The position numbers and the translations under genes are program-made. This document shows positions 1-40,000 of a stretch of DNA of 40,000 bases, piece after piece. The stretch spans positions 638,934 to 678,933 of the forward strand of contig OZ252287.1 of NCBI GenBank assembly GCA_965250085.1, given 5' to 3'. How positions within the stretch are numbered: position 1 is the stretch's first letter; each line of letters opens with the position of its first letter. The notes under the pieces were generated by a model, which had not been told where the DNA came from, searched no databases, and worked only from the letters and a program-made list of their open reading frames with translations. This DNA is from Candidatus Altimarinota bacterium. Lineage in GTDB: Bacteria > Patescibacteriota > Gracilibacteria > CAIRYL01.

Positions 1-354
1 AATATTTGGAAGTGAAGCAGGTGTAGAAATGTCCACGCTCACAAAAGGGTATGTTTCTTTCTCCTCTTCATCCCAGGCATAAAGATGGATAGCAGATTGA
101 TCTTCTAATGGTACCCAACCCGAAAGTCCATATTTTGGAGAGAGATGAGTTTCTGGAATTCGTATTGGTTGAATATTTAAGGTGTCGGAAAGCTCTTTTA
201 AATATCTTTGAATTTTTTCAACGCTAGTATCCCCAGAGCTCACGGGCTCTGGGAAAGTAGCTTCTATTACGAGCGTGTCCCTCGGGAATGGCGATATCCC
301 TTTTGCAGATTCTGCTTCTTTTGCCGTAGGGATATCTGTTGTATTTTGTGTCAT
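1..354 (-). CDS. Partial CDS (3' end runs off the window); possibly an S-adenosylmethionine decarboxylase-related (pyruvoyl-type) protein
   Basis: Absent from the ORF track because no stop lies inside the window. Reverse-strand ATG at 354..352 is open to position 1 (118 codons): MTQNTTDIPTAKEAESAKGISPFPRDTLVIEATFPEPVSSGDTSVEKIQRYLKELSDTLNIQPIRIPETHLSPKYGLSGWVPLEDQSAIHLYAWDEEEKETYPFVSVDISTPASLPNI. The GLSGWVPLEDQSAIHLYAWDE...VSVDIST stretch resembles, from memory, the GVSGVVxxSESHxxIHTWPE...IDxFTC core of small prokaryotic AdoMetDC. It begins 27 nt after the stop of the upstream gene. Confidence 0.45.
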   Translation of the reverse strand, partial: MTQNTTDIPTAKEAESAKGISPFPRDTLVIEATFPEPVSSGDTSVEKIQRYLKELSDTLNIQPIRIPETHLSPKYGLSGWVPLEDQSAIHLYAWDEEEKETYPFVSVDISTPASLPNI

Positions 355-380
355 AAAGGAATTTTATTTTCTTATCAAAA

Positions 381-1331
381 TCAAGCTGTAGACAGAGTAA
401 TTTGATTCACAGGTGGCATCATTCCTTCAACAAACTTTCTTAAATTTTGAAAAGTTATTACTGTTTTCGTATTTTTATCTGCATATACATCTTGAAAGCC
501 CCAAGCAGACCCCATGATCTTATGTGCCTTGCTTCCCAAAGATGTATAGTTAATGGCGGGAGGATCCTCTCCTTCCATTTCTTGCAATGCACGGGAAAGC
601 ATACTGTGAGCAAGTGGTATAGCCATGCCTGAGCTCCTATGGGGCAATGCAATGCCCCATTCTGACATATAAAATACCTGAGATTCATCAGAAATATCGT
701 CATCCGTGCAATCACTCACTTTTTGTAAATATGTTTCGTATTCCAATCCAGGAAACATATCTGCAAGTTTATCTTCCCAAATCTGTTGAAAGTTTGTATA
801 CCAACCATAACAAAATCCAACGAGTGATTGTTGTTGTCTGGAAAAAAGAAAGATAGCGAATATCTGTTTCTGAAAACTCTCAATAATGCTCTGTAATGTT
901 TTTTGTATAGGGTAAAATAAGCCCATGGGCTCAGAGCATGCTGGACATAAATAATCAGAGGGATTTACCGGCCTCGTTCTTTCTAATTCAACCAAGGATG
1001 AGTTTTGTTGGCTTAGTGAAATATAAACATCCGATATACCAAGTACTTCTGAGCAACTTCTACGAACACAGGTAAGATATTCCTTCCATGGACCTCTTCC
1101 ATATACATCTCGATAGGTATTTGTAAGATCTATGAAAAATTGATCCAAATGTCCATTTCTAATGGCAGTTGTTAACTTATTCGAATGTTGGAAAAATCCA
1201 ACATGATATAATCCATTATCATTTCTATTATTTACTATTTCCATTCCTCCCTCATAAACAAGAGTATCTGGTGACAAAATATCTTGTCCTGTGTCAATTT
1301 CTGCCGAACTTACATCCTCTGTATGATTCAT
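381..1331 (-). CDS. Hypothetical protein, possibly GNAT-like acyltransferase fold
   Basis: Long ORF 381..1391; the 1391 start is TTG, and an in-frame ATG (MNHTEDV...) lies at 1331. The C-terminal half (VGFCYGW...VFYMSEWGIALPHRSSGMAIPLAHSMLSRA) looks like a GNAT beta4-alpha3 motif A region. A CPAC pair is present. The function is not established. Confidence 0.55.
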   Translation of the reverse strand: MNHTEDVSSAEIDTGQDILSPDTLVYEGGMEIVNNRNDNGLYHVGFFQHSNKLTTAIRNGHLDQFFIDLTNTYRDVYGRGPWKEYLTCVRRSCSEVLGISDVYISLSQQNSSLVELERTRPVNPSDYLCPACSEPMGLFYPIQKTLQSIIESFQKQIFAIFLFSRQQQSLVGFCYGWYTNFQQIWEDKLADMFPGLEYETYLQKVSDCTDDDISDESQVFYMSEWGIALPHRSSGMAIPLAHSMLSRALQEMEGEDPPAINYTSLGSKAHKIMGSAWGFQDVYADKNTKTVITFQNLRKFVEGMMPPVNQITLSTA

Positions 1332-1545
1332 GGGAAAAACAAATCGCAGTGAGTTGCTCTTTTTTGATGAGGATATACATACATATGTCAAAAAACTGTC
1401 GACAATTTAGTAAAAACAATAAAACCTTTTATTTTATTCTTAAGAATGCTCAGAAATTGTTGAAATTTGGAAAAAAATGATGAGATTCACAAAAAAAGTC
1501 TCCAAAAATGACTTTCGAGGTGGTTATGATGAGTGATAAAAATTC

Positions 1546-2961
1546 TTATCGTATTAATTGCACCACCGTTTCAATATGCGGAGTATGAGGAAACATATCC
1601 ACTACTTGGAGTTTTTGTATTTTCCAGCTCATTTGACGCAAAAGAGAAAGGTCTCTCGCAAGAGTTGCGGGGTTGCACGAAATAAAGACCATTTTTTTCG
1701 CAGGAATGTCTTGCAAAATTTTCATTGCTTTTGGGTGAACTCCTGACCGTGGTGGATCAACAATAAGCACATCTGGGTCTGGATACTTTTGGAGTACCTC
1801 CAGCAACGTCTGCTCAGCTTTACCACAGAAGTATTCTGTGTTCTGTGCACTATTGAGCTCAGCATTTTGTATTGCATCCCGCACGGCGTGGGGTTCCATT
1901 TCAAGTCCTATGATGTGTTTTGCATTCTTTGCGAGAAAGAGCCCGATAGCTCCCGATCCACAAAAAATATCCATTACTGTTTCATTTTCTGAGAGTTCAG
2001 CAAATTGCTGGATGACTTCAAAAAGTTTTTTTGCTCCTAGAGTATTGGTCTGGAAAAATGAAAAAGGAGATATCTTATATTGTGTCTTCCCTATTTTTTC
2101 GAGAAGAAAATCTTCTCCCCAGATACATTTCATATCAGGATCAGCAATGAAATCACTTTTGCCGGTATGAATGGTAACAAGAATTCCAGAAACACAAGGT
2201 AGGTTATTCTTGAGAGTTGTGACCACTTTATCCCAAAAAGTGGATGGCTTGTTTTTTGAAACAACAAAATTTACCAATATTTCTCCATTCGCTTTGGATT
2301 CACGGAGTATAAGGTTTCGCCAAAATCCTCTATGGATTTTAGGATTCCAGACGGAAAATTTGGATGCCTTCATTATTTCCTCAGCATGACTTCGAACCAA
2401 ATTCATGTTTTCCGACGCCAAGAAACAATCTTTAATTGATTGTACGAGAGCCCATTTTCCTTCCGGGTGAAACCCCAGAGATGGGTTCAGGTCATGGAAT
2501 ACTTTTTTCCCATCTTTATCAATTTCTATTCGCATTTCTTCATATCCAAATGAAAACTCAATTTTATTTCGATATCTAATAGTTTCTGGAGAAGGAATAA
2601 TAGGAAGAATTTTTATGTCTTCAGCGTGTACATCAATATTACCCAGATGCTCGAGTGTTTCGAAAACCAGTTGTTGCTTTATCGAAAGTTGGTCTTCATA
2701 TTGTACATTTTGGAAAATACATCCAGGCATACGTTCGTATGGTGATATATGCTCAATAGGTGAAGAGCTTAAAACTTTAAGAAGCTTTGCTTCTGCATAG
2801 TTTTTTTTACTTTTGGTGATTTGAAGCTGAACTTTCTGACCCGGAAGTGCCCCTTTTACAAAAACTACTACATTATTAATATGCACAATACCCTTGCCTC
2901 CAAGAGCAAGTTTTTCTATCGTCTCTTCAAAAATGTGTCCTGCTTTAAATTCAGAAGACAT
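1546..2961 (-). CDS. TRAM-domain RNA (uracil-5-)-methyltransferase, RlmD/RumA/TrmA family
   Basis: N-terminal TRAM-like OB domain (GGKGIVHINNVVVFVKGALPGQKVQLQITKSKKNY). SAM motif I DIFCGSGAIGLFLA, motif IV VDPPRSG and the catalytic ISCNPATLARDL block are all present. Only one Cys lies where RumA has its Fe-S cysteines. Confidence 0.9.
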   Translation of the reverse strand: MSSEFKAGHIFEETIEKLALGGKGIVHINNVVVFVKGALPGQKVQLQITKSKKNYAEAKLLKVLSSSPIEHISPYERMPGCIFQNVQYEDQLSIKQQLVFETLEHLGNIDVHAEDIKILPIIPSPETIRYRNKIEFSFGYEEMRIEIDKDGKKVFHDLNPSLGFHPEGKWALVQSIKDCFLASENMNLVRSHAEEIMKASKFSVWNPKIHRGFWRNLILRESKANGEILVNFVVSKNKPSTFWDKVVTTLKNNLPCVSGILVTIHTGKSDFIADPDMKCIWGEDFLLEKIGKTQYKISPFSFFQTNTLGAKKLFEVIQQFAELSENETVMDIFCGSGAIGLFLAKNAKHIIGLEMEPHAVRDAIQNAELNSAQNTEYFCGKAEQTLLEVLQKYPDPDVLIVDPPRSGVHPKAMKILQDIPAKKMVFISCNPATLARDLSLLRQMSWKIQKLQVVDMFPHTPHIETVVQLIR

Positions 2962-2999
2962 GGCAGATTCTGTTTAGAAAAACAATATTTTTTATGACT

Positions 3000-3872
3000 T
3001 TAAAAAGGGAGATCTTCTGGCTTGATGTCACTTTCATAGTTGATTTCTGGCACATCAGTGGGTTCTGCTTTTTGTGGTGCTGGATTTTCAGAAGCGGCCT
3101 CATTCCCTACCGGTACGGCTTCTTGTCCAGCGCCTCTTCCATCAGAGGAAGGAAGATTTTGAGATGGATGTCCGAGAGCAAGGATACTCTTGGCGTTAAT
3201 TTCTGTGGTATACCTCTTTTCTCCATCAGGAGTCTCCCATGATCTGGTCTGCACATTGCCAGTAATAAATACTCGCTGTCCTTTTTTAACAATTTTTTCC
3301 GTATCGTCAGCGAGAGCACCCCAAGCAACAATGTTGTGAAACTCTGCCTCTTTTTGTTGCTCATTGGTTTCTTTGTTGGTCCAAGTGCGATTGGTGGCCA
3401 CACTGAGTTTTATCACGCTTTTTCCACTGGGCGTTTGTTTTATTTCTGGATCTTGAGTGACGTTTCCCAAAACATCTGCGCGATTGAGCCCTCCAGCAAC
3501 TGCAAATGAATCATCCAGTGGAGAAAGTGGCACTCGTGGATCCAGAAGAATCACTGGATCGTATGGAGAAAGAACAATCTTGGTTTTGTATTTTTTCTTT
3601 CCCTGGTCGTCTTCCCAAGAATCTGTTTTGAGCCTTCCGGAAGCATAGACTTGCGAGCCCTTGCGTGCATATTCACTGAGAAATTTGGCACTCTGTCCCC
3701 ACACGGTTACCGTATGAAATGATGAGCTTATACCCTCACTTCCATCATCTTTTTGAAATTTTGATCTTACTTGAACATTGAGATCGGTGACGGACATGCC
3801 ACTGGGCAAGTCTCTAACCTCTATATCTTCGGTGAGATATCCAATAATCTGTACAGAATTTACGTCTCGCAT
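3000..3872 (-). CDS. ssb: Single-stranded DNA-binding protein with two tandem OB folds and an acidic C-terminal tip
   Basis: Two complete SSB-type OB domains. The first runs VNSVQIIGYLTEDIEVRDLPSG...GRLKTDSWEDDQGKKKYKTKIV. The second runs LNRADVLGNVTQDPEIKQTPSGKSV...GNVQTRSWETPDGEKRYTTEINA. A Pro/Gly/Ala-rich linker follows, and the protein ends ...IKPEDLPF, the canonical D-x-P-F tail. Confidence 0.9.
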   Translation of the reverse strand: MRDVNSVQIIGYLTEDIEVRDLPSGMSVTDLNVQVRSKFQKDDGSEGISSSFHTVTVWGQSAKFLSEYARKGSQVYASGRLKTDSWEDDQGKKKYKTKIVLSPYDPVILLDPRVPLSPLDDSFAVAGGLNRADVLGNVTQDPEIKQTPSGKSVIKLSVATNRTWTNKETNEQQKEAEFHNIVAWGALADDTEKIVKKGQRVFITGNVQTRSWETPDGEKRYTTEINAKSILALGHPSQNLPSSDGRGAGQEAVPVGNEAASENPAPQKAEPTDVPEINYESDIKPEDLPF

Positions 3873-4279
3873 GTGTGTGTGTGGAAAAGAAAAAAGCGGA
3901 AGATATTATCCCGTGCGAGAAGGTAAAAGGCAAAACAAAATGCCATTATTTTTAATCTTTGAATAAGAAAAAATAATTGCCCCTTGGAGGGTCGCTTCTT
4001 CATTGGAAAACATTTGGCGTATTTTCTCTTTCTGAGCGGAGAAACAAAAATTGCGAGGATGGACAGAGGAGGATTGCAATTTTTTCGAAGCAAAGAATGA
4101 GAAAATCCAAATTTTTCCACCGAAACAAAGGTTTTTGGTTCCTTTTTGGCTGCAAAAAGGAACTCCCTTTGCTATTACAGTTATCATCTAATGGAGATTT
4201 ATCTATCATTTTTGTTGTCTTTATCTATCAATCACGATATTCTTCCGCAGAATATTTTGTGTTTCTTTGAGTTTTTAAT

Positions 4280-5482
4280 ATGGACAAGTTTCTCCGCATG
4301 GCACTCACGTTTCTGATTGTGTACTTTGCGTTGTCACTCATTCTCCCTAATCCCGACAAACAAACTCCTCTCTCTGAAGGTGATGTTGGTGTTGAAATGA
4401 AAGATGCGACCATAGCACAGGGAAATTTGGTGAGAGTCGTGGTACAAAACAATATGGAAGAAGAATTTATCCTCGGGGAGAATGAATATCCACCAGAAAA
4501 TCTGATCTTTGAGAGAAGAAGCAACGGAAGATGGGAGCACATTGTTCCTGAAAATACTCAAAAAATAGAAACTCCTCTAGCTATTGCTCCGGGTCAAAAA
4601 CATGAATTTTCGTTCTCGGAATACAATACCGAGATGTTTTTTGATATCGGAGAATATAGGGTAGCCATGCGGCCGACAGAAGATCAGGAATTTATGGCAC
4701 CATTTGAAGTATACAAACCTGGATTTCTTCGCACTCTCTTTCGAGCAATTTATAAGGTCATCTATAACTCCTTTATTGCAATCCTTATGGTGACAAAAGG
4801 AAATTTAGGAGTGGCTATTATTGTGATTACTCTTGTCGTCAAAATTTTCCTCTGGGGAGTGAATCGCAAATCACTTGAATCACAGCAAAAGATGCAAAAG
4901 GTCCAGCCAGAACTGCAGAAAATCAGAGATAAGTACAAAAATGATCAGCAAAAAATGGCTTCCGAGACCATGGCTCTTTGGAAAAAATATGATGTAAGCC
5001 CTTTTGCGGCGTTTACTCCTATATTTATCCAGTTTCCTGTCCTGATAGCCCTGTTTTATGTGATCCGTGATGGACTGTTACCACACAATCAGTATCTTCT
5101 CTATCCCCCACTCCAAGACTTTGATTTTTCTCAGATAAATGAAATCTTTCTCGGATTTTTGAATCTCGCTCACCATCCCATTGCAGACAAAGCTCTGCTT
5201 TGGCTCCCCTTTGTCGTAGCCGGATCTCAGCTCTGGGCCCTGAGACTTGCGATGAAGCGCACGGCAAAGAAGAAAGAACCAACGAAAAAGAAAGATCCTT
5301 CAGAAAAGCCATCTATGATGGGACAGATGGAGAGCATGAACAAAACCATGATGTATGTCTTTCCTATTATGATCTTCTTTTTTACATTGAACTTCCCTGC
5401 CGGTGTGGGCATGTATTGGTGGATCTCAACGCTTATTGGTGTGGGGCAGCAGTATTTGGTGAATAAGAAGGCACATCATTGA
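4280..5482 (+). CDS. yidC: Membrane protein insertase YidC
   Basis: N-terminal TM segment plus an extracytoplasmic domain, then the YidC/Oxa1 core. The core includes NLGVAIIVITLVVKIFLWGVNRKSLESQQKMQKVQPELQKIRDKYKNDQQKM...WKKYDVSPF..PIFIQFPVLIALFYV and C-terminal FPAGVGMYWWISTLIGVGQQY. Confidence 0.9.
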   Translation: MDKFLRMALTFLIVYFALSLILPNPDKQTPLSEGDVGVEMKDATIAQGNLVRVVVQNNMEEEFILGENEYPPENLIFERRSNGRWEHIVPENTQKIETPLAIAPGQKHEFSFSEYNTEMFFDIGEYRVAMRPTEDQEFMAPFEVYKPGFLRTLFRAIYKVIYNSFIAILMVTKGNLGVAIIVITLVVKIFLWGVNRKSLESQQKMQKVQPELQKIRDKYKNDQQKMASETMALWKKYDVSPFAAFTPIFIQFPVLIALFYVIRDGLLPHNQYLLYPPLQDFDFSQINEIFLGFLNLAHHPIADKALLWLPFVVAGSQLWALRLAMKRTAKKKEPTKKKDPSEKPSMMGQMESMNKTMMYVFPIMIFFFTLNFPAGVGMYWWISTLIGVGQQYLVNKKAHH

Positions 5483-5643
5483 TATTTTAATATTCGGAAG
5501 TATTGGTAATTGTATTATTCGGGATTAAAGCCTTGGAAATGTCTTGGTTGAAGGTAAGAGAATATTATCCCTCTAATATTAAGTAAAAATTAAATAAAGC
5601 CTGTCTTTCTTTGCTTCTTTTTGCTTTTAATCATATAGTGCGA

Positions 5644-6189
5644 ATGCTCTCTCTATTACAAATGCCTAACGCTTTATTACCACAACAACGGCAAGAGGAA
5701 ATCGAGCAAATGGTAGATTCGTTGATAGAAAAAAATGATAGTCCGAATAATCAATGGGAGCTGATACAATCTATTTGTGAGTCGGAAAATATAACTCTTG
5801 AAGAATCTGACATAAAAGATATATCGGGTGCCTTGTTTAAGGAAGAGGATGAATGGAAAATTTTATTAAATAAATGTGACTCCTTATCACGAAAAATTTT
5901 TACAGTAGCGCACGAATTGGGTCACTATTTTCTCCATAAAAATGGAGATGAAGAATTTGTTGATGGAATACTTATTCATACTCGAAATGAGGATATAAAA
6001 TATCAACAAAATGAAGTAGAAGCTAATGAGTTCGCGGGTAACTTATTGATGCCTCGGAAATTTATTGAGAAAGAAATTGGTCTGCCAAGTGGCACAATAA
6101 CATGGGGGAAAATAGATCTTTTAGCGTCTAAATTTAGTGTTTCCACAGTCGCTATTACTACCAGACTTAAAAACTTAGGTTATGCCTAG
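5644..6189 (+). CDS. ImmA/IrrE-family (M78) zinc metallopeptidase
   Basis: HEXXH motif in FTVAHELGHYFLHKNG, and the family-typical downstream EVEANEFAGNLLMPRKF block. The ORF track starts at TTG 5611; the first in-frame ATG is at 5644. Confidence 0.8.
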   Translation: MLSLLQMPNALLPQQRQEEIEQMVDSLIEKNDSPNNQWELIQSICESENITLEESDIKDISGALFKEEDEWKILLNKCDSLSRKIFTVAHELGHYFLHKNGDEEFVDGILIHTRNEDIKYQQNEVEANEFAGNLLMPRKFIEKEIGLPSGTITWGKIDLLASKFSVSTVAITTRLKNLGYA

Positions 6190-6400
6190 TAAGGACATAC
6201 CACGGAAGCCCCAGGAACTGGTAAGAGAGTATTCAAGTCAACGATTCTCTTTTCCTTTTGACGATAGGTCTGACGGAGAGAAGGATGTAAATGAAAAATT
6301 GATGAAAGAAGAGCTTTTCTGGACTAAGTGCAAAAGATGGGCTACAGGTGGCATTATAGGTTTCACAATAGGGTTCGTACTAGCACTAACTACTATTTAA
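6182..6400 (+). CDS. Small hypothetical protein with a C-terminal transmembrane anchor
   Basis: 72 aa ORF overlapping the ImmA stop by 8 nt, an arrangement typical of translational coupling. Charged N-terminus and hydrophobic tail WATGGIIGFTIGFVLALTTI. I recognise no homology. Confidence 0.4.
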   Translation: MPSKDIPRKPQELVREYSSQRFSFPFDDRSDGEKDVNEKLMKEELFWTKCKRWATGGIIGFTIGFVLALTTI

Positions 6401-7268
6401 TAGCTTTTTTCCAATTATTCTGAATCTTCCTCCTCATATCCGGATTATGCAGCTTCTGGATAGTGTCCTCAAAGATCATTTCCGGAGCATAGTGCGGTGA
6501 AGATGGATTCATAAATTTATGAGCCTTGTTGAGCAAGATACATTTGAAAAGTTTTTCAAAAGGGAAAAGTAAAATCTCAAAAGTTCTTTGTAAAAAGGAA
6601 CTCTTATTCCCTGCTCCAAACTCCTCACTCCCGACTGACTTGATTCCTGTTTCTGCCTCTATCCGTTTCGCATTCGCCTCCTTCATCTTTTCAAAATGTT
6701 CTGCATTGTAGAGAGGCTTGAGCGTCAGGAGCCAGAAGGCAAGATAAATATCATGTTCATTTTTGATTTTTGAGAAATCCAAGTAGTCCTCATCCACAAA
6801 AAACGAAAGGCAAAATCTGTCCTTCGTTTTTCTTTTCTTTGCCCTGAGTCCGAGAAGAGAAAAGAGGAGCGTGCTCCAAAATCGTGCTGTGTATATATGA
6901 CCTTTTTTGACAATGATAAAGAGATCAATATCGCTCTCTTTTGTTGCCATTCCCATCGCTGGAGTGTTGGTGAGTGCAATACCCCGAAGAAAAGGGAAGT
7001 GCTTTAGGATACAAGTAAATTTTGCCGCTTTTTTGAGGATTTTTGCAGACATTTCCTCCCCTTCTTGTCTTCTTTTTTTCAGCTTTTCTCTATCCGAATC
7101 GATAGAAAAATATGTGCTTCCTGCATGTTCAAAAAACTGAAAATTTTCTTTGAGATCATCAGGCGAAATCGATGGAAAAAATGTGAAGATTTCCTCACTT
7201 GAGAGAGGAAACCCCCAGAGGTTATAAAATGCAAGGGTGCCGGTAATGAGAGAGAGAGGAGGCTTCAT
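6393..7268 (-). CDS. Putative nucleotidyltransferase-fold (Pol-beta-like) protein
   Basis: GIALTNTPAMGMATKESDIDLFIIV resembles the minimal NTase G[SG]...DxD motif. The track ORF extends to 7409, but that extension overlaps the divergent gene; the ATG at 7268 (MKPPLSL...) is more plausible. Confidence 0.55.
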   Translation of the reverse strand: MKPPLSLITGTLAFYNLWGFPLSSEEIFTFFPSISPDDLKENFQFFEHAGSTYFSIDSDREKLKKRRQEGEEMSAKILKKAAKFTCILKHFPFLRGIALTNTPAMGMATKESDIDLFIIVKKGHIYTARFWSTLLFSLLGLRAKKRKTKDRFCLSFFVDEDYLDFSKIKNEHDIYLAFWLLTLKPLYNAEHFEKMKEANAKRIEAETGIKSVGSEEFGAGNKSSFLQRTFEILLFPFEKLFKCILLNKAHKFMNPSSPHYAPEMIFEDTIQKLHNPDMRRKIQNNWKKAIK

Positions 7269-7342
7269 GGTACTTACGCTTGCTGAGAATACTGCGTTTT
7301 GCCTACAATACAAACAGTTTTTTTCTTTTTCCTCTTTTTCAT

Positions 7343-7738
7343 ATGGTATTTGATTCCGTACTTCTGGCTCAAATCTTCGGCCCATTTTTTGCCATCCTTG
7401 GACTGGCACTCCTTATAAATCAAAAAACACTCCAGAAGATGGTGAGTGAAATAAAAAATAACCAACCACTTCTTCTGTTTGGAGGTGCATTTAATCTCCT
7501 TCTGGGACTTTTTCTCATCTCAGGACACAATATGTGGGTCAAGGATTGGCCAGTCATTATCACTATCATTGCGTGGGCTATGATTCTCAAGGGCGTATGT
7601 TTGCTTCTGTTTCCAGACTCAAGTCAAAAAATGGCTGCTGCCATGGCTTCAGGATCACAATATACTCTCAGTGGTCTCGTCATGTTGGTACTTGGCGGAT
7701 ATCTCTGCTATGTCAGCTGGTTCTCTGTAATTTGGTAA
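7343..7738 (+). CDS. Hypothetical integral membrane protein (about 4 TM)
   Basis: Hydrophobic segments SVLLAQIFGPFFAILGLALLI, LLLFGGAFNLLLGLFLI, VIITIIAWAMILKGVCLLLF and LSGLVMLVLGGYLCYV. The ATG at 7343 avoids overlap with the divergent gene. Confidence 0.55.
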   Translation: MVFDSVLLAQIFGPFFAILGLALLINQKTLQKMVSEIKNNQPLLLFGGAFNLLLGLFLISGHNMWVKDWPVIITIIAWAMILKGVCLLLFPDSSQKMAAAMASGSQYTLSGLVMLVLGGYLCYVSWFSVIW

Positions 7739-7742
7739 GAAA

Positions 7743-8375
7743 TTAGCCTCTGAGGATTTTTACTGCCTTTTCTGGGTCGTCTGATCCAAAGAGATAGGAG
7801 CCCGAAACAATCAAATTGGCACCTGCTTCTCGTGCAGAAGTAACAGTGACTCCACTGATACCTCCGTCAATTTCAATATCTATATCGGGATATTGAGCCC
7901 TGAGAGTACGCACTTTTCCAAGTACGTCTGATATAAAGCTCTGTCCGCTAAATCCAGGCTCCACACTCATAATCAGAACAAAATCCACAGTATCAAGCAG
8001 ATCTGCAATGGCTGAAAGTTCTGTCTTTGGTTTCATCGCAATCCCCGCCTTCATACCCAAATTTTGAATATTTTCAATAATTTCAGAAGATTTGTTTCCT
8101 GCGGCTTCGATATGAAAAGATATCATATTTGCTCCAGCTTTTTGAAACGGCTCAACATAATTTTCCGGATCACTGACCATCAGATGTACATCAAAGATTC
8201 CTTTGGTTGTAAGTCTGGAAAGGATAGGGGCTCCCATACTCAGATTTGGGACAAAATGCCCATCCATAACATCAAAATGAAATCCTTCTTCTAGTGGCTC
8301 GAATCGATCAATTTCTGATTGGAGACATCCAAAATCAGCAGAAAGGAGTGAGGGGAATATGCGAACGTCTGGCAT
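7743..8375 (-). CDS. rpe: Ribulose-phosphate 3-epimerase
   Basis: MPDVRIFPSLLSADFGCLQSEIDRFEPLEEGFHFDVMDGHFVPNLSMG...HLMV...MSVEPGFSGQSF...IEIDGGI are canonical Rpe blocks. Start moved to ATG 8375, because the upstream extension to 8564 overlaps the next gene. Confidence 0.9.
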   Translation of the reverse strand: MPDVRIFPSLLSADFGCLQSEIDRFEPLEEGFHFDVMDGHFVPNLSMGAPILSRLTTKGIFDVHLMVSDPENYVEPFQKAGANMISFHIEAAGNKSSEIIENIQNLGMKAGIAMKPKTELSAIADLLDTVDFVLIMSVEPGFSGQSFISDVLGKVRTLRAQYPDIDIEIDGGISGVTVTSAREAGANLIVSGSYLFGSDDPEKAVKILRG

Positions 8376-8400
8376 TTGAAAAAGGGGAGAGAAGAAAAAT

Positions 8401-8688
8401 TTACTGATTATTTTTTGTTTTTGTACAAAATATACCTTTTTTGAGACTCTGTTTCTCCACAAAGTGACATATGACATCTCTGAGTGAAACAAATGCCCAA
8501 ATACTGTTGAGTACAATGAAAGGAATACTGGAAAGTAAAATGGAATACCATATGAGTAGGCCACTTCCCAGAAAATTGATTAGATCATATATAAGGTCTT
8601 CTTCACTCCATACACCCACTTGATGCAGTGTAAACGCCAAGAGAATAAGAAATGCGCCAGTGATGCCAAGGATGATAGTGATGTCCAT
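8401..8688 (-). CDS. Small 3-TM membrane protein (CBU_0592-like / SemiSWEET-sized)
   Basis: 95 aa with three hydrophobic helices (IILGITGAFLILLAFTL, LINFLGSGLLIWYSILL, IPFIVLNSIWAFVSL). It lies 5 nt after rpiB and 25 nt before rpe on the same strand. Confidence 0.6.
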   Translation of the reverse strand: MDITIILGITGAFLILLAFTLHQVGVWSEEDLIYDLINFLGSGLLIWYSILLSSIPFIVLNSIWAFVSLRDVICHFVEKQSLKKGIFCTKTKNNQ

Positions 8689-8693
8689 GAAGA

Positions 8694-9116
8694 TTACCCA
8701 AGTTGATCTACTCTTCTCTGATGTCTGCCACCTTCAAACTCTGTAGAAAGAAATGTCTCAACTGCTTTTTCCGCGATATCAAAATCAATGAGTCTTCCTC
8801 CCAATGCAAGGATCTGAGCATTATTGTGCTGGCGGGCCAGGCGGGCCATTTTTTCGTTAGTACAGAGAGCACATCTGGCTCCGGGAATACGATTGGCAGC
8901 TATGGAAATACCAATACCACTTCCGCACACGGCTATCCCAAAAATGTCATCCTCTGTGCATTTCTCGCCAATGAGTTTGCCATACTCTGGATAATCAACC
9001 GACTCCTCCGAAGAGCATCCCAGATCTTCGATTTCATATCCCTTGTCCTCCAGAAATATTTTAAGATGTTCCTTGAGAGCATATCCAGCGTGATCAGAAG
9101 CAAGTGCTATTTTCAT
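8694..9116 (-). CDS. rpiB: Ribose-5-phosphate isomerase B
   Basis: MKIALASDHAGYALKEHLKIFLEDKGYEIEDLG...GIAVCGSGIGISIAANRIPGARCAL...ARQHNNAQILALGGR are canonical RpiB/LacAB blocks. Start at ATG 9116. Confidence 0.9.
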   Translation of the reverse strand: MKIALASDHAGYALKEHLKIFLEDKGYEIEDLGCSSEESVDYPEYGKLIGEKCTEDDIFGIAVCGSGIGISIAANRIPGARCALCTNEKMARLARQHNNAQILALGGRLIDFDIAEKAVETFLSTEFEGGRHQRRVDQLG

Positions 9117-9195
9117 ATTGAAGAAGGAGGGAGAAAGTGCGAAGACATTCTCCCATTTTTTCTGTAAGTTTTTCAAGCTTCAGCTCCAAAGAATA

Positions 9196-10389
9196 CTACC
9201 GCTCCCACTCCCAGCGTCTTTTTTCGAGCCCAGATTCTCCTGTATGGGTATCAACAAGTCCTCCAATATTGAGTTGTACCGGCGTACGAACCTTTTCTCC
9301 AGAGGGAAGTTTGCGAACAACGATCATGGTAATATCATCTTCTTGTTTTTCGTATTCTTCCATGAAGGTACTAAAATCCTTCGTTACACCATCAAAGATT
9401 CGCTCTGCAGTTCCTCCTTTAACACAATATTTTCGAAATGATTCTTGCAGTGTGTCCACACTATACATTTCTCCTTTTGGATTTTTTCCTTCGGTGATTC
9501 CATCGCTATAGAGCAAAATGACGTCATTCTCTTCGAGAGAAATATTTTTTTCTTCAATAAATGATTCCAAATCTGGCGCCATTCTGAGAGCTATTCCACC
9601 AGTAGGAATTTTTTCAACAATCCGTTTTTGAGCCCTGTAGATCAAAATATATTCATGACCTGCCCCTATATAATGCATCTGCTGCTTGACCTCATCCCAC
9701 CTGAGCATTACCAGTGTCATAAATTGCTGAGACTTGAGCCTTTGATGCAAAATAGTATTAATCTTAGTAAGGATTTCATGGGGGAACATGCCATGCCGTG
9801 CAAAAGCGTGAATGAGAGTATTGACCACCATCATGACCAGCCCTGCTGGAACACCGTGTCCCGTCACATCTCCAATATAAATAATCATATTATTGTTCTG
9901 TTTTAAGAAGTCAAAAGAATCTCCGCCCACCTGAGCCGCTGGACGAGTACGTGCTACAACATCAAGTCCCAAAATATCTGGAGCTTTTGAGGGGAGGATA
10001 TCCTGCTGAATCCTTCGAGCAATATCAATCTCTGACATGAGTTTTTTATTTTCAATAATGTCTTTTGAAATATTTTCAACACTCAACGTTATCTTATTAA
10101 AAAAATGAGTGAGCACCCCTATTTCATCGGCAGAATGTGGATTGAGACGTTGATATTTTTTACCGGTCAATAAATGTTTTACTTCTGAAGTAAGGCGAAA
10201 TACAGGGCTTGAAACAAGAAAAATAAAATACAAAAGAATCATTAAAAAAAGTGAAGGAATTCCTATATATATAACAGATGGAGGAAAAGATTGAGTTCTC
10301 TCAAAAATATAGACCGCACTTCCAACAGCACAACCTCCGAGAAGAAGTAAAAATCCAAAGAACTTGAATGTGAGGCTTCGAAGGATCAT
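9196..10389 (-). CDS. Membrane-anchored HAMP-domain PP2C/SpoIIE-family serine phosphatase (RsbU-like)
   Basis: Two N-terminal TM helices. HAMP-like linker (VFRLTSEVKHLLTGKKYQRLNPHSADEIGVLTHFFNKI). SpoIIE/PP2C core (ARRIQQDILP...VGGDSFDFL...GDVTGHGVPAGLVM...LYSDGITE). Confidence 0.85.
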   Translation of the reverse strand: MILRSLTFKFFGFLLLLGGCAVGSAVYIFERTQSFPPSVIYIGIPSLFLMILLYFIFLVSSPVFRLTSEVKHLLTGKKYQRLNPHSADEIGVLTHFFNKITLSVENISKDIIENKKLMSEIDIARRIQQDILPSKAPDILGLDVVARTRPAAQVGGDSFDFLKQNNNMIIYIGDVTGHGVPAGLVMMVVNTLIHAFARHGMFPHEILTKINTILHQRLKSQQFMTLVMLRWDEVKQQMHYIGAGHEYILIYRAQKRIVEKIPTGGIALRMAPDLESFIEEKNISLEENDVILLYSDGITEGKNPKGEMYSVDTLQESFRKYCVKGGTAERIFDGVTKDFSTFMEEYEKQEDDITMIVVRKLPSGEKVRTPVQLNIGGLVDTHTGESGLEKRRWEWER

Positions 10390-10405
10390 GTTGGTATATT
10401 AAGGA

Positions 10406-11212
10406 TTAAGGATTATGTATTTGTTTTTGAAATTCATCGGGAGTGATATGAATCATTTTTGTCATTCCTACCAGATCAAAAATTTCGAATATTTTTTCAG
10501 GAACATTTTGGAGTACTAAGTCACCGTTTTTTTTCTTCATTTTTTGTTTCCAATCAGCAACTTTTGCAAGAAATGTAGAATTGCAAAATTCAAGATGTGA
10601 AAAATCTAAAATCAAAAGCGTCGGTTCTTCTATATCATCAATAAACGAATCTATTGGCTCTGTATTTTTTTGAAATGTCACATCATCTATCTGCCCAGAA
10701 ATAGGAAGTTTTTCTAAAGGGAGATGTGGATTGGGAAGACTTTTAAGCGAAGTATTGGCATGTATTTTGGGTACAGATTCTTCGCCTTCCACCAATATTT
10801 TCGTAAAAATCATGCAAATACCTCCTCTGGTACCATCATGTACTTTCAAAGAATCTGCCCATTTGCTAGAAATTTGTGCAAGTCCTCGACCCGATTGCTT
10901 TCCGAGATCTGTATTCGATTCTTCTGCAACGATTATTTTTTTTAGCTCCTGGGCCGAAATTTTCTTTTCTCCTCCTTCGTCTTCAAGAGAAACTTGAAGA
11001 GTCGGGTCTTCAAACTCAAAAGTAATGTAAATATTCGATTCCTCTGTAGATCCATACCGAACTGCATTCATGAACAATTCATCAAACACAAGCTGTAGGT
11101 GCGAAAGGGTGCTTCCTTCAAATCCACATTCTTGAAATACACACATTGCAATGCTCCTAAGAGCAGGAGCAAGGTGAATATTGGCAGGAATGGTGAGAGG
11201 ATACCTCTTCAT
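10406..11212 (-). CDS. Fusion protein: RsbW/SpoIIAB-like anti-sigma serine kinase (HATPase_c) plus a C-terminal STAS (anti-sigma-antagonist-like) domain
   Basis: N box FDELFMNAVRYGS, G1 LEDEGGE and G2 QSGRGLAQISS occur in the first ~150 aa. The C-terminal ~100 aa (LLILDFSHLEFCNSTFLAKVADWKQKMKKKNGDLVLQNVPEKIFEIFDLVGM) matches the STAS pattern, including a Ser/Thr at the usual phosphorylation position. Confidence 0.8.
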   Translation of the reverse strand: MKRYPLTIPANIHLAPALRSIAMCVFQECGFEGSTLSHLQLVFDELFMNAVRYGSTEESNIYITFEFEDPTLQVSLEDEGGEKKISAQELKKIIVAEESNTDLGKQSGRGLAQISSKWADSLKVHDGTRGGICMIFTKILVEGEESVPKIHANTSLKSLPNPHLPLEKLPISGQIDDVTFQKNTEPIDSFIDDIEEPTLLILDFSHLEFCNSTFLAKVADWKQKMKKKNGDLVLQNVPEKIFEIFDLVGMTKMIHITPDEFQKQIHNP

Positions 11213-11276
11213 GGAGTGTGTTTTAATCCTTTCATTGTACCAAAAAAAAGGAGCAAAAGGAAGAAAAGAACTACTC

Positions 11277-12071
11277 TTATACCACTTTTTTACTCTTTTT
11301 ACCTCTTTTTTCTGATATGTAAAATATCCAGGCTCCGACGAGTATGACCAGCACTGAAAGAATTTGCCCTAGAGAAAAAATACCTACTGGAAATCCAATT
11401 TGTGGATCTGGTTCTCGAAAAAACTCCACGAAAAATCGGAAAATTCCATACACAATCAAAAATCCTCCAAACAGCCTTTTTCCGCCAATCTTTGTGTTCT
11501 GACACAGAAAAAAGAAAAGGAGAAACAAAATTGCATCTTTTCCAGCGGCATAAAGCTGTGATGGGTGGCGCATGATTCCATCACCAAAATTTATTGCCCA
11601 TGAAACATCTGCCACCCTCCCTATGAGTTCTTTGTTCATAAAATTGGCAATTCTCCCCAACATCATTCCAAGAGCAATCGCTGGGGGGACAACTCCTGCC
11701 ATGTTCCAAACGGGAATATTTTTTTTCTTGAGAAAAAAAATGGCCGCCAAAGCTCCTCCCAGTAATCCTCCATGAATACTCATTCCGCCTTGCCAGACAG
11801 CGAAAATGCTCCAGGGATTATGGACAAAATATTCAAAATTATAGACCACGATATAAAAAATACGTCCTCCGATGACGCCTCCGAGAAATGCCCAAAAAAC
11901 AAAATCTAAAAGTGTTTCGTTTGAAATATGGAGATTTCGTTTTTTTGCAATATATCGCACCAAAAAATAGCCAAGCACTGCTGAAAGTGCATACATGGCT
12001 CCATAAAAATATATCGGCACGGAACCGATTTGCACAATAATGGAGGGATCAGGAAAGAATTGGATATTCAT
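11277..12071 (-). CDS. lgt: Prolipoprotein diacylglyceryl transferase
   Basis: Polytopic membrane protein with Lgt blocks: PIYFYGAMYALSAVLGYFL, GGRIFYIV, WQGGMSIHGGLLGG, GRIANFMNKELIGR and HPSQLYAA. Confidence 0.9.
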   Translation of the reverse strand: MNIQFFPDPSIIVQIGSVPIYFYGAMYALSAVLGYFLVRYIAKKRNLHISNETLLDFVFWAFLGGVIGGRIFYIVVYNFEYFVHNPWSIFAVWQGGMSIHGGLLGGALAAIFFLKKKNIPVWNMAGVVPPAIALGMMLGRIANFMNKELIGRVADVSWAINFGDGIMRHPSQLYAAGKDAILFLLFFFLCQNTKIGGKRLFGGFLIVYGIFRFFVEFFREPDPQIGFPVGIFSLGQILSVLVILVGAWIFYISEKRGKKSKKVV

Positions 12072-12082
12072 CGTGAGAGATT

Positions 12083-12895
12083 TTACTGAGTTTCTTCTGT
12101 AGCTACCAGAGCTAAATGATCCCCCAGAAATGGGGGATCTATTCCTGCAAGTGAAACTCTTTCACGATACTGCGTAGATTGATCAAATATAATATCTGCA
12201 AGTTTTCCATGTTCACCATAAAGAAGTGGAATCAAAAACTGATATTCACGGCTTCTTTGTTTTCGTCGAGCTCGTAATTGGCTTCTCCCTTCATCGACAT
12301 CTCTTCTCACAGCTCTCTCGAGAGTTTTATGAGGATCATCAACAATAAGCAAATGAATGACTTTTGTGTTCGTACTTCTTCGTAAAGGAGCAACTATTTC
12401 TGCATTCATAGATCCTTCTGTAATAATTTCTGATGCATTTTGAGGAACGGGGATAGAAAGCCCTTTCCCATTCTGCACTGTTCCTGTCATACGATCATAA
12501 TATTGTGGAATATGAACATCACCACCCGTTTCCATTGTTTCCAATATGTTCACAAGAGCAAGCTTCATAGCACCCTGGTCACAGTATAATTTTCGAAAGG
12601 CTTCAATTCCATCAAGCAACATTCCCTCTTCTCTTTCATGACCCTCCCTGTTTGTTGCCAGAAAAAGATCCATCGGAAGTTCCACAGTCATGGATCTAGA
12701 AAGCCCTAGTCGTTCTCGTATTTCTTCAACCTGCCTTAAAAATGATGTCTTTCCGGTTCCAGGGAGTGCTGAAATTGAAAATAATAGCTTTTGATCATTT
12801 TGATTCTCCAACCAATCTTCATGTGCCTGTAAGATCATTCCCTGTAAATCAGAAATTTTAGAGGTTAATTGTGGTTTTATGTCTAAAGACTTCAT
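12083..12895 (-). CDS. P-loop kinase, uridine kinase/phosphoribulokinase-like family
   Basis: Walker A ISALPGTGKTSFL. PQYYDRMTG resembles the P-x-YD motif, and LERAVRRDVDEGRS resembles the RRxxRDxxERGR lid of the Udk/PRK family. Start set to ATG 12895, because the track extension to 13030 overlaps the gdh 3' end. Confidence 0.55.
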   Translation of the reverse strand: MKSLDIKPQLTSKISDLQGMILQAHEDWLENQNDQKLLFSISALPGTGKTSFLRQVEEIRERLGLSRSMTVELPMDLFLATNREGHEREEGMLLDGIEAFRKLYCDQGAMKLALVNILETMETGGDVHIPQYYDRMTGTVQNGKGLSIPVPQNASEIITEGSMNAEIVAPLRRSTNTKVIHLLIVDDPHKTLERAVRRDVDEGRSQLRARRKQRSREYQFLIPLLYGEHGKLADIIFDQSTQYRERVSLAGIDPPFLGDHLALVATEETQ

Positions 12896-12951
12896 ATATT
12901 CAAAAAATACAAGAGTATATTCTAATAATTCCTTAAGAAATAACAAGGTTT

Positions 12952-14195
12952 TTATGCTTTTCCTCTCATCACTAGTGTCGCTTCCAGTCTTTCGAGAGCC
13001 GTAATAAATGCTGCTTGGCGCATAGTGCACCCATATTTCTTTTCATTTTCTACTACCTTAAGAAGCGCGTCTTCCATAATACATTTGAGTTTTTCCTGTA
13101 TCACTTCTTCATCCCAATAGTGATTCGTGTTGTTTTGAACTTGCTCAAAGTATGAGACGGTCACTCCACCAGCATTGGCGAGGATATCTGGGATTATTTC
13201 AAATCCTTTTTCTGTGAGGATTGCATCTGCTTCGGGAGTGATGGGGCCATTTGCCAACTCTACAATGATAGGTGCTTTGACTTCACTGGCATTTTCAATA
13301 GTGATTTGATTTTCATATGCGGCAAGTACCAGAACGTCTACATTTGTAGTGAGAAGTTCTTCATTGGTGATTTTTTTTCCCTTGGATACGCCTGCACGGT
13401 GCGTTTTTCTCGTTTTACCTGCATTGCGATTTCTGGATCAAGTCCTCCCTCCACAAAGATTCCTCCTGCGGAATCAGAGACGGCTACTATTTCTACTCTT
13501 TTGGGTCCAAGTTTTTTGAGAATTTTTGCCATATTTGCTCCGGCATTTCCAAATCCCTGAATCGCAACTCTCATTTTGACAGGGCACGATCCTTTGACAT
13601 CACAAAATTTATGAATCACATAGGCCCCTCCCTGCGCAGTAGCAGTTGCACGCCCCTTGCTTCCCCCAAACTCCAGAGGTTTACCAGTAACCACTCCCAA
13701 AACGTTGTATCCACGAAGAGTGGAATATTCATCTGCGATCCAGCTCATGATTTGAGCATTCGTGTACACATCAGGAGCAGGGACATCTTTTTTAGGCCCA
13801 ATAATAGGAGCAATACGACGAGTATATCCACGCGTCAGTGCTTCCAATTCTCGATCAGAAAGTTCTTTGGGATTACAAATCACCCCTCCTTTTCCTCCTC
13901 CGAGTGGAATATCTACTACAGCACATTTCATTGTCATCCATGCGGCAAGCGCCTTCACTTCGTCTATGTTCACATCCCAATGATAGCGAATTCCTCCCTT
14001 TGCGGGTCCGCGCAGAGTAGAGTGCTGCACACGATAGCCCTCAAACACCTTTGTTTCTCCACTGTCCATTTTTACTGGGACAGAAACATGTAAGATTCGT
14101 TCTGGTTTCCGAAGGATCTGTTGTACATCTTCGCGAAGATTCATGATCTTTGCCGCATCTTCTATCTGCCGGAGGGTACTTTCATACAGAGACAT
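12952..14195 (-). pseudogene. gdhA: Glutamate dehydrogenase (Glu/Leu/Phe/Val dehydrogenase family), split by one frameshift in a poly-A run
   Basis: N-terminal ORF 13338..14195 carries the catalytic block KGGIRYH...PLGGGKGG and the NAD(P) motif IQGFGNAGA. C-terminal ORF 12952..13257 carries [10 protein letters not shown]...[16 protein letters not shown]. Translating 13258..13370 in the C-terminal frame gives [47 protein letters not shown], which joins the two halves. The frames switch in the T8 (coding-strand A8) run at 13371..13378. Confidence 0.85.
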
Positions 14196-14428
14196 AGAAA
14201 CAATTACGAGTTACGAATGCAGAATTACAAATATGAATTTCTAAAAGCTAATGGCTAAGAGCTAAAAGCTTACAAGATGTACCACTCAAAAACAGCGCAT
14301 GTAACCTGATTGTAGTAAAGAAACAGGGAAAAGCGCAAATAAAAGGATTTTTGCTCTGCAAGAAATATAACAATTTTTCATTTGAAAAAACTCTCTTGAT
14401 TTTGTAGTACATATGTAATACAATAGAC

Positions 14429-14737
14429 GTGTATTCACTAAAAAGAATCCCTAAAATGCCCACTTCATACGTTTCTAAAGATGCTTCTATACAAGTGCGT
14501 CTACCGGCAATAATAAAAACAAAAGCCAGAAAAAATGCCAAGGTTTTAGGTCTTTCTCTCTCTGATTATCTTCGTTTTCTGATCATATCCGACACCAAGG
14601 AAGCAAAAATAACCGCTCAGAGTATACAGTTTTGGTTAGATGTACAAAAATCAGAAGAAGAATACAAAGCAGGTTTAGCAACAGAAACTTCTGCCCAAGA
14701 TCTTATTCACATCGCTCAGCAAACCAGAAGTAAATAA
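14429..14737 (+). CDS. Putative ribbon-helix-helix type II antitoxin
   Basis: IQVRLPAIIKTKARKNAKVLGLSLSDYLRFLI fits a CopG/RHH strand-helix-helix pattern. Its stop overlaps the toxin start (TAATG). An alternative start is at 14456. Confidence 0.6.
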   Translation: MYSLKRIPKMPTSYVSKDASIQVRLPAIIKTKARKNAKVLGLSLSDYLRFLIISDTKEAKITAQSIQFWLDVQKSEEEYKAGLATETSAQDLIHIAQQTRSK

Positions 14738-15054
14738 TGAAAATTTTTAAATCACCACAGTTTGTTCGGCTTTTTAAAAAATACGTTCGTAAAGTAACAA
14801 GAAACCAATTGAAAGAAGTAGAGGTGAATCTTAAGATGTTTGAAAAAAACTGGAAAGATCCCAGACTAAAAACTCATAAATTAACTCAGGTAAAAGGGAA
14901 ATGGGCATTTACTGTTTTGAGAGATAAAACAAGAAATGACCGAATCATTTTTATTTTTAAGATACAAAAACTAAAAAGAACAACAGAAAAAGCTATATGG
15001 TTATTAGGGGTAGGAACACATGATGAAGTGTATGGAAAACAAATAAAAAGATGA
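14737..15054 (+). CDS. RelE/YafQ/ParE-superfamily type II toxin
   Basis: 105 aa basic protein. DPRLKTHKLTQVKGKWAFTVLRDKTRNDRIIF matches the typical RelE/YafQ-type pattern (LxxHxLxGxxxGxWxxxI...RIIF). There is a 1-nt overlap with the upstream RHH gene. Confidence 0.7.
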   Translation: MKIFKSPQFVRLFKKYVRKVTRNQLKEVEVNLKMFEKNWKDPRLKTHKLTQVKGKWAFTVLRDKTRNDRIIFIFKIQKLKRTTEKAIWLLGVGTHDEVYGKQIKR

Positions 15055-15121
15055 TAAAAATTTCTATTTGAAAAAATCTTCTGCTTTCCGCATGATCAGA
15101 TCGCATGTTTTTTAATAAAAA

Positions 15122-15916
15122 ATGAAACAGTATCTTGATTTGGCACGCCATATTATGAAGCGTGGAGTGGACAAAGGCGATCGCACCGGTACTGGAACCC
15201 GAAGCGTGTTTGGGCATCAGATGCGATTTGATCTTTCCGAAAAATTTCCCTTACTCACCACAAAAAAAATGTTTCTTAAAGGAGTTATTTATGAGCTCCT
15301 TTGGTTTTTACAAGGAAGCACCAACACCAAGTACCTCACTGAGAACAACGTGCATATCTGGGACGAATGGGCAGATGAAGACGGAGAACTTGGGCCAGTG
15401 TATGGGAGACAGTGGCGACACTGGGAGAGTAGAGACGGACGAGTAATTGATCAAATTTCTAAAATTGTAGACCAGATCAAAAAGAACCCTGACTCACGCA
15501 GGCATATTGTAAGTGCCTGGAATGTAGGAGAGATTGAGAATATGGCGCTTCCACCATGTCATCTCCTGTTTCAGTTTTATGTCGATGACGGTAAATTATC
15601 CTGCCAGTTGTACCAACGCAGTGCTGATGTCTTCCTCGGTGTGCCGTTTAATATTGCGTCCTATGCGCTTCTCACCCTGATGATGGCTCAGATATGCGAC
15701 TTGAAACCTGGAGAATTTGTGCATACTTTTGGTGATGCGCATATCTATACTAACCATTTTGAGCAAATTAAAGAGCAACTCAGTCGTAAGCCACTCACGC
15801 CCCCAGTTATGAAGATAAATCCTAATGTCAAAAATATCTTTGACTTTACCTTTGAGGATTTTGAATTGCAGGAATACGAATATCATCCAGCAATTAAGGG
15901 GAAAATATCTGTGTGA
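15122..15916 (+). CDS. thyA: Thymidylate synthase (ThyA)
   Basis: [65 protein letters not shown] (catalytic Cys) and [20 protein letters not shown]. Confidence 0.95.
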
Positions 15917-15960
15917 TCTGATGAAATAATACTTTAGAAACTTTATAGCTTTAAACTGAG

Positions 15961-18189
15961 TTATATCATCGGTTCTTCAAATTCCACTTCCTGAAATTTT
16001 TCATTTGCTGGAGACGCTTTTTCTGTGCTTGCATCCACCTCTTCCCATGCAGAAATAACATTTTCTACTTGCTCCTTGGGAAGGCAGTAGTTTTCACGTG
16101 AAAACTGGCGGGCGGCTTCGGCAGAGTTATTTTTGTTATCATAAAATATATCAAGTGTACGGGCAGAAAACGCCTGTGTGGTTTCTCCATTGATCGAAAT
16201 CTTGCAGCAAAAGTCTCTCATCGCAAGATTAATAATATCCTTGGGGGTAAAAATTGGAGAATATTCTTCAGCAAGAATATCGGCGTCTTCCGCTCCGACA
16301 CGAAAGGAGATAATGGATCCGATATTTCCAAAGACAGTGGTACGAATACGCTCTGAGAGTTGTCCCATAAATTGATGAGCGAGAGTAATATTGAGACGGT
16401 ATTTTCGGGCTTCAGAGAGGATTTCATCAAAGGTGTCAGTCGCAAAGTTGTGAAACTCATCCACATAAAAATAGAAATCCTGACGTTCTTCTTCTGGCGT
16501 ATCCGCCCGTGCCATAGCCGCCTGATAAATCTTAGTGACTGCCATCGCTCCCATAAGTCCCGCATTCTCTTCTCCGAGGATTCCTTTTGACACCTTCATC
16601 AGAAGGATCTTTCCCTCATCCATGATCTGGCGAAAATCAATTTTATTTTCTGGCTGACCAACAATATTTCGAATCATATTGGTAGCAACAAATTGCCCCA
16701 TTTTATTGAGCAGTGGCGTGATGGCCTCAGCATCAAACTTTTCACTCCAGGCGGCGAATTCATTCACCCAGAAGTTCTTTACAAAATCTTCTTCAATCCC
16801 ACGAATAATATACTGACGATAATTCTTGTCCGTTAGCATCTTCATGATCGAGAGTACTGTAGTGTTGGGCGAATCCAGAAGCGCGAGGATAGTGTACCTC
16901 AGAACATGTTCGAGCTTGGCATTCCAGTTCGTACCAAAAAGTTTTTTAAAGATTTCTATAAACCCTATGGTAACGCGCATTTTGAGCTCTGGGGGAACTT
17001 TTTCTAGCGGATTAAATCCAATAGGAAAGTCCATATCGGCCGGATCAAACAGTACGACATCTTTAATTCGATTTTCCGGAATCATCTTGAGTACATTGTC
17101 TACGAGATCTCCATGGGGATCGAGAACACCCACTCCCCTCCCATTGATAAGATCGTTACGAATGAGGAGTTCTAGTAGTTTTGACTTTCCTGATCCTGAT
17201 TTTCCTACGGTATATACGTGTCTGCGCCTATCAGCACGAAAAATTCCAAATGGAACTCGGGAATTATGAAAATTTGTTTCTCCAAAAAATGAAATGTCAG
17301 GATTGTTTTGATCAATCGGAAGCGTAGATGGTGGATCTGATTTTTTACTGAGCACATAGACAATATTGGGTACTTCTCGATCGTTGGGAAGATGATACAT
17401 AGTGGCAAGTTCTTCAAGTGAGTATTTGTGCCTTCGTCCCATTTTACGAGCTTTCATTGCTGCAAAAAATCCAGCTCCCTTTTTTGCGCCATTTTGCTTG
17501 ATGCGATTGAGATCAAGAGTATTAAATTGTGAAAAAGCTCGTACAATAGAATTGAGACGTGCCTTTTGTTGCTGCTGAGTCGTGCCAAAAACACATACTC
17601 TCACCGATCCATCAAACATTCGATGGGTATTTTTCTTTTTAATCGCTTCTTTTATGAACTTTCGTACTCCTCCTTTTTTAAACCAGAATTTGACTCGAAA
17701 AATATGACGAATGCCTTCCATCCACTTGCGAATACCTCTGAAAAAATGAAATCCTCCAGAGTCAAACTGGGGCTTGATGATGTATTGAACAAGTACGCTC
17801 TCGTGAACCGGGGTTTTGGAAAGGGTAGAAAGGAGAGCGGCAAGTGAGTCGCCTTCAAACTCCTCATAGGTTTTGAGCGGCAGCACATCTGTTTTTTGGA
17901 GTCCAAGTTCCGTGCCAAGAAATGTATTTTGTCCCTTGGAAAGATAGGAAAGGAAATCGGGTATTTCCAAAATATCTGCCTCTGGATAGAGTGAATAGAG
18001 CTGTCCACGAATAAGATCTCCGAGTTGGTCATCAGCACTAAATCCGAAGGAAATATGCTGTTGATGCGCAAACATTTCAAAACTTACTTGGCGGCTACCA
18101 AGACTCTCATGCAGAAGCTCAAGAAGCTGTTTGAATGTTTCTTCCTTTTTCTGATTGTTCGGCGGAATCTTGACCAGAAACGTCTTCAT
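15961..18189 (-). CDS. Soluble VirD4/TraG/TraD-like (type IV coupling protein-like) P-loop ATPase with an uncharacterised ~300 aa N-terminal domain
   Basis: Walker A VGKSGSGKSKLL, Walker B FYFYVDEFHNFAT, and a C-terminal LAHQFMGQLSERIRTTVFGNIGSIISFRVGAEDA block typical of the TraG/VirD4 C-terminus. No N-terminal TM helices are visible. Confidence 0.8.
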   Translation of the reverse strand: MKTFLVKIPPNNQKKEETFKQLLELLHESLGSRQVSFEMFAHQQHISFGFSADDQLGDLIRGQLYSLYPEADILEIPDFLSYLSKGQNTFLGTELGLQKTDVLPLKTYEEFEGDSLAALLSTLSKTPVHESVLVQYIIKPQFDSGGFHFFRGIRKWMEGIRHIFRVKFWFKKGGVRKFIKEAIKKKNTHRMFDGSVRVCVFGTTQQQQKARLNSIVRAFSQFNTLDLNRIKQNGAKKGAGFFAAMKARKMGRRHKYSLEELATMYHLPNDREVPNIVYVLSKKSDPPSTLPIDQNNPDISFFGETNFHNSRVPFGIFRADRRRHVYTVGKSGSGKSKLLELLIRNDLINGRGVGVLDPHGDLVDNVLKMIPENRIKDVVLFDPADMDFPIGFNPLEKVPPELKMRVTIGFIEIFKKLFGTNWNAKLEHVLRYTILALLDSPNTTVLSIMKMLTDKNYRQYIIRGIEEDFVKNFWVNEFAAWSEKFDAEAITPLLNKMGQFVATNMIRNIVGQPENKIDFRQIMDEGKILLMKVSKGILGEENAGLMGAMAVTKIYQAAMARADTPEEERQDFYFYVDEFHNFATDTFDEILSEARKYRLNITLAHQFMGQLSERIRTTVFGNIGSIISFRVGAEDADILAEEYSPIFTPKDIINLAMRDFCCKISINGETTQAFSARTLDIFYDNKNNSAEAARQFSRENYCLPKEQVENVISAWEEVDASTEKASPANEKFQEVEFEEPMI

Positions 18190-18214
18190 ATCATCATTGT
18201 ATCAGAAGATACCA

Positions 18215-18243
18215 TTTGTACACCAAAATTCGTTATTTTGCAA
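18215..18243 (-). promoter_or_regulatory. Candidate sigma70-type promoter for the VirD4-like ATPase gene
   Basis: On the minus strand: TTGCAA (18243..18238), 17 nt, TACAAA (18220..18215), about 25 nt upstream of the ATG at 18189. This is a pattern match only. Confidence 0.3.
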
Positions 18244-18250
18244 TGAGTTC

Positions 18251-18312
18251 CTCCCTTAACAAGGGAGATTAGGTGGGTTTTAAACCCCTTTGAGTCCCCC
18301 TTTCCAAGGGGG
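18251..18312. repeat. Triple-hairpin intergenic repeat, copy A (immediately 3' of Cys-rich paralog 1)
   Basis: Hairpin 1: CTCCCTT-AAC-AAGGGAG (18251..18267). Hairpin 2: GGGTT-TTA-AACCC (18275..18287). Hairpin 3: CCCCCTT-TCC-AAGGGGG (18296..18312). It shares the linear core CTCCCTTnAnAAGGGAGnnTnGGTGGnTTTnAA with copy B at 23972..24026, in the same orientation. Confidence 0.7.
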
Positions 18313-18315
18313 AAG

Positions 18316-19974
18316 CTAATACACTTCTGTCAAATAGCACTCTTCACAATACACGATTTCTGGGCGATCTGGATCATAACTGGTTTGGATTTCTTTCTTG
18401 CATTTTGCGCAATTGCGATCCCAGAGTTTCCGGGGATTACGCATATTGCTTCGCTTTTTGTGACGCACCAAAAAATGCTCATGAGGAATGGGGAAATGCA
18501 TTCGTCTATATAAATCAAGCTCTGCTCTTTGAATCTTAAAGAGTTCTCCAGAGGCGTGGCAGGCTATCGCCCAGTTGAGAATATCATCTGGGATTGTATC
18601 AATTGTGTCCGGAAGTTTGGATGCAGGAATTTTTTTACTCACATCAGAAAAATCTGCTTCTTCATCATCTTTCCATTTATATCCTTTTGCGAACGCTTCA
18701 TCTTTAGACAGAGGATAGTAGTCTTGGGCCATAGTCTGGTTATAACCAAATGAAGAGATATGTATGGGAAAAAACTCTCCATATTCCCCTGTTTCAATCA
18801 TATGCTTTTTGATTCGCGGGATGAGATCTTCATATTCTTCTTTGGTGTATTGTTTGTTCAAAATGCAGTACTGCTTGTGCCGAAGCCCCATACAGCCAAA
18901 AATGTGTGAGGAATGAGGAGAGTACATACAGTATTCTGCATCACTGCACTGTCCCAGTGAATGTGCACAAAACTTCATATTATGTGATCCGTATCCACAT
19001 ACAGTGCACTCATACAGTAATTCTCCTTCACCACATTCATGAATATCCATACAGTTTTTTAGTGGCATGAATCCCTGATAGATATATTTTGAATCCCAGA
19101 GATTTGAACTATCGAAGCAATGCTCTGCATTTTTACAGTGATCGAGGTATTCACCAAAGACGTTTTCATTGTGCACGCCATGTAAATATTTTTGTGGAAA
19201 TTTAATCTGAAATTTTTGAAATTCTTCACGAGTTTTTTGAACCTCTTTCCAAGATCTGAGTTTTTGTGCATATGATTCGTATGCTTCCTTTGTCGCTTCT
19301 TTATTGTGGATGTAATACCGTTTATTACGCAGGTTCACAGAAAAGATACAATTCTTGCAGCCAATACAATTTTTAAGAAAATAGCTATCTGAACAACCTT
19401 CTGAGTCTTGGAGAAAAGACGAATTATAGCAATTATAGCTATCGACACATTCGTAGCACAGTTCGCATTTACGAGCTCTGTAACAATCCATGCAGTTTTT
19501 ACATCCGTTTATACTGTACCCATACAGACAATCCCAGTTTTCATCAGAGTCAAAAATGAAATAACAATTTTTATTTTTCCCAGCATGATTGGTATATGGT
19601 GAGTTCTCATCAAATTGGTATCCAGTAAAAAGATTAGGGCGAGGCACTCTCTCAAAAAGATCTTTGAATTGGTCAAAGAACGGCTTACTAAAGTCATATT
19701 CTCTTCCATATTCCAATGGATCCCATTTATCGCTATACCAAACTTCTTGACCATAAACCCTATATGGACTTGACGAAGGGAAATTGGAAATAACATTTTT
19801 CCCTGTGAGGTCACACTTGCGCTTATAAAGAAAGAGTTGGTTTGGTTGTGCCAATCTACGTTGTTGGCGACAATCAATGCAGTGTGTTGGATTTGGAACA
19901 TCTATTTTTTTATAAAACTCCTGGTCTTCAGGAAAAATATGGAATTCTGCCGAACAATTTATACAAGTTTTCAT
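18316..19974 (-). CDS. Cys-rich zinc-ribbon protein, paralog 1 (uncharacterised family)
   Basis: 552 aa with 34 Cys by my count, and no signal peptide or TM. N-terminal CxxC...CxxC ribbon (CINC...CIDC) and C-terminal ribbon (CAKC...CEEC). Two internal Cys-rich modules. Clearly homologous along its full length to the ORFs at 19993..21591 and 22277..23947. Confidence 0.85.
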   Translation of the reverse strand: MKTCINCSAEFHIFPEDQEFYKKIDVPNPTHCIDCRQQRRLAQPNQLFLYKRKCDLTGKNVISNFPSSSPYRVYGQEVWYSDKWDPLEYGREYDFSKPFFDQFKDLFERVPRPNLFTGYQFDENSPYTNHAGKNKNCYFIFDSDENWDCLYGYSINGCKNCMDCYRARKCELCYECVDSYNCYNSSFLQDSEGCSDSYFLKNCIGCKNCIFSVNLRNKRYYIHNKEATKEAYESYAQKLRSWKEVQKTREEFQKFQIKFPQKYLHGVHNENVFGEYLDHCKNAEHCFDSSNLWDSKYIYQGFMPLKNCMDIHECGEGELLYECTVCGYGSHNMKFCAHSLGQCSDAEYCMYSPHSSHIFGCMGLRHKQYCILNKQYTKEEYEDLIPRIKKHMIETGEYGEFFPIHISSFGYNQTMAQDYYPLSKDEAFAKGYKWKDDEEADFSDVSKKIPASKLPDTIDTIPDDILNWAIACHASGELFKIQRAELDLYRRMHFPIPHEHFLVRHKKRSNMRNPRKLWDRNCAKCKKEIQTSYDPDRPEIVYCEECYLTEVY

Positions 19975-19992
19975 GTATGGAAAAACAGAGTA

Positions 19993-21591
19993 TTAGAACG
20001 CTTTTGACACATAGCACTTTTTACAATAAACCGCTTCTGGTCGATCTTTTGCATATGTTGTGCGAATGATTTTTCTACAATTCCTGCATTCTCTGTCATG
20101 GAGTTTTCTGGGATTCCTTTGATCAAATCTCATTTTATGTCGAACTTCTGGATGTAGATTGGGGATTGGCAAGTTCATGGTTTGATAGAATTCTAATTCT
20201 TTCTTCTGCAAGAGAAATGGCTTTTTAGATTTTTCACAAATGATCACTGCATTTGAAGGTTTTTCTGAAATATCCTGTATTGTATTTTCCTTCCACTTCC
20301 AACCTTTCATAATAACCTCGTCCTTCTTCATAGGCAAATATTCATATGAAACTGTTTCATTATATGAGAAGGGAGAAGTATGAATCGGGAAAAATTCACC
20401 CCATTCTCTTGCCTGAGTCATGTGTTTTATTATTTGCGAAACCAATTCTTCATACTTTTTTTTCGTGTATTGTGTATTGAAAATACAATATTTCTTATTT
20501 TTTAGTCCTACGCATCCAAATAAATATGAACTATTGTAACAATATTGGCAATATGATGAATTCTGCAAATAACGCCCAAAATAGCAGCATTTACAATTAT
20601 GGAACCCCGTTGTGCCATTAAGTTCATAGCAAAGCTCTGCTCCACTCCCACTGTAGGAGCAACGATGCATATCCTTGGCTCCATCTCCACAAGTATCGCA
20701 ATGCTGACTGTTTTGCATGTCTAAACAATCATAGCACTCATATAAATCCTTGCACTGATCTATATAATCTCCAGTTACATTCTCGTTTTTAACCCCATGC
20801 ATATATTTATGAGGGATTCGAAGAGCGATCGCATCACGTTTGTTTTTCCATTCTTTAATTTTTGAGAGAGTGAGCTTAAGAGTTTGCATTTTTTGCTCAT
20901 ACTCTTTTTTTGAGAATTGTTTATTTTCGAATACATATTTCTGATTTCTAAGTCCTGCTGAACAAAAACAGTTCTTACATCCAGTACAGTTTTTTAAGAA
21001 ATAGCTATTGGCACACCCATTACAATCTTGAGAAAAAAACAAACTGTATCCTTGAAAGCAATCTATACACTCATAACAGAGCTCGCACTGAATGCATTTG
21101 GTTACATCTACACATGATTTGCACCATGCTGCCGTATGGCTGTAATAAACATCTTCTGAATAAAAGCAGAGAGCTAAATAGCAGGATGTATTATTCCCTC
21201 CATAATTCACATACTCACAATTTTCTGAAGTTCCATCTTGCATAAGGGCTACATGGGGAATAGATTTTTGAAATTCAGAAAATTGATCAAAAAATGATCT
21301 ACTAAAATCAAATTTTCTGCCGTAATTCATAGGATCCCACTTGTCACTCCACCAGCACTCAGAGCAATAAGGCATATATTGTGAATTTATGTCGAAAACA
21401 GAAATCATTGATTTTTTGCACAAATTACATTGATGTTTATAGAGATTGCGTTCGTTGCGAAATGCATTGCGCCTTTGTCGGGAACAATCGGGGCAACGCG
21501 TTGGTTCTGGCACCTCTATTTTTGTATAAAACTCCTGATCTTCAGGAAGTATTTGAAATACTGCCGAGCAATTTACGCAGGTTTTTTGCAT
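19993..21591 (-). CDS. Cys-rich zinc-ribbon protein, paralog 2 (uncharacterised family)
   Basis: 532 aa with 43 Cys by my count. Same architecture as paralogs 1 and 3. Lacks the KLPDTIDxIPDDILNWAI block shared by the other two. Confidence 0.85.
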   Translation of the reverse strand: MQKTCVNCSAVFQILPEDQEFYTKIEVPEPTRCPDCSRQRRNAFRNERNLYKHQCNLCKKSMISVFDINSQYMPYCSECWWSDKWDPMNYGRKFDFSRSFFDQFSEFQKSIPHVALMQDGTSENCEYVNYGGNNTSCYLALCFYSEDVYYSHTAAWCKSCVDVTKCIQCELCYECIDCFQGYSLFFSQDCNGCANSYFLKNCTGCKNCFCSAGLRNQKYVFENKQFSKKEYEQKMQTLKLTLSKIKEWKNKRDAIALRIPHKYMHGVKNENVTGDYIDQCKDLYECYDCLDMQNSQHCDTCGDGAKDMHRCSYSGSGAELCYELNGTTGFHNCKCCYFGRYLQNSSYCQYCYNSSYLFGCVGLKNKKYCIFNTQYTKKKYEELVSQIIKHMTQAREWGEFFPIHTSPFSYNETVSYEYLPMKKDEVIMKGWKWKENTIQDISEKPSNAVIICEKSKKPFLLQKKELEFYQTMNLPIPNLHPEVRHKMRFDQRNPRKLHDRECRNCRKIIRTTYAKDRPEAVYCKKCYVSKAF

Positions 21592-21595
21592 TGAA

Positions 21596-22273
21596 TCATA
21601 GTGACTTTTTCACCTTGTAGCTCAAGTACATAAATGGTGTGTCTAAAAGCACCATACAAATTTTAAATATATAAGCAGCAATCATCATTTGCCATAAATT
21701 TTCATGTATTCCATAAAAAGCAATGGGATAGAAAATCAAAACATCAATCAACTGAGTTGTCAGGGTGCTGCCACAATTCCGAAGCCAGAGCTTCTTTCCT
21801 CGTGTCATTGTTTTTATTTTATGAAACCACCAGATATCAAAGTGTTGCTCTACAGCAAACATAATAAGAGCGGCTATGACAATGCGAGAGGAAACTTCTA
21901 GAAGTGATTTTATATATGGCTGAATAAAGTCTCCTGCGACAGGAGTGAAGAAAACGATCATTTGCTGAAGAAGTCCAATGATTACTATGATAGCAATAAT
22001 TAGCCAAACGAGTTCTTGCGCTGCTTTTTTCCCCCAATGTTCGGCAATGACATCGGTAGAAAAAAATAAAGTTGCATAGATAAGTTCCCCAAAAAGAAAA
22101 ACAAATCCAAAAATTTTGATGGTGAAGGGGGCGAGAAATAATGCCAGAACTGCCAAGGCACTTAGATATCCGAAAAATATAGCCTTTCCAAAACGAAATG
22201 CCATCAAGGCGAGTGATAACAAAGTAATTATTATGGTGACTATAAGCAATAGGTCCATGTTTTTAGTGTACAT
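21596..22273 (-). CDS. yhhQ: Queuosine-precursor (preQ0/preQ1) transporter, YhhQ/VUT (DUF165) family
   Basis: Polytopic membrane protein with family blocks ATLFFSTDVIAEHWGKKAA and EQHFDIWWFHKIK...KLWLRNCGSTLTTQLIDVLIF. Its start lies 3 nt after the paralog 3 stop, and its stop lies 4 nt before the paralog 2 start. Confidence 0.85.
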   Translation of the reverse strand: MYTKNMDLLLIVTIIITLLSLALMAFRFGKAIFFGYLSALAVLALFLAPFTIKIFGFVFLFGELIYATLFFSTDVIAEHWGKKAAQELVWLIIAIIVIIGLLQQMIVFFTPVAGDFIQPYIKSLLEVSSRIVIAALIMFAVEQHFDIWWFHKIKTMTRGKKLWLRNCGSTLTTQLIDVLIFYPIAFYGIHENLWQMMIAAYIFKICMVLLDTPFMYLSYKVKKSL

Positions 22274-22276
22274 TTC

Positions 22277-23947
22277 TTAAAAAACCTCTGCCATATAACA
22301 TTTCTCACAATACATTTTTTCTGGTCTCTCTGGTGCATAGGTTGTTTGGATTTCCTTATTGCATTTGTTGCACTTGCGTTTCCAAAGCTTGCGAGGATTA
22401 CGAAGAGCCTGCCGATGGACATGTCGTATGTCTGGATGAAAATGGGGAATAGGAAATTTTTGTTTTCGATAAAACTCGAGTTCTGATTTCTGAATTCGAA
22501 AAAGTTTTCTGGATTCCTCACATTCTATAGCCCAGTTCAAAATATCATCAGGAATTTTGTCAATGGTGTCAGGGAGTTTTGCTGCGGGGATCTTTTTGGT
22601 GACATCCGAGAAATCTGGCTCTGGTTCGTCATACCACTTCCAACCTTTTTGAAGAACTTCTTCCTTTGTGAGAGGAAAATATTCTTGAGCAACAGTTTCA
22701 TTGTATCCAAATGCAGAGAGTTCTGGTGGAAAAAATTCTCCCCACTCCTCCATTTGCAGCATGTGATTTTTTATTTGAGAAAAAATATTTTTGTATTCGT
22801 CTTCTGAGTATTGCTTGTTGAGAATACAGTGATGCTTCTGCCTGAGGGAGACACAACCCAGAAGGTCATGTACGTTTTGCCAGGAAAAGATAGAATGATA
22901 GACATCTACTGCCTGAAACGCCACATAATACGATCCAACTACGTTTTTCAGACCTACTCCGACACCAGCACTATTATAACAAAGCTCAGTACTGTCTCCC
23001 CAAATATTGAGGTCATAGCAGTCATTTACTTTTTTATACATATTGGTGCAAAACTTTGAATCTCGTATGTCTCCCGCAGAATCATATATTTCAAAAGAGT
23101 TTTGACATCCATTCAGATTGTCACCGCTTGTATTCTGATTCATTGCCCCACGAAATGCCCTCTTCACTTGCCGAGCACAAAATACTTCGAATTCTTTTTT
23201 GAAATCTTGAATCTTTGAATAATGGTGCAAATCAAATTCTCCTGCTTTCTTTGTATATTCCTCTGGAGAGTAAGGGATATTAAAAATATGATGCTGTTTT
23301 TGATGAAGATTGACACATCCAATACAATTCTTACATCCAATGCAATCGACAAGAAATGCAGATTCCGTGCAGGTCTTGCAAAAACGGCTAAACTTGAGGT
23401 CAAAGCAATTAATACAATTGATACACTCGTAGCAAAGCTCATTATCCCAAAGAAATAAAAAGTCCATACAATTTTTTATTTTTGCAAAAGTTTCTCCATA
23501 CATACAGTCTTCTGCTTGTTCTCCGTCAAATACTAAGTGGCAGTTTTTGAGACGATACGCATCGTGAACATAATCACTGTTAATACAATCCCCCAGAATA
23601 ATAAGTCCTATTTTGGGAACTTCATCCCAAAGTTCTTTAAACTGGCTAAAAAAAGGGCGATTAAAATCAAAATTCCGACCATACTCCATGGGATCCCATT
23701 TGTCTCCCCACCAACACTCAGAGCAATACACAGTATACGGTTTATCTGAGGAGTAGATGGTTACCATTTGTTTTTTACAAAAATCGCACGCTCTCTTGTG
23801 CAAATTTCTCTCATTTCGAAAAGCAAGCCGACGTTGCTGACGACAGTCGGGACAGAGTCTTGGCTCGAGAACATCTATTTTTGAGTAAAATGCCCGATCT
23901 TGATCTGTGATCTCAAAATCTGTGCCGCACTGCTGACATGATTTCAC
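22277..23947 (-). CDS. Cys-rich zinc-ribbon protein, paralog 3 (uncharacterised family)
   Basis: 556 aa with 34 Cys by my count. GTG start at 23947 (GTG AAA TCA TGT CAG CAG TGC = (M)KSCQQC). Same terminal ribbons as the paralogs, but the second internal module is Cys-depleted. Confidence 0.85.
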   Translation of the reverse strand: MKSCQQCGTDFEITDQDRAFYSKIDVLEPRLCPDCRQQRRLAFRNERNLHKRACDFCKKQMVTIYSSDKPYTVYCSECWWGDKWDPMEYGRNFDFNRPFFSQFKELWDEVPKIGLIILGDCINSDYVHDAYRLKNCHLVFDGEQAEDCMYGETFAKIKNCMDFLFLWDNELCYECINCINCFDLKFSRFCKTCTESAFLVDCIGCKNCIGCVNLHQKQHHIFNIPYSPEEYTKKAGEFDLHHYSKIQDFKKEFEVFCARQVKRAFRGAMNQNTSGDNLNGCQNSFEIYDSAGDIRDSKFCTNMYKKVNDCYDLNIWGDSTELCYNSAGVGVGLKNVVGSYYVAFQAVDVYHSIFSWQNVHDLLGCVSLRQKHHCILNKQYSEDEYKNIFSQIKNHMLQMEEWGEFFPPELSAFGYNETVAQEYFPLTKEEVLQKGWKWYDEPEPDFSDVTKKIPAAKLPDTIDKIPDDILNWAIECEESRKLFRIQKSELEFYRKQKFPIPHFHPDIRHVHRQALRNPRKLWKRKCNKCNKEIQTTYAPERPEKMYCEKCYMAEVF

Positions 23948-23971
23948 AAGAGAACAGTATCAAAAAAACTG

Positions 23972-24026
23972 CTCCCTTGAAAAGGGAGGCTGGGTGGATT
24001 TAAATAAATCCCCTTTTTCAAAGGGG
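23972..24026. repeat. Triple-hairpin intergenic repeat, copy B (between the K+ channel stop and the paralog 3 start)
   Basis: Hairpin 1: CTCCCTT-GAA-AAGGGAG (23972..23988). Hairpin 2: GGATTT-AAAT-AAATCC (23996..24011). Hairpin 3: CCCCTTT-TTC-AAAGGGG (24010..24026). On the minus strand, hairpin 1 is followed by CAG and then T7 (plus-strand A7 at 23962..23968). Confidence 0.7.
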
Positions 24027-24040
24027 AGGGGGAATAAAGA

Positions 24041-24805
24041 CTAGAAAAGTCTTTTTTGAACAAATGCCATAAAAGCTCCCAACATGAGATATCCATTAAA
24101 TACTTCTATATCAGCAATAATTTTTGCAGGAATAGTTGCCGGAAATACGTCTCCAAATCCAAGTGTAGTAAAAGTAGCAATGGAAAAATGGAGTGCATCA
24201 TACCAATGGATTCCGGTTATAGCATTGGAATGTGTAAGACCTCCTGCAATCAAAAAGAGTGCTGCATAAAGAGTAACCGCAAAGAGACATGACATTCCCC
24301 ATCGAAAAAAACTGAGACTATAGAGAGAGCTTAATTCCCAAATTCTATACGCCAGGAATCTCCCCCACTTTGATTCAAATTTATAAAACCTCTTTCGGTA
24401 TTCCATTTTTTGCAAATGTACTTTTTTGTAAGCGTCCCTGAATTCTTTTCTTCGATAACTTGTTTCAAGTGTCGTGAAGTGTCTCTCCATAATTTGATAA
24501 AATGCTTGTGCTTGATGTTTGAGGATTGGATCTTTTGAATTTGATTTCCACTGATCAAGATATTGCTGTTCTTGTTTCTCAAAGTACTCCAGCATCATGT
24601 CATACAAATGCTTTTCCGATCGGGTTTCATACAGCACATGTCTCTGCAGGGAAATTCTGAGAAGGTAATAGTAGTAGGTCCCTCGCGTTTCAAAATCATC
24701 TTTATCGAGCTGCTCAAATTTGTCTTCAAAAACACTTCTTGCTTCTTCCAAATGAGCAGAAAGCTCTTGATTTTCAATAGCCGAAACTGCTTCGTGAATT
24801 TTCAA
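24041..24805 (-). CDS. Two-TM potassium-channel-family protein with a ~150 aa cytoplasmic N-terminal domain
   Basis: C-terminal pore module HWYDALHFSIATFTTLGFGDVFP (selectivity-filter-like TLGFGD) flanked by two TM helices. The N-terminal helical, charged domain is of unknown function. Confidence 0.8.
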   Translation of the reverse strand: MKIHEAVSAIENQELSAHLEEARSVFEDKFEQLDKDDFETRGTYYYYLLRISLQRHVLYETRSEKHLYDMMLEYFEKQEQQYLDQWKSNSKDPILKHQAQAFYQIMERHFTTLETSYRRKEFRDAYKKVHLQKMEYRKRFYKFESKWGRFLAYRIWELSSLYSLSFFRWGMSCLFAVTLYAALFLIAGGLTHSNAITGIHWYDALHFSIATFTTLGFGDVFPATIPAKIIADIEVFNGYLMLGAFMAFVQKRLF

Positions 24806-24985
24806 AGAGTATATGTTTATATCCGATCATTGTACCAGAAACAAAGAAGAAACTCAATAAAATAAGAAATAAAAATCTACAGGGTGAAAGAGGATCCTGT
24901 CTTTTTCTTACAATACTATCATCAGATTTCTTCTCGCTTTTCTCAAAAAATCATGGAAAAATAAAGCTCCCTCATTTTTAGAGAC

Positions 24986-26335
24986 ATGGCTGCAAAAAAG
25001 CAGAAAATCCCGCCACAAGCACTTGATGCAGAGCGCTCGTTGCTCGGATCAGTTTTGATCGATCCGAATGCTCTCATCAAAATAGTAGACATTATTCATC
25101 CTGATGATTTTTATTCAGATGTTCATAATAAAATTTACTCAGCAATGGCAGAGCTCAGTACAAAACATAAGCCCATTGACCTTATTACGCTGTCTGATCT
25201 TTTGGAAGAAAAAAATATTTTAGAATCAATAGGGGGTGCTGGTGTTTTGAGTGAGCTAACGACAGAAGTGCCATCCGCAAGCCATGTCGTGGAATACGCG
25301 CAAATCGTGAAAAAAAAATCTGTTCTGAGAAAAATGATTGTGGCTGGAGATAAAGTAATGGGATTCGGATATGATGAAGAAAAAGAAACAGAAGATCTTT
25401 TGGAATCTGCAGAAAAAGAAGTTTTTAGTATTTCGCAAACTTTTCTGCAGAACAAATTTGTTTCTCTAAAAGATATCCTGAGTAAGCGATTTGAAGCATT
25501 TGCTGAGCTACATGAAGCTGAAGATAAAGATCAGATTCGTGGGATATCCAGTGGATTCAAAAGTCTCAATAATATTCTGGGGGGATTTCAGGCTTCTGAT
25601 CTCATTGTCCTTGCTGCCCGTCCTTCCATGGGAAAAACCGCTCTTTCTCTTACATTTGCTTTAAGCGCTGCTATTGATCACAAAAAAACTATTGGTATCT
25701 TTTCACTAGAGATGTCCAAAGAACAATTGGTGGACCGTATGTTTGCTTCCAGGCTCAAAGTTGATTCTTGGAAACTTCAACGAGGTCGACTTTCTGATGA
25801 AGATTTTCAGAAAATGGGACCTGTAATGGATGAACTCTCTTCCATTCCGGTTTACATTGACGATTCTGTGGGCGCGAGCATTTCAGAACTCAGGGCCAAA
25901 GCACGAAGGCTTCAGATGGAACATGGACTGGATATGATCATTATTGATTATCTGCAACTCATGACAACGGGCAACTCTGCTTTGATGGGCAACAGAGTAC
26001 AAGAAATTTCAGAGATCTCACGAAGCCTCAAGGCACTCTCACGTGAGCTCCATATTCCTATTTTGGCACTCTCGCAGCTTTCTCGTGGGGTAGAAGCTCG
26101 AAACGACAAACGCCCTATTCTCTCTGACCTCAGAGATTCGGGTGCCATCGAGCAAGATGCAGATATTGTGATGATGCTTTATAGAGATGATTACTATAAT
26201 GAGGATTCCGACTTTCCTGGCATTACAGAAATTTGGGTTCGAAAACATCGAAATGGACCAATCGGACATATTGACCTTCGATTTGATAAAACTCAAATGA
26301 GATTTTACGAACTGGAAAAAACTCGAAGTGAGTAA
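24986..26335 (+). CDS. dnaB: Replicative DNA helicase DnaB
   Basis: PPQALDAERSLLGSVLIDP N-terminal domain, Walker A ARPSMGKTALSL, IIDYLQLM, SRSLKALSRELHIPILALSQLSR and LRDSGAIEQDADIVMMLYRDDYY. Confidence 0.95.
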   Translation: MAAKKQKIPPQALDAERSLLGSVLIDPNALIKIVDIIHPDDFYSDVHNKIYSAMAELSTKHKPIDLITLSDLLEEKNILESIGGAGVLSELTTEVPSASHVVEYAQIVKKKSVLRKMIVAGDKVMGFGYDEEKETEDLLESAEKEVFSISQTFLQNKFVSLKDILSKRFEAFAELHEAEDKDQIRGISSGFKSLNNILGGFQASDLIVLAARPSMGKTALSLTFALSAAIDHKKTIGIFSLEMSKEQLVDRMFASRLKVDSWKLQRGRLSDEDFQKMGPVMDELSSIPVYIDDSVGASISELRAKARRLQMEHGLDMIIIDYLQLMTTGNSALMGNRVQEISEISRSLKALSRELHIPILALSQLSRGVEARNDKRPILSDLRDSGAIEQDADIVMMLYRDDYYNEDSDFPGITEIWVRKHRNGPIGHIDLRFDKTQMRFYELEKTRSE

Positions 26336-26423
26336 GTTCTTATGGTGTTTCAATAAAATTGCTTGAGAAAATGAAAAGGTTTTTATTTCAAGATTTTCAC
26401 TTTTAACTTTCGATTCCCTTAGT

Positions 26424-26900
26424 ATGTATTGTCAGAAGTGTCGACACGAAGTAACAAGAGTGATTGATTCTCGCATCACTGATGAAGGTTCTTCTACTCG
26501 CAGGAGGCGAGAATGTGAAAAATGCGGATATCGATTTACCACGTTTGAGCGCCGTGAAAGCACGGGGCTCATTGTGAGCAAAACAAATAATCTCAGAGAA
26601 CCATTTTCAAGAGAAAAATTGGAAAAAAGTATCTGGACTGCATGTGGCAAAAGACCCGTTACTCGAGATGAAGTAGAAAATATGATTTCTGAGCTTGAAG
26701 AAAAATGGGGGAACAATCGAGAAATATCATCCAGACGAATTGGAGAAGATGTAATGAAATCTCTCAAAAAACTTGATCACGTTGCCTACATTCGATTTGC
26801 AAGCGTGTACAGAAGTTTTAAAGATGTTGAGGATTTCAAGAAAGAAATTTCAGCTCTTTTTGGAGATAAAAACAAGAATACAAAACACAACTCCTCATGA
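26424..26900 (+). CDS. nrdR: Transcriptional repressor NrdR
   Basis: MYCQKCRHEVTRVIDSRITDEGSSTRRRRECEKCGYRFTTFER zinc ribbon, followed by an ATP-cone (VSKTNNLREPFSREKLEKSI...AYIRFASVYRSFKDVEDF). Confidence 0.95.
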   Translation: MYCQKCRHEVTRVIDSRITDEGSSTRRRRECEKCGYRFTTFERRESTGLIVSKTNNLREPFSREKLEKSIWTACGKRPVTRDEVENMISELEEKWGNNREISSRRIGEDVMKSLKKLDHVAYIRFASVYRSFKDVEDFKKEISALFGDKNKNTKHNSS

Positions 26901-27466
26901 ACATTGCACTTCAAACATTGTTGCAAAATTTAAAAGAAGAGGGGGAGAAGAGAAATATTCCGAATATCTCTTTTCAAACAGGTGAAATTTTGCAATTCCT
27001 CATTCAAATCATAAGAGCAAAAAATGTTCTTGAAATCGGGTGTGCAAATGGGTTTTCTACAATCTTTCTAGCCGCAGTGGCAGAAAAAATAGGAGGCAAG
27101 GTCGTTACATGTGATATCTCCCTTCCAAGTTTTCGCGAAGCTCAAAAAAATGTAAAATCTGCGAGTTTATCTGACATTGTAGAATTTCGATTTGGGGATG
27201 GAAGGAATATATGTATTAAAAAAGAGAATTTTAAATTCATATTTATAGATGCTCAAAAGGATAAAACTCATGAATTTTTTGAATATGGAATACGTTTTCT
27301 TTCTCCCGATGGAGTTATTTGCATAGATAATGCTCGCAAATTTCCTCAAAAAATGAGTCTGTTCGATACTTTAAAATCACAGACTAAAGATTTTATCTTT
27401 TTTGATATTTTCATTAGTGAGCATGATGCTATGACACTTTGTTTTTCTCAAAATACTTCCAAGTAA
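26897..27466 (+). CDS. Class I SAM-dependent O-methyltransferase (caffeoyl-CoA OMT-like family)
   Basis: SAM motif VLEIGCANGFSTIFLA, and FIFIDAQKDKTHEFFE typical of the Methyltransf_3/24 family. Its ATG overlaps the nrdR stop (ATGA). Confidence 0.75.
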   Translation: MNIALQTLLQNLKEEGEKRNIPNISFQTGEILQFLIQIIRAKNVLEIGCANGFSTIFLAAVAEKIGGKVVTCDISLPSFREAQKNVKSASLSDIVEFRFGDGRNICIKKENFKFIFIDAQKDKTHEFFEYGIRFLSPDGVICIDNARKFPQKMSLFDTLKSQTKDFIFFDIFISEHDAMTLCFSQNTSK

Positions 27467-27468
27467 TT

Positions 27469-27996
27469 TTAAGAAGCACAATTTGCTCCTGATTGAGTGC
27501 AGGACGTATTGTCCACATAGAGCTCTAAAGTGTCATTCCCTCCTGGTTCAATACGGTTCCAATTCGTATTTGAAGGACTGTCTCCTTTTCCAGGACTTGG
27601 CACCGCCATATAATCTATGCAACAACCGGGGCCCATATTATATTCACTTGCGTCATATTCCGTAGCACCATCTTCAATAACAACTGCCCTATCTTCAAGT
27701 GTCCATCTCACATGTCCATCATTTCCAAATCGCCGTCTATTATAATTGGAAAGATTGTCAGAAACCTGATATCCAGGACCGTGTCCAGAGATGTCGTACA
27801 TAGATGCTTCAAACATCCCATCCACTATAAAATATGAGGCTTTTGCTTCCTGCGCGAGTTTGTTTTTATCAGTAGAGTGGATTATGAGCGTTCCTACACC
27901 GATAATGGCAACTGACATCACTGCCACAGAAATAATAGAAATGACAATTGCATTTCCTTTTTTTCGAGTTTCGTGATTACTTCTTCTAAGATACAT
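27469..27996 (-). CDS. Putative pilus-associated (PilX-N-like / minor pseudopilin-like) protein with an N-terminal TM anchor
   Basis: After a basic N-terminus comes KKGNAIVISIISVAVMSVAIIGVGTLII, a hydrophobic helix that lacks the G|FTLIE processing site. A Gly/Asp/Asn-rich extracytoplasmic domain follows. Adjacent to the T4P genes. Start chosen at ATG 27996. Confidence 0.45.
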   Translation of the reverse strand: MYLRRSNHETRKKGNAIVISIISVAVMSVAIIGVGTLIIHSTDKNKLAQEAKASYFIVDGMFEASMYDISGHGPGYQVSDNLSNYNRRRFGNDGHVRWTLEDRAVVIEDGATEYDASEYNMGPGCCIDYMAVPSPGKGDSPSNTNWNRIEPGGNDTLELYVDNTSCTQSGANCAS

Positions 27997-28155
27997 CTTA
28001 TGGTTTTTAACAGAGACCAACAGACGCTCCAAAGTATACCGATGAAGTACCAGGAAGAAAAGAGAGTCTTTTTCTCATACATTATATTCTAAAATTTATC
28101 TTGTTTTTTAGGGCCTTTTCAGGTACAATGATGAGAAAACTTAATACAAAAACAT

Positions 28156-29307
28156 ATGACTTCTGATGCACAAAATACCCCTGGGGATATCGATCCTGTT
28201 TTTGAGCAGATACATGCATTGCAGCAATCTAAATCTGAACAAACGGAAATCTCTGGAGAATCCTCAAAAGCAATGGAAGAAAATGTTATCCCAGTAGAAA
28301 AAAATATTTCAGAAAGGTTAGAAAAAAATGTGGGCGAAGATCAAATAGTCACCAAGGATAAAAACAATAGAAGTTTATATGTTCTCACTATGGAAAAAGG
28401 AAAGCATTTTTTCCAAAAGATACTACTGGACATTCAGGGTGTAGGGAAAAAAGAAGGAAGCTTTTTTCATTTTTTACACAAATCGAAAGACAAATCTGCT
28501 GAAAACATCCTTATTGAAAATATTTTAAGCCAAGGAAAAGAAGAAGAAGAAAAAACAAAACAAAAAGAAATACTATATAAAAAAAATGCTTTTGCTGAAG
28601 ATCGCAAACTCTCTCCAGAGGAAATGGCTCAGCAAAAAACAGAGAGGGGGAAAGCTGAAGAACTTCTTCGATTTTCGAAAGTTCTTACTCTTGGGATTTT
28701 GGTGATTCCTCTCTTTTCATTTCTCTTCAGTGCAATGTTTTTGAGTACTTCTGGATTCTTCTCCACTCTAGTGGAAGACAAGAATTACGCACTTAACTTT
28801 CGGAAAAAAACAGAAGAGCTTCACACTCTCAAGTTATTTGTATCTTCTCAAGAGAAAAAAATTGCCGATCTCGAAGGAAAAATTGCGGAAATCAAGGAAA
28901 ACAAAGTACTTGCGGAGATTGCAGATAACAGAATTCACTGGAGAGAGGTTTTTGAAACTATCAATCGGATTACAGATACTGCTTTTGAAGGAAATAAAAT
29001 CAGTAAATATGTAAACTATAGTAATTACTCTGGAAATAGTAAGAATGAAACGATACAAGTAGACGGGAATGTAAGAAGTCTCGTCGGTGCCAGTTGGCAG
29101 GATCTTATTAAGCTTCGAAATGTCCTTTCATCACATGACAGCTTTGAACCAGAAGAAATATATTTCCGCCAATTTGTGAAACACAAAGCCCAAAACTCTT
29201 CACAAATTGCTACTTCAGAATATGTGACACCTTTTAGTCTATCGTTTAAGTACATACGTGAAGATCTTGAAGAAGGTGGTGAGAACGATTTGCATGCGGC
29301 TCCATGA
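28156..29307 (+). CDS. Bitopic membrane protein, possibly a PilN-like pilus assembly component
   Basis: ~175 aa acidic, low-complexity cytoplasmic N-terminus, one TM (VLTLGILVIPLFSFLFSAMFL), then a coiled coil (LHTLKLFVSSQEKKIADLEGKIAEIKENK) and an alpha/beta C-terminal domain. It lies upstream of PilO-like, pilB and pilC. Confidence 0.45.
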   Translation: MTSDAQNTPGDIDPVFEQIHALQQSKSEQTEISGESSKAMEENVIPVEKNISERLEKNVGEDQIVTKDKNNRSLYVLTMEKGKHFFQKILLDIQGVGKKEGSFFHFLHKSKDKSAENILIENILSQGKEEEEKTKQKEILYKKNAFAEDRKLSPEEMAQQKTERGKAEELLRFSKVLTLGILVIPLFSFLFSAMFLSTSGFFSTLVEDKNYALNFRKKTEELHTLKLFVSSQEKKIADLEGKIAEIKENKVLAEIADNRIHWREVFETINRITDTAFEGNKISKYVNYSNYSGNSKNETIQVDGNVRSLVGASWQDLIKLRNVLSSHDSFEPEEIYFRQFVKHKAQNSSQIATSEYVTPFSLSFKYIREDLEEGGENDLHAAP

Positions 29308-29370
29308 TAAAAAAGAGAATGCCTTGGTGCGTTCATCTATAATTTATTACTTGTAATTTATAATTTCTCC

Positions 29371-30105
29371 ATGCTTCCTGTCGACAAACGAAAAGCTGAA
29401 ATTTACCTCAAAAGAGTTCGCACTCTCCATAAAAATGCATATACCTATTTTGCCCTCGCGGGCATAATCGTTTTTAGTACTTTGGTACTTCATTCATACC
29501 CGAAATTTCAAGAAATGCAGCAACTCAAAAGTGATATTCGGGAAACTGAAACAAAAATAAATGAACAGGAAGAAAAGAAGCAACAATTGCAGAAAGAACT
29601 TGAAGAAATTGCCGATGAATACGAAATAGTGTTGGAAGAGTGGAAGCCAATTTTAGACCAAGTGCTTCCTCAGCAAAACCCTACAGATCAAGTGGTTAGA
29701 TTTTTAGAAGAATTTTCTCTTGCTTCTGATACCAAGAGTCATCCTATGAAGATTGAAAATATTTCGTTTTCTAGTGCTCTTGAGGAAGAAAGCTACTCTG
29801 TACTTCCTTTTCGAATGAGTGTGGAAGCAGATGAATACAATTTCATTCTCTTTTTGGAGCGAGTAAAAAATTCTGGGTCACTTAAAAAATCTGATTTTTA
29901 CAAACTCGAACCAGTTCCTATCATGAGCATAGAATCTATAAGTGTTAACCTTCCTGAGCAAAGAATAAACACTCCTAGAATAATCTCATTAGGAGATGAG
30001 GGGCTCGAAGTAGAAACTTTCATATTCACTGTAGAAATGGAGGCGTACTTTCGCGAAGAAGTAAATGAAGAATCTTCTTCTCCGCCTCTTACTCCTGATG
30101 CATAA
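29371..30105 (+). CDS. Bitopic membrane protein, PilO-like pilus assembly component
   Basis: Short N-terminus, TM (YFALAGIIVFSTLVLH), a long coiled coil (EMQQLKSDIRETETKINEQEEKKQQLQKELEEIADE) and a C-terminal domain. This matches the PilO topology and gene position. Confidence 0.5.
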   Translation: MLPVDKRKAEIYLKRVRTLHKNAYTYFALAGIIVFSTLVLHSYPKFQEMQQLKSDIRETETKINEQEEKKQQLQKELEEIADEYEIVLEEWKPILDQVLPQQNPTDQVVRFLEEFSLASDTKSHPMKIENISFSSALEEESYSVLPFRMSVEADEYNFILFLERVKNSGSLKKSDFYKLEPVPIMSIESISVNLPEQRINTPRIISLGDEGLEVETFIFTVEMEAYFREEVNEESSSPPLTPDA

Positions 30106-30130
30106 AATTTTATGATTCTTTTTCTTTTCC

Positions 30131-31372
30131 ATGGCGGTTCAAGATCTGAGAGAAAAATTGACGGATGCAATTATAGCGGGAAACACTCCTCAGATTGTAA
30201 AAATATGTCTCACCATGGCACTTGAAATGGGTGCTTCTGATGTTCATGTAGAACCTGGAGAAAAAATCGTTCGCATTCGATTTCGTATCGATGGCATCTT
30301 GAGAGAAATAATTGAATATCCTCATAATATACATTCGGCCGTGATTTCTCGTATAAAAATCATGTCTGGATTAAAAATCGATGAACAGAGAAAGCCACAA
30401 GATGGGCGTATGCAAATGGTTACTGAAAACCATAAGCAAATTGAACTTCGTGTCTCTACTTTGCCCACAATAAATACAGAAAAAGCTTGTATGCGTTTGC
30501 AAGATAAAAACAAAAATATTCCTCCTCTTGAAAAACTAGGACTTAGAGGAAACAACTATAAAGCAATGATGAAAACTATCAAAAATCCAAATGGAATTAC
30601 GCTTGTGACAGGGCCTACCGGATCAGGAAAAACAACAACCCTCTACTCTATGATGGATGTATTAAATAAGGTGGATGTAAATATTTTAACCATTGAAGAT
30701 CCAGTAGAATACGAAATGCCCGGACTCTCACAGAGTCAAGTAAAGCCTGAGATTGATTATGATTTTTACTTCGGTCTTCGTACAGCATTGAGGCAGGATC
30801 CAGATATCATCATGGTGGGAGAAATACGAGATCAGGAGACTATTGAAACTGCTATCAAAGCGGCTCTTACTGGCCATATGGTGCTCTCTACTATTCACAC
30901 CAATTCTGCTGCATCAACAGTCACTCGTATTTTAGATATGGGGGTAAAGCCTTTTAAAATAACTGCTTCTCTTAGAACCATTCAGGCACAGAGATTGGTG
31001 CGAAAAATTTGCGAAAACTGTAAAGAAGAGTATGTGGCAGAATCAAAAGTAGCTGAGGAAATTGCTAAGGAACTCCAACAACTCCATGCTGAAGAAGATT
31101 TTGATCGCACTCTTTTACAAGATATGAAGCTCTATCGCGGAAAAGGCTGTGAAAAATGTGAACATACTGGAATGAAAGGGCGAGTCGCTATTTTTGAAGT
31201 AATGACGATGACCAGGCAACTTGAAGAAATGATTCTCAATGGAAAGCATGAAAAGGATATTGAAGATTTTGCTATTTCACAGGGAATGACAACGTTATTG
31301 CAAGATGGATACATCAAAACACTTTTGGGAGTAACAACTCTCGAAGAAATCTATAAAGTCGCGAACTCTTAA
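30131..31372 (+). CDS. pilB: Type IV pilus assembly ATPase, PilB/GspE family (short form without the N1 domain)
   Basis: Walker A GPTGSGKTTTLYS, Asp box ILTIEDPVEY, Walker B ALRQDPDIIMVGEIRD, His box GHMVLSTIHTN, and the tetracysteine motif CENC...CEKC typical of PilB/GspE rather than PilT. Confidence 0.9.
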   Translation: MAVQDLREKLTDAIIAGNTPQIVKICLTMALEMGASDVHVEPGEKIVRIRFRIDGILREIIEYPHNIHSAVISRIKIMSGLKIDEQRKPQDGRMQMVTENHKQIELRVSTLPTINTEKACMRLQDKNKNIPPLEKLGLRGNNYKAMMKTIKNPNGITLVTGPTGSGKTTTLYSMMDVLNKVDVNILTIEDPVEYEMPGLSQSQVKPEIDYDFYFGLRTALRQDPDIIMVGEIRDQETIETAIKAALTGHMVLSTIHTNSAASTVTRILDMGVKPFKITASLRTIQAQRLVRKICENCKEEYVAESKVAEEIAKELQQLHAEEDFDRTLLQDMKLYRGKGCEKCEHTGMKGRVAIFEVMTMTRQLEEMILNGKHEKDIEDFAISQGMTTLLQDGYIKTLLGVTTLEEIYKVANS

Positions 31373-31432
31373 CTCTTATTTCATAATTTTTTCCTTATAC
31401 TAGCTACCTCTCAATTTTTAATTCCCCTCCCT

Positions 31433-32632
31433 ATGACAGACTCTCCTTCACTTCATATCGGCAAAGACGAATACAAAGCAGTTAATATCACAGATGTAAG
31501 GCCTGCAAACCAGCAAATGTCTAGTGGAAGTCTGTTTGAGAGACTCAATGAGTGGGTTATCGTCAAATCCCCTTTAAAACTCAAGGAAAAAGTTGCCTTC
31601 TTTCGACTTCTCGCAACTATGATCAATGCCGGTGTCTCACTGATCAAAGCGCTTTATATTTTAGAAGAACAAACTCAGGATCAGAAAATGAAGCGTATTT
31701 GTCAGTCCATTGCTCTTAAAATAGAACTCGGGCAAAAGCTTTCTCAGGGACTTGAAGATTATCCTGAAATCTTTACTGACTCAGAGATTGGAATGGTTCG
31801 CTCAGGAGAAGCTTCGGGAAGGCTCAATGATATTTTGATTACTCTTGCAGATGAAGTAGAAAAAAATGCAAAGTTAAGAGGGAAAATAAAGGGCGCTATG
31901 ATGTATCCCCTCGCAATTATTGTAGTAGTTATCGCCGTTTTTGTGACAGTAACAGTGCTTGTAATTCCAAAAATGCAAGCCATCTTTGAAACTGCTGGAG
32001 CAGAGCTTCCCTCAAGTACCAAGTTTTTAATGGCGATGAGTAATTTTTTCCGAGGATCCTTTTTTGGAATTCCGAATTTTATTTTTATTATTCTGGGAAC
32101 TATTGGGCTCGGTGTCGCTTTTAAGATGTGGAAAAATACTGAATCAGGAAAGTATTATTGGGATAAGTTCTTTCTCAAAATTCCTATTTTTGGAACACTC
32201 AAGAGAAAATTGGTTCTCACTCAATTTGCCAATAATATTTCAACTCTGACCAAAAGTGGTATCTCTATTGTAAAAACCCTTAAAATTACTTCTGATGTTG
32301 TAGGCAATGAAGTATACAAAAGACGTATCCTTCTCATTGCTGAAGATGTAAAACAAGGTATTACTATTGGAGAAAACATAAAAGGAGACATCAAAATATT
32401 TCCCACTATGCTGGTATCTATGATCGCTATTGGTGAGCAAACTGCTCAGTTGGATACCGTGACGGCAAAAGTAGCAGATTTTTATCAGGATGAAGTAGAC
32501 ACGATGGTCAAATCTCTCTCCTCTCTTATGGAGCCATTCATTATTGTTTTTATAGGAGGAATTGTAGGATTTATGGTAAGTGCCATCATGCAGCCGGTAT
32601 TACAACTGAGTGATGTTGCTTCCAGTCTATAG
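31433..32632 (+). CDS. pilC: Type IV pilus platform protein PilC (GspF family)
   Basis: Two T2SSF repeats (FFRLLATMINAGVSLIKAL...; LTQFANNISTLTKSGISIVKTL...) and three TM segments. Ends ...GGIVGFMVSAIMQPVLQL. Confidence 0.9.
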   Translation: MTDSPSLHIGKDEYKAVNITDVRPANQQMSSGSLFERLNEWVIVKSPLKLKEKVAFFRLLATMINAGVSLIKALYILEEQTQDQKMKRICQSIALKIELGQKLSQGLEDYPEIFTDSEIGMVRSGEASGRLNDILITLADEVEKNAKLRGKIKGAMMYPLAIIVVVIAVFVTVTVLVIPKMQAIFETAGAELPSSTKFLMAMSNFFRGSFFGIPNFIFIILGTIGLGVAFKMWKNTESGKYYWDKFFLKIPIFGTLKRKLVLTQFANNISTLTKSGISIVKTLKITSDVVGNEVYKRRILLIAEDVKQGITIGENIKGDIKIFPTMLVSMIAIGEQTAQLDTVTAKVADFYQDEVDTMVKSLSSLMEPFIIVFIGGIVGFMVSAIMQPVLQLSDVASSL

Positions 32633-32693
32633 TATTACATACTATTTTTGAGAACTTGACAAACACTGCTCCCTATGACCTAAGAAATATTGC

Positions 32694-32722
32694 TTGTTTT
32701 TTAAACGGAGAAATGGTATACT
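32694..32722 (+). promoter_or_regulatory. Candidate extended -10 promoter for the pilin gene
   Basis: TTGTTT (32694..32699), 17 nt, then TGgTATACT (TATACT at 32717..32722). A ~100 nt T/C-rich leader precedes the ATG at 32827. This is a pattern match only. Confidence 0.25.
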
Positions 32723-32826
32723 GGTGGGTGAAGATGTAGACAAAAATATATTTTTCTTTAAAAATTCTGTTCTCATTTTTGATTTCTTTTTTTCCTTTTT
32801 TTTTATCTTTTTATCCCTTTTTTCTT

Positions 32827-33336
32827 ATGAAGAATACAAAAGGTTTTACCCTTATCGAGCTTCTCGTGGTGATTGCCATTATTGGTATCCTCGCGACCGG
32901 AGCTGTTACTGTATTTTCTCAGGCTCAAGCAAAAGCTCGTGATGCCGTGAGACTTGCAGATCTCAACACACTCCGCAGTGCTGTAGAGGTCTATAGAGCT
33001 GACAATACCACCTATCCAGATGGTACCAGCGCCACTACCTTTGACTCTGCTATTGAAGGACCTTATGTCCAGTCAGTTCCAAGTGGTGCTACTGCTTATC
33101 CATATAACTACGCAGTGCTTACTTCTGAGTTAGCAGCCCCAACAAATTATGAAATGGCTGTTCTTTTGGAAGCATCTTCTAACTTAACTGCCACTGGAGC
33201 CGCCCAAACTGATGGAGGTGGACAAACCGATGCATATGAAGTCGGTCCTGTCTCTAGTTACATTGAAGGAGCCTCTGGAGCAACCGGCGCAAATACCGCT
33301 GCTACTTCTCCTGCCGCTACTATGAGTGTGTTGTAA
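32827..33336 (+). CDS. Type IV pilin (prepilin with an N-terminal methylation motif)
   Basis: MKNTKG|FTLIELLVVIAIIGILATGAV is a canonical class III signal peptide. The mature protein has no Cys and an Ala/Thr/Gly-rich C-terminus. Start at ATG 32827, because the track's upstream extension is F/L-rich junk. Confidence 0.9.
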   Translation: MKNTKGFTLIELLVVIAIIGILATGAVTVFSQAQAKARDAVRLADLNTLRSAVEVYRADNTTYPDGTSATTFDSAIEGPYVQSVPSGATAYPYNYAVLTSELAAPTNYEMAVLLEASSNLTATGAAQTDGGGQTDAYEVGPVSSYIEGASGATGANTAATSPAATMSVL

Positions 33337-33363
33337 TACGTAATACACTTTCTTAGGCTTGAT

Positions 33364-33395
33364 AAAAAGACCGACTCATCTGAGTCGGTCTTTTT
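33364..33395 (+). terminator. Rho-independent (potentially bidirectional) terminator after the pilin gene
   Basis: AAAAA-GACCGACTCA-TC-TGAGTCGGTC-TTTTT: a perfect 10-bp GC-containing stem flanked by an A5 run and a T5 run, 28 nt after the pilin stop. Confidence 0.8.
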
Positions 33396-33527
33396 GAAAA
33401 TATATTATACACCCCCCCTCCCTTCGTTGGTTCAGGTTTTTTCTCCATCGAATGTTCGTGACATAAAGGTGTGTTTATGAGAGAATAATAGTCCGAGAGA
33501 AAAAACCTCTTTGCTCTTTATCACCAC

Positions 33528-33975
33528 GGGGATGACTGGCTTTCGACAGGAAGAATGCCAGATATATAATTGCCATTCGGGGATTCGTTCTTTCCTCCCC
33601 GCATATCCGGAAAAAACACTATAAGTGCAAATACTTTTGCCTCTAAAGCTCAAAGGTTCTTTGCTCGCTTCGCTCCTGCAAAGGTAGCGCCAGCATTTGC
33701 AATGGCCTAAGCTTTTTTCTCCGTTGAGCATAGCTCCGGAGAACGCTGTTCCTCTCTGTATCCTAAAGTGGAAGGTAGCAGTGTAGACTTTTTTAGGACG
33801 TAATGTTTTTCTTTTGCCTCTTTTTAGAAACATTCTGTATACCTAAAAAGAAGCCTTTTGTGCGGCTTTACGCCTCTCTTTTATCGCATAAGAGCACCCC
33901 TGAAGAGAAGCTATGATGGAAGATATTATGTATTTGCCTTTCTGGACGGGGGTTCGATTCCCCCCATCTCCACCA
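33528..33975 (+). ncRNA. ssrA: tmRNA (SsrA)
   Basis: The 5' end GGGGATGACTGGCTTTCGACAGG and the 3' end GGACGGGGGTTCGATTCCCCCCATCTCCACCA (T-arm plus acceptor plus CCA) are the canonical tmRNA termini and pair with each other. Candidate tag ORF GCA AAT ACT ... GCC TAA at 33627..33710 encodes ANTFASKAQRFFARFAPAKVAPAFAMA. Confidence 0.9.
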
Positions 33976-34236
33976 GTATATTTATGAACTTCTGAATATG
34001 TTTTTTTGAACTATACACATTCAGAAAAACAGTTTTAAACCTACAAAAATAAAATTTTATTACCGATGGCACACTGCTACATTGCTGAACATCTTCATAC
34101 TGGAATGATGTTCGGATGTGAAGTTCTATAAAACTTCAAAAAGCCCTGATTCCTTCAAAGCAATGTTTTTAATCATTTTGCTTCACGTTCATCGAAATTA
34201 CATTCAAGATAACTTTGATATGCTTTACGCAACAGA

Positions 34237-34434
34237 TTAATTATCTTGATTGTTCTCGCCCCCGCGTTTCTCCATTCTTCCATGAACACTCAATACCCTA
34301 TTAATACGTTTCCCTCTTTCACTTGCTGAGAATAAAACAGCATCCCGTATAAGATGAGAACTGGGATGACGGGGATCAAATTTGGGATGATCAGTACGAC
34401 CACTATTGGATGCTTCTGGAGTTCTTTCGAGCAT
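34237..34434 (-). CDS. Small basic hypothetical ORF (65 aa) downstream of ileS; coding status uncertain
   Basis: This is the only ORF in the ~500 nt gap between ileS and the tmRNA. It starts 50 nt after the ileS stop on the same strand. I recognise no motif. Confidence 0.25.
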   Translation of the reverse strand: MLERTPEASNSGRTDHPKFDPRHPSSHLIRDAVLFSASERGKRINRVLSVHGRMEKRGGENNQDN

Positions 34435-34483
34435 AAAAATAAAAAAGAGAATATAAAATGATAATATATTTTTATCTTAAGTA

Positions 34484-37400
34484 TTATTTGATTTTTGTCA
34501 AGTATATCCTGATCTTACTTTCATTGAGGACTATTTTCTGTTCAAAATGAGCATTTTTTATCTCTTTTTCAAATTTTATTTGCTTCGCCAAAACCTCTGC
34601 GGCAATTTCTTTTTCAAATTGCTTGAGAGTTGCTAAAGTGCTTTTTTCTCCTGCAACTGTAAGCTCTATACGATCGGCAACATCAAATCCGGCCTCTTTT
34701 CGAGCATCTTGGACACAACGGACAAATTCTCGCATGAGTCCTTCATCTTTAAGTGATTCGGTAATATTCATGTCGAGAGAAACCACAATGCCTTTAAACG
34801 AACTCACATCATGATCGCCTTTGCCATGATACTCCACTTCATAAGTTCCTTCCTCGAGGAAATACTCCCCTACTTGCACTCCTCCTTTGGTTTCTGTGTA
34901 TTCACCTGATTTTGCCATTTGTATTACCTGCTGCATATTTTTCCCAAACACAGGACCCAATTTTCTCGCGTCTGGCTTGATGATGCATTCACATATTTCT
35001 TCTGCCGTTTTCATGAGCCTCACCTCTTTGACATTCAGTTCTTTGAGGATAACCTCTTTGTTGTCCTGCAAAGTATTTTGAGAAAATTTATGAGGAAGAA
35101 ATACTTCTGCTTCCTGTAGAGGCTGGCGTAATTTGATTTTCTGTTGTGCTCTCAAAGAGAGCCCTAGGGAAATAATTGTCTCTACAACTTCAAATTCTCG
35201 CCTGAGCTCAGAATCATCTGGAAGATTCTCGAACTCAGGAAAATCTGTCAGATGCACGCTTGTTTGCTTGGTAAGATTTTGATAGATGTGCTCCGTCATA
35301 AAAGGAGCAAATGGAGCAAGTACCTGACAAAAAGTAGTCAATACTGTGTACAGCGTCTGAAATGCTTCTTCTTTATCTTGTCCCATCCCAGATTTCCAAA
35401 ATCTTCGCCGAGAACGTCGTACGTATCCATTTGTAAGCTTATCAAGGAACACGCGAATATTTTTCACTGCATTAAAGAGGTCATATCCTTCCATTTCTGT
35501 CGTCACATGACGCACAAGTTCTCTGAGCTCTGTCAAAATCCAACGATCAAGTTTTGCTTGCCCTGAACCTGCCGAAGGGGAGTTTGGAGTTTTGAGTTTG
35601 GAGCTTTTTTTACTCCCTCCTCCCTTCTCTTCACTCCCTGCTGGCACCCATCCATCTATATTGGCGTATGTCACAAAAAACGAATACGCATTCCAAAGAG
35701 GCAGAAATACATTTCGCATGTTTTCAAGTACTGCTTTTTCAGAAAATCTCAAATCATCTGCTTTGACGACTGGTGAATTCATAAGCGTAAATCGCACGGC
35801 ATCTACTCCAAAACGTTCAAATACTTCATGAGGATCAGGATAGTTTTTTTTGGATTTGGACATTTTCTGTCCGTCTTCGGCCAGCACAATTCCATTTACA
35901 ATTACATTTTTGAACGCTGGTTTGTCAAAAAGTGCAGTGGAAAGTACATGCAAGGTGTAAAACCATCCTCGTGTTTGATCCAGTCCTTCAGCAATAAAAT
36001 CCGCTGGAAAGTTTTGTTCAAATTTTTCTTTATTCTCAAATGGATAATGACTCTGAGCATATGGCATAGATCCGCTTTCAAACCAACAATCAAGTACTTC
36101 TGAGACACGTTCCATTTCCTTTCCTGATGCAGAAAGAATTGTAACTTCATCAATATATGGCTTATGAAGATCTACCTCTCCTTTTGGATTTTCTGGTCGA
36201 CCGTCAAAACTATAGATCTCATACTCCCCCGTATCCAGCATTACCTTCTCAGATCCTTTGGGATCAAAAAGGAACTCTATAGATTCATGAGTAAAAAACT
36301 TTCGGATAATGCGGGCCGGGTCTCCATGTGTAATCACGAGAATGTTTTTGTCACGATATTCTTTTTGGATCTCTCGTAAAAACTCGCTTGCTCTCTGTAA
36401 AACATCTTCCTGAGTTTCTCCGTTATGAGAGTTTCCGTAATATCGTTCATGTGCATCTGGAAAGAGCTTACGAAACTCCGTAAGTTTTTTGCCTTCACGA
36501 TCTCCTACATCTACCTCTTTGAGTCTTTTATCAACTCGGATTTTCTTTGGATCTATCTCGAGTTGGGTAGCGACAATTTCTGCAGTTTGACGAGTTCTGA
36601 GAAGAGGTGAAGTAAAAATCATATCAATCTTTTCTTTTCGAAGCTCCTGTCCGGCGCTTTGTGCTTGGCTTTTTCCTTTCCCGGTAAGCTCGACTGTTGA
36701 ATCTATTCGAGAATCAATAAGCCCTGTAATATTGTGCTTCCCTTCTCCATGACGCATTACAATTATTTTGGAGTTTTTCTGGCTTCGTTCTTGGAGTTCT
36801 TTGATTGAGCCAATACATTCTACTTCACCTGTTTCTGGGCATCGCCACACCGGCAATGGTGCTCCCCAGTATCGATTTCGTGAAATCGCCCAGTCCTGAG
36901 CATTTTCTAACCAGTTGTGAAATCTTTTTTGACCAATGGCTTCTGGTACCCAATGAACTTGCTTGTTATTTTTGAGCATCTGTTTTTTGATCTTTTCCAC
37001 GTGTATAAACCAAGTTTTGACCCCTCGATACATCAAAGCGCTGTCTGTTCTCCAACAATGGGGATAGCTGTGGCGCACGCGATCATGACGAAAGAGATGT
37101 CCTGACTTTTTAAGTTCTTCAACTACCCAATCATTTGCATTGCTTTCTTTGGAGCCTGGCACTTCTGGATCAGGGCGAAAATATTTTCCCTCAAGTTCGG
37201 AAATAGTGTCATCAAAAAAGCAATTCTCATCAAACGGATACAACAGTTCCACATTATGAGCCGTCAAGATACGAGCATCATCTTCTCCCGTTGGTGCCAT
37301 GTGTACCACACCCGTTCCTTCCTCGTCAGACACAAAATCATCTCCAAAGATTTGAAAAGCATTTGCATGGTTCTTGAAAAATGGGAAAAGAGGTTGGTAT

Positions 37401-38389
37401 TTTTTGTATTTTTTCAATAACTGATTTCCCTTAAAAGTTTCAACTAATTCTGCCATATTGAGTTTACTATATTTTTTAGACTCAAATATTTTTTTTGATA
37501 AAATAAAAAACTGAGAACCTGCCGAGTGCAAAGCTTGCTTATTTGCTTCTGTTGCAGTTGGATAAGAAGAAAATTTATAAATTATTTCTCCTGCATGATT
37601 TTTCCAAACATCCCTTTTAACTTTCACATACTCAATTTCTGGATGCACTACGAGTCCCAGGTTCGAGGGCAATGTCCAAGGCGTTGTTGTCCACGCCAAG
37701 ATGTATGTAGGTTCTTCATTCGTAACTCGTAATTCGTTATTTGGCATTAACTGAAATTTTACCGTAACGGCTGGATCATCAATGTCTTTATAATTGAGAC
37801 CTGCTTCAAAATTGGAAAGTGGAGATCCCAATTTGGGAGAATAGGGAACGACTTTTTCTCCTTCATAGATCAGTCCCTTGTCCCAGAGACTTTTAAACAC
37901 CCACCACACTGACTCCATAAACTCGGGATTCATGGTTTTATAGTCGTCTTCAAAATCCACCCAGCGTCCCATACGAGTCACTGTTTTTTTCCAATCCTCT
38001 GCACAGCGCATCACAATACTTCGACACAGTTCGTTATATTTCCCTACTCCCATACTTTCGATCTCTGGTTTGCCACCAATTTTATTTTCTTTTTCTACCT
38101 GAAACTCGACCGGTACTCCATGACAATCCCAGCCAAATCGCCGTTCAATGCGCTTTCCTCGCATGGCAAAAAACCGGGGGATCACATCTTTGATTGTTCC
38201 TGCAAGTATGTGTCCATAATGCGGCAGACCGGTTGCAAAAGGAGGTCCATCATAAAACGCATACCGATCCTTCGTATCTCTCATTTCAATACTCTTGCGA
38301 AATATATCGTTTTTTTTCCAAAACGAAATGATATCACGTTCTAGTTGTGGGAAGTTTTGCTTTGGATCAACTGACTGAAAATATGTCAT
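34484..38389 (-). CDS. ileS: Isoleucine--tRNA ligase (type 2, eukaryote-like) with an inserted histidine-phosphatase (PGAM-like) domain
   Basis: HIGH motif PHYGHILAG, editing-domain block WTTTPWTLPSN, WAISRNRYWGAPLPVW, KMSKS motif GQKMSKSKKN and the DQTRGWFYTL block. True start is ATG 38389 (MTYFQSVDPKQNFPQLE), because the track's extension to 38500 runs into the leader. An insert at about 36203..36769 carries RHGE, SPLLRTRQTA and THG motifs. Confidence 0.95.
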   Translation of the reverse strand: MTYFQSVDPKQNFPQLERDIISFWKKNDIFRKSIEMRDTKDRYAFYDGPPFATGLPHYGHILAGTIKDVIPRFFAMRGKRIERRFGWDCHGVPVEFQVEKENKIGGKPEIESMGVGKYNELCRSIVMRCAEDWKKTVTRMGRWVDFEDDYKTMNPEFMESVWWVFKSLWDKGLIYEGEKVVPYSPKLGSPLSNFEAGLNYKDIDDPAVTVKFQLMPNNELRVTNEEPTYILAWTTTPWTLPSNLGLVVHPEIEYVKVKRDVWKNHAGEIIYKFSSYPTATEANKQALHSAGSQFFILSKKIFESKKYSKLNMAELVETFKGNQLLKKYKKYQPLFPFFKNHANAFQIFGDDFVSDEEGTGVVHMAPTGEDDARILTAHNVELLYPFDENCFFDDTISELEGKYFRPDPEVPGSKESNANDWVVEELKKSGHLFRHDRVRHSYPHCWRTDSALMYRGVKTWFIHVEKIKKQMLKNNKQVHWVPEAIGQKRFHNWLENAQDWAISRNRYWGAPLPVWRCPETGEVECIGSIKELQERSQKNSKIIVMRHGEGKHNITGLIDSRIDSTVELTGKGKSQAQSAGQELRKEKIDMIFTSPLLRTRQTAEIVATQLEIDPKKIRVDKRLKEVDVGDREGKKLTEFRKLFPDAHERYYGNSHNGETQEDVLQRASEFLREIQKEYRDKNILVITHGDPARIIRKFFTHESIEFLFDPKGSEKVMLDTGEYEIYSFDGRPENPKGEVDLHKPYIDEVTILSASGKEMERVSEVLDCWFESGSMPYAQSHYPFENKEKFEQNFPADFIAEGLDQTRGWFYTLHVLSTALFDKPAFKNVIVNGIVLAEDGQKMSKSKKNYPDPHEVFERFGVDAVRFTLMNSPVVKADDLRFSEKAVLENMRNVFLPLWNAYSFFVTYANIDGWVPAGSEEKGGGSKKSSKLKTPNSPSAGSGQAKLDRWILTELRELVRHVTTEMEGYDLFNAVKNIRVFLDKLTNGYVRRSRRRFWKSGMGQDKEEAFQTLYTVLTTFCQVLAPFAPFMTEHIYQNLTKQTSVHLTDFPEFENLPDDSELRREFEVVETIISLGLSLRAQQKIKLRQPLQEAEVFLPHKFSQNTLQDNKEVILKELNVKEVRLMKTAEEICECIIKPDARKLGPVFGKNMQQVIQMAKSGEYTETKGGVQVGEYFLEEGTYEVEYHGKGDHDVSSFKGIVVSLDMNITESLKDEGLMREFVRCVQDARKEAGFDVADRIELTVAGEKSTLATLKQFEKEIAAEVLAKQIKFEKEIKNAHFEQKIVLNESKIRIYLTKIK

Positions 38390-38482
38390 AGGGAATTTTA
38401 AATTTTGAATTATAAATTTGCTAAGAGCTAATGGCGAACTGCTAAAGGCTTTAAATATCAGAGCATCTTTCCCCACATTACT

Positions 38483-38700
38483 AAAAAAATACACAGACAC
38501 ATATAGTATCTCTGCAAGGGTTCAAAATTGAACGGTACCACCTTGCTTCCCCGCTCTGCGGGGCAACTTTATTTCTTTTGATCACGGAGTTATTTGGACT
38601 GATTCTCCGGAAGAGTCTACTTTTCGCCTGAGGCGAATTTCTTTCTTCGGCGCACTCCTCTCTGGAGTATTGTAAAGTGATTCCTTTACTCTAACGCTTT
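38483..38700 (-). promoter_or_regulatory. T-box leader (tRNA-sensing riboswitch) upstream of ileS
   Basis: On the minus strand, the Stem III-like hairpin CCCCGC-AGA-GCGGGG (38563..38549) is followed directly by AAGCAAGGTGGTACCGTTC. This folds as a canonical antiterminator: helix GCAAGG/CCTTGC, a 7-nt bulge TGGTACC and helix GTTCAA-TT-TTGAAC (38546..38514). A candidate terminator GCAGAGATAC-TATAT-GTGTCTGTGT plus A-T7 lies at 38515..38483. Upstream are AGAGA and AGTAG motifs and a possible AUC-A specifier (38603..38600). Confidence 0.7.
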
Positions 38701-38813
38701 TACATTGTTTCTAATGAACACGCAGAGTATCTCAAAAAAGAGTCCTGTCTTCAATAAGTTCTTTCATCTTCAGAATTGTTTTTGTTTCCTTTTTTGCTGC
38801 AAAAATGAACACT

Positions 38814-39770
38814 TCAAGCTCTCATATTTTTCAGTTTCTGGATAGCTTTTGCATTCGCTGAAGGAAATTTATATTTTCCGAATTCATGAGCCGGAATCCA
38901 TTGTATTTCCTCGTGCTCTAAGCACTTTGGTGTGCCCTGCAAAATTTGGCATCGAAAAAATCGGATTCTCCATAAAAATTCACCATCCTCCCATACGTCT
39001 TCAAAAAAGTGAGGTCGTACTGAGACTTCGACTCCAAGTTCTTCCTGTATTTCACGTTTGAGTGCATGCCTCCAGCTTTCGCCTTTTTCGCGTTTCCCGC
39101 CAGGAAATTCCCAAAAGCCACCCTGATTATCCGTTCGCTTGGCAATCAGATATTTTCTTTGGTGATGAATGCAAGCTGCTGCCACCTCTATCGCCGGTTT
39201 TAGAGAAACGATTTTTTTTCGTGGTGGAGAGAGCAAAGATTTTTCCCATTTTTCCTTTTTTCCACTTTGGAAAAATGAACACTCTGTTTGAAGTGGGCAC
39301 ACTTCGCATTGTACTCTTCTGCTCTGACAAAGAGTTGCTCCTAAGTCCATAAGTGTGTGGTTGAGATTGGGAGCTTTTTTGTTGGCCAGCTCAAAAAGAC
39401 TTTCTGATCGTTTTGGCAGCCCTTTATCGGTACAAAAAAATACTCGTTTTAAAACGCGCTTTATATTGGTATCTAATGCTGGAACAGGCTTATTGTATGC
39501 GAAACTCAAAATAGCAGATGCCGTATATTCACCTACTCCCGGCAGCTTCAGAAGATCGTTCCTCGTTCCTGGAAATTTGCCGCCAAATTCATCACAAATC
39601 ATACGTGCCGTGAGCAGCATGTTTTTTCCACGTGAATAAAATCCAAGCCCCCTCCAGTACGGGAGAATATCTTTCCATGTTGCTTCTGCAAGAGTCTGCA
39701 CATCTGGAAATCGTTCCAAAAAGCGATGATAGTAGTCAATTACACGACTTACCTGTGTCTGCTGGAGCAT
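38814..39770 (-). CDS. mutY: A/G-specific adenine DNA glycosylase MutY with a C-terminal Nudix domain that keeps an intact Nudix box
   Basis: MLQQTQV, the HhH-GPD block LPGVGEYTASAILSFAY and the 4Fe-4S loop CQSRRVQCEVCPLQTEC. The C-terminal GGKREKGESWRHALKREIQEELGV matches GX5EX7REUXEEXGU exactly. MutY-like sequence continues upstream of the ATG, to about 39884, with no ATG/GTG/TTG. Confidence 0.9.
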   Translation of the reverse strand: MLQQTQVSRVIDYYHRFLERFPDVQTLAEATWKDILPYWRGLGFYSRGKNMLLTARMICDEFGGKFPGTRNDLLKLPGVGEYTASAILSFAYNKPVPALDTNIKRVLKRVFFCTDKGLPKRSESLFELANKKAPNLNHTLMDLGATLCQSRRVQCEVCPLQTECSFFQSGKKEKWEKSLLSPPRKKIVSLKPAIEVAAACIHHQRKYLIAKRTDNQGGFWEFPGGKREKGESWRHALKREIQEELGVEVSVRPHFFEDVWEDGEFLWRIRFFRCQILQGTPKCLEHEEIQWIPAHEFGKYKFPSANAKAIQKLKNMRA

Positions 39771-40000
39771 AATTTCTGAAACCCAAACCTTGTACGGATC
39801 ATGAGTATCTCTCCACAGTAAATCACGCTTTTTAGTTTTGTACCATTGCAGTAATTTAGAGGTGATGTTTTTATTTTTTTCTATATTTTATGGGTCAGAA
39901 GCATTCTTTTGTATTGTTGCGAAAAAATATTATATATGGAAAGTAAAAACTTTTATATGATGAAGTTTTGATTTTTTCCGATAGTTGAAGTTGAATACTG

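What the first reader, a model, noticed from the sequence alone, without database searches (positions are those of the whole stretch)
18316..23947. Tight four-gene operon: three paralogous Cys-rich zinc-ribbon proteins (532-556 aa) plus a YhhQ-type queuosine-precursor transporter, with no assignable function
Seen: four minus-strand ORFs are packed with gaps of 3, 4 and 18 nt, in the order paralog 3, yhhQ, paralog 2, paralog 1. The three large proteins align over their whole length, with conserved blocks such as KWDPxxYGRxFDF, ELCYEC, YFLKNCxGCKNC, HGVxNEN, EWGEFFP, FGYNETxAQEY and RNPRKLWxRxCxKC. By my count they carry 34, 43 and 34 cysteines. None has a signal peptide or TM segment, so they are cytoplasmic and probably metal-binding. 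At the DNA level even the best-conserved block differs at roughly 30 percent of positions by eye (18568-18655 vs 22528-22615), mostly in third codon positions. This indicates old duplicates under purifying selection rather than an assembly artefact. Established: YhhQ/COG1738 (DUF165, VUT family) imports preQ0/preQ1. Inference: the co-transcription suggests a functional link between this unknown family and queuosine or 7-deazaguanine salvage, or tRNA/nucleic-acid modification. I cannot match the family to any characterised enzyme, which makes it the best candidate for an undescribed system in this window.
Basis: partly seen in the sequence, partly recalled or inferred. Interest (0 to 1): 0.85.

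Follow-up and report, generated by a model that had tools for sequence, protein, structure and literature searches.

The report
Cysteine-lattice solenoid protein arrays in CPR
The four tightly packed genes are real, but the queuosine-precursor transporter is a chance passenger: the three large cysteine-rich proteins belong to a huge, undescribed family of ultra-small (CPR) bacteria that sits in tandem arrays next to a TrmB-type regulator and an orphan secretion-type motor ATPase.

Summary
Four minus-strand ORFs lie 3, 4 and 18 nt apart: three paralogs (42-46% identical; 34, 43 and 34 Cys; no TM segment) and a YhhQ/TIGR00697 transporter.

The queuosine interpretation is not supported. yhhQ lies next to a family member in 1 of 79 related genome loci and 0 of 80 ATPase-seeded loci. 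The syntenic locus of the closest relative has no yhhQ.

The conserved partners are a divergent TrmB-family regulator (26/79 loci) and a soluble ~745-aa DUF8128/VirD4-like ATPase (window 15961-18189), usually directly downstream.

The family is large (about 5000 clusters at 50% identity), CPR-restricted and unnamed. It forms same-strand arrays of up to 9 copies. The paralogs are ancient: 91% have their best match in another genome.

The architecture is a double zinc-finger module at each end of two homologous Cys-rich domains. These domains have a 12-residue repeat with Cys on a strict period-3 lattice, which reads as a tight beta-helix. The core has no Pfam, NCBIfam, PADLOC or significant PDB match.

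Function is unknown. My best guess (about 0.35) is a repertoire of adaptors or clients for the adjacent ATPase.

The parts
22277..23947 (-). Family paralog 1 (556 aa, GTG start, 34 Cys). It keeps the second N-terminal Cys4 zinc site.
   Evidence: ORF; alignment; Pfam zf_Tbcl and zf_Tbcl_2 at the termini only; family HMM and clustering.
21596..22273 (-). YhhQ/Vut_1 queuosine-precursor transporter homolog. It is a passenger gene inside the array.
   Evidence: TIGR00697 E 2.7e-41, above the cutoff; Vut_1 E 2.6e-39. Several TM-like segments. Adjacent to the family in only 1/79 + 0/80 other loci. Absent from the syntenic locus L165.
19993..21591 (-). Family paralog 2 (532 aa, 43 Cys). It lacks the ~19-residue variable insert.
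18316..19974 (-). Family paralog 3 (552 aa, 34 Cys). Reference for the domain map and the AlphaFold model.
   Evidence: Full-length model pLDDT 85, pTM 0.87. Its orthologous subgroup is found in 10-15 other loci.
19729..19974 (-). Paralog 3 residues 1-82: N-terminal double zinc-finger module. ZfA is a treble clef using C4/C7/C32/C35. ZfB is degenerate in this paralog.
   Evidence: PF13451 E 1.1e-5. Cys tetrad co-loss r~0.8 for the first site and r=1.0 for 57/75/78 in the second site. hhalign against the C-terminal module gives E 3e-23 and 7e-15.
19291..19620 (-). Paralog 3 residues 119-228: Cys-lattice domain A, with a 12-residue repeat N-C-x-F-x-x-D-S-x-x-C-x.
   Evidence: Cys-Cys spacing is enriched about 3-fold at every multiple of 3 and about 0.1-fold at other lags. 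Beta-bridges recur every 12 residues in the model. hhalign against domain B gives probability 99.9%, E 1e-34.
18844..19188 (-). Paralog 3 residues 263-377: Cys-lattice domain B, the homologous duplicate of domain A. It ends in the family's most conserved motif, FGCxGLxxKxYCILNKQYxKEEYE.
18319..18579 (-). Paralog 3 residues 466-552: C-terminal double zinc-finger module. ZfA' is degenerate here. ZfB' uses C522/C525/C543/C546.
   Evidence: PF23477 E 6.8e-5, TIGR04272 E 1.6e-3. Weak LIM-like PDB hits. Co-loss tetrads. hhalign.
15961..18189 (-). Soluble DUF8128 + VirD4/TraG/HerA-like P-loop ATPase (742 aa), the conserved downstream partner of the arrays.
   Evidence: Pfam T4SS-DNA_transf, DUF87, TrwB_AAD_bind. 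NCBIfam CD1115 family E 1.5e-16. PF26449 = DUF8128. No TM-like segment. Adjacent to the family in 15-19 of 79 loci and in 6 of 7 informative close-ortholog loci.
23972..24027 (-). Double-hairpin element, copy A, between the K-channel gene and paralog 1. The second hairpin is followed by a T7 run.
18251..18312 (-). Double-hairpin element, copy B, starting 4 nt after the paralog 3 stop codon. These are the only two copies in the window.
23954..23962 (-). TGATACTGT, 6 nt upstream of the paralog 1 GTG. Candidate extended -10 element for a leaderless start (inference only).
   Evidence: Sequence read. The same geometry occurs upstream of the ATPase.
18196..18204 (-). TGATACAAT, 6 nt upstream of the ATPase ATG. 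Candidate extended -10 element (inference only).

Best explanation
Shown: the block is a lineage-specific version of a module conserved in Peregrinibacteria, Gracilibacteria and related CPR bacteria. The module consists of a divergently transcribed TrmB-family regulator, a same-strand tandem array of ancient paralogs of one undescribed cytoplasmic protein family, and a soluble DUF8128/VirD4-like ATPase. In this genome the TrmB gene is missing and a yhhQ transporter gene has landed between two array members as a passenger.

Each family protein has a double zinc-finger module at both ends and two homologous Cys-rich domains in between. These domains have a 12-residue repeat, and Cys is allowed only at every third position. 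That is the pattern expected for the four inward-facing positions of a very tight beta-helix.

Inferred: the proteins are rigid scaffolds. Their conserved Zn-finger ends dock to a common partner, either the ATPase or nucleic acid. Their paralog-specific helix surfaces each recognise a different target. The array would then be a fixed repertoire of adaptors or clients for the ATPase motor, switched on in sub-sets by the TrmB-type regulators. The descriptive part is about 0.9 likely. The adaptor/client mechanism is about 0.35 likely.
For: Arrays: 55 of 79 loci carry 2-9 same-strand copies, and there are 8 copies in 21.7 kb of a 1.39-Mb contig.

Partners: TrmB (PF01978) is present in 26/79 loci, nearly always divergent. 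The ATPase lies directly downstream on the same strand in 12 of 15 loci that hold a full-length copy, and directly upstream in the other 3. In the unbiased ATPase-seeded set, 6 of 7 informative close orthologs (>=50% identity) abut the family, and so do L090, L093, L094 and L096 among the distant ones. L165, L166 and L167 show TrmB-family-ATPase.

Ancient, non-redundant paralogs: the best match lies in another genome for 91% of members, and clusters at >=50% identity never hold two members from one locus.

Modularity: stand-alone core proteins (~310 aa) and stand-alone Zn-finger proteins (~100-150 aa) are encoded side by side next to the ATPase. The full-length model has pTM 0.87 and the core alone 0.51, so the fingers appear to pack on the core.

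Terminal Cys behave as Zn tetrads, while core Cys are lost independently. Internal duplications are shown.

The literature notes 5,713 VirD4-like homologues in Patescibacteria. Only 148 lie near virB4, and they are possibly exapted (PMC12102498).
Against: No physical or expression evidence links the family to the ATPase; the link is adjacency only. Only 9 of 46 complete array ends are followed by the ATPase. This is expected if one of several arrays per genome abuts a single ATPase gene, but it also fits mere synteny. In the window, hairpins and a separate promoter-like motif lie between paralog 3 and the ATPase, so co-transcription is doubtful. Most ATPase relatives in other CPR classes have no family neighbour and sit in a DprA-TopA-HARE-HTH context instead. 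The beta-helix reading rests on sequence periodicity and a pLDDT 70-77 model. Foldseek hits to solenoids are not significant (E >= 0.01, TM ~0.1). Many invariant polar residues (N124, N224, N373, N412, Q102, D163, D310) would suit an enzyme equally well.
Confidence: 0.35

Rival explanations
1. One reading: the family acts in queuosine or 7-deazaguanine salvage, or in tRNA modification, together with the co-transcribed YhhQ transporter.
For: There are 3-4 nt gaps between yhhQ and its flanking paralogs. A second, unrelated locus (L012) also has a family gene followed by a yhhQ homolog.
Against: yhhQ is adjacent in 1/79 FAM-seeded and 0/80 ATPase-seeded loci. The L012 YhhQ is only 28% identical and lies 400 nt away. 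The syntenic locus L165 of the closest relative lacks yhhQ. Other arrays carry unrelated guests in the same kind of position, such as ORF6N, a toxin-like gene and a four-helix-bundle gene. No tgt or que gene was found in the window.
Confidence: 0.04
2. The paralogs are exported effectors or surface proteins, delivered to the host cell by a type IV secretion or pilus machine. The adjacent coupling-protein-like ATPase would recruit them, as with the Bartonella virD4-bep locus.
For: The tandem paralogs lie next to a VirD4-like gene. The regular Cys-rich tight solenoid is typical of extracellular disulfide-bonded proteins. The conserved C-terminal module is basic, at +6. The organisms are episymbionts in which T4SS genes matter (PMC12102498).
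Against: There is no signal peptide or TM segment. The ATPase has no membrane anchor, and no VirB4 or channel genes are nearby. Four folded zinc fingers are typical of intracellular proteins and would hinder translocation. The orthologous subfamilies are ancient and conserved, which does not fit fast-evolving effectors. Core Cys show no pairwise co-loss, as disulfides would require.
Confidence: 0.15
3. The family is a set of substrate-specific enzymes or ligand sensors, one specificity per orthologous subfamily. Each sub-array is induced by its own TrmB-type, ligand-responsive regulator. The ATPase neighbour is only synteny.
For: There are many invariant polar residues at the caps of both repeat domains. 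TrmB regulators are interleaved at about one per 1-3 genes. The paralogs are ancient and non-redundant. Right-handed beta-helix enzymes appear among the (non-significant) Foldseek hits.
Against: No catalytic motif or family was recognised. ATPase adjacency recurs across two divergent ATPase subfamilies and with the split forms. Only the N-terminal HTH of the TrmB homologs was identified.
Confidence: 0.2
4. The proteins are cytoplasmic metal-thiolate stores or buffers. The Cys-lined interior of the helix would bind a column of Zn, Cu(I) or Fe ions, by analogy with Cys-lined copper storage bundles.
For: There are 25-52 Cys per protein (median 39) on a strict inward-facing lattice. Independent loss of individual Cys is tolerated in multinuclear thiolate clusters.
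Against: The second repeat domain keeps few Cys (30-60% occupancy). Ten or more conserved paralog types are hard to explain for storage. No metal-homeostasis genes recur in the neighbourhood.
Confidence: 0.08
5. The module is an anti-phage or anti-mobile-element defence system, with the paralogs as sensors or DNA mimics and the ATPase as effector motor.
For: The ATPase gives weak PADLOC matches to mad8 (E 5.8e-12) and HerA. Mobile-type guest genes sit in the arrays. Pentapeptide DNA-mimic proteins top the non-significant Foldseek list.
Against: The family has no PADLOC hit. The paralogs are conserved orthologous groups and are not diversifying. The solenoid domains are only mildly acidic, at -4 to -5. 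The family is absent from phage and plasmid collections.
Confidence: 0.08

Closest known systems
zf_Tbcl (PF13451) / zf_Tbcl_2 (PF23477) / TIGR04272 CxxC-x17-CxxC treble-clef zinc fingers, with LIM-like double fingers
   Same: The N- and C-terminal ~85-residue modules match these models. They behave as Cys4 zinc sites. The last finger gives weak LIM matches in the PDB.
   Different: These models cover only about 30% of the protein, and no function is known for them. The central 330 residues match nothing.
Tenebrio molitor-type antifreeze beta-helix (12 residues per coil, TCTxSxxCxxAx)
   Same: The repeat is 12 residues long. Small residues or Cys occupy exactly the four period-3 positions that face the interior of such a coil (knowledge of the AFP repeat is from memory).
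   Different: There is no Pfam AFP match and no T-x-T ice-binding face. The proteins are cytoplasmic and flanked by zinc fingers. The Cys show no pairwise co-loss, so disulfides are not indicated. The domain is duplicated and capped by a conserved NKQYxKEEYE helix.
VirD4/TraG type IV coupling proteins with adjacent substrate genes (for example the Bartonella virD4-bep tandem effector locus)
   Same: A VirD4-family P-loop ATPase lies directly beside a tandem array of paralogous multidomain proteins.
   Different: The ATPase is soluble, carries an N-terminal DUF8128 and has no VirB4 or channel genes nearby. The array proteins have no BID, FIC or relaxase domains and are ancient orthologous groups.
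Orphan VirD4-like T4CP homologues of Patescibacteria (PMC12102498)
   Same: The window's ATPase is one of these. The paper reports 5,713 homologues with only 148 near virB4, and suggests they may be exapted.
   Different: The passages I read describe no partner genes. The linkage to this protein family and to TrmB regulators seen here is not mentioned in those passages.
Pentapeptide-repeat proteins (MfpA, Qnr, AlbG)
   Same: These are the best, though non-significant, Foldseek matches of the core-only model. They too are cytoplasmic beta-solenoids.
   Different: The period here is 12 (3x4) and not 5. E >= 0.01, TM ~0.1, rmsd ~15 Å. There is no Pfam Pentapeptide hit.

Membership tests
YhhQ / Vut_1 queuosine-precursor transporter (gene 21596-22273) | Sequence match above the curated cutoff of TIGR00697 / PF02592 | tested here: met
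   TIGR00697 141.6 bits (cutoff 50.95); PF02592 135.5 bits (cutoff 27.2). The E. coli-type equivalog NF008406 is far below its cutoff (37.8 against 252).
YhhQ / Vut_1 queuosine-precursor transporter (gene 21596-22273) | Polytopic membrane protein | tested here: met
   Several 19-residue windows with hydropathy >= 1.6.
Queuosine-salvage gene cluster (for the three paralogs) | Recurrent adjacency of homologs to yhhQ, tgt or que genes | tested here: not met
   A yhhQ relative is adjacent in 1/79 and 0/80 loci. It is absent from the syntenic locus L165. No tgt or que gene was found in the window. tgt/que genes in the other loci were not searched specifically.
Treble-clef zinc-finger domains zf_Tbcl / zf_Tbcl_2 | Two CxxC pairs forming a Cys4 site, with a profile match | tested here: met
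   PF13451 25.7 bits (cutoff 24) in paralog 3. PF23477 matches 47/60 family members, mostly below its cutoff. The four Cys of each site are kept or lost together, with r from 0.63 to 1.0 for sites 2 and 3 and 0.4 to 0.8 for site 1.
Type IV coupling protein (VirD4/TraG) for gene 15961-18189 | VirD4/TraG-type P-loop NTPase domain | tested here: met
   PF02534 34.4 bits (cutoff 20.1). NCBIfam CD1115 family E 1.5e-16, but below its cutoff.
Type IV coupling protein (VirD4/TraG) for gene 15961-18189 | N-terminal transmembrane anchor | tested here: not met
   Maximum 19-residue hydropathy is 1.17, with no TM-like segment. The N-terminus is DUF8128.
Type IV coupling protein (VirD4/TraG) for gene 15961-18189 | Encoded with VirB4/channel genes or a relaxase | tested here: not met
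   None in the window, and none among the recurrent neighbour clusters.
12-residue antifreeze-type beta-helix | 12-residue repeat with inward positions every third residue | tested here: met
   Cys-Cys lag enrichment is about 3x at multiples of 3 and about 0.1x elsewhere. The repeat register was read from the sequence. Beta-bridges recur every 12 residues.
12-residue antifreeze-type beta-helix | Intra-coil disulfide pairs, T-x-T face, and Pfam AFP match | tested here: not met
   No pairwise co-loss of Cys six residues apart. No AFP hit at E <= 1 in 60 members. Position 1 of the repeat is N/D and position 3 is aromatic.
Pentapeptide-repeat / other known beta-solenoid families | Significant fold or profile match | tested here: inconclusive
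Known anti-phage defence systems (PADLOC) | Profile match of the components | tested here: not met
   The three paralogs give no meaningful hit. The ATPase gives only weak mad8/HerA matches.

The most novel reading that the evidence does not exclude
The arrays encode the client or adaptor repertoire of an exapted, soluble coupling-protein-like motor, forming a new macromolecule-handling system specific to Gracilibacteria-lineage CPR bacteria. Under TrmB-type control, it would process or deliver protein or DNA cargo during the episymbiotic lifestyle. The proteins themselves would represent a new cytoplasmic fold class: a duplicated 12-residue beta-helix with a cysteine-lined core, clamped by double zinc fingers at both ends.
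Probability: 0.2. Interest if true: 0.85.

Novelty: categorically new. Interest (0 to 1): 0.68.

Why it matters
CPR/Patescibacteria genomes are tiny, yet these organisms keep many (at least 8-9 in the loci read here) 1.7-kb paralogs of one unnamed family. Within the 17-22 kb stretches read here (8 copies in 21.7 kb of a 1.39-Mb contig), that alone is about 1% of the genome, and the paralogs have been held under purifying selection since before the lineages diverged. The family's conserved neighbour is one of the thousands of orphan VirD4-like ATPases. A 2025 survey found these ATPases unexplained and possibly exapted. The linkage supplies concrete candidate partners and a testable handle on that open question. 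The predicted cysteine-lattice beta-helix would also be an unusual fold for a cytoplasmic protein. For annotation, the case shows that tight packing with yhhQ is not evidence of a shared pathway.

Tried and rejected
- Profile searches on the three paralogs and on 60 aligned members found only the terminal zinc fingers. Libraries tried: Pfam, NCBIfam, PADLOC and PHROGs. A weak phrog_15341 match (unknown function) to the core (E 3e-6) led nowhere, because tblastn finds no family member in GenBank phages. IMG/VR holds only one marginal fragment, and plasmids hold none.
- A PDB sequence-profile search gave only LIM-like hits to the last finger.
- Foldseek of the full model against PDB and BFVD gave nothing beyond zinc ribbons.
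- Foldseek of a core-only model gave only non-significant solenoid hits.
- Literature searches found no description of the family. Terms tried: Peregrinibacteria with cysteine-rich; Gracilibacteria with zinc ribbon or paralog; tandem and zinc; the Pfam and NCBIfam accessions; DUF8128.
- The cysteine-rich proteins of Anantharaman et al. 2016 are different. They are about 1,655 aa long, and most are predicted to carry a signal peptide.
- I rejected central Zn4 knuckles or disulfides as the reason for the core Cys, because those Cys are lost independently of one another.
- I rejected recent duplication or gene conversion. Synonymous sites are near saturation, and orthologs are closer than in-genome paralogs.

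Full report

Yes. The ORF listing gives four minus-strand ORFs:
- 22277-23947 (556 aa, GTG start)
- 21596-22273 (225 aa)
- 19993-21591 (532 aa)
- 18316-19974 (552 aa)

The junction sequences show gaps of 3, 4 and 18 nt. Cys counts are 34, 43 and 34. None has a TM-like hydrophobic stretch, whereas the 225-aa protein has several. That protein is a YhhQ homolog: TIGR00697 at E 2.7e-41, above the cutoff, and Vut_1 at E 2.6e-39.

In frame (18568-18654 against 22529-22615), 20 of 87 nt differ, and 16 of those are third codon positions. Gene-wide, third-position identity is only 0.37-0.39. These are therefore old duplicates under purifying selection. A ~62-nt double-hairpin element occurs only twice in the 40-kb window, at 23972-24027 and 18251-18312, exactly bracketing the four genes. 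That fits a single transcription unit.

**2. How large is the family, and is it known?**

A search of 5.8 billion proteins returned more than 7,200 relatives. All are unnamed or called 'hypothetical', and they come from Peregrinibacteria, Peribacteria and 'Patescibacteria group' MAGs. A profile search of 1.84 billion 50%-identity representatives found about 5,000 clusters, 2,266 of them at E <= 1e-30, nearly all 540-600 aa long.

Pfam, NCBIfam, PADLOC and PDB sequence searches recognise only the terminal zinc fingers: zf_Tbcl, zf_Tbcl_2, TIGR04272 and weak LIM. The family is absent from GenBank phages and plasmids and essentially absent from IMG/VR. Literature searches found no description of it.

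**3. What is conserved around it?**

I fetched 79 genome loci encoding relatives. Most are Peribacteria or Peregrinibacteria. Others are labelled Gracilibacteria, Abawacabacteria, Nomurabacteria, Paceibacterota or Saccharibacteria, and a few are probably misbinned.

- **yhhQ.** A yhhQ relative is adjacent in only one locus, L012. It is 28% identical to the window's YhhQ and lies 400 nt away.
- **Arrays.** The family forms same-strand tandem arrays. 55 of 79 loci hold 2-9 copies within about 17 kb. One 1.39-Mb contig has 8 copies in 21.7 kb.
- **TrmB regulator.** Clustering all neighbouring ORFs gave two recurrent partners. The first is a ~250-aa TrmB-family HTH protein (PF01978). It occurs in 26 loci, nearly always on the opposite strand, upstream of or interleaved with the array.
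- **ATPase.** The second partner is the homolog of window gene 15961-18189, found in 15-19 loci. It lies directly downstream on the same strand in 12 of the 15 loci with a full-length copy.
- **Guest genes.** Other genes inside arrays are varied guests: ORF6N, a toxin-like gene and a four-helix-bundle gene. yhhQ in the window looks like another guest.
- **Decisive comparison.** L165 is the syntenic locus of the closest relative (ATPase 76% identical). It reads YidC, SSB..., NrdR, DnaB, K-channel, TrmB (divergent), one family gene, ATPase, GIY-YIG, ThyA. It has no yhhQ. L166 and L167 show TrmB-family-TrmB-family-ATPase.

**4. The ATPase**

It is 742 aa long and has no TM segment. It carries an N-terminal DUF8128 (PF26449) and a VirD4/TraG/HerA-type P-loop domain.

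I ran a reciprocal, unbiased test with 80 metagenome loci seeded from an ATPase alignment. Six of seven informative close orthologs (>=50% identity) abut the family. Most distant relatives (35-42% identity, ~900 aa) instead sit in a DprA, TopA, sigma70_r4/HARE-HTH, ATPase context without the family. There are exceptions. L094 has the ATPase followed by four copies. L090, L093 and L096 have split forms next to the ATPase.

A 2025 survey reports 5,713 VirD4-like homologues in Patescibacteria, of which only 148 lie near virB4. It notes that the homologue in a cultured strain is non-essential and may be exapted (PMC12102498). The linkage seen here is not mentioned in the passages I read.

**5. Anatomy of the protein**

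Profile-profile comparison shows two internal duplications:
- Residues ~120-240 and ~268-390 are homologous (probability 99.9%, E 1e-34).
- The N-terminal pair of fingers (1-48 and 49-82) is homologous to the C-terminal pair (466-515 and 516-552), with E 3e-23 and 7e-15.

Across 205 full-length members, the four terminal Cys tetrads are kept or lost as units. Sites 2 and 3 are present in only 25% and 33% of members. This is the behaviour expected of Zn sites. The 30-odd central Cys are lost independently of one another, with r <= 0.4.

In the first central domain, Cys-Cys spacings are enriched about 3-fold at every multiple of three residues and depleted about 10-fold at all other lags. The sequence reads as a 12-residue repeat, N-C-x-F-x-x-D-S-x-x-C-x. 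In a 12-residue-per-turn beta-helix the four inward-facing positions recur every third residue. That statement rests on my memory of the Tenebrio antifreeze protein, not on a test here.

The AlphaFold model of paralog 3 has pLDDT 85 and pTM 0.87. It places short beta-bridges every 12 residues in these regions, at pLDDT 70-77. A core-only model is weaker, at pLDDT 74 and pTM 0.51. Its Foldseek hits are all beta-solenoids (pentapeptide-repeat proteins, tailspikes, pectate lyases), but none is significant (E >= 0.01, TM ~0.1). The full-length model matches nothing in the PDB and only zinc-ribbon proteins in BFVD.

Stand-alone core proteins (~310 aa) and stand-alone Zn-finger proteins (~100-150 aa) are encoded side by side in four independent loci. 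This confirms the modular build.

**6. Evolution of the paralogs**

For 91% of members that have a paralog in the same locus, the closest relative lies in another genome (mean 56% against 44% identity). Clusters at >=50% identity never contain two members from one locus. The arrays are therefore sets of ancient, non-redundant orthologous subfamilies. They are not recent expansions or hypervariable cassettes.

**7. How it most likely works**

*Shown:* a conserved module of TrmB regulator, paralog array and soluble DUF8128/VirD4-like ATPase; cytoplasmic proteins with Zn-finger ends and a duplicated periodic Cys-rich core; and yhhQ as a passenger.

*Inferred (about 0.35):* the paralogs are rigid scaffolds. 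Their conserved ends dock to a common partner, either the ATPase or nucleic acid. Their subfamily-specific surfaces each recognise a different target. Together they would be an adaptor or client repertoire for the motor, expressed in sub-sets under the TrmB-type regulators.

*Caveats:* the evidence is adjacency only. Just 9 of 46 complete array ends abut the ATPase. That is expected if each genome has several arrays and one ATPase, but it is not proof. In the window, hairpins and a separate promoter-like TGATACAAT-N6-ATG motif separate paralog 3 from the ATPase.

*Rivals:*
- Substrate-specific enzymes or sensors under TrmB control (0.2)
- Exported effectors, as in the Bartonella virD4-bep locus (0.15)
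- Metal-thiolate storage (0.08)
- Defence (0.08)
- Queuosine-related function (0.04)

**8. Comparison with known families, and novelty**

The termini are members of the zf_Tbcl and zf_Tbcl_2 finger families. The ATPase belongs to the VirD4/TraG P-loop superfamily but fails two defining features of a coupling protein: it has no membrane anchor and no channel or relaxase genes nearby. The core resembles a 12-residue antifreeze-type helix in periodicity only. It has no disulfide signature, no T-x-T face and no profile match.

I could find no known family or system under which the central domain or the three-part module can be filed. I therefore rate it categorically new, with the function still open.

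**9. Verdict**

Interest is 0.68. This is a very large CPR-specific family with an unusual predicted fold. Its recurrent linkage gives the unexplained orphan VirD4-like ATPases of Patescibacteria concrete candidate partners.

Noticed in passing
window 23972-24027 and 18251-18312: A ~62-nt element of two GC-rich hairpins (CCCCxTTxxAAAxGGGG and CTCCCTTnnnAAGGGAG) occurs only at these two places in the 40-kb window. The two copies are in direct orientation and about 75% identical, and they exactly bracket the four-gene block. The element is absent from all 167 fetched loci. It could be a terminator or RNA-stability element, or a footprint of how the block was inserted or expanded.
   Followed up: partly
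window 23954-23962 and 18196-18204 (minus strand): TGATAC(T/A)(G/A)T lies exactly 6 nt upstream of the start codons of paralog 1 (GTG) and of the ATPase (ATG). This looks like an extended -10 element placed for leaderless transcripts. It is an inference from sequence only, and the promoter scan did not list it.
   Followed up: partly
window 18568-18654 and 22529-22615: A 29-residue peptide, DFSDV(S/T)KKIPA(S/A)KLPDTID(T/K)IPDDILNWA, is 26/29 identical between paralogs 1 and 3, which are 46% identical overall. It lies in the family's least conserved segment and is absent from paralog 2. 16 of the 20 nucleotide differences are at third codon positions, so this reflects selection and not recent gene conversion.
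   Followed up: partly
window 34484-38500 (minus strand): A 1338-aa class I aminoacyl-tRNA synthetase (tRNA-synt_1, Anticodon_1, DUF5915) carries a histidine-phosphatase domain (His_Phos_1, residues 579-744, E 4e-38) inserted in the middle of the catalytic domain.
   Followed up: no
window 13338-14195 (minus strand): The glutamate/leucine dehydrogenase homolog is only 285 aa long. It covers only positions 1-100 of the 241-position C-terminal domain model, so it may be truncated, split or a pseudogene.
   Followed up: no
window 3000-3872 (minus strand); also L165 384-1244: The SSB protein is 290 aa long and contains two SSB/OB domains in tandem. This is conserved in the closest relative.
   Followed up: no
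L090, L093, L096, L124: Split versions of the family exist: ~310-aa proteins with only the two central domains, and ~100-150-aa proteins with only the C-terminal double zinc finger. They are encoded next to each other and next to the ATPase.
   Followed up: partly
L097-L145 and many others: In other CPR lineages, the longer (~900 aa) relatives of the ATPase sit in a conserved DprA, topoisomerase I, sigma70_r4/HARE-HTH protein, ATPase cluster beside FtsQ/MurG. In L128 and L129 the ATPase is followed by eight consecutive type IV pilin-like genes.
   Followed up: partly
L016 4791-5342, L020, L059: ORF6N-domain (KilA-N-like) genes of ~185 aa lie on the opposite strand between array members in several loci. 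A RelE/Gp49-like toxin gene and a four-helix-bundle (23S rRNA IVS-type) gene also occur at array edges.
   Followed up: partly
L022, L040, L054; P0332, P0350, P0366, P0367: Family or ATPase genes appear on contigs whose records are labelled Micrarchaeota, Bdellovibrionales, Bdellovibrionota, Deltaproteobacteria or Oligoflexia. This is probably misbinning or mislabelling of CPR contigs, but I did not check it.
   Followed up: no
window 28156-33336 (plus strand): A type IV pilus gene set lies here: an unassigned 383-aa gene, a PilO-like gene, a PilB-type ATPase, a PilC-type platform protein and a prepilin. It is about 4-9 kb from the block. The same genes recur near family genes in L029, L042 and L049, which is probably lineage synteny.
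   Followed up: no

Follow-up and report, generated by a model that had tools for sequence, protein, structure and literature searches.

A large part of bacterial diversity belongs to the Patescibacteria, whose lineage-specific proteins mostly lack a function. The window studied here, a stretch of 40,000 nucleotides of Candidatus Altimarinota DNA, holds three cysteine-rich paralogs beside a VirD4/TraG-like ATPase gene, and raises the question of how such proteins are built and what they might do next to this ATPase. We concentrated on the 532-aa product of the ORF at 19993..21591 (minus strand), described in an earlier note as two copies of one terminal module enclosing an internally duplicated core. 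The coordinates and motifs quoted there are correct: (i) the N-terminal string occupies residues 12-80 and the C-terminal one residues 459-527, (ii) the two core signatures, beginning GLRNQKY and GLKNKKY, stand at residues 213-232 and 362-381, and (iii) corresponding strings are also found in paralog 1 (18316..19974, minus strand, 552 aa), which lies 18 nt downstream, and in paralog 3 (22277..23947, minus strand, 556 aa, GTG start). The order module-core-core-module is thus confirmed, and our analysis shows a four-part layout with a basic double treble-clef module, a duplicated unit of about 130 aa, an acidic aromatic segment and a second zinc module.

The symmetry goes back to internal homology. 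Local alignments compared with 500 composition-preserving shuffles gave z = 7.6-21 for the N- against the C-terminal module and z = 8-16 for core 1 against core 2; the repeats which the earlier note had proposed to check for are therefore similar far above chance in all three paralogs. When slices of a 103-sequence family alignment were compared with hhalign, residues 1-84 aligned with residues 447-532 over 79 columns (probability 99.8%, E 6.8e-30) and core 1 (112-240) with core 2 (258-392) over 125 columns (probability 99.9%, E 8.6e-34). Each module's HMM detects its sister copy in all 10 family paralogs of this genome and matches no other ORF of it, its ATPases included. The AlphaFold2 model computed from the family alignment (pLDDT 88.4, pTM 0.89; pLDDT only 60-68 at residues 120-180) places a short-strand solenoid in the core. 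In the predicted models, the terminal modules have an identical order of secondary-structure elements: strands 2-4 and 11-13, helices 16-24 and 34-42, strands 51-54 and 61-64 and helix 77-80 in the N module, and strands 2-5 and 12-15, helices 17-25 and 35-45, strands 52-55 and 62-65 and helix 78-85 in the C module modelled alone. Taken together, these results bear out the capping of the protein by two homologous modules, the duplication of its core and, with the periodicity described below, a repeat-solenoid fold. The claim that both termini share one module stands as regards homology and needs correction as regards content, since the C-terminal copy of this protein, whose first ligand set reads C-S-H-V, is an incomplete double zinc module.

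The N-terminal double zinc module (residues 1-84; 21340..21591, minus strand) comprises site 1 (C5, C8, C33, C36), a treble clef of the zf_Tbcl type, and site 2 (C55, C58, x17, C76, C79), and its basic helix-strand stretch, residues 34-54, has a net charge of +5. In its C-terminal homologue (residues 447-532; 19996..20253, minus strand; net charge about +7) site 1 is degenerate (C452, S455, H480, V483) and site 2 is intact (C502, C505, x17, C523, C526; zf_Tbcl_2/TIGR04272 type). These modules, each with two potential Cys4 sites, are treble-clef zinc fingers already named as Pfam zf_Tbcl (PF13451) and zf_Tbcl_2 (PF23477) and as NCBIfam TIGR04272, so that the earlier remark that the architecture was not recognised as a named domain fails for the termini and holds for the core, which is unnamed and has no Pfam and no PDB match. 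By direct score, paralog 1 passes the zf_Tbcl gathering score of 24 with 25.7 bits, paralog 3 falls below it with 21.6, and the 532-aa protein gives no match at E <= 1; the curated cut-offs of zf_Tbcl_2 and TIGR04272 (27 and 36 bits) are reached neither by paralog 1 (22.9 and 18.2 bits) nor by paralog 3 (17.2 bits), and the 532-aa protein does not match these two models. Many relatives at 40-53% identity carry a precomputed zf_Tbcl match and, because they match and the protein itself does not, its membership is assigned by homology and not by direct score.

The layout of the modules agrees with this assignment. The first half of each corresponds to the CxxC...CPxC treble clef of zf_Tbcl, with C5/C8 placed by the model between strands 2-4 and 11-13 and C33/C36 at the start of helix 34-42, and the second half shows the CxxC-x17-CxxC spacing of zf_Tbcl_2 and TIGR04272 exactly at both termini (55/58/76/79 and 502/505/523/526). 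Each of the named models, however, spans just some 40 residues and has no function assigned to it, whereas here two fingers and a basic helix form one unit of about 85 aa, which is present twice and flanks a 360-aa core that no model covers. We found no paper mentioning zf_Tbcl, PF13451 or DUF8128; in some sources, members of the family are labelled "Zn ribbon nucleic-acid-binding protein". The profile of the C module also matches the second LIM finger of CRP1 (PDB 1B8T) and CRP2 (1CXX, 1IBI) at E 1.7e-4 and GATA fingers at E 0.03, and this alignment of its CxxC-x17-CxxC half places it in the same treble-clef class. Only 30 residues align, a LIM first finger is missing and the context is bacterial and cytoplasmic. 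Sequence searches of the PDB with the single protein and with the family profile returned only LIM-finger matches, to the last 30 residues, and a Foldseek search of the PDB with the C-module model nothing significant (E >= 1). Among 341 family members, the tetrad of N site 1 is intact in 286 and that of C site 2 in 324, the commonest state being that only these two are intact (136 sequences, as in paralog 1), and the terminal ligand sets are kept or lost all-or-none (phi 0.99-1.0). Genuine zinc sites thus appear limited to the termini, with three Cys4 sets predicted from the sequence in the 532-aa paralog and two in paralog 1.

Between the zinc modules, a conserved aromatic linker (residues 85-111; 21259..21339, minus strand), in which W85 and Q103 are invariant, leads into the helix before the first solenoid. 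The duplicated unit of about 130 aa consists of a helix, a narrow beta-solenoid, a closing signature and a further helix. Its first copy, core module 1 (residues 112-240; 20872..21258, minus strand), has a Cys ladder, coils of 12-15 residues and the closing signature GLRNxxY...EYE; a variable helix (residues 241-257; 20821..20871, minus strand), where column entropy is the highest in the protein, separates it from the homologous solenoid of core module 2 (residues 258-392; 20416..20820, minus strand), whose cysteines are fewer and less conserved. Nowhere is the protein more conserved than in the closing signature of core module 2 and the helix after it. There follows a conserved, acidic and aromatic-rich segment (residues 393-446; 20254..20415, minus strand; net charge about -7) with the block EWGEFFP...YNET...KW and the invariant residues G398, N411 and W433, which is absent from core-only relatives. 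Net charge is positive at the termini (+3 and +7, with +5 in each 21-residue helix-strand stretch) and negative in the solenoids (-5 and -6).

The core is modelled as a narrow beta-solenoid of 12-15 residues per coil in which every third residue points inward; this inward lattice, the coil geometry and the handedness are read from periodicity and DSSP only. In core 1 there is a period-3 signal with best lags of 12 and 15, which is lacking in the control regions, and lag 18 is not raised. Each three-residue side of a coil would consist of an inward residue (Cys, Ser, Leu or Val), a variable one that faces outward and a corner (Asp, Asn or Gly), and column entropy is accordingly lowest at lattice positions (1.65) and highest at outward ones (2.70). 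All Cys-rich core columns sit on this lattice (157/160/163/166, 169/172/175/178 ... 205/208/211). The core cysteines are 21-95% conserved, give way to Ser, Val, Leu or Ala, number from 0 to 29 per protein on the lattice and vary almost independently (mean phi 0.015, maximum 0.46); core 2 of paralog 3 has only 6 lattice Cys and retains the fold signature. Because Ser, Val or Leu can freely take their place and each varies on its own, in contrast to the all-or-none terminal ligands, the core cysteines are, as far as the sequences tell, an interior ladder and not discrete metal sites, and the "metal-stapled" core suggested earlier is not supported. Such independent substitution may still be compatible with weak or adventitious metal binding, or with disulfides.

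Where, then, are these genes found? The family is large, with 2,280 clusters at 50% identity and copy numbers that reach 10 or more in genomes of about 1 Mb, and its distribution is patchy and lineage-restricted (16 of 301 Patescibacteria genomes). A single copy was seen in a Bdellovibrionota genome. At 81 loci from other genomes, family genes form same-strand arrays of up to 10 members, which usually start at a divergent TrmB-like regulator and end at a soluble VirD4-like ATPase, with ORF6N and TrmB-like DNA-binding genes interleaved. TrmB-like genes are present at 35 of the 81 loci; 41 of these 52 genes adjoin a family gene, 28 of them head-to-head. Genes similar to type IV coupling proteins (T4CP) number 24, at 23 loci: 17 adjoin a family gene, and 14 have one directly upstream on the same strand, mostly with gaps of 16-132 nt. 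No T4CP-like gene lies within 10 kb at the remaining 58 loci, many of which are short contigs. In the window itself, the ATPase gene (15961..18189, minus strand; 742 aa, soluble, VirD4/TraG-like with a P-loop) is co-directional with the array and 126 nt downstream of it, and its product has no membrane anchor; 7 of the 10 paralogs in this genome do not adjoin a T4CP-like gene. Close orthologues of the N-domain of this ATPase (E <= 1e-46) occur only in family-bearing genomes among the 301, whereas same-class genomes without the family give best matches of only E 1e-6 to 5e-15. The family is the one gene class, besides the TrmB-like regulator, that is reliably in the same cassette as one branch of orphan ATPases. 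Other neighbours in the window recur at 0-1 of the 81 loci. The queuosine-precursor transporter gene YhhQ/Vut_1 inside the array (21596..22273, minus strand) was rejected as a functional partner and is taken as incidental, because it is present at only one of these loci. The hairpin repeats flanking the operon (18251-18312 and 23972-24026) were likewise rejected as cassette borders: in a blastn-short search their arms recur at 15 or more further positions in the genome, and they are a dispersed REP-like or terminator family.

In other lineages the same parts occur as separate genes. Zinc module and double core are encoded by neighbouring genes beside the same kind of ATPase, in the orders T4CP, zinc module (95 aa), double core (312 aa), zinc module (110 aa), double core (294 aa) at one locus (L083), T4CP, double core, double core at a second (L082), and zinc module, double core and a convergent T4CP at a third (L084). 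Stand-alone terminal modules were not retrieved by word-indexed search, and these examples of 95-110 aa were found through gene context. The nested symmetry, described earlier as unusual, is real, and it has a simple reading, since fusing three adjacent genes of a [zinc module][double core][zinc module][double core] tandem yields module-core-core-module. From their gene context, we infer that zinc module and double core are autonomous units that work together.

What might such a protein do? It begins directly with a zinc knuckle, and the lack of a signal peptide together with the zinc fingers makes the family cytoplasmic; as to function, we infer a non-enzymatic scaffold, a member of a large uncharacterised Patescibacteria family. 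Our preferred reading, to which we would give an even chance, is that of a zinc-capped double-solenoid scaffold with an interior Cys ladder that serves as client or adaptor of the array's VirD4-like ATPase. The whole protein would work with the soluble ATPase at the array end, using its basic zinc modules as handles for docking or for binding nucleic acids. The outer faces of the solenoids, which have diversified among the paralogs, could give each of them a specificity of its own, and the divergent TrmB-like regulator would usually control each array. In favor of this possibility, the partner gene belongs to the VirD4/TraG family of P-loop ATPases, like VirD4, TrwB and DotL of type IV coupling systems, and, as coupling proteins are often encoded with their substrates, ATPase and diversified proteins stand here in a putative single transcription unit; co-directional adjacency to a T4CP gene and co-occurrence with it, as in coupling-protein clients, are found for the family, and the split forms, too, lie beside a T4CP. 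There are also clear differences: the ATPase is not membrane-anchored, VirB4 (PF03135) was not found in this 97%-complete, single-contig genome, the cassette has no recurrent relaxase or channel gene, and the putative clients are folded zinc proteins and not proteins with unstructured C-terminal signals. Gene adjacency alone does not tell a client, an adaptor, a regulator or an unrelated co-regulated gene apart, and export is not supported, because no conserved membrane component accompanies the cassette. A survey of 2025 linked thousands of Patescibacteria VirD4-like ATPases to no secretion system, with only 148 of 5,713 T4CP homologues near virB4, and suggested exaptation while leaving their role open (PMC12102498). 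It is tempting, if doubtful, to speculate that the zinc-capped solenoids are the missing clients of these orphan ATPases, in an undescribed ATPase-client system specific to episymbionts in which the soluble motor, on recognising the zinc modules, would pass on, unfold or deliver a diversified repertoire of rods, possibly towards the host cell. The family in any case gives an orphan VirD4-like ATPase a candidate partner, which turns an open question into a direct binding experiment.

The same arrays could instead belong to a conflict or defence module, the paralogs being sensors or decoys diversified in an arms race and the ATPase an anti-phage or anti-host effector or motor. Large tandem arrays of paralogs 36-46% identical in genomes of about 1 Mb, their patchy, lineage-restricted spread and the ORF6N and TrmB-like DNA-binding genes among them would fit this explanation, and in PADLOC the ATPase gives weak matches to the models mad8 and HerA. 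These matches, however, span only the generic P-loop core, the family itself matches no PADLOC model, the cassette has no recurrent effector domain such as a nuclease or toxin, and the outward solenoid positions are variable yet not hypervariable; we regard a defence role as unlikely.

Basic termini with acidic rods, fingers related to the GATA and eS27 types and the nucleic-acid-binding name borne by some members point in another direction, namely to stand-alone binders in which the zinc modules hold DNA or RNA, the acidic rod is a spacer or mimic, and the proteins are ATPase-independent regulators or chromatin-like factors. We consider this quite unlikely: core-only relatives without a zinc module still adjoin the ATPase, most members can dispense with two of their four zinc sites, the LIM finger that gives the best sequence match in the PDB is a module for binding proteins, and this reading offers no explanation for the conserved synteny with the ATPase.

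A metal-coordinating core, be it with zinc, iron-sulfur clusters or another metal, that serves storage, buffering or redox chemistry is very unlikely. Cysteine makes up 8% of the residues, CxxC pairs every 12 residues could in principle form inter-coil Cys4 sites, and Cys presence is modestly correlated at spacings of 12 and 3 (the maximum phi given above). Against this, the replacements, which also include Gly, are not His or Asp, the cysteines are lost singly down to the low lattice counts reported above, and no ferredoxin or metallothionein family is matched.

We also compared the family with known beta-helices. Foldseek searches with the full model returned left-handed beta-helix proteins (LpxD, GlmU and gamma-carbonic anhydrase) as best matches, which supports a solenoid-like core, with nothing significant against the PDB and viral models (best E 0.013, TM <= 0.25). 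In contrast to hexapeptide-repeat enzymes, the family has no Hexapep Pfam match, a period of 12-15 and not 18, and neither the catalytic His nor other enzyme residues. The beetle antifreeze protein TmAFP (PDB 1EZG) is a very slender beta-helix, with coils of 12 residues and a regular ladder of cysteines in its interior; it is secreted, and its cysteines form disulfides. The family core shares the best lag of 12 and a Cys ladder on the lattice and differs in that its cysteines are freely replaced by Ser, Val or Leu, a signal peptide is lacking and zinc fingers are present. TmAFP gave no PDB sequence match and no fold match among the best 50 matches listed, and the resemblance is best taken as analogy, not homology. 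The cysteine-rich proteins in a paper on Peribacteria genomes were considered and set aside as different proteins, large and secreted.

Structural rods or filaments remodelled by the ATPase, cytoskeleton-like in the manner of bactofilin-type beta-helices, would suit a high copy number and the rod-like double solenoid with conserved end caps seen in the model, but are highly improbable. Head-to-tail stacking would be obstructed by a zinc module at either end, a polymer subunit would not be expected to come as many diverged paralogs, and by Foldseek the model resembles neither bactofilin nor any other solved beta-helix. No solved structure is related to the core, and a cytoplasmic solenoid whose sides are three residues long and whose Cys ladder tolerates Ser, Val or Leu is a new type of repeat that would interest both structural biologists and protein designers.

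The 532-aa protein under study (19993..21591, minus strand) contains 43 Cys (8%). Two further family members lie on the same strand, paralog 1 (18316..19974, 552 aa) and paralog 3 (22277..23947, 556 aa), sharing 45% and 42% identity with it, respectively. A gene for a Vut_1/YhhQ queuosine-precursor transporter (21596..22273) sits between paralogs 2 and 3, and a gene for a soluble, 742-aa VirD4/TraG-like P-loop ATPase (15961..18189) comes after the array. The genome, a single contig of 1.37 Mb that is 97% complete, encodes 10 paralogs in total, and the named relatives of the family belong to Peregrinibacteria, Peribacteria, Gracilibacteria and other Patescibacteria.

The earlier note described these proteins as a duplicated Cys-rich core capped by two copies of one zinc module, and all the motifs that it quoted are present in the proteins where it placed them. 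We compared alignments of the modules with those of 500 composition-preserving shuffles and obtained, in all three paralogs, z = 7.6-21 for the N versus the C module and z = 8-16 for core 1 versus core 2. With hhalign, slices of a 103-sequence alignment matched each other at E 6.8e-30 over 79 columns (terminal modules) and E 8.6e-34 over 125 columns (core modules). The HMM of each module detected its sister in 10/10 paralogs, and these HMMs matched nothing else in the genome. The three approaches agree that the internal similarity is real and not an artefact of Cys-rich composition. In an AlphaFold2 model built from the family alignment (pLDDT 88.4, pTM 0.89), the N and C modules (residues 1-84 and 447-532) are predicted to share one order of elements, two strands followed by two helices, two more strands and a final helix, at matching positions; this succession was retained when the C module was modelled by itself. 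In a tree, every N module falls into a single clade (support 99/98) and every C module into a second (100/97), so the N/C duplication predates the sampled family. Both duplications are ancient.

Each terminal module carries two potential Cys4 sites: CxxC...CPxC, followed by a basic helix, and CxxC-x17-CxxC. The earlier note did not recognise the architecture as a named domain, but the termini are known domains, named zf_Tbcl and zf_Tbcl_2 in Pfam, with the second site corresponding to TIGR04272 in NCBIfam; scores are close to or under the cut-offs, and the 532-aa protein itself has no direct Pfam or NCBIfam match to these models. Searched as a profile, the C module hits the second LIM finger at E 1.7e-4 and GATA fingers at E 0.03, and is therefore a finger of the treble-clef type. 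Across an alignment of 341 sequences, the Cys residues at positions 58, 76 and 79 are jointly present or absent (phi 0.99-1.0), and positions 455 and 483 are likewise kept or lost together. The commonest state, in 136/341 sequences, retains the outermost sites only (site 1 of the N module and site 2 of the C module), and four intact sites were found in 49/341. The protein under study has three intact ligand sets, the first site of its C module reading C-S-H-V. The modules have net charges of +3 and +7, with +5 per 21-residue helix-strand stretch. One paralog elsewhere on the contig (G000:C1:836030-837673) is without the otherwise near-invariant C-terminal Cys4 site, which reads C-T-S-A, and its protein ends in ...VYSEEAY....

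What is new is the type of core. The core is not a named domain: sequence searches of Pfam, NCBIfam and PDB gave no match, and Foldseek returned weak matches to left-handed beta-helices and nothing else (E >= 0.013, TM <= 0.25). All columns with at least 20% Cys fall on a lattice of period 3, such as 157/160/163, 169/172/175/178/181 and 202/205/208/211. Autocorrelation of the core 1 profile (residues 112-240) ranges from -0.15 to +0.31 at every multiple of 3, against -1.34 at other lags, the best lag being 12 and the next 15, and control regions gave no such signal. DSSP assigned to the model a repeating pattern, one strand and then two single bridges, whose period agrees with this. Column entropy is lowest on the lattice (1.65), intermediate at the preceding Asp/Asn/Gly corner positions (2.15) and highest at the following outward positions (2.70). 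We read the core as a narrow solenoid whose sides have three residues each, an inward one, an outward one and a corner residue; on the model, it would be a new kind of solenoid. Core 2 (residues 258-392) is a more degenerate copy, and in paralog 3 the module borders are retained with only 6 lattice Cys in core 2.

The suggestion of a metal-stapled or repeat-solenoid core is upheld for the periodicity but not for the staples. The pattern of substitution, with Ser, Val, Leu, Ala, Thr or Gly replacing Cys at lattice columns, speaks against a metal-binding core. Lattice Cys number from 0 to 29 per protein and vary almost independently between columns (mean phi 0.015), whereas the terminal ligand sets behave as units. 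Phi is highest, up to 0.46, between columns spaced 12 or 3 apart, the spatial neighbours on this reading. We take the core Cys to be small interior residues rather than a chain of metal sites.

A double-core scan of 1.84 billion representatives returned 2,280 clusters at E <= 1e-3, 351 of them at E <= 1e-30. The family was found in 16/301 sampled Patescibacteria genomes, an identical set being picked out by the full protein and by a core-only relative as query, and it is therefore lineage-restricted and multi-copy where present. One full-length member, 37% identical, was found in a Bdellovibrionota MAG (L037:10001-11644, on a 3.26-Mb contig) with neither ATPase nor TrmB as neighbour; this copy outside Patescibacteria may reflect horizontal transfer. 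Shorter architectures also exist: module-core-core (about 425 aa), core-core-module (about 480 aa) and core-core alone (about 300 aa). In three loci of other lineages the units are separate genes: (i) ATPase, zinc module (95 aa), double core (312 aa), zinc module (110 aa) and double core (294 aa) in L083, (ii) zinc module (97 aa), double core (300 aa) and then a convergently oriented ATPase in L084, and (iii) ATPase and two double cores in L082. This arrangement identifies zinc module and double core as autonomous units that belong together. The stand-alone modules retain all eight Cys and score equally well, at about 1e-26, with the HMMs of either terminus; in the tree they fall between the two clades. 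The module-core-core-module order proposed earlier stands, and from the split forms we infer a simple origin for it, by fusion of three consecutive genes in a tandem series of (module, double core) pairs.

Across 81 loci, all from other genomes, family arrays comprise up to 10 genes, with a median intergenic gap of 39 nt, and 96% of the arrays are confined to a single strand. Just two further gene clusters are recurrent neighbours of the arrays. A TrmB-family winged-helix protein of about 253 aa occurs in 35/81 loci, with 41/52 copies adjoining a family gene and 28/52 head-to-head with one; in the present genome, 2/4 TrmB-like genes adjoin other paralogs. The soluble T4CP-like ATPase occurs in 23/81 loci, 17/24 copies adjoining a family gene and 14/24 lying immediately downstream of one in the same orientation, and the three paralogs followed by the ATPase in the window show the same end of this pattern. 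YhhQ, the K+ channel-like gene, thyA and dnaB were discarded as recurrent neighbours (0-1/81 loci). In L011, L017 and L078, ORF6N-domain (KilA-N-like DNA-binding) genes of about 180-200 aa lie antisense between family genes, where TrmB-like genes stand elsewhere.

The N-terminal domain of the ATPase (about 300 aa, residues 1-310; DUF8128 according to the precomputed Pfam hits of relatives) is a near-universal, unexplained feature of Patescibacteria, present in 292/301 genomes and usually in 2-5 copies. Close orthologues of the window's version (E <= 1e-46) were restricted, among these 301 genomes, to those carrying the family, and same-class genomes without it reached best E values of only 1e-6 to 5e-15. 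No VirB4 was detectable in the genome (97% complete). According to a 2025 survey (PMC12102498), Patescibacteria have 5,713 T4CP homologues, of which only 148 lie near virB4, and exaptation is one possibility that it raises. The present genome has another two genes for T4CP-like ATPases (G000:C1:1343651-1345717 and 1259776-1261731), which lie away from family genes; both are 33-34% identical to the array-linked ATPase of L078, itself 52% identical to the window's copy.

We infer that the family proteins could work with the ATPase as clients or adaptors, in which the basic zinc modules would serve as docking or nucleic-acid handles and the outer solenoid faces would carry paralog-specific recognition. 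Less probable roles would be those of a module for defence or conflict, of nucleic-acid-binding proteins independent of the ATPase, or of structural rods. Our literature search found no paper on the family and, as far as can be told, its cassette with the orphan ATPase is undescribed in print.

Beside the array, a 254-aa protein (24041-24805) combines a long soluble N-terminal part without match and a C-terminal two-TM K+ channel pore (Ion_trans_2, residues 182-253); its gene occupies the position held by the TrmB-like regulator in relatives. G/C-run hairpin repeats flank the operon on both sides (18251-18312 and 23972-24026). REP-like or terminator-like in appearance, they are members of a dispersed family of short hairpins for which the genome has at least 15 further sites, and they are not specific to the cassette.

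Follow-up and report, generated by a model that had tools for sequence, protein, structure and literature searches.

Short branch-1 histidine phosphatases, such as PhoE (YhfR of Geobacillus stearothermophilus), PspA, CobC, Rv2419c, and Rv3214, are proteins of about 190-210 amino acids (aa) that share a common fold and the RHG...R...E...H set of active-site residues. Enzymes of the PhoE/PspA/CobC type are free-standing. In other cases, a His_Phos_1 domain is joined to a second catalytic domain, as in PFK-2/FBPase-2 and in the RNase H/acid phosphatase Rv2228c, which are end-to-end fusions whose partners are not aminoacyl-tRNA synthetases (aaRSs). The aaRSs are among the most conserved enzymes, and a second, apparently active catalytic domain nested within one of them is unusual. 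Recurrent domain capture has been described for cyanobacterial class I aaRSs (ValRS, IleRS, LeuRS, GluRS, and others), in which the stand-alone CAAD protein sequence was independently taken into internal loops of monomeric enzymes, at alternative insertion points and with retention of aminoacylation (PMC4893482). In addition, the NCBIfam model ileS_w_GNAT (NF040702) covers IleRS proteins with an extra enzymatic domain.

Here, we describe an ileS gene within a stretch of 40,000 nucleotides (the window), whose product contains a histidine phosphatase nested in a loop of IleRS. The inserted domain has the length, fold, and active-site set of the short phosphatases listed above, but is nested in another enzyme. 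It resembles PFK-2/FBPase-2 and Rv2228c, both of which turn up among its sequence matches, in being linked to a second catalytic domain, but differs from them in lying inside an aaRS loop. Whereas CAAD serves as a membrane anchor and has no enzymatic function, the module captured here is an enzyme whose active site is conserved; it derives from the neighbouring gene, and the phylum is also different. As in ileS_w_GNAT proteins, the host is an IleRS with an added enzymatic domain, but the window protein contains no GNAT and scores far below that model (305 bits versus a cut-off of 1999).

Host gene and insertion site

The site contains a single long open reading frame (ORF; 34484..38500, minus strand), which encodes 1338 aa from its GTG start. 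From the ATG at 38389, the same uninterrupted frame encodes an IleRS of 1301 aa. This start is favoured, because the alignment with the closest homologue (P0017) begins at residue 1 and because a sigma-70-like promoter match sits just upstream (Table 1). The NCBIfam model TIGR00392 (ileS) matches the protein with 896 bits (cut-off 621.4) in two stretches parted by the insert, and Pfam detects tRNA-synt_1, Anticodon_1, and DUF5915 in addition to His_Phos_1. The closest solved relatives are cytoplasmic eukaryotic IleRS and the Thermus thermophilus enzyme. The HIGH, KMSKS, and CP1 editing motifs have an established meaning in class I aaRSs, and all of them are intact in the window protein, with HYGH as the HIGH-type sequence. 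Models for the mupirocin-resistance enzymes MupA and MupB (NF000257/8) gave scores of 661 and 646 bits, below their cut-off of 1900. Rfam detected no T-box or other leader RNA upstream of ileS, and no second IleRS or phosphatase copy was found within the 40-kb window.

Table 1. Features of the window ileS gene and of its nested domain. Coordinates are window positions; IleRS domain names are taken from ScIleRS/CaIleRS (PMC7955072, PMC7191050).
Feature	Coordinates	Strand	Basis
Promoter-like site, TCGCCA-17-TATAAT	38409..38437	-	Consensus scan, 10/12 matches; pattern match only
ileS, type-2 (eukaryote-like) IleRS with nested phosphatase, 1301 aa, stop codon counted	34484..38389	-	ORF, TIGR00392, Pfam
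IleRS residues 1-540: first Rossmann half, CP core, CP1, CP2, CP2-3 linker, first CP3 half	36770..38389	-	
HYGH (first Rossmann half), residues 57-60	38210-38221	-	
WTTTPWT (CP1 editing domain), residues 233-239	37673-37693	-	
GTGVVHMAP (CP1 editing domain), residues 358-366	37292-37318	-	
CP2-3 linker	36863-36901	-	
End of first CP3 half, up to insert	36770-36817	-	
Nested branch-1 histidine phosphatase, residues 541-729, 189 aa	36203..36769	-	PF00300, PhoE match, AF2, Foldseek
RHG motif: R546, H547 (predicted phospho-accepting nucleophile), G548	36746..36754	-	Conservation
R598, predicted second phosphate-binding arginine, in SPLLRTRQTAEIV	36596..36598	-	99% conserved
E625, predicted general acid/base, in KEVDVGDREG	36515..36517	-	93% conserved
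H688, predicted second catalytic histidine, in ITHGDP	36326..36328	-	97% conserved
IleRS residues 730-1301: CP3 return, second Rossmann half, anticodon-binding domain, C-terminal DUF5915	34487..36202	-	
DLHKPYIDEV (return into CP3)	36143-36172	-	
DCWFESGS (second Rossmann half)	36068-36091	-	
KMSKS (second Rossmann half), residues 842-846	35852-35866	-	
Low-complexity loop at pre-anticodon-domain site	35558-35638	-	

An initial annotation of this DNA had placed the insertion in the catalytic core, within the Rossmann fold. Alignment to solved eukaryote-type IleRS structures corrects this position. The alignment breaks after window residue 536 (residue 492 of ScIleRS and human IleRS) and picks up again at window residue 739 (residue 498), with about 200 aa standing in place of only five residues, ScIleRS 493-497, within CP3. 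The insert-less relative L014 has a short native turn at the corresponding place. Judged by this alignment, the insert occupies a surface turn of the peripheral CP3 subdomain, outside of the Rossmann core. CP3 varies in structure between IleRS types (PMC7191050, PMC7955072), and the CP2-3 linker just ahead of it belongs to the pocket for the CCA end of the tRNA (PMC7955072).

The arrangement could in principle be an artefact of chimeric assembly, or a functionless, inert passenger in decay. An exact-match look-up found no record of the window's IleRS or of its MutY-like protein. Chimeric assembly is untenable, because identical junctions recur in independently assembled, divergent sequences, about 135 in number. 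The frame is intact and base composition is flat over both junctions (GC 0.40-0.44), and the catalytic residues are 93-99% conserved at an overall identity of about 32%. Chimera and passenger are thus effectively refuted.

The nested phosphatase domain

The initial annotation had described a complete histidine phosphatase, in frame inside IleRS, with all catalytic residues present and the IleRS signatures preserved. This description holds: every motif that it quoted occurs in the translation (KIIVMRHGEGKHN, LTGKGKSQAQ, IFTSPLLRTRQTAEIV, EVDVGDREGK, NGETQEDVLQRASEFL, ILVITHGDPARII, HYGH, and KMSKS), and the Pfam search that it proposed, run on the whole protein, returned a significant His_Phos_1 match (PF00300) at residues 542-707 (E 4.2e-38, 131 bits versus a cut-off of 21.7), flanked on both sides by tRNA-synt_1 stretches, alongside the TIGR00392 match. 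The excised 189 aa alone matched PF00300 with E 1.1e-39. Scores against this profile were 131-137 bits, and positions 1-167 of its 194 were covered.

Among solved proteins, the best sequence relatives of the insert are PhoE (1EBB/1H2E, E 4e-16) and phosphoserine phosphatase 1. An AF2 model of the insert (pLDDT 88.6, pTM 0.85) has the alpha/beta/alpha phosphoglycerate-mutase-like fold, and Foldseek returned PhoE, Rv2419c, PspA, Rv3214, and CobC as its best matches, with target-normalised TM values of 0.74-0.78 (probability 1.00 for 1H2E, 4IJ6, 2A6P, and 6E4B). The domain contains the elements that define branch 1, namely an RHG motif with its histidine, a second arginine, an acidic donor, and a second histidine. 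We take the role of the acidic residue, E625, to be that established for the family, by homology to PhoE and dPGM.

These residues stand out against a divergent background. Overall insert identity among nested copies is 31.6%, yet R546, H547, R598, E625, and H688 are 93-99% conserved; the arginine and histidine of RHG are present in 99% of 135 nested and in 100% of 30 free-standing copies. The catalytic residues thus are apparently under selection for catalysis, and the nested domain looks catalytically competent. Among the compared copies, conservation is confined to the generic motifs of the family. The cap region shows little conservation, and the phosphatase copies have a median pI of 6.6.

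The insert scored below the curated NCBIfam cut-offs of all candidate functions. These comprise the mutase model TIGR01258 (pgm_1; 46 bits versus 81.7), archaeal dPGM (NF038349; 95 versus 225), the alpha-ribazole phosphatase CobC (TIGR03162; 96 versus 162.9), which is the top NCBIfam similarity, and the phosphoserine phosphatase PspA (NF045917; 92 versus 350). SixA (E 6e-11) and GpmB likewise remained below their equivalog cut-offs. A substrate cannot be transferred from the PhoE/PspA/CobC group, because the insert reaches no curated equivalog threshold. A GpmA-like mutase role, which the initial annotation had considered, is unlikely in view of the missed mutase, CobC, and PspA cut-offs and of a fold that groups with the short phosphatases; the latter outrank the mutases of about 230-250 aa by target TM in Foldseek.

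Free-standing homologues and recurrent capture

The nearest free-standing homologues of the insert are encoded directly upstream of an insert-less ileS in five of the seven lineages tested (P0003, P0005, P0201, P0211, and P0212). The adjoining ileS genes encode 933-993 aa, and the intergenic gaps range from about 1 to 85 nt. In the four operons that contain argS, the end of that gene likewise touches or overlaps the phosphatase gene. The conserved order is argS-phosphatase-ileS, within a housekeeping operon argS-HP-ileS-recO found across many lineages. The free-standing enzymes between argS and ileS in Patescibacteria, such as those of Staskawiczbacteria (P0003) and Nealsonbacteria (P0201), belong to the same subfamily as the insert (36-40% identity), which makes them as near to it as nested copies are to one another, and both forms have ileS as their genomic partner. 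In the free-standing form, the phosphatase is a separate polypeptide and the accompanying IleRS shows just the short native turn in CP3, whereas the window domain is nested.

At two loci with fused genes, L001 and L002, argS lies upstream of ileS and there is no separate phosphatase gene; none is found near the fused ileS in the 40-kb window either. Gene order around the fused genes of these two loci follows that of housekeeping ileS, which supports a housekeeping role for the window gene as well. A third locus considered as a fused IleRS, L003 ("uncultured archaeon"), instead contains a free-standing phosphatase beside a GHMP kinase-like gene. More distant free-standing relatives occur among NUDIX, YfbR-like, and Ham1 nucleotide-cleaning genes and among other aaRS genes.

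In an exhaustive search of 1.84 billion representatives, we classified the best 150 cluster representatives at 50% identity. About 135 of these are IleRS proteins with an insert at the identical site: 108 comprise both IleRS flanks and the insert, and a further 27 are fragments with one flank. Contigs of 219 kb and 75 kb contain full-length fused examples. To judge from the names of fragment matches and from two GTDB loci, the insert-bearing proteins are mostly from Patescibacteria. Such nesting, retained across well over a hundred deep lineages, is more unusual still than a single occurrence.

His_Phos copies were found at three IleRS loops (CP3, post-WFESGS, and pre-anticodon-domain), frequently in tandem, and one ValRS contains four of them. 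Neighbouring loops of related IleRS proteins contain GNAT, P-loop kinase-like, and serine hydrolase domains, which makes the IleRS of these reduced genomes a hotspot for nested enzymes. From these sequences, the phosphatase appears to have been taken into IleRS repeatedly, at three loops, and once into ValRS, and the nested domain is by all indications of gene order the relocated upstream neighbour of ileS. Adjacency to ileS in unfused lineages and repeated fusion at three loops are two independent kinds of genomic evidence, a combination that classically signals a functional link.

A neighbour-joining tree of 234 domains interleaves nested and free copies, some of the latter possibly being fragments. 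Divergence of host and insert is significantly but weakly correlated (Mantel r 0.23, 1 of 2000 permutations), and a rough neighbour-joining host tree that includes insert-less IleRS has one incongruent case, L014. These trees are too rough to give the number or direction of fusion and fission events.

The initial annotation knew of no IleRS with this architecture and had named a common, already annotated variant as one outcome that would refute its claim. We likewise found no description in the searchable literature, but the protein is not singular, given the roughly 135 insert-bearing sequences among the best 150 representatives. The variant is common, and the Pfam pair PF00133+PF00300 is already precomputed in the database, but NCBIfam has no dedicated model for a phosphatase-bearing IleRS. 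Fragments are named automatically either "histidine phosphatase family protein" or "class I tRNA ligase family protein", and our results bear on this naming. Through them, an anonymous protein of the Candidate Phyla Radiation, labelled only "histidine phosphatase family protein", also becomes a partner of the translation apparatus that can be put to the test.

Functional interpretation

We have high confidence in the observations taken alone: what the domain is, where it is inserted, that it recurs, that its catalytic residues are conserved, and that it is genomically coupled to ileS. The overall reading that we prefer, mechanism included, is moderately probable: an enzyme that is both IleRS and phosphomonoesterase, with two active sites that are independent of each other and a phosphatase that is a dedicated genomic partner of ileS, in line with the bifunctional product proposed in the initial annotation. 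The insert would be the fused form of a small phosphatase gene (about 180-200 aa) that stands unfused beside ileS in sister Patescibacteria. The IleRS part would activate isoleucine and charge tRNA-Ile as usual, because its HIGH, KMSKS, and editing motifs are intact. The inserted domain would project from CP3 and hydrolyse a phosphomonoester via a phospho-His547 intermediate, with R546, R598, and H688 holding the phosphate and E625 as proton donor. We infer an active phosphatase whose target is a small phosphorylated metabolite or nucleotide rather than tRNA, and a benefit of fusion that may lie in making 1:1 co-expression or co-localisation with IleRS obligatory.

Gene neighbourhood and permissive IleRS loops probably made fusion mechanistically easier. 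The free-standing forms evidently function in trans, in keeping with an autonomous, generic enzyme. Our reading comes close to a suggestion of the initial annotation, that of an orphan enzyme hitch-hiking in a reduced genome. A mere hitch-hiker would be a clean natural case of domain nesting driven by gene neighbourhood. However, pure hitch-hiking poorly accounts for capture at three loops and in ValRS and for the adjacency to ileS, which hints at a specific link. The arrangement also bears on how minimal genomes package functions and, through the permissive loops of class I aaRSs, on protein engineering.

A closer link, which we regard as unlikely, would be one in which Patescibacteria have in the phosphatase a dedicated partner of IleRS (and ValRS), with the substrates of the synthetase itself as its targets. 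In a variant to which we give no greater weight, it would clear a phosphate or pyrophosphate from the tRNA 3' end, or destroy a nucleotide or adenylate analogue that is toxic, at the entrance to the active site. Action in cis on what IleRS handles could serve healing or quality control of the CCA end before charging, with a blocking 3'-phosphate, 3'-pyrophosphate, or 2',3'-cyclic phosphate as target, or could remove phosphate from a nucleotide product or analogue where the active site opens. The independent capture of the domain by three loops of IleRS and by ValRS and the conserved ileS adjacency are consistent with such action, as are the distant free relatives among nucleotide-cleaning and aaRS genes and the similarity to CobC, whose substrate has a nucleotide-like 5'-phosphate. 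A relative with an added P-loop kinase-like domain (P0020) also fits, since the pairing of kinase and phosphatase is the logic of RNA end-healing enzymes. To our knowledge, however, no member of the superfamily acts on RNA ends. Moreover, only generic catalytic motifs are conserved while the cap is variable, the median domain is near-neutral or acidic, unlike RNA binders, and the free-standing versions work untethered. Proximity to the acceptor end is possible, as CP3 comes straight after the linker that lines the CCA-end pocket (PMC7955072), but in the CAAD precedent the insertions lie on the face away from the tRNA (PMC4893482). Overall, a role in cis seems doubtful. If it were true, action on tRNA ends or adenylate analogues would constitute a new repair or quality-control mechanism built into an aaRS, and the three-loop decoration with phosphatase, GNAT, kinase-like, and hydrolase domains would amount to an enzyme "toolbelt" around the aminoacylation site.

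The substrate might instead be a protein. The superfamily includes the protein phosphatases SixA, PGAM5, and Sts-1, the insert matches SixA weakly and below cut-off, and tethering would create a high local concentration. The nested domain could then strip an inhibitory phosphate, for example the product of a HipA-like toxin kinase, from IleRS or from a neighbouring translation factor. We consider this very improbable: there is no sign of IleRS phosphorylation, the conserved operons contain no associated kinase, and the closest relatives are small-molecule phosphatases.

Finally, the nested phosphatase, GNAT, kinase-like, and hydrolase domains could provide built-in immunity, modifying or destroying an IleRS-directed inhibitor, such as an aminoacyl-adenylate mimic, where it is bound. 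GNAT-based immunity to adenylate mimics is exemplified by MccE, and the nested families are typical of antibiotic-modifying enzymes. NCBIfam curates ileS_w_GNAT as an exception model, and the literature on IleRS inhibitors describes GNAT enzymes together with self-resistant copies of IleRS (PMC6331615). In contrast, the phosphatase belongs to the housekeeping operon rather than to resistance or biosynthetic islands, and PADLOC gave no match to anti-phage defence families for the insert or its free-standing homologue. We know of no phosphorylated IleRS inhibitor. The phosphatase and the GNAT or kinase-like domains also reside in different loops and need not share a purpose, and in a search for substrate hints the co-nested domains gave only generic weak matches. 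Immunity is thus improbable, albeit less so than a protein substrate. In some relatives (P0129 and P0018), GNAT and His_Phos occur together; in the relatives examined, the GNAT domain occupies a separate loop, after WFESGS.

Identity and position of the nested phosphatase domain

Translation of the window ileS contains all of the motif strings cited in the initial annotation, and a Pfam search placed a significant His_Phos_1 match (PF00300, E 4.2e-38) at residues 542–707, between two halves of tRNA-synt_1 and followed C-terminally by Anticodon_1 and DUF5915. The protein itself is an IleRS (NCBIfam TIGR00392, 896 bits vs a cut-off of 621) with undamaged HYGH, KMSKS and CP1 editing motifs, and GC content is even over both insert junctions. 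ATG 38389 was taken as the start, since the closest homologue pairs with the window IleRS from residue 1 on and a promoter-like site (TCGCCA-17-TATAAT, by pattern match) lies just upstream. Within the CP1 editing part of the gene, GC content falls to 0.29 (37350–37649), compared with 0.40–0.45 in the rest of ileS.

Features of the window and His_Phos insertion sites in IleRS (window numbering)
Feature	Position	Strand	Remarks
SSB, 290 aa	3003-3872	-	Two SSB/OB matches; tandem-OB single-strand-binding protein
SpoIIE-type PP2C phosphatase (397 aa) beside 268-aa RsbW-like HATPase_c_2 kinase + STAS fusion	9199-11212	-	
Glu/Leu/Phe/Val dehydrogenase ORF, 285 aa	13341-14195	-	Matches the C-terminal domain only at positions 1-100 of 241
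742-aa protein, then three large ORFs (552, 532, 556 aa)	15964-23947	-	Weak T4SS-DNA_transf (VirD4/TraG-like) match in the 742-aa protein
PilB-like ATPase, PilC-like platform protein, pilin (type IV pilus set)	30131-33336	+	Pilin N-terminus FTLIELLVVIAIIGILA
133-aa ORF	33432-33833	-	Overlaps tmRNA gene
tmRNA gene	33528-33975	+	Immediately 3' of ileS; Rfam RF00023, 108 bits, full length
Long ORF holding the insert	34484-38500	-	ORF reading
ileS start	38389	-	ATG; 1301 aa
Low-complexity 27-mer GSEEKGGGSKKSSKLKTPNSPSAGSGQ	35558-35638 (residues 918-944)	-	Only content of the loop before the anticodon-binding domain
Site: CP3 turn			~175 His_Phos copies
Site: loop after WFESGSMPYA	residues ~780-795		3-4 His_Phos copies
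Site: loop before anticodon-binding domain	residues ~916-946		At least 7 His_Phos copies

Alignment to the solved eukaryote-type IleRS ends at window residue 536 (ScIleRS/human 492) and resumes at 739 (498). CP3 of ScIleRS spans residues 459–526 (PMC7955072), and about 200 residues thus stand in for a 5-residue turn of this peripheral, structurally plastic subdomain, whose topology is unlike among Candida, Thermus and Staphylococcus IleRS (PMC7191050). The domain therefore does lie inside IleRS, but not in the catalytic core, where it had initially been located: the Rossmann core is uninterrupted. At the same place, an insert-less relative (locus L014) has the native turn SSLELEKSSGIKVNDLHK, and the ScIleRS CP2-3 linker ARDWNVSRNRYWG (PMC7955072) is the counterpart of a 13-residue linker in the window protein. 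AlphaFold2 modelled CP3 with the insert confidently (pLDDT 88.6, pTM 0.85). By Foldseek, the insert fold is nearest to the short phosphatases PhoE, PspA, Rv2419c, Rv3214 and CobC (target-normalised TM 0.74–0.78), a placement consistent with a PDB sequence search.

Recurrent capture into class I synthetases

A word-indexed search found the same junction in one partial Paceibacterota protein (36% identity), and when one genome was scanned for each GTDB species, two full-length nested examples came up, their contigs being 219 kb and 75 kb long. A set of 1.84 billion cluster representatives was searched exhaustively with HMMER, the insert and 30-aa flanks serving as query, and 65 matches fell below 1e-30. 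N-terminal IleRS, insert and C-terminal IleRS were all present in 108 of the 150 best matches, and one-flank fragments made up a further 27, so the architecture is not unique. Named matches come from the Patescibacteria group, Paceibacterota, SR1 and one Rectinemataceae MAG, and their automatic labels read “histidine phosphatase family protein, partial”, “class I tRNA ligase family protein, partial” or “isoleucyl-tRNA synthetase”. Both IleRS2 subtypes bear the insert, the eukaryote-like (DCWFESG) and the Thermus-like (DVWFDSG, Zn-knuckle). Recurrence of the arrangement across matches rules out an artefact for practical purposes. P0025, a 2848-aa protein with 36 short matching stretches to query residues 167–193, is a repeat protein and not an IleRS.

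Mapping of every His_Phos copy to window IleRS numbering revealed three insertion sites (see table). Six other IleRS (P0150, P0140, P0040, P0095, P0062 and P0024) carry a copy before the anticodon-binding domain, where the window has its low-complexity loop. Tandem copies are common, and nesting extends beyond IleRS, as a ValRS fragment (P0031) carries His_Phos_1 four times in tandem beyond about residue 420. In the P0020, P0129, P0018 and P0140 set of relatives, the loop after WFESGSMPYA contains a P-loop kinase-like domain (AAA_18/AAA_33), a GNAT acetyltransferase or a serine hydrolase. Within the N-terminal half of P0018 there is, in addition, an IS200-like Y1 transposase domain. Contigs that carry the P0129 family (GNAT and His_Phos, 1561 aa) reach 2.1 Mb, more than is typical of Patescibacteria. 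NCBIfam has a curated exception model, “ileS_w_GNAT”, and none for the phosphatase form of ileS.

The closest known parallel to this process is CAAD, a stand-alone membrane protein that was likewise repeatedly taken into internal sites of cyanobacterial monomeric class I aaRSs, with aminoacylation kept (PMC4893482); unlike CAAD, the module captured in IleRS here is an enzyme. The searchable literature, which leaves out most subscription journals and whose silence is not proof, holds no description of the IleRS–phosphatase architecture, nor of a phosphatase–ileS linkage. The enzyme and the domain themselves are known.

Free-standing relatives and putative function

The closest complete free-standing homologues have 180–200 aa and share 36–40% identity with the insert. 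Seven were placed on their contigs; five of these genes lie directly 5' of an insert-less ileS (933–993 aa), at a gap of about 1 to 85 nt. Four of these five form an argS–phosphatase–ileS operon, in which the phosphatase gene touches or overlaps the end of argS, and the fifth has the order phosphatase–ileS–recO. Of the two more distant homologues, one belongs to a cluster with NUDIX, Trp- or TyrRS and LeuRS genes, the other to a “nucleotide house-cleaning” cluster of YfbR-like, NUDIX and Ham1 genes. In two loci with fused ileS (L001 and L002), argS lies 5' of the fused gene and a separate phosphatase gene is absent; the nested domain therefore represents the ileS-adjacent phosphatase gene, moved into ileS. 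The reverse direction, fission out of ileS, is possible. The 40-kb window contains neither argS nor a second phosphatase copy.

In L014 (GCA_964998225.1, 4001–7609), the insert-less IleRS clusters with insert-bearing IleRS (nearest P0101, 52%) and the free-standing phosphatase with other free-standing copies (55–58%), a grouping that could reflect fission or replacement. SmpB is found close to the argS–phosphatase–ileS operon in L004, L007, L009 and L014.

Across 135 nested copies, R546, H547 and R598 are each 99% kept, E658 98%, R666 and H688 97%, E625 93% and N553 87%, and mean pairwise identity is 31.6% for the insert vs 42.7% for the host. This pattern indicates that the phosphatase active site is under selection, as judged from sequence. 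The cap region (residues ~634–655) is the most variable part of the insert, the median phosphatase domain is near-neutral, and no conserved positions beyond generic family motifs were found among nested copies.

Taken jointly, what the domain is, where it sits, how it recurs and how it is coupled to ileS can be stated as above with high confidence. The leading explanation, to which we give about an even chance, is that the protein is bifunctional and its sites work independently: a predicted generic PhoE-like phosphomonoesterase would be tied to ileS by co-expression and co-localisation, gene proximity and permissive loops would have favoured fusion, and loss of the free copy would then have fixed it. 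Recurrence of capture keeps alive a cis-acting role on the tRNA 3' end, nucleotides or adenylate analogues, which we nevertheless think rather unlikely. Inhibitor immunity is less likely still, and protein dephosphorylation appears very improbable.

Other features of the window

The 133-aa ORF is probably spurious, as it overlaps the tmRNA gene; ARAGORN reported nothing in the window, tmRNA included. The SpoIIE-type phosphatase and its neighbour look like a partner-switching module with kinase and antagonist in a single chain. Truncation, a frameshift or a split of the gene may account for the incomplete match of the dehydrogenase ORF. The region at 15964–23947, whose 552-, 532- and 556-aa ORFs lack a Pfam match, is a candidate secretion or conjugation-related island. 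The type IV pilus set closely precedes the tmRNA gene and ileS.
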